From a virus (taxonomy: Duplodnaviria; Caudoviricetes), in the IMG/VR virus record IMGVR_UViG_3300024501_000006, positions 1-34,323 of that record: a DNA stretch of 34,323 nt; one strand, given 5' to 3'. The stretch's first letter is position 1. Each line of letters starts with the position of its first letter. Shown piece after piece: positions 1 through 34,323 of this stretch. Under the pieces are notes generated by a model. It was not told the DNA's origin. It saw only the letters and a list, made by a program, of their open reading frames with translations, and did not search any database. Position numbers and translations under genes: made by a program.

Positions 1-333
1 GTCGTAGTTGTCAGCTCCGAAAAGCTGGAACCTGCCCTGATTGGGAAAGTCCGCCCTCAGTTCGGCTTCGTTGACCGTCGTGCCCGGTATCTTGAGCGCG
101 AAATCCTTGACGTAGTCCCATGCCGTCTGCTTCGCCTGCCTCAGAAGCGGGGCGATATAGGCAAAGCGTGGGCGGGGACGCTGGCAACGCAGGACGCTGT
201 CGATGGTGTCTGCGATAGCGCCTACGGTTTTGCCGCCCCGCCTGTGAATGACAGCGACACGGAAGCGTGCGCGGGACTTGTGGAACTCGGTCTGCCAGGG
301 GCGTGGCCGGTAGCCGAGGTCAATCGTCGGCAC
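1..333 (-). CDS. terL: Terminase large subunit, N-terminal ATPase part (truncated by window edge)
   Basis: Not in the ORF track. Manual translation from GTG at 333 gives MPTIDLGYRPRPWQTEFHKSRARFRVAVIHRRGGKTV...YIAPLLRQAKQTAWDY...LFGADNYD, with the adenine-binding PWQ, Walker A HRRGGKT and YIAP..QAK motifs. It overlaps the terS stop. Confidence 0.93.
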   Translation of the reverse strand, partial: MPTIDLGYRPRPWQTEFHKSRARFRVAVIHRRGGKTVGAIADTIDSVLRCQRPRPRFAYIAPLLRQAKQTAWDYVKDFALKIPGTTVNEAELRADFPNQGRFQLFGADNYD

Positions 334-607
334 GTGCTACGCCGGTGATGACCTTGATGGTGAGGTCGCCCCCACCCTCTCCGGTCACCTGCATGGGAAG
401 CACCTTGCCGAGAAGGGCAAGGAATGGACCCGGGTTTGCTGCGGCCTGCGTGGTCAGGTATGCGACCATCCCGCCCTTGCCGCCTGCCCCCTCTGCTGCT
501 TGCAGGATCGCATCCTTGAGCAGCGCAGTGGTCTTGTTGGGCATTCCTTTCGGCCTGCCCGGTCCAGCTTTGCCTTTTCCGATTTTGGGCGTTTCTATAT
601 CGGCCAT
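320..607 (-). CDS. terS: Terminase small subunit
   Basis: GRPKGMPNKTTALLKDAILQAA...FLALLGKVLP..VTGEGGG pattern; lies immediately upstream of terL. Confidence 0.85.
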   Translation of the reverse strand: MADIETPKIGKGKAGPGRPKGMPNKTTALLKDAILQAAEGAGGKGGMVAYLTTQAAANPGPFLALLGKVLPMQVTGEGGGDLTIKVITGVARADD

Positions 608-656
608 TGTCAGGGCCTCACTGTGCGATCCTTCCGCTAGGGAAGGTTGTCGCGGG

Positions 657-1118
657 TTAGCTTACTGCTGCTGAGAAGGGAGTTGCTTCCGTGCCGGTGG
701 CGATGACGACGCCCCAGACACTCCAGTAGCCCGCTTTGACATCCTTGACGCAGATGCGCTCGCCGATCTTCACGCTGCCTGTCGTTGTGCGGTTGAGCGT
801 GATGGTGTCGGAGGCTGCGACCGTGCCGAAAGTGGTGGCCGTGCCGTCTGCGTTGTCCACGACGATGAGGGCGCCCGTCATCACGTCTGTTGCATTTGCA
901 ACTTGAATGACATGGCTGTTGCTGGTCGCGATCACTGTGGTGACGAAATAGTATTCGTTCCCGGTTCCCAGCGCAGCCGGGAGGGTGATGGTGGTTCCTG
1001 CTGCGGTATCGAGCTGGATGGTTTTTCCGGCATCGAAGGCGGTCAGGGTGCGGGCAGAGCCTCCCGCTGTGAAATCGCCGCTGAAATCGCGGCGGGCTAG
1101 TTCGACGACACGCGCCAT
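657..1118 (-). CDS. Virion accessory/fibre-tip beta protein, paralogue of 1137..1721
   Basis: Thr/Ala/Gly-rich beta-type sequence. It aligns by eye with the C-terminal domain of 1137..1721 (TLPAALGTG/TLPDATGSG, DTITLNRTTTG/DTITLNGTTTG, PFSAAV/PFSATV). Confidence 0.65.
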   Translation of the reverse strand: MARVVELARRDFSGDFTAGGSARTLTAFDAGKTIQLDTAAGTTITLPAALGTGNEYYFVTTVIATSNSHVIQVANATDVMTGALIVVDNADGTATTFGTVAASDTITLNRTTTGSVKIGERICVKDVKAGYWSVWGVVIATGTEATPFSAAVS

Positions 1119-1136
1119 TGTTTTTAACTCCTACGC

Positions 1137-1721
1137 TTAGACGGTGGCTGAGAAGGGATCAGCGACGTTCGAGCCGGCAGGCACGAGCAGCGCGCCGGAA
1201 ACGTGCCAGGTATCAGCCGCGATATCGACCAGCCGCAGCCAGTCACCGATCTGACCGCCCGTGGTCGTGCCATTGAGCGTGATCGTGTCATCGGTGCCCG
1301 ACGCTGCGTAAGCCGTGGCCGCGTTTGAGTCGTTGTCGAGCATCATGACGACGCCCTTCATCACGTTCGAGGCATCGGGAACCTTGATCAGATGGTTGTT
1401 CGTGTTCACCGCGGTCACGATGAACTCGAAAACCATGCCGCTGCCCGTGGCGTCGGGAAGGGTGACGGTCGAAGCTGCGGCCGAATGGTCGAGCTTGATC
1501 GTGCGCCCGTCATGCGTGGCTTGCGTCAGGGTCAGGGCTGTGCCGCCGACCGAGACCATGCGAGCCGAGGTGGCTGCATTGCGCAGGGCGATTTCGGCCT
1601 CGGCGCGGGTAATCTTCTTCGTGCCCGACGTGCCGGCGGACACGTCCACAATCGGAAAGAGATCGCCAGTTGCGGAATCGGCCCCGGTCAGGGCCGTTAG
1701 ATCACTAATCTTCGAGCCCAT
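1137..1721 (-). CDS. Virion fibre/decoration protein with N-terminal KISDL-type attachment motif
   Basis: The N-terminus MGSKISDLTALTGADSATGDLFPIVDVSAGTSGTKKITR is a motif type common at phage fibre N-termini. The C-terminal domain is paralogous to 657..1118. TGATG overlap with the upstream gene. Confidence 0.68.
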   Translation of the reverse strand: MGSKISDLTALTGADSATGDLFPIVDVSAGTSGTKKITRAEAEIALRNAATSARMVSVGGTALTLTQATHDGRTIKLDHSAAASTVTLPDATGSGMVFEFIVTAVNTNNHLIKVPDASNVMKGVVMMLDNDSNAATAYAASGTDDTITLNGTTTGGQIGDWLRLVDIAADTWHVSGALLVPAGSNVADPFSATV

Positions 1722-2095
1722 CAGGCTGCCTCCAACTCAAGGTAATCGCCACTTTCAACGAGCAGATCGTCGCCATCTTCCATCAGGATGGAATCGCCGC
1801 CGGTCAGGACGGTGATTTCATCGGCAAGGAAGTTGCCGACTACGTCCACGGTGGCATCGGCTGCGTGGACGGAATTGTAGATCCGGCAGTAGATCGGCAC
1901 GCCGCCAGGATCGAGCACGACGCTCGTGCTGGTCGTGAGTGTGCCGTCGTCCATCGTCACCCAGTTACCGGCGACGTTGTGCTGGATCAGAAGGGTATTG
2001 GCCCCGGCCATGTAAACGCCGATGGTGATGGGGCCGAGAAGGCAGATAGTCTGGCTGAACTGGTCAACCGCCGTGAAGGTGCGTTGCATGACCAT
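1721..2095 (-). CDS. Small virion accessory protein (possible head-spike base) with acidic C-terminal motif
   Basis: About 90-aa beta-rich domain followed by ILMEDGDDLLVESGDYLELE; sits between the spike-fibre gene and the KISDL gene. Confidence 0.55.
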   Translation of the reverse strand: MVMQRTFTAVDQFSQTICLLGPITIGVYMAGANTLLIQHNVAGNWVTMDDGTLTTSTSVVLDPGGVPIYCRIYNSVHAADATVDVVGNFLADEITVLTGGDSILMEDGDDLLVESGDYLELEAA

Positions 2096-2099
2096 CCTT

Positions 2100-3161
2100 T
2101 CAGTGGCTGGTGATCGTTTGAAGCTGTGCGTCGTTCAGGGCTGAGTTGAACACGGCGAGACGGCGGATGTAGTTGAACGGCGCGCTGGTCCCGGCGACCA
2201 CGTTGCCGATGCGCAAAGTAGTCGGCGTTGCCGGAACGGTGGCTGACGTGTCGTGCGTTCCAAGTGTCCCGTCCCGACAGAACTGGACGCTGTTGAGCGA
2301 GAAGCGCCCGGCCATCTTGTACACCGTGTTGAGCCCGAGTGCGGCTCCAGCCGTCACGCTGGCTTGCGAAACACCGCCATCCGTCATCACGCCCCGCGCA
2401 ATTTGAGTCGTCGCGACTGCTATATTGGCGCGCTCCGCGTCGGTGCCATCGTCGACCTGCATTGCAATTTCAGCCGCGCCGCCAGCCGCACCAGACGCGA
2501 CAACGCGCTCACATTCCGCCCACAGGCTGAGCGGATACGTCACGCCGGGGCTGCTGATTGTCAGCACGTCCGCGTTGCGTGTCACGCTTGCGCCCGCCGT
2601 CGGAATCCAGCTCGACGCAAAAGCGCCCACCTCCAGCTGCACGTTCGTGACTGAGCCGGAAACCGTGAGCGTCAGCGTGGCGGCAGACGGAGTAAACGTC
2701 AGCGTGACGCGGTCGTTTACCCCCGTTCCGACCAGCGGCCCGGCTGTGGATGCGCCGGAGAGCGTGATCGTGCCGGTGCCGCGAAAACTCAGCGTGTGAG
2801 CAACCGCCGTGACGACGACGTCCTGCGTGGCGCCGGTTGCAGAGTTCAGGAATAAGTTGGTCCGAGCGCCCTCGATCAGCACACCCCTGTCGGTGCGGCG
2901 CAGCTGGCCTGAAGAGAACTGGATGATTTCGCCCGCTACGGTTTCAGCCGTTCCGACCGTGGCGCGCGTGAAGCTCCATCCGGGCGTGCTCGCGAGAGCG
3001 CCAACATCCACACCAGAAAAAAGCGCGCGATTCGTGGTGAAGTCCCAGTAGTGGAGCGGCTCGACGCCAAGCAGGCTGATCGCATCGTCAAGCAGGTCAT
3101 GCGCTGGCAAGGCCGAATCCGAAAACGCCCTGATTAGCGGCCGGACATGCGGGCGGATCAT
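2100..3161 (-). CDS. Head-spike-fibre-like protein with C-terminal LamG/concanavalin A-like domain
   Basis: SFTRAT...RGVLIEGARTNLFLNS and QLEVGAFASSWIPTAGASVTRNAD motifs, plus a LamG-like C-terminus YIRRLAVFNSALNDAQLQTIT. Confidence 0.75.
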   Translation of the reverse strand: MIRPHVRPLIRAFSDSALPAHDLLDDAISLLGVEPLHYWDFTTNRALFSGVDVGALASTPGWSFTRATVGTAETVAGEIIQFSSGQLRRTDRGVLIEGARTNLFLNSATGATQDVVVTAVAHTLSFRGTGTITLSGASTAGPLVGTGVNDRVTLTFTPSAATLTLTVSGSVTNVQLEVGAFASSWIPTAGASVTRNADVLTISSPGVTYPLSLWAECERVVASGAAGGAAEIAMQVDDGTDAERANIAVATTQIARGVMTDGGVSQASVTAGAALGLNTVYKMAGRFSLNSVQFCRDGTLGTHDTSATVPATPTTLRIGNVVAGTSAPFNYIRRLAVFNSALNDAQLQTITSH

Positions 3162-3382
3162 GCCTGCCCCACGGCGTCAGCGTTGCGGATATCCTCATCA
3201 CGGCGCTCGATGCGATGGTGTTCGGCGGCGACATCGTGCTCGGCTCGGAGCTGCCTCATCGCTTGCGCGAGCAGGTGCATCCGGGCTTCGGGCCTGACCC
3301 TGCGGAAATTCGGGGAAAAGTGGACGGTCAGCTTGCCGCCCCACAGGGGCGCTTTGAGCCTTGCGATTGTGCGGATGATCAT
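3158..3382 (-). CDS. Hypothetical protein
   Basis: 74-aa ORF with an ATGA overlap into the next gene, in operon orientation. Confidence 0.65.
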   Translation of the reverse strand: MIIRTIARLKAPLWGGKLTVHFSPNFRRVRPEARMHLLAQAMRQLRAEHDVAAEHHRIERRDEDIRNADAVGQA

Positions 3383-3473
3383 TTAACCGCCTAGCTGTAA
3401 CAATTCGTGACGAAAATATTCAGACCGTAGCTGGGTTTGCGCGCCAGCAGATCCGGGACGCTACCCGCAAACC

Positions 3474-4019
3474 CTAGCGCCGCATCTTTGCCTTGGGCGG
3501 CTTGGGCGGTTCGGGCTGCGGCTCTGGCCGGCGCGAGACGGCTGCGGGGGTGCTGCGCACGGCGCGCCCGTCAGGCGTTCCAACCGGGGCCAATTCCTTG
3601 GCGCGCTCGGTCTTGGGATCGCGCTTGTTGAAGGCTTGCAGGGCCTTTGAGACGATGTTCGGCGGGGTGCGGACGACCGGGAACTCGACCGGCTCGATTT
3701 CCTGCCCGTCCGCCTCGGTTTCTGGGCCTATTGAGAACGATACCCGGGCCGTGTTGCCCTTGATAATGCAATGGGCGCGCGGCCAATTCGGTCGCATCGT
3801 GACGGGAAACCAGGCGTCTTGATAGGTCTCCTGCCACATCGCGACGATGGCTTCGCAGGCGGCCAGCTCAAGCCTCCGCTCGGCCCTGCCCCGCTTGTGG
3901 ACCTGCACGGGAACCTTGGAACACTCACGGATAACCCGCTGGCGCAAAGCCTCAATAAACTGGTCATTGATCGGATAGAGGCCGGTAAGCTCGGTCAATT
4001 GCTCGAAAAATCGAGACAT
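3474..4019 (-). CDS. Hypothetical protein, Pro/Arg-rich C-terminus; first gene after the putative late promoter
   Basis: 181 aa; GGAGG Shine-Dalgarno just upstream of the ATG. Confidence 0.75.
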   Translation of the reverse strand: MSRFFEQLTELTGLYPINDQFIEALRQRVIRECSKVPVQVHKRGRAERRLELAACEAIVAMWQETYQDAWFPVTMRPNWPRAHCIIKGNTARVSFSIGPETEADGQEIEPVEFPVVRTPPNIVSKALQAFNKRDPKTERAKELAPVGTPDGRAVRSTPAAVSRRPEPQPEPPKPPKAKMRR

Positions 4020-4182
4020 GCGGCCTCCGGATTTTGCACAAGTTCAGCCCGTCGGCCCTCTCGGCCTTCACGGCTCCGCACAAAGTCGGCGCGGTCGGGC
4101 TGCTACCCGTAGTATCGCAAAAGAGGCGTCAGCCCCTAAGACAGCCCGCGTATGTTGTGGCTGATTTGCGGCAAACCCGCAA
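4020..4182 (-). promoter_or_regulatory. Putative late promoter and structured leader (pR'-like)
   Basis: Non-coding gap directly after the antiterminator gene. The minus strand reads TTGCGG-17 nt-CACAAC, followed by CAGCCCG/CGGGCTG complementary segments. Confidence 0.45.
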
Positions 4183-4185
4183 CCC

Positions 4186-4719
4186 CTAGGCGGCACGGAC
4201 GCAATCATCGACCGGGATTTTCACAAGCTGGTCACGTCCCAACAACCGCATGATGAAGTGCGCCTCCCCATCCTGCACGTCCTGAACCCGCAATTTGTGA
4301 TCCGCCAGCACGCCGCGTGCAACGATCACCTCGTCCCCGATCCTGAACTCATGGCCCGTGCGGAAATGCCGGAAGTAACCGGGCAGGCGCTTGCCCTCAT
4401 GGCCGAGGAACCTCACCATTTCGTCGTGATCGAACCGCGCGGGGTCGCCGTGCAAACCAACAATTGAATAGATCATGTGGATGCGCAGGATTTTATACCA
4501 CGGAACAGGTACCCCAATTGGCATACCGATAAAGCAGTAGCCGGGTGCGGCGACGAAGGTGCGGTAGGTTCGCACCTTGTCCCATTTCGTCCATTTGCGT
4601 AGCCGCGATTCCGTTTTGACCCGCGCGTAAACGCCAAAACGTTCCAGCGCTCTCGCCACATCAAATTCGCGCTGGGGCTCTGTGCGCAGGGCGTGCCAGA
4701 TCAGGGGGGCTTGTGTCAT
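4186..4719 (-). CDS. NusG/RfaH-family transcription antiterminator (NGN + KOW), positional analogue of lambda Q
   Basis: NGN motifs WHALRTEPQRE and APGYCFI; KOW-like FRIGDEVIVARG...LLGRDQLVKIP. Last gene before the late leader. Confidence 0.88.
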   Translation of the reverse strand: MTQAPLIWHALRTEPQREFDVARALERFGVYARVKTESRLRKWTKWDKVRTYRTFVAAPGYCFIGMPIGVPVPWYKILRIHMIYSIVGLHGDPARFDHDEMVRFLGHEGKRLPGYFRHFRTGHEFRIGDEVIVARGVLADHKLRVQDVQDGEAHFIMRLLGRDQLVKIPVDDCVRAA

Positions 4720-4868
4720 CGCCTCCTCCTTTCATCCTTGAGGGAGCCTAGAAGCATCCACAGCAGGCCCAAGCTGGCCCACGCGAGATGCACCAGGTTC
4801 GGATCGAGCCGGGGCATCCACATCAGGAAGGCGGTCAGCGCGAGGATGGAGAGGCCGGCGAGTTTCAT
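4716..4868 (-). CDS. 50-aa two-TM membrane protein
   Basis: Manual translation MKLAGLSILALTAFLMWMPRLDPNLVHLAWASLGLLWMLLGSLKDERRRR; ATGA overlaps with both neighbours. Confidence 0.75.
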   Translation of the reverse strand: MKLAGLSILALTAFLMWMPRLDPNLVHLAWASLGLLWMLLGSLKDERRRR

Positions 4869-5065
4869 GGCGCGGCCTCCGGGGGTGGAGGGAGGGGCAT
4901 CCAGTGGGTCGGATCAAACGCGACGAAAGAATGCACGTTCGTTACAAACGTCTCCGCCATACGATCATACCGCATCGTCAATATGCGGTCTTTGCCGCCT
5001 ACTTTCTCAAATGCGAGAATGTCGGTTCCGTCACGCGGCGCCGTTTCAATTGGCTGCCAGCTCAT
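4865..5065 (-). CDS. DUF551-family protein
   Basis: MSWQPIETAPRDGT...PTHWMPLPPPP signature; start revised to the ATG at 5065. Confidence 0.85.
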   Translation of the reverse strand: MSWQPIETAPRDGTDILAFEKVGGKDRILTMRYDRMAETFVTNVHSFVAFDPTHWMPLPPPPEAAP

Positions 5066-5163
5066 TGCCCGCCTCCGCTTCCCGAGTGCTTGATGCCCCA
5101 CCAGCAGAGCGCGACGATGAGCGGAAGGGCGACGATCAGGCCGATGATGATTGCCGGGTTCAT
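5062..5163 (-). CDS. 33-aa single-TM peptide
   Basis: MNPAIIIGLIVALPLIVALCWWGIKHSGSGGGQ; GGAGG SD and ATGA overlaps at both ends. Confidence 0.7.
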   Translation of the reverse strand: MNPAIIIGLIVALPLIVALCWWGIKHSGSGGGQ

Positions 5164-5267
5164 GAGCGCCCTCCGTCCTTCATGAAGGATGTGACGACGG
5201 CGCCGATGACGCAGAGCGTCATGATGGCGGCGCATATCCAAAAACCTTGCGCGATGATGTCCATCAT
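5160..5267 (-). CDS. 35-aa single-TM peptide
   Basis: Manual translation MMDIIAQGFWICAAIMTLCVIGAVVTSFMKDGGRS; GGAGG SD and ATGA overlaps at both ends. Confidence 0.7.
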   Translation of the reverse strand: MMDIIAQGFWICAAIMTLCVIGAVVTSFMKDGGRS

Positions 5268-5917
5268 GCGTCCTCCGTTTCGCGCCGGAACATGCGGAAA
5301 GGGTCGAACCTGTTGCGCTCGGCCACGGCCTTCGGATCGTAATGATCGAGCGCTTTCGCGATGCTGTCGGCCTCGGGCTTGGTCGGTTCCTCGGGGTACG
5401 CGATGGCGGCGACCTCATCGTATGAGTGCTCACCCGACGCGATCAGCGCGGGAATATCAGGCTCAACGTGTGGATTGACGGGCTCGCATGTCTGCGCATC
5501 GATCAGCGGGGAGGGTTCGGGATCGACAACGGGCGCGTAGCCAGAGCCGTCGTCGTCCTCCGCGAACTCGCTGGCATCGTCGGAATGGTCCCGGCTTTCT
5601 TCGTCCGTGCCGGGGACGGATGCCATCTCAGTCTCGACCGCCAAGGAAACAAACGGCTCTGACTGGACCGAAGCTTCGATTTCTTGCGGTTTGTCCTCGA
5701 ATAGATCGGCAGTAGCTGGCTCCGGTGCGGCCTCAATCTCGTCATCATCCGCGTAATCGTACTCGCCGGCATCGTCCCAAAACGATGAATCGAGCCCACC
5801 GATTGCTTTTTCGAGGTCGAGAATTTCTTCGTGCAGCGCTTCCTCACGCTCTCGCGCCTCGTCCAGTTGCTGCGAAAGCTCGGCGTGGCGATTTTTCAGT
5901 TCTTCCAGCAGTGTCAT
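5264..5917 (-). CDS. Acidic hypothetical protein with N-terminal coiled coil
   Basis: 217 aa, strongly Asp/Glu-rich; heptad pattern in the first 40 or so residues; GAGG SD. Confidence 0.8.
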   Translation of the reverse strand: MTLLEELKNRHAELSQQLDEAREREEALHEEILDLEKAIGGLDSSFWDDAGEYDYADDDEIEAAPEPATADLFEDKPQEIEASVQSEPFVSLAVETEMASVPGTDEESRDHSDDASEFAEDDDGSGYAPVVDPEPSPLIDAQTCEPVNPHVEPDIPALIASGEHSYDEVAAIAYPEEPTKPEADSIAKALDHYDPKAVAERNRFDPFRMFRRETEDA

Positions 5918-5936
5918 GTCTCGTGGTCCTCTGTTG

Positions 5937-6323
5937 CTACGCTACCCGTTGATCTTCGCGGAAATCTTCCATTGCCTCGGCCAGACCGTGCGGCGCATGG
6001 CGACGAGCGAGCGTCCAGAGCGTGACGCCTGCCACGCCCATAGCAGCGCCGATGCGTTCCCATGACATGCCTGCCTCCCGCGCTACGGCGAGCAGTTCCA
6101 TCCGCGCCGACAGGCTGTAGTTCCGCCGTTTGTCGGCGCGGATCATGTTGGCGTTGGCGCGCAGGGCGCGACGGTCGGCTTCATCGATAAAACGGCCGCA
6201 CCATTGTGAGACTCGCGGACGCGAGACGCCCCACAGCTCGGCCAGCTGCGTCATGGCCATGCCTTCCGCGATGGCGTTCTGCACGTCGAGCATCCGCTTG
6301 GCGTTCACGGCTTCGTTGATCAC
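5937..6323 (-). CDS. Tandem helix-turn-helix DNA-binding protein
   Basis: Two HTH-like segments: MTQLAELWGVSRPRVSQW and MSWERIGAAMGVAGVTLW. Confidence 0.7.
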   Translation of the reverse strand: MINEAVNAKRMLDVQNAIAEGMAMTQLAELWGVSRPRVSQWCGRFIDEADRRALRANANMIRADKRRNYSLSARMELLAVAREAGMSWERIGAAMGVAGVTLWTLARRHAPHGLAEAMEDFREDQRVA

Positions 6324-6622
6324 GCCTCAGCCCTCCTCCAGCGATTGTGCTTGCGCCGTGCGACCTCGCCCGCGATTGCGGCGCGTGACGCAGGCGGGGC
6401 TTCCTGCACGGCAGGCCGCGTCATGTGCCCCTTCACGGCATAGAATGCGCACCGCTCGTGGAACGTCTCACGCGGCGTGCGGTAATGCGCGGATTGCTCG
6501 GCATCGCACTTGGGGCGCAGGCCCCGCAGGTGAGCGCATCCTTCGCACGTTAGGCGCTGAACAAGCTGTGCGGCCTGAGCGGCGGCGGCTTTGACGTCGT
6601 GCGTTTCGTTGCGGCGGGTCAT
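6320..6622 (-). CDS. Hypothetical Cys-containing (possible Zn-binding) protein
   Basis: CEGCAH...C...C pattern; start/stop overlaps at both ends. Confidence 0.65.
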   Translation of the reverse strand: MTRRNETHDVKAAAAQAAQLVQRLTCEGCAHLRGLRPKCDAEQSAHYRTPRETFHERCAFYAVKGHMTRPAVQEAPPASRAAIAGEVARRKHNRWRRAEA

Positions 6623-7908
6623 GCTGCGTCTCCTGGCATGATCGAGAAAAGCGGCGTGTCGTGGCCGTGGACGTGGTCCAGTCGCCGCTTGATGTCTGCG
6701 ACGTACTCAGCCTCGCGCTCGATCAGGATCGCGTTGAAACCCTCGCGCATGGCCGCCATGCCGGTCGTGCCAGAACCTGCAAACGGGTCCAGCACGGTCC
6801 CGCCCGGAGGCGTCACCAGCTTGATGAGGTAGGCCATCAGATCGACCGGCTTCACGGTCGGGTGTTTGGATTCCAGCCGGTCGAGTTTGTCGGCTTTCGG
6901 AGTGTAGAAGAAACGGGCTGCGGAGCCGCCACCGCCGTAGCCAGCATCTTCACGAGCGAATCCGCCTTGTGAGCCCTGATAAACGTTTGTTCCGATCTTC
7001 TGGCCGCCGCCATTCCGCTGGACCGCAACGCCATCCTTGCCTTCAGGAAACCCCGCCAGCACTTCCGGCGATCCGTCGTGGATGACGTTGGCGGGCCAGC
7101 GGCCAGATTGCGACGGCTCAAACGTCCTACGCTCACGCCGTGGCTCGTAGGACGTTTGAGCCGTGTTGATTCCTTGAGTGACTGCGTTTTCAGTGTAGCC
7201 GTCGCCCGCCTCCACCCTGCACGCATCAATGTTGAGCGCGCCCGTGCCGTGCTTCAGCACGTTCCCGGCGACGGTGGATTCCAGCGGCTTGCGGGCGAGG
7301 CAGATGGGTTCGTGGGCGGGCTTAAGGGCTGTGCCCCAGCCTTGCCATTGTGCGGCTTCCGGCGATCCTGCGGCGTATTCGTGCGGGGTGAACTCACGCC
7401 CGTTCGTCTTTTCCCATCCGGCTTTGTTTTGATCCGCGCCGGGGATCATGCGCTTGACAGGGCCGCCAGTCGCGACACGCTCGCCTTCGATGCCCTTGGC
7501 CTTATCGATGCCCTTGGCGACGTCGTGAGATTTTGGGAACCCGGAGCCAAACAGCCATGCAAGCTGGTCGCGGATCTCAAAGCCGCCATCCTCAATGGCG
7601 CAGACGAGGCGATGATAGGTCCGCGTCCCGCCGAATGCGATCAGGTGACCACCGGGCTTGAGAACGCGCCGAACTCCGATCCAGAATGCCGGATCAAAGG
7701 CGGTCTCTCCGGTATCCCAGGCTTTGCCCATGAAGCCCGCAGTTGAACGCCGGTAGACGCCCTCGCGTGGCGGCGGGCCGTCTCCGCTCCAGCGCTTCGT
7801 GATCGACACAAGCGCATATGGCGGGTCTGTGATGACGCTATCCACGCTGGAGCCCGCAAGCGTTTTCAGAACGTCGCGGCTGTCGCCATGAAGAACTTGC
7901 ACGCTCAT
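6619..7908 (-). CDS. Orphan beta-class amino (N6-A/N4-C) DNA methyltransferase
   Basis: Catalytic motif IV TDPPY near the N-terminus; HPTVKP and SAM-binding LDPFAGSGTT near the C-terminus. Start revised to MSVQVLHGDS at 7908 (ATGA overlap). Confidence 0.93.
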   Translation of the reverse strand: MSVQVLHGDSRDVLKTLAGSSVDSVITDPPYALVSITKRWSGDGPPPREGVYRRSTAGFMGKAWDTGETAFDPAFWIGVRRVLKPGGHLIAFGGTRTYHRLVCAIEDGGFEIRDQLAWLFGSGFPKSHDVAKGIDKAKGIEGERVATGGPVKRMIPGADQNKAGWEKTNGREFTPHEYAAGSPEAAQWQGWGTALKPAHEPICLARKPLESTVAGNVLKHGTGALNIDACRVEAGDGYTENAVTQGINTAQTSYEPRRERRTFEPSQSGRWPANVIHDGSPEVLAGFPEGKDGVAVQRNGGGQKIGTNVYQGSQGGFAREDAGYGGGGSAARFFYTPKADKLDRLESKHPTVKPVDLMAYLIKLVTPPGGTVLDPFAGSGTTGMAAMREGFNAILIEREAEYVADIKRRLDHVHGHDTPLFSIMPGDAA

Positions 7909-8399
7909 GCTGCGAGCCTCCGTTCCTTCACCTGCCGTTGCTTGAATTTCTTGACGCGCCCCTGCCCGTCCACGATGCGAAGCTCGATGTCGGGAAAGCA
8001 CGCCATGAAGACGCGCATACGGAGCGAAGCCGCTTCCGTGATCATGCCTTTCACGTCATCGACGCAGAGCTTGCCGCCTTCGTAATAGGCGAAATCTCCG
8101 CTGTAATGGCCGATGGTGTGGCCGTTGATTTTGAGGGCAAACTCAGGCTGCACCGACACGGCGCGGACCTGACGGGCGCGCTCCAAAAGCTTCAGCGTTC
8201 CATAGCGTTCCGCCTCTGCTTTTGAGGCGAACAGGATGCCGTCAACCTCGGTCTTTTTCGCGCCGAACTTGTTGGTTCGCTTCGCGGCTTCCGGCTGCTC
8301 GCGAAACTCGGCCACGCTCATCCGCTCCTGCGGCTTGCGGCGCAGGGCGGCGGGGCGGTCGTCTTGCTTCAGGGCTAGGGCAGCGTTGTGCTTGCTCAT
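7905..8399 (-). CDS. DUF1064-family PD-(D/E)xK nuclease (putative resolvase)
   Basis: NKFGAKKTEVDGILFASKAEAERY...QPEF...YSGDFAY...DDVKG. Confidence 0.88.
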   Translation of the reverse strand: MSKHNAALALKQDDRPAALRRKPQERMSVAEFREQPEAAKRTNKFGAKKTEVDGILFASKAEAERYGTLKLLERARQVRAVSVQPEFALKINGHTIGHYSGDFAYYEGGKLCVDDVKGMITEAASLRMRVFMACFPDIELRIVDGQGRVKKFKQRQVKERRLAA

Positions 8400-9232
8400 G
8401 CTTGCTCTCCTGCGAGAAGCGAAAGCTGTTCGGCTTTGGGCTTGGGTTCTTCAAACAGGCGGGGCTGTTTCCACGCCTCCTCAATGCGTCGGCAGGCGAT
8501 ATCGAAATACTTGGGCTCGATCTCAATGCCGATGAACTTGCGGCCTAGCTTGAGCGCCGCGACGCCCGTGCTGGCGCTGCCCATGAAGGGGTCAAAAATC
8601 GTATCGCCCACATCCGTCGTCGCACCAATGCAGCGATGCGGGAGTTCTAGCGGGTACGCTACAGGGTGCTCCTTGTCCCCGCCCTGCCGCTGCTCACGCG
8701 CCACTTTCCAGATCGTGCCAAGGCCTACGTGATCCTGGTTCCACTTCCATTCACGACCACGCACAAACCAAAGAATGCGCTCGTCGGAGCGGACAAACAT
8801 GCGGGCGTTCAGCATCATGCCGCCGCCGCGCTCCCAGATCACTTCGGACCTGAGACGCCAGCCTTCCGGCTTGAACCATGAAATCGGGTGCAGGCATTCG
8901 CCATCCCGCCAGCGCAGCTGGTGATTATAAAACAGCGAAGCGTCAGGCGCAGAACACGCAGCCACAGCGTTGAAAACTGCGCATTGAAATGCTTGATAGG
9001 CATGTTCCGGCAGATCGTCGGCGTAGCCGCTATCGTTCCAGCGGGAAACGAAGCCCGCTCCGCCCCGGCTTTCGCCCCACAAGCCGCTAGCCTTCGCAGG
9101 AATGGCGGTCATCTGGTTGTAGGGCGGCGACGTGACGGTGCAGTTGATGCCCGACAGCGTCGGCAGGATTTCCCGGCAGTCGCCAAGGTACAGAACCGCG
9201 TCTCCGATTGTTTCGATTGCGTGGCGGGTCAT
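8396..9232 (-). CDS. Orphan beta-class DNA methyltransferase (SPPY, likely N4-cytosine)
   Basis: TSPPYN, HPVAYP, DPFMGSAST and FIGIEIEPKYFDIACRRI motifs. Confidence 0.92.
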   Translation of the reverse strand: MTRHAIETIGDAVLYLGDCREILPTLSGINCTVTSPPYNQMTAIPAKASGLWGESRGGAGFVSRWNDSGYADDLPEHAYQAFQCAVFNAVAACSAPDASLFYNHQLRWRDGECLHPISWFKPEGWRLRSEVIWERGGGMMLNARMFVRSDERILWFVRGREWKWNQDHVGLGTIWKVAREQRQGGDKEHPVAYPLELPHRCIGATTDVGDTIFDPFMGSASTGVAALKLGRKFIGIEIEPKYFDIACRRIEEAWKQPRLFEEPKPKAEQLSLLAGEQA

Positions 9233-9705
9233 GATGCCGCCTCCAGCTCACCGCCGAGTGCGCGCCATGAAGCTAGGTCGATCGATCCAATCACCACGTC
9301 AGGCTTGGCGATCTGCATCGGCGGCGGCGGGGTCCAGTCGGACGATGAAGCTTGCAGGGCGATCATCCGCCCGACGCGCTGTGACACCAGTTCAGCGATC
9401 AGCGCGCGGCAGGCAGCAAGGCGCTCGACCAGCGCGGCATCGGTTTCCATGCGCTTGGTGATCTTGCGGACAGCGTGGATCGCCGTGCTATGATCGCGGT
9501 CCCCGAAATGGCGTCCGATCTGAGGATAGGTGACGCCTGACAGTTCCCTCGCCAGGTACATGGCTTCCTGACGCGGATGAGCCCAGCGCTTTTCGCGTGA
9601 GGCATCGACAAGCATCTCGCGCGGGATACCGTGGATCTTCGCCACCGCCGCTTTCACTTCGGCCATCAGCGGCTTGTGGGATGGAATCGCCTGCCCGTCG
9701 TACAT
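9229..9705 (-). CDS. DnaA C-terminal (domain IV) HTH protein
   Basis: HPRQEAMYLARELSGVTYPQIGRHFGDRDHSTAIHAVRKI matches the DnaA domain IV signature; no AAA+ domain. Confidence 0.88.
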   Translation of the reverse strand: MYDGQAIPSHKPLMAEVKAAVAKIHGIPREMLVDASREKRWAHPRQEAMYLARELSGVTYPQIGRHFGDRDHSTAIHAVRKITKRMETDAALVERLAACRALIAELVSQRVGRMIALQASSSDWTPPPPMQIAKPDVVIGSIDLASWRALGGELEAAS

Positions 9706-10347
9706 TTATGTCCCCTGTTCCAGTTTTTGAATTTCAAGCGCCATTGCGTCCCGCTTGCGCAGGCTGTTGTCAGCGAGTTCGGGATACTTGGCCGCGACAC
9801 GCTCAGCGGCGGCGAGTTCGTCGCGGAGCTGCTGCAAGCGCTCGGCTGTGCGGTCGATGGCTTGAGGCTCAGGGGCGATGCCTGCAACCATTTCGGCCAG
9901 CCGGTCGCGGATCATCAGGCGCGTGTCTGTCAGCTCGTCCAGACGCTCGGCAAGCTCGCCCCATGTCGGCCACCACTTGCCACTCCAGCCCGCGAGCACG
10001 TGCCGGACCACGTCGCCGGGGTATTCCCGCAGGTGAGCCGCGTAGGTCGAGACCATCAGTTCCAGCCGCCCGGCGCTGTCAGCGCGCGGAACCGTCTTGA
10101 CGCTGAGAATGGCCAGCCATTCCTCGATGGCTTCGACGCTGGCCGGGGCAAGGCTGGCGTTGATGACTTTCAGCGCCGCTGGCAGGTCAGCCGACGAGGC
10201 GATATTGACCGTCAATGACGTCGGCCTCTGCCGGAACGTCGTGTCCCCGTCCTGGCTCGTCGGGAACACGGTTTCCGTTTTCACGAAGCAATCGACGCCG
10301 AATGACGACATCCGCGACAGTGCTGCGCCCGTGTTGGCCGAAGGCAT
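9706..10347 (-). CDS. Replication-associated protein (helicase loader/inhibitor-like), start uncertain
   Basis: Follows the initiator; YAAHLREYPGDVV...KWWPTWGELAE resembles loader-type FPTxAEL motifs. Start placed at ATG 10347 (GGAGG 11 nt upstream); the frame is open to 10503. Confidence 0.6.
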   Translation of the reverse strand: MPSANTGAALSRMSSFGVDCFVKTETVFPTSQDGDTTFRQRPTSLTVNIASSADLPAALKVINASLAPASVEAIEEWLAILSVKTVPRADSAGRLELMVSTYAAHLREYPGDVVRHVLAGWSGKWWPTWGELAERLDELTDTRLMIRDRLAEMVAGIAPEPQAIDRTAERLQQLRDELAAAERVAAKYPELADNSLRKRDAMALEIQKLEQGT

Positions 10348-11080
10348 CCGGCCCATGACCTCCGGGTGCATTTCGCGGCTTTGGGCGCCGCTCGAGATAG
10401 CTACGGACCCAGTTTCGCCACGTGCCGCGCCAGTCAAGTTTCCGGCCTGCGGCGCCCGGCTTCCCGTGCCAGTAATCCCTGAAACGATCTGCTTCATTTT
10501 CAATCTCGGTGTCGCTGAGGGGTTGTTTTGCTTTGAAGGCGATGCTTCGGGCGTCGTGCGCCCACTCGTCCGGCAACAGCCAGTCGTCGGGGAGCGATGT
10601 TCCCCGCGAACTTCGGTTCTGTTTTTCGGAGGGCTCAGGCTTCGAGGGCGCTGAAATTTTCGGGTCGCGTTCTATAGAAGCTTTAGCTTCTATAGATACT
10701 GACGGTTCCTGACGGTTAGTGACATGACGCCAGCTTCCGGTGCATTCGACGTTTTTTGCAGGTGCATTATTTGCACCCGCAATTTCTGCCGGTGCATTCT
10801 TGAGCTGTTCAAGGTTGAGAACGTAGGCTGTACGCGAGCCGTTTCCGCGACCGAGATGCTTAGTCGAGCGCGTGATGAAACCGTCAGCCTCGAGGGCTTT
10901 CAGGTGATGCGCCAGCGCCCGCACAGAGACACCGCATTCATCAGCCAGAAGCTCTTGAGACGGCCAGCATTTCCCGTATTGATCGGATCTGTTGGCAAGC
11001 GCGATCAGAACCAGCTTGCGGCATCCAGCCAGGCGCGTGTCGCGCGCGTCCATCACCGCTGAAACGTGCTGAATGCTCAT
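10187..11080 (-). CDS. Phage replication initiator (N-terminal winged HTH, C-terminal DnaT-like domain)
   Basis: KLVLIALANRSDQYGKCWPSQELLADECGVSVRAL..HLKALEADGFI; C-terminal FRDYW...KLDWRGTWRNW. Confidence 0.88.
   Translation of the reverse strand: MSIQHVSAVMDARDTRLAGCRKLVLIALANRSDQYGKCWPSQELLADECGVSVRALAHHLKALEADGFITRSTKHLGRGNGSRTAYVLNLEQLKNAPAEIAGANNAPAKNVECTGSWRHVTNRQEPSVSIEAKASIERDPKISAPSKPEPSEKQNRSSRGTSLPDDWLLPDEWAHDARSIAFKAKQPLSDTEIENEADRFRDYWHGKPGAAGRKLDWRGTWRNWVRSYLERRPKPRNAPGGHGPDAFGQHGRSTVADVVIRRRLLRENGNRVPDEPGRGHDVPAEADVIDGQYRLVG
10671..10799. promoter_or_regulatory. Putative replication origin inside the initiator gene
   Basis: Perfect 12-bp inverted repeat TCTATAGAAGCT-TT-AGCTTCTATAGA (10671-10696); tandem CTGACGGTT x2; C(C/A)GGTGCATT iterons at 10737, 10759 and 10789; locally AT-richer; falls in the inter-domain linker as in lambda O. 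Confidence 0.7.
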
Positions 11081-11388
11081 TTCCCCGCCCCTTTCTTCTG
11101 GAGCTTCGGGACGGCTCTTGCCTCTGTGCGTGGCCCTGGCCTGAGCGCGGCTTCCCGGAGTCCGAGTTCGAGCGCCTGGTTAGCGTGGCGTGCTGTTTCC
11201 ATGCTCCAGCGGAAGTGATCAGCCAGGCCGCGAACGGTTCCGGCTGTCTTCGCAGCGTCGCGGATTTCATCAGCGCGTCGGGCGAGTTCTGAGTTGGGGT
11301 CGGGCTTCATTTCGCCACCTGCAATTGCGGGGCGAGCGCGACCGTCGAATGTGTTAATGAGGCGTCGGTCGGCATCAGGAAACTTCAC
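11077..11388 (-). CDS. Hypothetical HTH-like protein
   Basis: TVRGLADHFRWSMETARHA is HTH-like; ATGA overlap with the initiator; start uncertain. Confidence 0.6.
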   Translation of the reverse strand: MKFPDADRRLINTFDGRARPAIAGGEMKPDPNSELARRADEIRDAAKTAGTVRGLADHFRWSMETARHANQALELGLREAALRPGPRTEARAVPKLQKKGAGK

Positions 11389-11623
11389 TTCCTACAGTCG
11401 GCTTATCGGAGCGCTCGGCGTCATCAGCGCCGGGCGTTCTTCGTTTCAGGTCACGTTCGGTGAATGGGCGCGCCCGCCGGAGCCGGGTTTTGGGGGGACA
11501 GGACCACGGCGGGCGCTACGGGCTGGTCGGCCCGATCTGATAGAAAGCCCAAGCCGCAGTTCTGGGTGTGGGGGGAGAGACAGTGCGGCGCGGGGTGGCC
11601 AAAGGCCGAGTTGGAATGGAGGG

Positions 11624-11824
11624 TCATGCTGCCCCCTGCTGCCCGCGAAGCAGGCTCAGAAGGTCAACGTTGGGGTAAATCTCGACGATGCGGACGGCCA
11701 GTTCGCGGCCCGGCGAACGCTCGCCCTTCTCGATGTCGTACAAATGCTGCTTTGAAATCCCGAGCCTTTTCGCAAGCTGCGGGACGTTCAAACCTTCGCG
11801 TTGTCTGGCTTCTGTCAGCGTCAT
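11624..11824 (-). CDS. cro: Cro-like XRE regulator
   Basis: 66 aa, LNVPQLAKRLGISKQHLYDIEKGERSP; divergent from the repressor and first gene of the replication operon. Confidence 0.85.
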   Translation of the reverse strand: MTLTEARQREGLNVPQLAKRLGISKQHLYDIEKGERSPGRELAVRIVEIYPNVDLLSLLRGQQGAA

Positions 11825-11883
11825 GCGTACTAGTCAGCATATGGCTGACCTAGTTGTCAAGCGGCAGTCAGCAGGATAGTGAA
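11814..11883. promoter_or_regulatory. OR operators and pR promoter
   Basis: Perfect GTCAGC-ATATG-GCTGAC at 11833-11849, with degenerate copies at 11814-11830 and 11867-11883. Minus-strand TTGACA at 11860-11855. Confidence 0.8.
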
Positions 11884-11916
11884 CGACAGCACCCACGCCG
11901 TGGGGGAGGCTGTGCA

Positions 11917-12231
11917 ATGGCACAGCAACGTTTTTACCTGCGCGAATGGCGCACCTACCGTAATCTCACTCAGGAGCGGTTAGCGGAACGCGTCGGGGTC
12001 ACGAAACAGCATGTTTCCGACCTTGAGCGGCAAAGACGCCAGTATAATCAAGGGCTTCTTGAAGCTTTCGCAGATGCTCTGATGTGCGACCCCGCCGACC
12101 TTCTAATGCGCAATCCGACCGCGCCAGAAGCCATTTGGTCGATCTGGGATCAAATCCCGCCAGTGGATCGAGACCAGGCGTTGAAAGTGCTTAACTCCTT
12201 CATTCCAGACGGAAAACGCAAGCGCGCATAA
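11917..12231 (+). CDS. cI: CI-like XRE repressor (short, no S24 peptidase domain)
   Basis: LREWRTYRNLTQERLAERVGVTKQHVSDLER HTH; GGAGG SD before ATG 11917; flanked by operators on both sides; 104 aa. Confidence 0.85.
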   Translation: MAQQRFYLREWRTYRNLTQERLAERVGVTKQHVSDLERQRRQYNQGLLEAFADALMCDPADLLMRNPTAPEAIWSIWDQIPPVDRDQALKVLNSFIPDGKRKRA

Positions 12232-12235
12232 AAAA

Positions 12236-12289
12236 GTCAGCCATGTGCTGACGATTTTGCTTGCCATCTAGGTCAGCTATGTGCTTACC
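12236..12289 (+). promoter_or_regulatory. OL operators and pL promoter
   Basis: GTCAGC-CATGT-GCTGAC (12236-12252) and GTCAGC-TATGT-GCTTAC (12272-12288); TTGCCA at 12261-12266 in the same register as pR. Confidence 0.8.
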
Positions 12290-12313
12290 TCTCCCCAAGC
12301 AAGGGAGACACGG

Positions 12314-12667
12314 ATGACCGACCAAACCCCAGACCAGATTGTCCACATGGCGCAGCAGTTCACGCGCGCCGCATCGCAGGCCCTCTCGTTTCTTCAGCTT
12401 CCGAGCCGGACAGACGGCGAGCTTTTCGAAGCGCTGATGGACAAGGTGGCTGACGAACTGCCGCTCTACGAAGCCGCCTGGGATTTGTTTGCGGCCACCG
12501 CTCGCCTTCAGTTCTTCGGCAACGATGCGCCGCAAGCTGATCGCAAGCGCTGGTCATCGCTGGCAGACAATGCACGCGCAGAGCTTGATCGCTCCTACGC
12601 AGCAGAGCGCGCCGCCGATGAAGCTGACTATCTCGCTGACCAGCGCCGCGATGAGCGTGCAGCATGA
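12314..12667 (+). CDS. Hypothetical early protein
   Basis: AAGGGAG SD before ATG 12314; first gene after pL. Confidence 0.75.
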   Translation: MTDQTPDQIVHMAQQFTRAASQALSFLQLPSRTDGELFEALMDKVADELPLYEAAWDLFAATARLQFFGNDAPQADRKRWSSLADNARAELDRSYAAERAADEADYLADQRRDERAA

Positions 12668-12888
12668 CCGGCCTCCAACCCCTTCACGTCGCACCCGCAA
12701 GCCAGCTTGACGACGCAGCCGCGCACATCGGCCAGCAGCGCATCCGCATCAAGCGTCTCGAAGCTCTGCTCGTCGCGTGCGCCGAATATCTGGAGCCCTA
12801 CAGCGACGTTATTGACGGCGCTTACGGCGAGCCGGTCCCGAACGCAGCCATGAGCCTCATCTCTCAGATTGATAAGGAACTCACATGA
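12664..12888 (+). CDS. Hypothetical protein
   Basis: ATGA overlaps at both ends. Confidence 0.7.
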   Translation: MTGLQPLHVAPASQLDDAAAHIGQQRIRIKRLEALLVACAEYLEPYSDVIDGAYGEPVPNAAMSLISQIDKELT

Positions 12889-13151
12889 TCGCCCACGTTG
12901 AAATGCTTCTCGCCAACCGCCAGCGCCATGAAGACAGAGCCGCTGTCCGTTACTCGACGCTCGAAGGTGTCGTCGCTGAGTTCACCGCTCGGATGGAGCG
13001 CATCGGCCAGCTTGAGGATCGGGTGTCGCGCTGCACTTGTGACCACGCGCCGAGCTTCGAGATTTCAACGCGCCGCGACAAGCCGCTGCACGCAATGTTC
13101 ATAGCGCGCAGGTTTCAGCGGATGGCGCGCGAAGAAGCGGGGGCGGTGTGA
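12885..13151 (+). CDS. Hypothetical protein
   Basis: AAGGA SD; ATGA overlap with the upstream gene. Confidence 0.7.
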   Translation: MIAHVEMLLANRQRHEDRAAVRYSTLEGVVAEFTARMERIGQLEDRVSRCTCDHAPSFEISTRRDKPLHAMFIARRFQRMAREEAGAV

Positions 13152-13429
13152 TGGAAGTCCTCGCTTACGAAAACGCTCGCGTCATGTCGGCGCTGCTGGA
13201 AGCGCTCCAGAAGGAATGCAATGGCGGCGAGTACGTCATCTATCGCCACCCCTTCCGCTGGATGCGCTACACCGGAGACTACAGCGACGGCATCGTCATG
13301 TCGAACTGCTACGAGATGTTTCCGCTTGAGAGCATCTTGGCTGAGCGCAAGCTCACCGCACGGCTGATGTTTGAACACGCGGCTATCGTCAGGGATGCGC
13401 ACGACGACGCAACGGGTGCGCCCCAATGA
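13148..13429 (+). CDS. Hypothetical protein
   Basis: Coupled by start/stop overlaps at both ends. Confidence 0.68.
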   Translation: MMEVLAYENARVMSALLEALQKECNGGEYVIYRHPFRWMRYTGDYSDGIVMSNCYEMFPLESILAERKLTARLMFEHAAIVRDAHDDATGAPQ

Positions 13430-13599
13430 CCAACGTCATCCACCACAACTTCCGCAAGCGCCGTCCCGTCTGCCCTCTGGACGAGGCATTCGCCCGCTTA
13501 CGCCGCACAGAGCTGGCGATGGAAGCGGCTGCGGCTGAGATCGAGGCAGTCGCGCGGAGGATGGAAGAAGCACAGAAGGAAGTGAACAATGGCCGGTGA
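13426..13599 (+). CDS. 57-aa hypothetical coiled-coil protein
   Basis: Manual translation MTNVIHHNFRKRRPVCPLDEAFARLRRTELAMEAAAAEIEAVARRMEEAQKEVNNGR; ATGA overlap; fills the gap to recT. Confidence 0.7.
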   Translation: MTNVIHHNFRKRRPVCPLDEAFARLRRTELAMEAAAAEIEAVARRMEEAQKEVNNGR

Positions 13600-14503
13600 C
13601 GTAGTGAAATTTGAGCAGTCGGCCCCAGCGCCGCGCCGCTCGTTCGATGAGATCATGCGCATGGCTGAGACGATTGCCAAGTCTCGCCTGTTCGGCGTGA
13701 CGCAGGTGGACCAGGTCGTCGCCCTGATGCTGATGGCCGAAGCCGAGGGACGCCACGTTGCCTCTGCGATGCAGGACTACAGCGTCATTCAGGGAAAGCC
13801 GTCGCTCAAGGCAGAGGCCATGCTGGCGCGCTTCCAGCAGGCGGGCGGCAAGGTCAAGTGGACATGCCTCACTGACGAGCGTGTCGCGGCCATCTTCAGC
13901 CATGCGCAATGCGAGCCCGTCGAAATCGAATGGGACATGGACCGCGCCAAGCAGGCCCAGCTCACCAGCCCGATGTGGAAGAAATACCCGCGCCAAATGC
14001 TTCGCGCACGAGTGATTAGCGAAGGCGTCCGAACGGCCTTCCCCGGCGCTCTGGGCGGCATGTACGCGCCCGAGGAGGTTATTGACTTTGAACCGCCTGC
14101 CCCAACCTCCCGGCAGGCTGGCGCCCCGGCGCTCGCACCCCCACGCGAGGCCGAGGCCACTGCGATCGGAGCGGGAGATTCGACCCCTGCCGCTCCGGTC
14201 GCCTTTCACGATCAGCCTAGCAACGTGCCGGGCGGCTTCAAGTCACTCAAGACAATCGAAGTGGACGAGGAGCAGATCACGGATCACACGCGCGACCCGG
14301 AGTGGTCAACGCTCAGCGCGCATCTCACAGGCAACTGCGAAAGTCGCGCTGACGTGCTGGCATGGTGGGATGCGCGCAAGAAGGAACTGAAGCAGCGCAA
14401 ACCGCACTTTGCGAAGGCGTTCTATCAGGGCGAGGTCATCCCGTTCGCTGCCAGCTTTGCGCAGACGGTCGAGTGGGAAGACGACGCGGGGGCGCGGGGC
14501 TGA
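13589..14503 (+). CDS. recT: RecT/Redbeta-family single-strand annealing protein
   Basis: VIQGKPSLKAEAML...WKKYPRQMLRARVISEGVRTAFPGALGGMYAPEE. Confidence 0.85.
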   Translation: MAGDVVKFEQSAPAPRRSFDEIMRMAETIAKSRLFGVTQVDQVVALMLMAEAEGRHVASAMQDYSVIQGKPSLKAEAMLARFQQAGGKVKWTCLTDERVAAIFSHAQCEPVEIEWDMDRAKQAQLTSPMWKKYPRQMLRARVISEGVRTAFPGALGGMYAPEEVIDFEPPAPTSRQAGAPALAPPREAEATAIGAGDSTPAAPVAFHDQPSNVPGGFKSLKTIEVDEEQITDHTRDPEWSTLSAHLTGNCESRADVLAWWDARKKELKQRKPHFAKAFYQGEVIPFAASFAQTVEWEDDAGARG

Positions 14504-14979
14504 TGGCCGTCGAAATCCTCCTCCAGCGCACATTGCGCGGCCTTGAGCCGGCAGACGACGACGCTCGCGACAAGCTCAAGACGTGGAAGATCGGACAGCC
14601 CCTCAAGTGCGAAGTCAGGCTTGCGCGCGACAACTCACGGATGCGCTACTATTGGGGTCTGGTCGATATCATCCTGCAGAACATCGACCAGACCTTCGCA
14701 TCGAAGGAAGAGGTGTCCGATTCCATCAAGCTTGGGATCGGCCACGTCGAACAGGTCCAGGTCTATGACGGCGAGAAATGGCACATCACGCGCACGCCCA
14801 AGTCCATCAGCTTTGCGAAGCTGAGCGAGCCGGAGTTTCAGGATTTCATCAAGCGCGCGGAGGGCTATGCGTGCGCTGTGCTGAGCGTGACCAGCGAACA
14901 GCTTGCCGATGCGCTTACCGACTATCTTGCGCCGGGCCTGCGCCGCGAAGGCACACGCAAGCCGATGAGGGCGGCATGA
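14503..14979 (+). CDS. DUF1367/NinB(Orf)-like recombination accessory protein
   Basis: RDNSRMRYYWGLV...PKSISFAKLSEPEFQDF; start revised to ATG 14503 (TGATG overlap). Confidence 0.8.
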   Translation: MAVEILLQRTLRGLEPADDDARDKLKTWKIGQPLKCEVRLARDNSRMRYYWGLVDIILQNIDQTFASKEEVSDSIKLGIGHVEQVQVYDGEKWHITRTPKSISFAKLSEPEFQDFIKRAEGYACAVLSVTSEQLADALTDYLAPGLRREGTRKPMRAA

Positions 14980-15455
14980 CAACCGACGCCCTGCCATTCG
15001 GGAAAGACCGTCAGCCCGAATACCCGGAGACGGAAGCGCGCGGCAAGCTATCCCGCAAGGATCGCGCGCGTCTGTGTCTAAAGCAGGCTGGCAAGTGCGC
15101 AGGCTGCGGAGTGAAGCCGGTCTATGGCTGGGAGTTCGATCATGTGTCGGAGCTTTGGGAAGGCGGCACGAACCACTTCAGCAATTGGCAAGCGTTCGGC
15201 TCGCGCCGTGACTGCAAGTGCCATGCGGTGAAGACAGCCGCAGCCGCGAGGCGTCGGGCGAAGATGCACCGGCTTCGCGGCAACACGGGCCAGGTCAAGC
15301 GCCGGAAAGAAAAGGGCTCTCAGATACAGAGCCGCCCCTTCCCTGATATGAAGCTGCGCGAAAGCCGGGACGGACGGAAATGGCAGAGCGCGGGTTTCCG
15401 CAAGAGCGACAAGCTTGTGCGTGGCGTCGATGGCAAAGTGAGGGAGCGGAGATGA
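14976..15455 (+). CDS. HNH endonuclease
   Basis: CAGC...EFDHVSELWEGGTNHFSNW...CKCHAVKT; start revised to 14976. Confidence 0.85.
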   Translation: MTTDALPFGKDRQPEYPETEARGKLSRKDRARLCLKQAGKCAGCGVKPVYGWEFDHVSELWEGGTNHFSNWQAFGSRRDCKCHAVKTAAAARRRAKMHRLRGNTGQVKRRKEKGSQIQSRPFPDMKLRESRDGRKWQSAGFRKSDKLVRGVDGKVRERR

Positions 15456-15541
15456 GCGCATCTGACGTCATAGCGCGGCTGCGAGAGTTGCGAGAAGCCC
15501 GCGTCGCCCTTCAGGCGCTGGCGGAGGGGGGTGGGGAGTGA
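15452..15541 (+). CDS. 29-aa micro-ORF
   Basis: MSASDVIARLRELREARVALQALAEGGGE; GGAG SD; ATGA and GTGA overlaps. Confidence 0.6.
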   Translation: MSASDVIARLRELREARVALQALAEGGGE

Positions 15542-15726
15542 GCCTGTTTGTTGTTCCGAATGCGCTGAGAGACGCAATCATGGCGCGACTTGACGCGGCC
15601 ATCGCTGAGGCTCCCGACGCCGAGAAGGATCGCGAGCATCTGTATCACAGCCTGCTCATGTACTTTAACGAGCACGGCGTCATCCCCGAGTTTTCGCTCG
15701 TCCGCAACGCAGGTGACACCCCATGA
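15538..15726 (+). CDS. Hypothetical protein
   Basis: 62 aa, coupled at both ends. Confidence 0.68.
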   Translation: MSLFVVPNALRDAIMARLDAAIAEAPDAEKDREHLYHSLLMYFNEHGVIPEFSLVRNAGDTP

Positions 15727-15887
15727 CCACCCACGAACGCGCGCTGGAGGCGGCTGCAATACGCTACCCCACGAAAGCCGAGCAGGAGATATTCCGGCAA
15801 GCGCTCTGGCGTTCGGCAAAGGTCATCCGCCGAAGCCCACCCGCCATGATCGACGCCGCACCACCAGCAACAGAGGAGAAGAAGTGA
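15723..15887 (+). CDS. 54-aa micro-ORF
   Basis: MTTHERALEAAAIRYPTKAEQEIFRQALWRSAKVIRRSPPAMIDAAPPATEEKK; ATGA and TGATG overlaps. Confidence 0.62.
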   Translation: MTTHERALEAAAIRYPTKAEQEIFRQALWRSAKVIRRSPPAMIDAAPPATEEKK

Positions 15888-16120
15888 TGAGCGAACTGGA
15901 AAAAGCCGAACGCGATGTTGAGTACGCAAAGCGCGCCGCCAATGTGGCTGACTGGAAAGCGCTTGAGGCCAAGGCGGCGTTCACGCGCTTGGTTGCTGCA
16001 TCATACGAAGCTCAGGCTGAATTACAGGCCGCACGCATTCGGCTGGCGGATTTGGATTGGCGCGCGGAAAACCACAAGGAAGCACAGGCAGCCCTCGCAG
16101 CACAGGACCCCCGCCCATGA
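15887..16120 (+). CDS. Hypothetical coiled-coil protein
   Basis: GAGGAG SD; MSELEKAERDVEY... Confidence 0.7.
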   Translation: MSELEKAERDVEYAKRAANVADWKALEAKAAFTRLVAASYEAQAELQAARIRLADLDWRAENHKEAQAALAAQDPRP

Positions 16121-16284
16121 AACGCACGATGCCGCAACACATCCAGCATCTTCGCAAGCTGGCAAAGGCGCGCAAGGACACAGACGCCGAAGCAGCGCGG
16201 GCGCTCGCATGGGCCGCTGACATGATTGAGGCAAGCCTTGCAGTTTCAGCAGCCCTTATGCGCCCCGAGGACCCCCGCCCATGA
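16104..16284 (+). repeat. 17-bp direct repeat AGGACCCCCGCCCATGA
   Basis: Identical copies at 16104-16120 and 16268-16284, each carrying an SD and an ATGA stop/start. Confidence 0.9.
16117..16284 (+). CDS. 55-aa hypothetical protein
   Basis: MKRTMPQHIQHLRKL...; bounded by identical 17-bp junction repeats. Confidence 0.65.
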   Translation: MKRTMPQHIQHLRKLAKARKDTDAEAARALAWAADMIEASLAVSAALMRPEDPRP

Positions 16285-16373
16285 GCACGACGAGTGAACT
16301 GGTGGAGAGGCTGCGGAGGCGCGCAGAACCTGCGAAAAGCGACCCCGTCTCACTGACACGAAGGGATAGCTGA
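16281..16373 (+). CDS. 30-aa micro-ORF
   Basis: MSTTSELVERLRRRAEPAKSDPVSLTRRDS; ATGA and TGATG overlaps. Confidence 0.55.
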   Translation: MSTTSELVERLRRRAEPAKSDPVSLTRRDS

Positions 16374-16633
16374 TGGACGAGAAGGTGAGAAGGCAAGCGA
16401 GGAAGGCGGCTCGTGATGCGTTTGATGCCGTCGAGCGATGGGACGCCGCCATCGACGCTTATGAGGCAGCGCTTGAGGCTGCGGGGTATGTGTTTGTGCC
16501 GAGAGAGGCGACTCGTGATATGACGCTAGCGTGGGCGATCAAATCGCCCGCCTTCAGGGGCACTGGCGCGGCGCACCAACACGCGCGCGAGGTCTGGTCG
16601 CTCATGATCGATGCCGCCACTAAGGAGTCGTGA
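16373..16633 (+). CDS. Hypothetical protein, last gene of the early operon
   Basis: GYVFVPREAT..M...VWSLMIDAA is a common small phage protein pattern. Confidence 0.75.
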   Translation: MDEKVRRQARKAARDAFDAVERWDAAIDAYEAALEAAGYVFVPREATRDMTLAWAIKSPAFRGTGAAHQHAREVWSLMIDAATKES

Positions 16634-16847
16634 CGTGGATTTTCACACGCTGCTCAGGCACCCACCGCGATCCGGCCTGCACAAGACACGTCCCATCGCG
16701 GTAGTACGATTTGAGGCCGCTTTCCTTCCAACGCGCGACGCATTCGTAATGCAGGCCCGCGAGCCAGATCGCAGCGCCAACAGCCCCGGCAATCGCGACG
16801 GCCGTAACCGCCAGGATTGCAGGGGATTGGACGCGAACCCGGATCAT
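16620..16847 (-). CDS. Small single-TM protein with two Cys in the C-terminal part
   Basis: AILAVTAVAIAGAVGAAIWLAGL TM, then C...C; ATGA overlap with the upstream gene. Confidence 0.68.
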   Translation of the reverse strand: MIRVRVQSPAILAVTAVAIAGAVGAAIWLAGLHYECVARWKESGLKSYYRDGTCLVQAGSRWVPEQRVKIHVTTP

Positions 16848-17092
16848 CCGAAGCGCGGCCGCAGGCTCCACAGGACATGCCAGACAATCAGCCAGATGCC
16901 GTAGAGCGCGAACGCATCCAGAAGCGTGTCCAGACCGACGCCGCCTTCACGTCCGAAGTCATCGAACGGGTTCACGTTGGCCAGCCTCACGCCGAGCAGC
17001 CACACAATAACTAACACATAGCAGAACCGGCGAATGTTCATCCAGTTCAGTTTTCCGCTCTTGGCGGTGATTTCCAGCCCTAAGATATTCAC
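16844..17092 (-). CDS. Small two-TM membrane protein
   Basis: AAGGAG SD 8 nt before GTG 17092; hydrophobic segments FCYVLVIVWLLGV and AFALYGIWLIVWHVLW. Confidence 0.68.
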   Translation of the reverse strand: MNILGLEITAKSGKLNWMNIRRFCYVLVIVWLLGVRLANVNPFDDFGREGGVGLDTLLDAFALYGIWLIVWHVLWSLRPRFG

Positions 17093-17118
17093 GGCACTTT
17101 CTCCTTGGTTGATGCCGC

Positions 17119-17403
17119 TTAGGCGGCGGGTAAACTCTGAAGCTCGCAGCCGAACGCGCGCCACGACGCAGCCTCGCGTGCGGCGTAGTTCAAGAGGCCG
17201 ATATTGGCCTCCTCCGCTTCCGTGAGCGTGTCAGGCTTCAGCGCGACACAGGCCGCAGCTTTCACCTCATTTGCTGTTTCGCGGATGATCACGGAGTATG
17301 ACTTTGGCGACGGCGGGGGCTTGTGCCCGCAGCTCGTCAGCGCTGGAAAACTCAGGCAGGCTGTCAGGAGCAGCGAGCGCTGCATCCTTTGCATCTTCGA
17401 CAT
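17119..17403 (-). CDS. Rz1: Outer-membrane spanin (o-spanin) lipoprotein
   Basis: Signal peptide with lipobox ALTS-C followed by Pro-rich GHKPPPSP; overlaps the 3' end of the i-spanin in another frame. Confidence 0.82.
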   Translation of the reverse strand: MSKMQRMQRSLLLTACLSFPALTSCGHKPPPSPKSYSVIIRETANEVKAAACVALKPDTLTEAEEANIGLLNYAAREAASWRAFGCELQSLPAA

Positions 17404-17614
17404 TCTCGACTTCCTCTCGGGCTGTTGCCAGTACGCGTTCACGCTCTTTCGCTGTCTCGACTTCCTGCTTGTCGGATTCCTTCCGACGCCCGCGCCGCTC
17501 CGCATTGATGTCCACGAACTTGAGGAACAGCAGCGCAGCGATGACCCAGAGCACCCATTCGGGAATGCGCTTCAGAAAGCTCCAGATGCCAGTGCCGATG
17601 GCTGCGATGTTCAT
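17267..17614 (-). CDS. Rz: Inner-membrane spanin (i-spanin)
   Basis: N-terminal TM WVLWVIAALLFLKFV then a helical charged domain; ATGA overlap with the endolysin stop. Confidence 0.8.
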   Translation of the reverse strand: MNIAAIGTGIWSFLKRIPEWVLWVIAALLFLKFVDINAERRGRRKESDKQEVETAKERERVLATAREEVENVEDAKDAALAAPDSLPEFSSADELRAQAPAVAKVILRDHPRNSK

Positions 17615-18672
17615 TTGAGCGGCTTCTTTGCTTTGTGCTGACCGTATTTGTAGAGCGCGAAGCCGAGCGCCACGACGATCAGCCACGTGATCAGCTCGCG
17701 ATTGCCCTCATTGCTCACCCACGTCTGCGCAGCCTGCGGGAGCAGGTTCGTCGTGCCGAGCGCTGTGACAGTGAGGCCCCAGAAGCGCTTCGACAGGACC
17801 ATGTCCTTCGGCTCAAGGCTGGCCGGGGCTGCATCCTTTGGCAGCGGAGGCGGTGCGACCTTTGCGGGAACTGGTGGGGGAGACGTGCGAGGGACGCCGC
17901 CCGCCTCCCCCTGTCCTGTCGTCGGAGACACAACGACAGGTTTCTCGATCTTCGGGGAGGCAGCGCCAGCGGCAGACGTCCGGGCAGGGGCGACCTGCCG
18001 CTGGGCCGCCTCGACCGCAGGCACGCGCGGTGAAGCGGGTTGGGTAAGCACAAGCTCGTCATCGGCGGGGAGCGGGTAGCGCTGGGCCACCACGAGCACG
18101 TCACGGAATGGCGTCTTGAACAGCACCTTGTCGGTCCCGATGTCGCCGGGCGGACGCTCGCGAACCAGGGCCACGGCATCGTCCGAACAAGCGACCTCGA
18201 AGTCATAGCCCATGAAGACCACGGCCTCGGCATACCTCCGACGCAGAAGGCCCCGCAGCGCCTGCTTGTGCTGGCCGAGCGTAGCGTACAGCCACATCCC
18301 GAACGCGTCGGCGGCATCATCGAAGCGGCGCGCATTGACATGGCGCAGCACGCTTGAGCGCTCGAAATTGACGGGGCCGATATTGTAGCAGAGCGAGACC
18401 AGCGCGGAGAACTGGTTGCCATTGAGCGGGACCGTCACCAGCCGCTTGACGTGACCCTCGAACACGCTGAGCGCGTGCCGGAACATGCCAAGCGCTTCGT
18501 CATAGGTGCAGCTATCGCCCTCTTTGACCGGCGACCCATCGGGATAGAACGTTACCCCGTAGCTCATCTCCCATGCGCCGCCTTCGCACAGGCGGGCCTT
18601 GAGACGCGGCTCACCCTCGAACTGCGTTATCAGGCGCAGCCCGTGATTGTTGACGTACAGATGATCGTTCAC
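17611..18672 (-). CDS. GH24 lysozyme endolysin with Pro-rich linker and C-terminal hydrophobic segments
   Basis: GLRLITQFEG...YG, VTVPLNGNQFSALVSLCYNIG...FERSSVLR, LRGLLRRRYAEA; C-terminal SKRFWGLTVTALG and LITWLIVVALGFALY. Start revised to GTG 18672 (GTGA overlap). Confidence 0.92.
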   Translation of the reverse strand: MNDHLYVNNHGLRLITQFEGEPRLKARLCEGGAWEMSYGVTFYPDGSPVKEGDSCTYDEALGMFRHALSVFEGHVKRLVTVPLNGNQFSALVSLCYNIGPVNFERSSVLRHVNARRFDDAADAFGMWLYATLGQHKQALRGLLRRRYAEAVVFMGYDFEVACSDDAVALVRERPPGDIGTDKVLFKTPFRDVLVVAQRYPLPADDELVLTQPASPRVPAVEAAQRQVAPARTSAAGAASPKIEKPVVVSPTTGQGEAGGVPRTSPPPVPAKVAPPPLPKDAAPASLEPKDMVLSKRFWGLTVTALGTTNLLPQAAQTWVSNEGNRELITWLIVVALGFALYKYGQHKAKKPLK

Positions 18673-20210
18673 GCCTCGCCCCACTCCACTTCGCCAACAC
18701 GTCCGTAAGGCGTGCCCCTGTCGCTAAGTCCGACCGTGAACGGCACACGCGCGCTACGCGGCTCGCCCGGTTCCAGAGGCACGTCGATCGCGTGCAGCAG
18801 GTTGCAGAGGGCCGCGCGGCTTTCATCGCCCGTCACGATGCGGACAGGCAGCACCGTCTGTCCGGGCTCGCGATTGGTCAGGACAAACGCCGTTTCCTTT
18901 TCGGAGGGGTATGGCGTGCCCTTGGGAATGACGACGGAGGCGACCCCCTCCACCTTGTCATAGACCTCGATGGCCACCGAATAACTGATGATGTCCTGAA
19001 TGGTGAGGTCGGACTTGCGGCCCTCGATCACAGCCGCACGGATCGCAGCGCCAAGGACAACCGCAATCTCCGGGTCAATGTCCGTCTTCGGCTCCTGCCC
19101 GAAGACCTGCGCAGCAAGGGCCTGCACGGCGGGCATCCTGGTTCCGCCTCCGACAAGCACCACGTCATTGAGGTCACGCACGCTGAACTTGGGGTCTTTG
19201 CGCTGCGCCTCGGCTATCGCGATGGTGCAGGCTTGGCGCATCCGGGCGAGGATGTCCTTGGAGAGATGCTCCAGCAAGGGGCGGTCCACGACGTGGTCCA
19301 TGTGCAGGACTTCCCCGCCCGGTGTGCGGTCGAAATCCTTGATGCGAAACTCCGTCTTCTGCTTCCGGCTGAGACGCTTCTTTGTCTCCTCCGATTCCTG
19401 AAGCACAAGCGTCATCGCTGTATCGTCCACAGCAAGGTCAACGCCTTCGTGGGATTTGGACCACTCCCCAACGATGTAGCGGCCTAGCATGGCATCAACG
19501 TCAGAGCCGCCCGTGATCGATGACCCGCCCGTGCCGAGCACCGTGACAAGGCCTGCGCCGGTCTGGATGATCGAGACATCCGTGGTCCCGCCACCGACAT
19601 CGAGAACAGCAATGCGGCGGACCTTTTTGAAGTCGTAGCCATAGGCCACAGCCGCAGCGGTCGGCTCGTCCATCAGCTCGATATACTTGAGCCCCGCCAT
19701 CTTGCCCGCGTCTTCCACCGCCGCGCGCTGGTCATGGGTGAAGGTCGCCGGCACGCAGATCACGGCAGCGTCGGGCCTCTCCCCCTTGAACTTGATCGTC
19801 GCGGCATCGAGCAGCTTAGATATGACCGCGCTGCAAAGCATGGTCGGGCTATAGGTGTAGCCGTCTGGCCCCTGATAGTGCAGCTCGCCGTTTAGCTCGT
19901 TCGTTTCCTCGTCCCGGCCCTCGGCGGTCTGGTGGCCGGTGTCCTCGTCTTCATGCCACGCAGCGGCAAGCTGGCGCTTGAACAGGCGGAAGCAGAAATC
20001 GCGATAGCGCTTTCCCGCTTCGATGCCATCGAGGCCGACGAATATCTGGCTGTCACCCTTGGCCACGGCATCGGCGGGAACGATGGTCACGACGGACGGC
20101 AGGAGCGGCGATCCATCGACGTTGATCACTTCCGGCCCGCGCGGGGTCCAGTGCGAAACGCTGCTGTTACTACTTCCGAGGTCGATTCCTACGAGCTTGC
20201 GGACTTTCAT
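18669..20210 (-). CDS. dnaK: Hsp70/DnaK-family ATPase lacking the alpha-helical lid
   Basis: GIDLGSSNS, LFKRQL, CVPATF..DQR, DEPTAAAVAYG, LDVGGGTTDVS, GGSDVD, VLVGGGTRMPAV and DPEIAVVLGAA motifs, followed by a divergent SBD-beta; 513 aa. Confidence 0.95.
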   Translation of the reverse strand: MKVRKLVGIDLGSSNSSVSHWTPRGPEVINVDGSPLLPSVVTIVPADAVAKGDSQIFVGLDGIEAGKRYRDFCFRLFKRQLAAAWHEDEDTGHQTAEGRDEETNELNGELHYQGPDGYTYSPTMLCSAVISKLLDAATIKFKGERPDAAVICVPATFTHDQRAAVEDAGKMAGLKYIELMDEPTAAAVAYGYDFKKVRRIAVLDVGGGTTDVSIIQTGAGLVTVLGTGGSSITGGSDVDAMLGRYIVGEWSKSHEGVDLAVDDTAMTLVLQESEETKKRLSRKQKTEFRIKDFDRTPGGEVLHMDHVVDRPLLEHLSKDILARMRQACTIAIAEAQRKDPKFSVRDLNDVVLVGGGTRMPAVQALAAQVFGQEPKTDIDPEIAVVLGAAIRAAVIEGRKSDLTIQDIISYSVAIEVYDKVEGVASVVIPKGTPYPSEKETAFVLTNREPGQTVLPVRIVTGDESRAALCNLLHAIDVPLEPGEPRSARVPFTVGLSDRGTPYGRVGEVEWGEA

Positions 20211-21418
20211 TCTGCGGCCACTCCCATGCTCGGAGCTGCGTCAATTGTGGACGTTGGACCGATCACAAGCAGGCGCTCAGTCTTTGCCGCTCGCCGCTCG
20301 TGCTGTGCGGCCAACCCGCCCTGACGCGCGTTGCGCTGCTGCGGGGTCATCTCCGGTTCGGGCGGATCAACCAGCGTCAGGGGCTCCTGTACGGGCTCTG
20401 GCGCCGGTTCCGGCTCTGGCTCGGGGGGTGGCGGTGGGGGAGGCTCGGCCGCGACAGGCGGGGCTGCGGGGACCATCTGGCCACGGAGCGCTGCCACTTC
20501 CTGCTGATGCCGAAGCTCGGCCAGCTCGTCCGAGCGCTCCCGGTCGCGCTTGGCGTCATTTGCGCTGATATCGGTGATGAGCGCCCACAGGCTGAGCGAG
20601 CGCGCGGCTTCCAGCGTGCAGAGCATGAAGATGAGCCACACCCATGCCCAGAACGCTTGGGACGCCCTGTCAGCCAGTTCGATCTCTGACAGCCTGCGAT
20701 CCGTGGTCGCCTGCTGCACGGGGCTCGCCTGCCCCGCCATGAGCCCGTCCTCGCGCGCCTTGAGGGTGGCAAGCTCGGCCTGGATCGCTTCGCCGCGCGC
20801 ACGCATGGCGCTTTCGGTCTTGTCGCGCCTGATGCCGTCCACGCTGCCGAAGTAAAGGCCCTGAGCGAGCAAAAGCGATTGCGCCTTCGAGATGCCCTCG
20901 GGGGACATGCTCGCCATGATCTGCTGCTCGGTCTTCAGTTCCGCGATCTGCGTCCTGACACGTTCCAGCTCTGCGCCGGTGCCCTGTATCGCCGCCTGCT
21001 GCGCCGTGCCCAGCGTCCCAGCTTCCTCGCCGGCAAGGGCTGCCTTCGCAGCCAGTGAGGCAGAGCTTTCCGCAAAGCGATCCGGCCATACGACCTTCGC
21101 CCCGTTCTCCGCGTTGTGGACGCCAACAGCCGCAAGGCCAACGAAGATGAACGCGCCCGCCACTTTCCGCCATGTGGTCGATGCGGTGAGCATGCGGATA
21201 AAGGCGACGGTCGCGAGCAGTTCCGCACCGAGCACGGCCACGATCATGCCCATGATCGGCAGGAAGCTCAGCCAGTTCCAGTCAGCCGTTGCGACGATGC
21301 CGGTAACCGACAGCGAGGCAAGGCCAAGCGTGATGATGACCACCGCAAACAGCGCAAACTTGCGTGTCGCGTCGGCCTCATTCTTGAACTCTAGGAATTT
21401 ATCCAAAAAGCGGCCCAT
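20207..21418 (-). CDS. Four-TM membrane protein with coiled coil and PG_binding_1-like motif
   Basis: Three N-terminal TMs, coiled coil, AQSLLLAQGLYFGSVDGIRRDKTESAMR, fourth TM FWAWVWLIFMLC, Pro-rich tail; ATGA overlap with the Hsp70 gene. Confidence 0.85.
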   Translation of the reverse strand: MGRFLDKFLEFKNEADATRKFALFAVVIITLGLASLSVTGIVATADWNWLSFLPIMGMIVAVLGAELLATVAFIRMLTASTTWRKVAGAFIFVGLAAVGVHNAENGAKVVWPDRFAESSASLAAKAALAGEEAGTLGTAQQAAIQGTGAELERVRTQIAELKTEQQIMASMSPEGISKAQSLLLAQGLYFGSVDGIRRDKTESAMRARGEAIQAELATLKAREDGLMAGQASPVQQATTDRRLSEIELADRASQAFWAWVWLIFMLCTLEAARSLSLWALITDISANDAKRDRERSDELAELRHQQEVAALRGQMVPAAPPVAAEPPPPPPPEPEPEPAPEPVQEPLTLVDPPEPEMTPQQRNARQGGLAAQHERRAAKTERLLVIGPTSTIDAAPSMGVAAE

Positions 21419-21437
21419 GCCCTGCCCTTTTCTGCTG

Positions 21438-21869
21438 TTACGGTTGTCCCGTCGTGATCCAGAAAAGCACCAGACCTACGCCGAGCGACATCACCGCGCC
21501 AAAAACCGTCAGCGCGATCTGACGCTGCAAGGCTTTTTGTTCGACCAATCGCTGCATCTGAGAGCCCGCGATAATCTTCTCTGCCCATTCGGCGTTCGAT
21601 TTTTCAAATTCCATGTGGATTTTCTCGATTTCTCTTTGAATGTCGGCGCTTACATCGCGCCTTACCTCGCCCATCTCTCGACGGATTTCCCGAAGATCGT
21701 CCTGAGAGACGGATCGCTCTAGCTCCTTGAGGAGTGTGTCGAGCGCCGCTTCGAAGCGCGTTCTGAGAACGGCAATGTCAAGCTCGACACCGCTGATCCG
21801 GTCCAGGCGCGCGAAGGCGTCACGCTGGCGCTCAATCTCAGCGATGTCGCGTTGTGTCGCGTCCGTCAT
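21438..21869 (-). CDS. Coiled-coil protein with C-terminal TM (holin/antiholin-like candidate)
   Basis: Charged heptad-rich body plus IALTVFGAVMSLGVGLVLFWI; upstream part of the lysis cassette. Confidence 0.7.
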   Translation of the reverse strand: MTDATQRDIAEIERQRDAFARLDRISGVELDIAVLRTRFEAALDTLLKELERSVSQDDLREIRREMGEVRRDVSADIQREIEKIHMEFEKSNAEWAEKIIAGSQMQRLVEQKALQRQIALTVFGAVMSLGVGLVLFWITTGQP

Positions 21870-21893
21870 TTGCCCCTGCCCCGCTTCTCATCG

Positions 21894-22562
21894 TCAGGTC
21901 TCTCCGCGCCGCGTCATCAGCCCGATGAAACGGTCGATACTTGCAGCGCGTGGATTGGCGATGCCCGTGGCTTGGTGTTCCCGATCCAGTGCAGCGCGTG
22001 TCACGTGCAATTGTTCTGAGATGTGTTTTTGCCGCGTCGCTGACAGCGTCAGGAACGTGGCGAAAGTCTCGGCCTCATCCACCTCGAACGCATCCATCAG
22101 CATGTCGCCCGTGATGTCGGCCTCCTCGCCCACAGGCCCATAATCGCTCATCAGCGCATCGGGCTCGGGCAGGAGCTGCGGCGGCTCCTCCTCAACGGGC
22201 GGTGGTGGAGGCGGTGGCGGTGGCGGCGGTGCAGGCGGCTCCTCGCGCGGCTGGGCCACTTCGATTGCGCCGACAAGCTGGAACAGGAGACGGATATTCT
22301 CCTCGATGGCTGCTACCCGCTCCTCGTCCCAATCCCCGGTCGGGCGGCTGGTTGGCAGCTTGATGCCGTGAACCTGCTCGGTGATGTCGCGGACATCAGC
22401 CCCGGTCACCATCAGCACGCGGCCAGAGTGCAACAGCCAGCGCTGCTCGGTCGATGCGTAGGGATCGAGCCGGCCCAGCGTTGCCCCGTCCTGAATGCGG
22501 TGGAATGCGTAAGGATCGCCCTTGAATGTGAAGCGGTCAGGACGGTTGCGGAGACGGGACAT
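21894..22562 (-). CDS. Hypothetical protein with poly-proline linker
   Basis: GGAG SD; 11 consecutive Pro codons (22197-22229) separating two domains. Confidence 0.8.
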   Translation of the reverse strand: MSRLRNRPDRFTFKGDPYAFHRIQDGATLGRLDPYASTEQRWLLHSGRVLMVTGADVRDITEQVHGIKLPTSRPTGDWDEERVAAIEENIRLLFQLVGAIEVAQPREEPPAPPPPPPPPPPPVEEEPPQLLPEPDALMSDYGPVGEEADITGDMLMDAFEVDEAETFATFLTLSATRQKHISEQLHVTRAALDREHQATGIANPRAASIDRFIGLMTRRGET

Positions 22563-22590
22563 TTAAAACTCCGGCACGATGTGTTAACGT
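22562..22590 (+). promoter_or_regulatory. Putative sigma70 promoter for the antisense membrane gene
   Basis: TTTAAA-17 nt-TAACGT with a TGn extended -10, in an AT-rich gap. Confidence 0.5.
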
Positions 22591-22614
22591 CTGCGCCCTT
22601 GCTGGAGGCGCGGG

Positions 22615-22779
22615 ATGCTGGCTTTAAGCGTTATGCTGTTGGCTTTGGTTGCGCTCGTTGGCGCGGGCTTCTGCTTCATTACCGGATCAAGCTGGATCGG
22701 GCTTGGCCTTGTCGGCCTTTCTAACGTTTTGGAATTTACGGCCTTCGCCTTGGCCGGGAGGGCGGAAGCGGAGGAGTAG
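22615..22779 (+). CDS. 54-aa hydrophobic membrane protein (moron-like)
   Basis: Manual translation MLALSVMLLALVALVGAGFCFITGSSWIGLGLVGLSNVLEFTAFALAGRAEAEE; GGAGG at 22604-22608; opposite strand to its neighbours. Confidence 0.68.
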   Translation: MLALSVMLLALVALVGAGFCFITGSSWIGLGLVGLSNVLEFTAFALAGRAEAEE

Positions 22780-25700
22780 GGGGGCTCGCCGGAGCGGGCA
22801 GCATCGCTTGCGGCGCGGACGCTAATGGCAGCGGCGCAGACGGCGGTTTGGCGGCTTTGGAGGAAGCGGCCGAGGGCTTCTTCAGATCCGCGATAGCGCG
22901 GCGCAAAATCGCCAGTTCTTCTTCCGCCTTCGCCACGTTGGCGCGCTTGCTGGCATATTTGGACGTAAAAACGCCGATACTTGTTCCAGCCGCCACGCCT
23001 GCGCCAAGCATCATCCACGCCTTGGCTTGCGCGTACTGATCTTCAAGCTCCTGCACGCGTGCCAGATTGGCTTCAGTCTGCTTATCCTTTGCCACCTCAA
23101 TAGCAGATTTTAGCTTCTCCTTGATGACTTCGGAGTTCTGCCAGGCAAGCCCGGCCTCAATGGCGCCGGTGCCTCCGATCAGCACGTCAGCCGCGCCGAC
23201 ATTGCGACCGATAAACTTGTCAGGGAACAGGCCGGCAGGCGGTGTGACGTTTTTGGGTGGGCGCGCTTCCCACGATCCATCGCGTTTCGTGGCGAACGGT
23301 ACGTTTTTCTCGGACCCGCCCCGCTGCCAGAACTCATTCAGCCTTGTTGCGCGGCGATCAAGCTCGGCTCTCACGGCTGCGCGTTGCGCCGCTGTTTTCG
23401 GCGGCGTAATTGGCGCGTTATTCAACAGCGCGTTGGACTTTTTGATATGGTTCGTGGCCGTGAGCTTGGATATTCCAGACCCTCCCAAACGGGCCGTTTT
23501 CGCGCCGAGCGCTCCTGCAATGCCGCCTAGAAGCGGCGCATAATCGCGGAACGCTTGCTGCTCATCGGTTGGACGCGTCTTCTCAAACGCGGCCTGCTGC
23601 TCCCATTTTTGCAGGTTGCTGTCTGCGCTGGCCAACCGCTCACGGGCTGCCTTGGCTTCCTTTTCGATTTCCGCCTTACGCCCATTGATGGCCTCGCGTG
23701 TGCGCGGCCCAATGGTTCCATCAGCGCCGGTCGGCCCCAAGTCAAAGCCTTCGCGGTCAAGGCGTTTTTGCAACTCCTTCTCGGTGGCTGTTGCAAAGAA
23801 CTTTTGCTGTTCCTGAAGATCAGCAAGGATAGCGAGCACGTCCTCGCGCTCTTTACGCGCGCGCTCCAGCTCGCCCATCGTCTCGGCGCTCTGCGCGTCT
23901 GCTTCGCCGGCAAATGTTCCGGCCATGCCGCCAACAACGCCGCCGGCGATCATGCGCGATGCAGTTCCTGACCGCCCCTTTGTCGGAGCACCCCCGAAGC
24001 CGCTCTGCGCGGGCAGCTTCTGCGGCCCGGCCTTTGGACGGCTCTCTGCCTTGCCTGAACCGAAGCGGACAATCTGCTGGTCGTCGGGAACGTCTTGGGT
24101 TTCCCAAGGGCGACGAGCGCGGCGTTCTTCGGGGGTGAAGTCTCTGCGGGTCTGGACGTTGCGGGCTTCGGTTTCTCCGGCGAGGCGCTTGTATCCGTCA
24201 AACAGCTGCTCGCGAGTGAAAAGATTTCGGACGCCAAAGTCTTCAGCCTTGCGCAACTGACGAGTTGCATCCGCCTTGATGCGAGCAAGCTCCCGCTTCT
24301 CTGGCATGTTCTGGATGGCTTTGAGTTCGGCCACAACATCAGGCGGAATGTTGTCGCGGCCTTGCCATGTCGCCTTAAGTTCATTCAGTCGCTTCTGTGC
24401 TGCGATGACGTGCGGCATTGCAAGAATTTCTTGCGAGCGCTTCGCTAGCTGCATGTGATTATGCGCTGCCATATCAGACGGAAGCAAGTCGTCGTTCATT
24501 GACCCGCCGCGCGCAAAACCTTCGCGCGCCTGAATGCCATGCTGATACTCATGCAGCGCAATGGAGCGAGGATCAGACGAGCCTTTGCCGATGTGCAGGC
24601 TTTCGATGGGCGTACCTGAGCCCATGAATGCGCCCTCGTCCGGCCTGCCTGACCGCATGACGCGAACCTCGTCCAAGTCCTGCATTCCCGGCACATCACG
24701 GTATGCTTTGAACATGCCGTCAGGGTGGGTAAGGTAGTCCCGTCCATTGCCGATTTCGTTGAACGTGGAGCGGCTATCATCAATCTCAAACCGCCACTTG
24801 CCATCGACGCCCTTGAACCAGCCCGTCGCGTCCCAGATGTCATCACGGCTCGCGCCTTCGGCTTCCATGTTCTGCGCACGGGCGAGAGCGAGCTTGTCTG
24901 CGGTCTTCGCGTTGACGCCTGCGAAGGTCTGCTGGTCCGGGGCGCGAAACCTGCGAGCAGGCGCAGCCTTCGACACACCACGACGCGGCCCTAGCAGCCT
25001 GTTCGCTCCGGCTCCTGCAAGACCGCCGCCGACAAGACCGCCAAACGCATTGAGCCCACGGTCTGCGTCGTCAATGACGCCGTCACGGTTCGCGTCAGTC
25101 GGGTTGGCTACATAGCCGGCTACGCCGCCAGCTGCCGCGCCTACGCCTGTGGGGGTGGCTCCTGTTCCAGCTAGAAGCTTGGAGCTTTGTGTTTCGGAGG
25201 GGTCGAACTTGGCGAACTTGCCTCGGATGTTGGAGGGGTCGAAGATAAGACGGCTTGGCCCGTAGCTGTCGGCCAGATCAACCCCATCGAAACCGGCGCG
25301 TTTTGCAGCCTCGACAGCCGACCGCGATGCCCACGACAGTTCGCCTTTTCCACTTTGGCTGCGGATGGTCTGTATAGCATCGGCCGCCGAAACGCCGGTG
25401 AGTTTCTCATACTCCGCAGCGATTTTGTTGAGATCGTCTGCGTTTTTGATTGAGGCAATTCGACCCCTGCTATACACTGGATAGATCGCGCCGCCCTCTG
25501 CAAACATCTCGGCAAACTTCGAATCAGATGTGAGATAGACGCCCGCCGTGCCGCCGCTGTCGGCCTTCGCTTTCATGGCCTGAAGGTTCTTTGGGCTCCC
25601 ATGATACAGCGGCGTATCGACATCAAACCCCTGCTCTCTCGCTCTCTGCATTCGAGAGGCTTCATCCATTGGCAGGGGCTTGGGACGGCCGCCGAACCCC

Positions 25701-28700
25701 GACTGCTCTGGCGGACGGCGGGGGGCTGTGGTGGCGGGCTGACCCGTAGCTTGTGCGGCAGTCGGCGGCTGAGTGGCCGAGCCAGCGCGCGCAGCTTCCA
25801 GTTTTTTTGTCTTGTCCGCAATGCGTCGACGGGCGTTGCGCTGCTTGTCCAGGTTGGCGCGCATCAGGTCGTCAACGTCGGGATGCGAGCGGTCAATCTG
25901 ATCGTACTGCTTCAGAAGGCGCTGAAGCTCGTTCTTGTCTGTCTCGATGCGCTGCATCCACTCTTCAGGAGTGGGCGGCGGCTTTGGCGTGCGTGGCTTC
26001 GGCGGTCCTTTTAGCTTATTGCCGAGCGCGCCCATCGCGGGCGGCTCGATAACAGGCGGCGCGTCGGGAGACGGCAATGCGGAGGCGGCCTCGTCCGCTT
26101 GGCGAAGACCGTACAAACCCTTTGTTACGCGAGACTGGAATTTGCGACCGGGCGTCGTGACGGCATCAAAGACAGAGCCAGCAGCCTTCAGGGCGAGCGG
26201 TATCGGGCTGCCTGTCGCAATCGACAATCCACCCGCCACGGTCCAGCCGGCCGGATTGCCAGCAACGTGGGCAAGCCTGTTGCCGGGGCCACGGATGTTA
26301 TCAATCGCATCCTTCGCGCCCTGCTGGTTCAGGTGCGTATTTGAACCCGCCTGCTGATTGAGGCGCGCAATACGCTGGTTCTCAATCCGCATGTTAGCGA
26401 TGGCGTTGCGGAGTTCGTTGCCCCGCTCCGGGCCAAGCACCGTGACCAGCGCCTTAAGCGTGCCCTCATTCTGAAGCTGCGTGATGCGGGCTGCGGCATC
26501 TTCTGGCGACGTGCGAAGCAGCGGATTGAGAAGCGCGTCACGGATCGAGAGCGCTGCAACTTCCTGCTGGCGCGGTGACAGTTTTGCCAGATCGCGCGCC
26601 ATGTTCTCGGTAGCAAGCTCACTCTTGGCGACAGACAGAAACCGATCGCCGAACGTGACCGAATCATCCGCGCCGTAAAGGTCGCCATGCTGTGCGCGTG
26701 AACCCCTGTAGCCGGGGAACGTCTCAAGCCGGTCTAGCAGGGCCTTGCGGCGTGTCTCGTAAGCGTTTGACGTCTTGTTAGGCGTGCCGTCGATATTCTT
26801 CGCGCCGCGCGCCACCTCGCCAATTTCCGATTGCAGCCAGTGTGCGGTGCCGATTGGGTCGTCCGCAATTTTTGCGTCAATGACATCGTCCAGCGTCCTG
26901 CCGGTCGTCGTTGCTTCGATAGCCCAGCTTTCGGGAACCAGATCCCGGTAAGCCGGCGTCTTCATCAGCATGACCATTTCCGCCACCGCGCCAGCTTGCT
27001 CGGGGGTGGCCGTTTTGTCTCTCCAGACACGGTTAGCTTCGGAGATCGAATTGGTATAGGCTTCCTCGCCATTCCGGCGCATCAGCGCCTTGATCTCATC
27101 CGACTTGCCAGCCAGTGTTTGTTCGCCGAGGACGGTTTTGAAGGTCGCTTCAAGTTCATCCTTCTGCGTAGAGGCAAGCTGGTGAATAGTGTCCTGCATC
27201 GTATAGCGAGAGCTATTGCCAGACTCATTGAACGAGTGCGCGGCCCTGCCCCAGCCATTCGTTTTCATCGCGACATCGCCAGCAAGATTGCGAGCCTCGG
27301 CAGGGCTATAGCCCCTCGACTGGAGATATTGCGGGAGGTCGTCTTCAATGAAGAAGGCAAGCGCGTATCGGTCGCTCTTAAGGGGTTCATAGCGGCTAAG
27401 CAGGCTGCCCACGTAGTCGTTTACGACGTTACTGGGTATGCGAGCGCCCCGCATGAAGCGGCTGACAGCCTTGCTTGTATCCCGAGCAATGGCGATCTCC
27501 TCACGGGAGATGTTGGGAGCAACGTTGCGGGGAGTGGCCTGGAGGGTGGCCGGAGCCCCACCCCCCGCCTGCTGCCCCGCGCCGGCAGGCCCAGCCTGAG
27601 CCATCCGGGGCGGACCCTGCGGGATGGGGGCTTGGGCGACGGGAGCGACGGGGGGAGCGACTGAGGGCTGTGGGGGCGACACCGGGCCGAGACGTGCGCC
27701 GCCTGCGTTTGTGGGCGTCAGTGCCTGCGGTGACATTGCATCGGCTGACGCTTTGGCCCCACGGAAAATGCCCATGCCGATGAGGTTGAGTGTCGCGTCC
27801 TCGGCCATGTTTTTGACGCGGCCGACAAGGCCGGTTTCGCCCGGCTGCGATTTAAGCCAGCGGATATAATCGGCGGCAAAACCCATGCTTTCCGGGTCAA
27901 GCATGTCCGCAAGGCGCGGCGTGTTTCCGCTGAAGCCTAGACCAGTTGCTGCCACGTCCTTAGCAAGCTGAGTGGGCAGCTTGCCGCCTGGTGCAAACTT
28001 TCCAACCGCACCGCGCGCGATCAGATACTGCATGAAGCCTTCGGTCAGCGCGCCGGTGAAGGATTGCTCGCTCTCTGGAACAGGGATTTTTGCCGCTGAG
28101 AAGTCGAAGCGAGGGGCGTTATCCAGGGTCTGCTGCATCTTGTCGAAGCCGCCAGACTTCACGCGCCCCGCAATGCGCTCCAGAAGCGTGTCTGCCCCGA
28201 CGCCAAACTCCGACCCGGCCATGATCCCCTGCATTTCGGGGTCAAACGACATCGCGTAAGGCACGGTTGCGACAGCGGCCAGATCGCCCGGCGTGTTGAG
28301 CGCCGCCTCTGCTGCGCCGACTGCCGCACGTTGGGCATGTATAGGCAGGATGCGCATTCCCTTGCCGAAGTCTCCCCCGTCGTCATTCAGTTCCACGGTT
28401 CCCTTGGAACCCGTGTCTCGAAACGCCAGACCGGGTGATGCGGAGTTGAAGATTGTCCGTTCCTGCCGGCGACGTTCTTCCTCTGCCTTCTGCGCTGCGA
28501 ACTGGCTGTTCACCTGCGCCGTACTCTGGCGCATGGCCATGGTGATGGGGTTCGGCGCGTTGAGATCAGGAGCAGACGGGGCCGCAGCCTGCGGCGTGCC
28601 CATGGAGACCATGCGCTGACCTTGGCGCTCCAGAAACGACGGCTGGGCTGGCTGCTGACCAGATGCCTTCGCTTCAAGTTCGCGCAGCCGCTTGACCTTG

Positions 28701-28765
28701 CGCAGCCGCTCAAGTTCGGCGCGAGGATCTGGCGCCGATTGTGGTGATTGCAGTTGTGGAGGCAT
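22736..28765 (-). CDS. Large polyvalent ejection (internal virion) protein: ART-like, LPD23-like + HExxH metallopeptidase, PG-binding domains
   Basis: 2009 aa, third of three ejection genes. Motifs: LYHGS...GVYLT...GFDGV...FDPSNIR (ART-PolyVal-like); TGWFKGVDGKWRFEIDDS (LPD23-like); HEYQHGIQAREGFARGG...GETEARNV; LQKRLDREGFDLGPTGADGTIGPRTREAI. Confidence 0.88.
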   Translation of the reverse strand: MPPQLQSPQSAPDPRAELERLRKVKRLRELEAKASGQQPAQPSFLERQGQRMVSMGTPQAAAPSAPDLNAPNPITMAMRQSTAQVNSQFAAQKAEEERRRQERTIFNSASPGLAFRDTGSKGTVELNDDGGDFGKGMRILPIHAQRAAVGAAEAALNTPGDLAAVATVPYAMSFDPEMQGIMAGSEFGVGADTLLERIAGRVKSGGFDKMQQTLDNAPRFDFSAAKIPVPESEQSFTGALTEGFMQYLIARGAVGKFAPGGKLPTQLAKDVAATGLGFSGNTPRLADMLDPESMGFAADYIRWLKSQPGETGLVGRVKNMAEDATLNLIGMGIFRGAKASADAMSPQALTPTNAGGARLGPVSPPQPSVAPPVAPVAQAPIPQGPPRMAQAGPAGAGQQAGGGAPATLQATPRNVAPNISREEIAIARDTSKAVSRFMRGARIPSNVVNDYVGSLLSRYEPLKSDRYALAFFIEDDLPQYLQSRGYSPAEARNLAGDVAMKTNGWGRAAHSFNESGNSSRYTMQDTIHQLASTQKDELEATFKTVLGEQTLAGKSDEIKALMRRNGEEAYTNSISEANRVWRDKTATPEQAGAVAEMVMLMKTPAYRDLVPESWAIEATTTGRTLDDVIDAKIADDPIGTAHWLQSEIGEVARGAKNIDGTPNKTSNAYETRRKALLDRLETFPGYRGSRAQHGDLYGADDSVTFGDRFLSVAKSELATENMARDLAKLSPRQQEVAALSIRDALLNPLLRTSPEDAAARITQLQNEGTLKALVTVLGPERGNELRNAIANMRIENQRIARLNQQAGSNTHLNQQGAKDAIDNIRGPGNRLAHVAGNPAGWTVAGGLSIATGSPIPLALKAAGSVFDAVTTPGRKFQSRVTKGLYGLRQADEAASALPSPDAPPVIEPPAMGALGNKLKGPPKPRTPKPPPTPEEWMQRIETDKNELQRLLKQYDQIDRSHPDVDDLMRANLDKQRNARRRIADKTKKLEAARAGSATQPPTAAQATGQPATTAPRRPPEQSGFGGRPKPLPMDEASRMQRAREQGFDVDTPLYHGSPKNLQAMKAKADSGGTAGVYLTSDSKFAEMFAEGGAIYPVYSRGRIASIKNADDLNKIAAEYEKLTGVSAADAIQTIRSQSGKGELSWASRSAVEAAKRAGFDGVDLADSYGPSRLIFDPSNIRGKFAKFDPSETQSSKLLAGTGATPTGVGAAAGGVAGYVANPTDANRDGVIDDADRGLNAFGGLVGGGLAGAGANRLLGPRRGVSKAAPARRFRAPDQQTFAGVNAKTADKLALARAQNMEAEGASRDDIWDATGWFKGVDGKWRFEIDDSRSTFNEIGNGRDYLTHPDGMFKAYRDVPGMQDLDEVRVMRSGRPDEGAFMGSGTPIESLHIGKGSSDPRSIALHEYQHGIQAREGFARGGSMNDDLLPSDMAAHNHMQLAKRSQEILAMPHVIAAQKRLNELKATWQGRDNIPPDVVAELKAIQNMPEKRELARIKADATRQLRKAEDFGVRNLFTREQLFDGYKRLAGETEARNVQTRRDFTPEERRARRPWETQDVPDDQQIVRFGSGKAESRPKAGPQKLPAQSGFGGAPTKGRSGTASRMIAGGVVGGMAGTFAGEADAQSAETMGELERARKEREDVLAILADLQEQQKFFATATEKELQKRLDREGFDLGPTGADGTIGPRTREAINGRKAEIEKEAKAARERLASADSNLQKWEQQAAFEKTRPTDEQQAFRDYAPLLGGIAGALGAKTARLGGSGISKLTATNHIKKSNALLNNAPITPPKTAAQRAAVRAELDRRATRLNEFWQRGGSEKNVPFATKRDGSWEARPPKNVTPPAGLFPDKFIGRNVGAADVLIGGTGAIEAGLAWQNSEVIKEKLKSAIEVAKDKQTEANLARVQELEDQYAQAKAWMMLGAGVAAGTSIGVFTSKYASKRANVAKAEEELAILRRAIADLKKPSAASSKAAKPPSAPLPLASAPQAMLPAPASPPTPPLPPSRPRRRP

Positions 28766-30058
28766 CTACTGCATTCCCAGCTCTGCCCGGAGGGCTTCAA
28801 GTTCGGCTTCTTCGTCGGGGGTCAACGATGGGGCGGCTGTCTGGCCTGCATCCATTGTGCGGAACTGCTCAGGTATGAGACCGAGACGTTGATTGATCAA
28901 TGACTCAAGCCCGTCCAAACCAACGGCCAGTGTTTCCTTGTTGGCGCCGATGGTGCCGGCTCCGACAGGCTCTGGAAGGGTGCGCTGCAAGCGCTCAACG
29001 TCTGGTCCGGTCAGAACGCCAAGGTTAAACAGTTCCGGCCCCTTCAGGAACATCATGAGATTGTTATGAGCAGCCAGAAGCTCTTGCGCGCGGTTCGTTT
29101 TGCGCATTCCCAAACCGCCATCCCACTCGCTATCGACAAGTTGCGGGCCATACAGGTTAACGACCTTGCGATACTCATCGACAAGATACTTGAGCGAGTT
29201 GATCGCCGCCGCCTTGTCGCGAAAGCCTTTCCGCTCAGTTGCCGAAAACTCGCCTGCGTTCTGACCGCCGCTTGGGTAAAACCGGCCTGTCGCGTCATCA
29301 ATCTGGCCAGCTTCAGCGCCATACCGCCCGGCTTCTTCTCGGGTTGCCGGTCGAAAGCGCGACTGAGAGCCTGATTGTTGCGGGTCGCGATGGAGCACCC
29401 TTGTCGTCGGCGTGCCGTCCTCTCCGAAGCTCGTCGCCGTGATAGCCTGTCCTGTGTTATCAATGCGCGGACGCCTCGCCTCCTGTTGCTTGATGATTTC
29501 CTCCGGCGTCGAAGGACGGCGCGGGCCGTATCTCGTATTCAAGCCATTCGCACCATAGGTCTGCGCATACGGAACGCCGCCATCCATGCCGACCTTCGGC
29601 GCGAAGAACGGCTTCGACGTATCGCCGCGCATGATCAGCGTATCACCTGCGGTGACTTTCTGAGGCGCGAAGTTTTGCGCCATGAACTCACCCCATTTTC
29701 CCGGGTTCGCGTTGTAAACGGCTTGCTGCTCCGGGGTCATCGCGGCGAGAATCGGAGCCATGCGCCGCGCTTCATCCTCCGCAGCTTGCGCCTCATACTT
29801 GCGGTCAAGGCCGTTGCGGCCGGCGAGCAACGCCGTGAACGGATCGGCCATGATCTCGTTCCACCAGCCCTGCGCGCGGGGGCTCTTGTAGGAGCCTCCG
29901 ATCAGGCCGCCCATCTGCGCCTCATCGCGCGTGCGGGCCTGTGTGCCCTGCACGATGGGCGCGGGCGTTGTGCGCTCTTCTTCGCGCTGAATACGCGGAG
30001 CGAGATACCCAGCCTGCCGCCTGATGCGCTGAAGACCGCCGCCGAAAAGCCCTGCCAT
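28766..30058 (-). CDS. Ejection/internal virion protein (P22 gp20-like position)
   Basis: 430 aa, Gly/Ala/Gln-rich, MAGLFGGG start; lies between the pilot gene and the large ejection gene. Confidence 0.72.
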   Translation of the reverse strand: MAGLFGGGLQRIRRQAGYLAPRIQREEERTTPAPIVQGTQARTRDEAQMGGLIGGSYKSPRAQGWWNEIMADPFTALLAGRNGLDRKYEAQAAEDEARRMAPILAAMTPEQQAVYNANPGKWGEFMAQNFAPQKVTAGDTLIMRGDTSKPFFAPKVGMDGGVPYAQTYGANGLNTRYGPRRPSTPEEIIKQQEARRPRIDNTGQAITATSFGEDGTPTTRVLHRDPQQSGSQSRFRPATREEAGRYGAEAGQIDDATGRFYPSGGQNAGEFSATERKGFRDKAAAINSLKYLVDEYRKVVNLYGPQLVDSEWDGGLGMRKTNRAQELLAAHNNLMMFLKGPELFNLGVLTGPDVERLQRTLPEPVGAGTIGANKETLAVGLDGLESLINQRLGLIPEQFRTMDAGQTAAPSLTPDEEAELEALRAELGMQ

Positions 30059-30798
30059 CAGGTGCCCCCGCCTTGACCGTTCGAGCCGCCTCCGCTGAGC
30101 ATTTCGCCCAGATCAAACCTGAAGCCGCTGCTCTTGCCCGTCGAGTTAACCAGCATCGGCGTCGAGTTGAGGATGCCGCCGCGCGTCTGAAGCTGGAGCA
30201 TGAGATTGCGGTATTCTTCCGCCGCCTGACGGTCGAACTCGGCACGCTGCGCAAGCAACCGCGCTTGCTCGATCTCGCGCTCCGTCGCTCCGAACTGCGC
30301 CAGCATCGCCGCATCCGAACGCCTGTTCTGCGCATCGCGGAAGCCGACATCCTGCGCGTTCTGGTAGCCCTGATAGCGCAGGTTCGCCATCATGTTGGAC
30401 TTGTCCATGGTGTTCTGACGCATCAGCTCGGCATCGGCCACGCCATGACGCGAGCCGCCGAACGCCCCCGCCTGCGTTGCACGCGCATTGTTCTGCGCCA
30501 GATTGCCCTGCAATGACTGATCGTAATACGCCCCCGCCGCGTCTACCACGTCACGCTCATAGGGGTTGAAATACTTGGAGACGTTGGACGGGTCGTAGGT
30601 GTTGTTCGCGATCATGTCGCGCGCGTTCGTCTCGGTCGCAGTCTGCCCCGCCACCATCTGGCCCGTGTAGGGGTTGAACGGTTTCGAGGTGTAGGCATCG
30701 ACCTGCTGCTGCATCCCGCGCGTCTGGTCAGTCCATTGCTGCTTCGCCCACGGGTTCAGCTCCTGACTGTTCTTCTGCTTCTGCTTCGAGAATGACAT
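30058..30798 (-). CDS. Small ejection/pilot protein (P22 gp7-like position)
   Basis: YFNPYERDVV...ATQAGAFGGSRHGVADAEL...LRYQGYQNA, Gln-rich. Confidence 0.78.
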   Translation of the reverse strand: MSFSKQKQKNSQELNPWAKQQWTDQTRGMQQQVDAYTSKPFNPYTGQMVAGQTATETNARDMIANNTYDPSNVSKYFNPYERDVVDAAGAYYDQSLQGNLAQNNARATQAGAFGGSRHGVADAELMRQNTMDKSNMMANLRYQGYQNAQDVGFRDAQNRRSDAAMLAQFGATEREIEQARLLAQRAEFDRQAAEEYRNLMLQLQTRGGILNSTPMLVNSTGKSSGFRFDLGEMLSGGGSNGQGGGT

Positions 30799-31155
30799 CT
30801 AAAGCTCCTTCACCAGGGAATGCTCAGGCGTCCACCCGCGCAGTCCCAACACACGTGTCCAGCCCTTGCGGCCTATCATCGTCATCCGGTCGAAGCCCTG
30901 CCGTCGCGCCATGTCCGTCACATCGGCCTCCATCTGCATCAGCTCGTCCAGATCGCCCGAGGCCGTGAAGACATGCAGGTCATGAACGATCTGGAGCACG
31001 GCAACCGAATTGCCCGACTTGCTCGGCAACAGCATTGCCCGGCCTTCCCGCACCTCATGGGCCAGTTGCTCCCATGTGCATTGGCCATTCGTCCGTTCCA
31101 GCGCCCGCTCGATGAGGGGCCGGAACTCTTCAAGCCGGTCTTTCGTTTCTGGCAT
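30799..31155 (-). CDS. GNAT-fold-like virion assembly protein (P22 gp14/T7 gp13 position)
   Basis: LHVFTASGDLDEL...ARRQGFDRMTMIGRKGWTRVL; start revised to 31155. Confidence 0.75.
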   Translation of the reverse strand: MPETKDRLEEFRPLIERALERTNGQCTWEQLAHEVREGRAMLLPSKSGNSVAVLQIVHDLHVFTASGDLDELMQMEADVTDMARRQGFDRMTMIGRKGWTRVLGLRGWTPEHSLVKEL

Positions 31156-31303
31156 TGTCCGCCTTGCGCCTTTCCCAGCTCTGAGACGCCCGCGTCTCGC
31201 CAAGGTGCTGCTCGTCCCATTCGTCGTCCTTGCAGCGCCCCGCCCTGATCGCGAAATCAGGCTTGAGCCGGCCACAGGTCGGACATTCAACGCGGTTGCT
31301 CAT
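31130..31303 (-). CDS. 57-aa CxxC micro-protein
   Basis: Manual translation MSNRVECPTCGRLKPDFAIRAGRCKDDEWDEQHLGETRASQSWERRKADNARNERPA; ATGA overlap with the upstream gene. Confidence 0.58.
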   Translation of the reverse strand: MSNRVECPTCGRLKPDFAIRAGRCKDDEWDEQHLGETRASQSWERRKADNARNERPA

Positions 31304-32289
31304 GCGGCGTTCTGAGGCGTCACGATGATGGTCGCCGTCTCCCCGTTGGGCGAGCCCGTGCGGACGCCAGCCGTGCTCTGCGTGGTGTAGGCGACACTCA
31401 CAAGGTCAGTGAGAGACCCGCCGCTTTCATAGCTCGCACCGAACTCGGTTCCGGCGTGCTGGCCCACCGCATTGGCCCACGTCACCGACTTGGCGACGTT
31501 GGTGAAGGCCCGGTTGCCCGTGAGGTTGGCCCCGCTGAAACTGTAGCCAAGCACATTCGTCGCGCTCACCACCACGGTTGGCCCCTCATCCCAGCCGCCG
31601 CCATCGTTGAACCAGGTGGACAGCGTCACCGCCCCATCATGATAGTAAGACCCGCCGCCCATGGGCTCCGAGACGATGTCGATGGTCCCCGAAAAGGTGA
31701 AGGTGTAGATGCCGTTATAGGCGTCCGCACTCACCGACTTGTGCATCACACGGTCAGGATCGCCCACCCCGCCTGCGCTGTCGGTATTGTCCGTCGTTGT
31801 CGAGGTCGCGCCCGGCGTCGATATCTTGAGCCGCAGCGTGCCGCCCGTCGTCGTCGCATTCTGGATCGTCGGGGCTTCCCATGCCTCGCCGGCAGCCAGC
31901 GCAACACCGCTTGGAATTGTGATCGTATAAAGCGGAATCTGGCTCAGCGCCGCTCCGTCCGCCCACTCAATCGTTGCCCCGTCCGCCGCATAGAGATAGG
32001 CGGGCTGCAGGGCCACGGGCCAGCGGACCTCGCCCACCGTCACCGAACCCGTAACTTCGAGGTCACCCGCGAAACGCACAATCCCCGTGCCGGCATCGAT
32101 GGTAAACGCGCCGTCTGCGTTGAGGATCAGCGTGACCTGCTCGCCATTAAGGCCGGTGAAGCCCAGCTTCTGGCCATAGGGAATGATCACATCGGCGCGC
32201 TTGTCGTGCTTCTGGATCAGTTCGCGCTCGACCTCGTCCCGGTGCTCAAACTCGTTCTGCTGCGTGTAGGCTTTGGAGGGCTCGATCAA
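31300..32289 (-). CDS. Tail needle/tip protein with extended beta-rich C-terminal domain (possible receptor binding)
   Basis: Directly follows the nozzle; N-terminal PSKAYTQQNEFEHRDEVERE helix then a Thr/Gly/Ser-rich beta region. Confidence 0.6.
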   Translation of the reverse strand: MIEPSKAYTQQNEFEHRDEVERELIQKHDKRADVIIPYGQKLGFTGLNGEQVTLILNADGAFTIDAGTGIVRFAGDLEVTGSVTVGEVRWPVALQPAYLYAADGATIEWADGAALSQIPLYTITIPSGVALAAGEAWEAPTIQNATTTGGTLRLKISTPGATSTTTDNTDSAGGVGDPDRVMHKSVSADAYNGIYTFTFSGTIDIVSEPMGGGSYYHDGAVTLSTWFNDGGGWDEGPTVVVSATNVLGYSFSGANLTGNRAFTNVAKSVTWANAVGQHAGTEFGASYESGGSLTDLVSVAYTTQSTAGVRTGSPNGETATIIVTPQNAA

Positions 32290-33809
32290 TACCGCCCCCG
32301 CGCCTTGGCCTGCACGCGGTACGCGCCAACCCTGAAATCCTCCGTTCCGCTCTCGGCCCGCAGCTCGATCCGCGCCTGCCGGGCCGTGGTGATGACGCCG
32401 ACCCGCTCAGCCGCATTGAAGGGGCCAATCGTGTATTCCGTCGCGTTGGGATATTCGCGGGTGTAGAACGTCACCTCGCAATCGCCCTGCGTCAGTTCAT
32501 CGGGAATGAACTCGTCGATCTGCATCCGGCGTTCGCCCTCGCCAAGCTCCACAGGCCCCGACACCGCCCTGCGGATCGCGCTGTCGAAGGACCAGCCCGT
32601 CTCGTGCTTCAACAACGCGCCCGAGCCGTTGACCATCACCGGCCAGTCAAACGCGCCCTCTGGAAATCCACAGAGCCTCGGCAGTTCGGTATGATTCCAG
32701 TGCCCTTCGCGGTAGTTGTAGATCGCCGCATGGGAGCACTCGACCGCCCCGCCCTCGGCATCCAGCGTGTCGCCGCTTTCCAGAAGCAGGTCTTCGCCGT
32801 TTTCCAACGAGATGTTGGTCACGCGCGGATAGAACCACCAGACCTCGCCAAACTGCGGGAAGTGCTGACACCAGACCTTGTTTCGATAGGTCGTATTGAG
32901 GTTGCGGAACACGTCGTCGCTGATCTCGCAGGCCAGCGGCTCGACATAGCCGACATAGCGCCAGAAGCCATTCTGGCCCATCCAGTAGGCCACGCTGTCC
33001 ACGATGTAGAAGGCGTGCCGGCCGATGATGCCGCAGTTATTGCCGACCCGCTCGATGCCATAGATGTCGGGAAAGCCCTGATAGCGCATCAGGTGCAGGT
33101 CGGTGTCCGTCCAGATGAGCCCGCCTGAACGGACCTTGCCCCCGCACATGGCGACGCCTGCGGTTTGCAGGTTGAGGTCGCCCGCCTGGTTCGTGCTGGT
33201 TGCGGTCCACGTCGTGCGGTTTTCCTGATCGTTCCATGCGACCCGTCGCGGATCGCCATCGGCCCCGAGGGCTATGATAAAGCGCTCATTGGTAACGAAG
33301 ATCGCCTTTGCATCGGGTGCGTTCGTGATGGCCGTTGCATCGAGCCCGCCGCGCGGCTGCCACTCATAAATCGTCTGCTCATGGTCATTGCAGGCGACAA
33401 GCAGCTCGCCAAAATTGTCGAGCGTCCATGTCGAGCTGTCCGACCCGCTGTCGAAGCCCGATTCCTGCAACAGGGGCTCGCTGCCCTCGGTATCAAGGTC
33501 AGTTCCGTCCTCAAGCAGAATGGAGACCGCAGCCGCAGGCGTGATATCGTCCAGCGTCGTGCCGTCATGGGCATAGAGCGATGTCACCGTCCCGAAGGCT
33601 GCAAAGCTGTCGCCCTCATTGTCCTTCCACGCATGGGCGGCCCGTGGCGTGCCTGAGAGCGTGCCGGTAAGCCCTGTCTCCCATCCCTTCATCGGCCTGA
33701 TCTGGCCCTCGAAGAAGCGCACAAGATTGGCGTCATACCAACGCCCTGCGCTCTGGTAGGCTGTGCCGTTCCGGTAGAGGCCGGGCGGCAGGGTGAGCTT
33801 CAGGAACAT
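32286..33809 (-). CDS. Podovirus tail nozzle (P22 gp10-like DNA stabilisation protein)
   Basis: LPPGLYRNGTAYQSAGRWYDANLVRF, WTLDNFGELLVA, YWMGQNGFWRY, FGEVWWFYP, YNYREGHW. Confidence 0.85.
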   Translation of the reverse strand: MFLKLTLPPGLYRNGTAYQSAGRWYDANLVRFFEGQIRPMKGWETGLTGTLSGTPRAAHAWKDNEGDSFAAFGTVTSLYAHDGTTLDDITPAAAVSILLEDGTDLDTEGSEPLLQESGFDSGSDSSTWTLDNFGELLVACNDHEQTIYEWQPRGGLDATAITNAPDAKAIFVTNERFIIALGADGDPRRVAWNDQENRTTWTATSTNQAGDLNLQTAGVAMCGGKVRSGGLIWTDTDLHLMRYQGFPDIYGIERVGNNCGIIGRHAFYIVDSVAYWMGQNGFWRYVGYVEPLACEISDDVFRNLNTTYRNKVWCQHFPQFGEVWWFYPRVTNISLENGEDLLLESGDTLDAEGGAVECSHAAIYNYREGHWNHTELPRLCGFPEGAFDWPVMVNGSGALLKHETGWSFDSAIRRAVSGPVELGEGERRMQIDEFIPDELTQGDCEVTFYTREYPNATEYTIGPFNAAERVGVITTARQARIELRAESGTEDFRVGAYRVQAKARGRY

Positions 33810-34323
33810 CAGGCGACGAAGCTCGCGCTCGGCTGCGGACGAAGCCCCATGCCGATCACAAATGCCTCCTCGTGCTGGATCTGACGCATCACTTCGCGAT
33901 AGCGCGGCTCCACCAGCCCGATACGCTCAGGATCGATCAACCGCCGATCCGCATTGATGAGGGCGCCATAGAGATAGGCGTCGGGATGCTTCCGCAGGAG
34001 CCAGTTGTAATCATTGTCATTGGTGAGCGCGGTCAACCCGCGCTTGTAGCGGACCCTGACTGTCGTGGTCTGCGCCGGGTAGAACAGCAGCGTTGAGCCC
34101 TCAACCGTGTAATAGAACGGCAGTTCGCTCGTGCTGTAGGGATAAAGCCCCTCGAACGTGTCAACGGGGATGTAGATGATCTCGTTGTAGGGCGTCGAAA
34201 CATTCTTGATCGACGTAATCTGCCGCATTCCCGTGGGGATGGTTGCCGAGCCGCTGGTCACGGACAGAGCCGTATCGACCGACTCCATGTCGCGGGTCCG
34301 CAAGACCCGGTTGGCCTCGGCCT
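33809..34323 (-). CDS. Head-tail adaptor (gp4/tubular protein A-like), 5' end outside the window
   Basis: AEANRVLRTRDM...LLFYPA...NWLLRKHPDAYLYGAL; the frame is open to the window edge. Confidence 0.85.
   Translation of the reverse strand, partial: AEANRVLRTRDMESVDTALSVTSGSATIPTGMRQITSIKNVSTPYNEIIYIPVDTFEGLYPYSTSELPFYYTVEGSTLLFYPAQTTTVRVRYKRGLTALTNDNDYNWLLRKHPDAYLYGALINADRRLIDPERIGLVEPRYREVMRQIQHEEAFVIGMGLRPQPSASFVA

What the first reader, a model, noticed from the sequence alone, without database searches (positions are those of the whole stretch)
17119..22562. Hsp70-centred expanded lysis cassette: candidate undescribed phage system
Seen: one minus-strand gene run of poly-Pro protein, coiled-coil/TM protein, 4-TM PG-binding protein, Hsp70, membrane-tailed lysozyme, Rz and Rz1. 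The last five are chained by ATGA/GTGA or frame overlaps (20207-20210, 18669-18672, 17611-17614), which implies coupled late translation. Known: canonical cassettes are holin-endolysin-spanin only, and viral Hsp70s are established in closteroviruses and giant eukaryotic viruses; I do not know of one in a small podophage lysis cassette. Inference: a dedicated ATP-driven module in which Hsp70 acts on the cytoplasmic tail of the wall-anchored protein or on the tethered endolysin to time, localise or trigger lysis. An alternative role is virion assembly or egress.
Basis: partly seen in the sequence, partly recalled or inferred. Interest (0 to 1): 0.92.

Follow-up and report, generated by a model that had tools for sequence, protein, structure and literature searches.

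The report
Phage lidless Hsp70–membrane tail module
Uncultured freshwater phages carry, among their cell-bursting genes, their own shortened Hsp70 chaperone right behind a membrane protein whose tail sequence changes together with the chaperone and is replaced by a different domain in phages that lack it, so the chaperone likely grips that tail and would act as an ATP-driven control on when the host bursts.

Summary
In detail: genes and overlaps are as described, and an independent contig spans the junctions. The core is a two-gene unit: a 4-TM protein (TM4) and a 513-aa Hsp70 lacking the helical lid. Catalytic residues are invariant in 43 of 43 family members; J-protein and GrpE-type contacts are lost. 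Of 67 distinct TM4 ends, 57 have Hsp70 next. TM4's last ~45 residues (basic GG helix plus hydrophobic strand) track the Hsp70 allele (rho 0.81) even when the TM4 body is swapped. Seven loci, one in a complete genome, join TM4 directly to the lysozyme without Hsp70, and all carry a different, mostly HTH-like tail. So Hsp70 is optional, and its likely partner is the TM4 tail, not the endolysin. Best reading: a dedicated, HscA-like Hsp70 that controls a wall-anchored lysis regulator. Ten full-text searches found no description. This scan noted the same module earlier in three other genomes.

The parts
20207..21418 (-). TM4: 403-aa protein, predicted inner-membrane; 3 N-terminal TMs, periplasmic antiparallel coiled-coil hairpin, 4th TM, cytoplasmic helix, Pro-rich linker, tail
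   Evidence: Hydropathy and charge; AF2 model mean pLDDT 76, helices 119-169 and 198-231; 253 homologues, 181 representatives; no family name in Pfam, PHROGs, NCBIfam or PADLOC
20795..20902 (-). Peptidoglycan-binding-like tip of the coiled coil (about residues 173-208)
   Evidence: PF01471 E 2.2e-4 in homologue L070, E 0.07-0.08 in L225 and L227; profile positions about 170-207 hit many multi-repeat proteins; binding not tested
20210..20356 (-). Hsp70-cognate tail (residues 355-403): basic helix with GG motif (20315-20326) followed by hydrophobic strand RLLVIG (20258-20275)
   Evidence: Co-varies with Hsp70 allele; stays with Hsp70 when the TM4 body is replaced; absent from all 7 Hsp70-less loci
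18669..20210 (-). Lidless Hsp70 (513 aa): nucleotide-binding domain, linker, beta-sandwich substrate domain, no alpha-helical lid; K78 and T209 correspond to DnaK K70 and T199
   Evidence: pLDDT 86.9; TM-score 0.85 to truncated DnaK 7KZU
17611..18672 (-). GH24-type lysozyme with Pro-rich linker and C-terminal hydrophobic anchor (SpmX-like layout), no N-terminal signal
   Evidence: PF00959; NF058676 BgtA and NF051871 SpmX over residues 7-155 only, both below cut-off; hydropathy
17267..17614 (-). Rz-like inner-membrane spanin candidate
   Evidence: phrog_1026 E 0.005; single N-terminal TM
17119..17403 (-). Rz1-like outer-membrane lipoprotein candidate overlapping Rz; exact start uncertain
   Evidence: Signal-like stretch and Cys read by eye; homologues in the same slot; no NCBIfam hit
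21438..21869 (-). Coiled-coil protein with one C-terminal TM; a gene of this layout precedes TM4 with and without Hsp70; holin-accessory candidate
   Evidence: phrog_9415 (unknown function) E 0.0035
21894..22562 (-). Poly-Pro protein: flanking gene, not shown to be part of the module
   Evidence: Only the C-terminal ~88 aa are conserved in most relatives; no family hit; no TM

Best explanation
The phage's own lid-less Hsp70 likely binds a short hydrophobic strand at the cytoplasmic end of the neighbouring four-helix membrane protein and, cycling on ATP likely without host co-chaperones, would switch that predicted wall-anchored protein on or off as a regulator of lysis timing. Shown: gene pairing, loss of the lid, conserved ATPase and peptide-groove residues, lost J-protein and nucleotide-exchange contacts, tail-Hsp70 co-variation, and replacement of the tail when Hsp70 is absent. 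Inferred step 1 (about 0.75): the tail strand is the dedicated client site, as LPPVK of IscU is for HscA. Inferred step 2 (about 0.6): Hsp70 acts on the basic GG helix right beside the strand, masking it or stripping it off its target; Hsp70-less phages keep a KG-type basic helix but follow it with a folded, weakly HTH-like domain, so the two are alternative input modules on one membrane body. Inferred step 3 (about 0.55): the output is lysis control (holin-, antiholin- or releasin-like) for a membrane-tethered endolysin.
For: Synteny: 57 of 67 distinct TM4 ends have Hsp70 next; 46 of those 57 have a lysozyme after Hsp70 and the other 11 end within 264 bp. Co-variation: in 27 sequences (351 pairs), tail identity is at least 68% when Hsp70 is over 65% identical and at most 46% when it is under 55%, while the TM4 body (18-100%) and the equally adjacent lysozyme N-terminus (min 35, max 70) do not separate; rho 0.81 over 43 non-redundant pairs. 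Breakpoints: L024/L066 and L070/L071 differ from the TM4 start to just before the tail yet share tail plus Hsp70; window/L024 share the body but not tail or Hsp70. Natural 2x2: body A or B with strand tail has Hsp70 (window, L073); body A or B with HTH-like tail has none (L225, L237; L238, L239); PF00012 absent from 5 of 5 such records, two of them at least 90% complete. Leave-one-clade-out tail profile: 13 of 14 Hsp70 clades score 12-60 bits (members printed) against at most 1.8 for the 7 Hsp70-less tails. Residues: D8, K70, R71, P143, E171, D194, T199, D201, E267, K270, R345 and Q433 equivalents invariant in 43 of 43; R167 0 of 43, K55 not among the residues seen, V436 mostly L or M. These positions are J-domain contacts, the cleft bridges absent in HscA, and the pocket residue changed in HscA (PMC8215388 passages). 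No J-domain gene in 5 of 5 related records. The strand fits the DnaK motif of a hydrophobic core with basic flanks.
Against: No binding or lysis datum exists. Tail and Hsp70 are adjacent in DNA and the Pro-rich linker could be a recombination hot spot, which alone would make them travel together; the last ~7 codons also hold the Hsp70 ribosome-binding site. Tail identity tracks the whole Hsp70 and does not single out the substrate domain (partial rho 0.38 NBD, 0.19 SBD). The tail profile fails for the L070/L071/L232 clade (at most 2.0 bits) and for L245 (1.5 bits), though both have Hsp70. Several interdomain allostery residues (Y145, D148, K155, R167, L392, I483 equivalents) are changed, so canonical ATP-peptide coupling is not assured (PMC4595643 passages). 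The strand lies about 65 residues from the cytoplasmic helix, beyond the ~20-residue range reported for entropic pulling, so direct pulling on the membrane core is unlikely. TM4 matches no holin family, and a separate small 2-TM gene after Rz1 could be the holin. The HTH call is weak (E 0.08-0.2).
Confidence: 0.45

Rival explanations
1. The TM4-Hsp70 pair is a real unit but serves a late function other than lysis: a wall-anchored membrane site that tethers phage DNA or assembly intermediates, or blocks superinfection or a host defence, with Hsp70 releasing the bound cargo.
For: Hsp70-less TM4s end in a basic helix plus HTH-like domain, which suggests nucleic-acid binding. The unit sits between virion genes and the lysozyme. 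TM4 matches no holin family.
Against: The unit, or TM4 alone when Hsp70 is missing, precedes the lysozyme in every locus with enough sequence, mostly by overlap. No defence-system match for TM4.
Confidence: 0.25
2. TM4's tail only docks Hsp70 at the membrane; the true client is the signal-less, C-terminally anchored lysozyme, which Hsp70 holds unfolded or helps to flip across the membrane.
For: The lysozyme has no N-terminal signal and a C-terminal anchor. Such endolysins need their TM for lysis (abstracts of PMC7143992 and PMC8879335). Lysozyme domain identity correlates with Hsp70 (rho 0.74).
Against: Hsp70-less phages use the same endolysin layout. The anchor swaps freely (rho 0.04), near-identical Hsp70s sit before 40-55% identical lysozymes, and 660-820 bp inserts separate Hsp70 from lysozyme in L013, L015, L022 and L214.
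Confidence: 0.15
3. Hsp70 is a general late chaperone that happens to sit in this slot, and tail co-variation is a linkage effect of recombination in the Pro-rich linker.
For: Breakpoints cluster in or near the low-complexity linker. Co-variation is not localised within Hsp70. Jumbo phages carry DnaK without such partners (PMC12619734 passages).
Against: Lid, J-contacts and cleft bridges needed for general chaperoning are lost. The other adjacent segment, the lysozyme start, does not stay matched. A strand-type tail is kept across clades under 40% identical and is missing in all 7 Hsp70-less loci.
Confidence: 0.13
4. Assembly chimera of a phage with a host dnaK fragment.
For: The record is an incomplete metagenomic contig (66% complete).
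Against: Independent contig across the junctions; same order in dozens of loci; only 33-35% identity to DnaK and a separate branch with SH-aLRT 99 against DnaK; purifying selection.
Confidence: 0.01

Closest known systems
DnaK (PF00012; TIGR02350, NF001413)
   Same: Fold (TM-score 0.85 to 7KZU/5NRO), catalytic residues, peptide-groove Q433 and hydrophobic pocket.
   Different: No lid or C-terminal tail (484-513 aa against about 635); far below equivalog cut-offs; J-domain and cleft-bridge residues lost; 33-35% identity; phage-borne with a fixed membrane partner.
HscA-IscU (and HscC-DjlB/C): specialised bacterial Hsp70s
   Same: Works like: loss of K55-E267/R56-E264 bridges, larger residue at position 436, one short client motif in one neighbouring protein (PMC8215388 passages).
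   Different: HscA keeps the lid and a dedicated J-protein; here both are missing. Below HscA cut-offs. The client is a membrane-protein tail.
Jumbo-phage DnaK/DnaJ (moraphages, PMC12619734; Lak and other huge phages)
   Same: Phage-encoded Hsp70.
   Different: Moraphage copies are host-like recent acquisitions, often with DnaJ, in >200-kb genomes; these are a diverged lidless clade in 39-57-kb phages with no J gene, in the lysis region.
Lysis regulators: phiKZ gp143 (PMC12894885), Mu releasin gp25 (PMC9239132), T4 RI/RIII antiholins (PMC8385771)
   Same: Extra gene in a lysis cassette acting on the cytoplasmic part of a membrane protein or on a tethered endolysin.
   Different: None is described in the abstracts seen as an ATPase or chaperone; no sequence match found; TM4 has a long periplasmic coiled coil with a PG-binding-like tip.
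SpmX and C-terminal-TM endolysins (M4Lys, LysAP)
   Same: Muramidase, Pro-rich linker, C-terminal TM layout (10.1101/418723 passages).
   Different: Match covers the muramidase only; 0 of 10 C-terminal pieces match the SpmX model.
Closterovirus HSP70h and giant-virus Hsp70 (PMC12978162)
   Same: Virus-encoded, specialised Hsp70.
   Different: Eukaryotic viruses; 17-25% identity in structure matches; that survey lists only one phage sequence, >96% identical to host DnaK.

Membership tests
Hsp70 superfamily (PF00012) | Actin-like NBD with conserved ATPase residues plus beta-sandwich substrate domain | tested here: met
   282.6 bits against cut-off 20.6; invariant residues; model and fold match
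DnaK (equivalog) | Score above TIGR02350/NF001413 cut-off | tested here: not met
   270.9 against 822.55 and 280.2 against 648
DnaK (equivalog) | Alpha-helical lid domain | tested here: not met
   Absent in all family rows of the alignment; model ends in strands
DnaK (equivalog) | J-domain contact residues R167, E206, D211, E217, D477, Q378 | tested here: not met
   R167 0 of 43; others mostly replaced; residue roles from PMC8215388 passages
DnaK (equivalog) | ATP-controlled peptide binding and release | not testable with these tools
   Needs biochemistry; several allostery residues differ
HscA | Score above TIGR01991/NF003520 cut-off; Fe-S cluster context with HscB | tested here: not met
   236.1 against 708.55; no J-domain gene in 5 of 5 records
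HscA | Loss of K55-E267 and R56-E264 cleft bridges | tested here: met
   K55 replaced by I/L/V, R56 mostly E, E264 not among the six commonest residues: shared trait, not membership
Holin (TM4) | Match to a holin family | tested here: inconclusive
   No hit in Pfam, PHROGs, NCBIfam; holins are too diverse for absence to exclude
Holin (TM4) | Timed membrane permeabilisation, complementation of a holin mutant | not testable with these tools
   Bench test
GH24 phage lysozyme | PF00959 above cut-off | tested here: met
   104.3 against 22.3 bits
SpmX | NF051871 above cut-off; homologous C-terminal TMs; chromosomal context | tested here: not met
   60.1 against 700 bits; no C-terminal match; phage context
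Two-component spanin Rz/Rz1 | N-terminal-TM protein plus overlapping lipoprotein gene after the endolysin | tested here: met
   Layout; weak PHROG hit for Rz; lipobox read by eye
HTH domain (tail of Hsp70-less TM4s) | Significant HTH profile match | tested here: inconclusive
   P1 ParB E 0.084, HTH_24 E 0.13, Sigma70_r4_2 E 0.2; no Atlas hit

The most novel reading that the evidence does not exclude
TM4 is a new kind of lysis checkpoint: a peptidoglycan-anchored membrane protein with a swappable cytoplasmic sensor. One version is gated by a co-encoded, co-chaperone-free, lidless Hsp70 that reads the cell's ATP state through a cognate tail; the other is gated by DNA through an HTH-like domain. 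The tail-Hsp70 pairs form a natural library of orthogonal chaperone-tag couples.
Probability: 0.2. Interest if true: 0.95.

Novelty: categorically new. Interest (0 to 1): 0.82.

Why it matters
None of the lysis regulators in the papers seen uses an ATP-driven chaperone, so this would add an energy-dependent step to phage lysis control. The protein is a natural version of lid-truncated DnaK that has also dropped J-protein and exchange-factor contacts, which makes the question of what a minimal self-sufficient Hsp70 can do directly testable. At least 14 Hsp70 clades, each with its own tail, give ready cognate and non-cognate pairs, and the Hsp70-less phages give natural controls.

Tried and rejected
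The host remains inferred as alphaproteobacterial from structural-gene hits and Rhodobacteraceae DnaK as nearest scored non-family hits. No family member among 50,697 GenBank phage records for Hsp70 (best full-length 33%) or TM4. The TM4 fold search gave only generic coiled coils (best Z 10.0). ESM Atlas gave unnamed viral clusters for TM4, DUF4407 only at 0.75, and nothing for the alternative tail. No Pfam family, including a KGG-type one, fits the tail; the two tail types do not align by profile, so the shared basic KG helix is a by-eye resemblance. Window-by-window co-variation did not locate the binding site. The prediction that coiled-coil-tailed TM4s lack Hsp70 stayed untested because the scan found no loci. 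Promoter and terminator scans were at chance level. RNA run X20 covered 4 of 30 bins and says nothing on expression. The tree is the quick one only; it does not name a donor. Rejected: chimera, pseudogene, host dnaK contamination, poly-Pro gene as a core part.
Full report
Setting. The window is a whole 34.3-kb linear virus record, 66% complete. Its genes (RecT, replication initiator, two methyltransferases, NusG-like antiterminator, SU10-type adaptor, a 2009-aa polyvalent protein) fit a podophage-type genome, probably temperate (inference). Structural-gene hits to Octadecabacter, Sinorhizobium, Pelagibacter and Caulobacter phages, among others, suggest an alphaproteobacterial host; no host was identified. 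Seventeen of 20 listed runs hold half or more of the stretch, from river, drinking-water and freshwater metagenomes, two of them possibly the source.

Observation. The ORFs and three four-base overlaps are as stated. An independent contig covers 17100-20400 without a difference, and dN/dS is 0.05-0.15 for Hsp70 and 0.06-0.16 for TM4 against five relatives.

The Hsp70. The search returned 71 clusters of a distinct family (mostly 492-524 aa, with a few fragments) before scores drop to ordinary 635-aa DnaKs at 33-35% identity (120 of 2497 hits listed). Aligned with DnaK, every member stops after the beta-sandwich; the lid is missing. The AF2 model (pLDDT 86.9) matches truncated and ATP-state DnaK best. 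In 43 non-redundant members against 49 DnaKs, catalytic residues and Q433 are invariant, while R167 is never R, E217, D211, D477 and Q378 are mostly lost, the K55/R56 cleft bridges are gone, and V436 is mostly L or M (E. coli numbering recalled, roles from passages of PMC8215388 and PMC4595643). That profile resembles the single-client HscA, but without lid or J-protein: no J-domain gene was found in 5 of 5 related records, four of them 100% complete. In a quick tree of 47 rows the 25 family rows form one group apart from the 8 DnaKs.

The partner. TM4 has three N-terminal TMs, a periplasmic coiled-coil hairpin with a PG-binding-like tip, a fourth TM and a cytoplasmic part (topology inferred from hydropathy and charge). 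I pooled 161 partly redundant phage loci from Hsp70-anchored and TM4-anchored scans (six unrelated-looking viral Hsp70 loci and all 80 genome loci were left out). They give 67 distinct TM4 3' ends: 57 followed by Hsp70, 4 scored by script as directly followed by lysozyme, 2 more shown so, and 4 undetermined (L194, L197, L205 at contig ends, L229 truncated). Eleven loci had no scored TM4 end; one of them, L238, is a seventh Hsp70-less case. Every family Hsp70 locus had a long upstream gene in the TM4 slot, including cases with no BLAST similarity to the window's TM4 (L065, L066, L071, L073).

The tail. All Hsp70-linked TM4s inspected end in a basic helix with a GG-like motif and a short hydrophobic strand. 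Each of 14 Hsp70 clades has its own tail type. Tail identity separates cleanly with Hsp70 identity, whereas the TM4 body and the lysozyme start do not. DNA comparisons show bodies exchanged from the start codon to just before the tail, with tail and Hsp70 kept together. The Hsp70-less loci carry a KG-type basic helix followed by a folded domain, HTH-like on three weak hits in six loci and of another type in L243; PF00012 is absent from their records, including complete G004 and 95%-complete G003. Both bodies occur with both tail types. A leave-one-clade-out profile separates 13 of 14 clades from the 7 Hsp70-less tails, and fails for one clade and for L245. Of four new loci from a scan run after I wrote down the prediction, L246 and L247 fit by profile, L245 only by eye, and L243 (other tail, no Hsp70) fits; the second planned test found no loci. 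Among 181 TM4 representatives further cytoplasmic types exist, without context.

Mechanism. The simplest reading is that the strand is the dedicated client site of the Hsp70 and that ATP cycling controls the adjacent basic helix, and through it the state of a wall-anchored lysis regulator. The strand is too far from the membrane core for direct entropic pulling, but directly beside the helix. Binding could not be modelled here. Linkage through a recombination-prone linker remains a real alternative for the co-variation, and co-variation did not point to one Hsp70 domain. The lysis role rests on position next to the lysozyme in all informative loci. The endolysin is an unlikely client because it swaps independently and keeps its layout without Hsp70.

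Literature. Ten full-text searches found no description of this unit; the library lacks most subscription papers. Seen: PMC12978162 abstract, introduction, methods and one results passage (its Table S1 was not seen and could list further phage sequences); passages of PMC12619734, PMC8215388, PMC4595643 and 10.1101/418723; abstracts of PMC7143992, PMC8879335, PMC9239132 and PMC12894885; search listing only for PMC8385771. No supplements were read. Three earlier notes of this scan describe the same module in other genomes; I saw them after recording the tail reading, and they are not independent evidence.

Verdict. A real, conserved, apparently undescribed two-gene unit. Partnership about 0.75, full lysis-switch model about 0.45, interest 0.82.

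Noticed in passing
window 16844-17092 (-): Small 2-TM gene directly after Rz1, with homologues in the same slot in about ten relatives; a candidate for the true holin or an immunity protein. No NCBIfam hit.
   Followed up: partly
window 17611-17973 (-); L225, L070, L073, L245 lysozyme ends: The endolysin's C-terminal membrane anchor occurs in several unrelated types that swap independently of the catalytic domain and of Hsp70 (rho 0.04); layout equals that of SpmX, whose TM origin was left open in 10.1101/418723.
   Followed up: partly
L034:1296-2018; L195, L196, L232: HNH endonuclease gene (L034) or 600-850 bp inserts between TM4 and Hsp70, breaking the overlap while the tail type stays matched.
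   Followed up: partly
L013:2949-3607; L015:11528-12300; L022:3662-4479; L214: 660-820 bp inserts between Hsp70 and lysozyme with no long plus-strand ORF in the three inspected.
   Followed up: no
window 22736-28765 (-): 2009-aa polyvalent protein with LPD23, an ART-PolyVal domain just at cut-off and a weak PG-binding domain; highly mosaic among relatives.
   Followed up: no
window 4186-11080 (-): NusG-like antiterminator, two N6/N4 DNA methyltransferases and a stand-alone DnaA C-terminal HTH gene (9229-9705) next to the replication initiator.
   Followed up: no
P0288, P0290, P0293, P0297, P0307 (alignment A11); P0314, P0323: TM4 homologues with further cytoplasmic modules (conserved coiled coil with a basic KTKTKKK stretch; other HTH-like ends); genomic context not found.
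   Followed up: partly
L225:9831-10220; L238:12054-12443; L071:13077-13559: A different single-TM gene with a basic N-terminus and a two-Cys C-terminal part follows Rz1 in Hsp70-less phages and in some distant Hsp70 phages.
   Followed up: no
L252, L253, L254: By eye, terminase, portal and capsid genes of G008, G007 and G004 look unlike each other, suggesting the module moves between podophage lineages; not tested.
   Followed up: no
L075:722-3081: A low-GC viral contig has another short (523 aa) Hsp70 behind a gene whose end looks GrpE-like by eye; outside this family in the tree.
   Followed up: no
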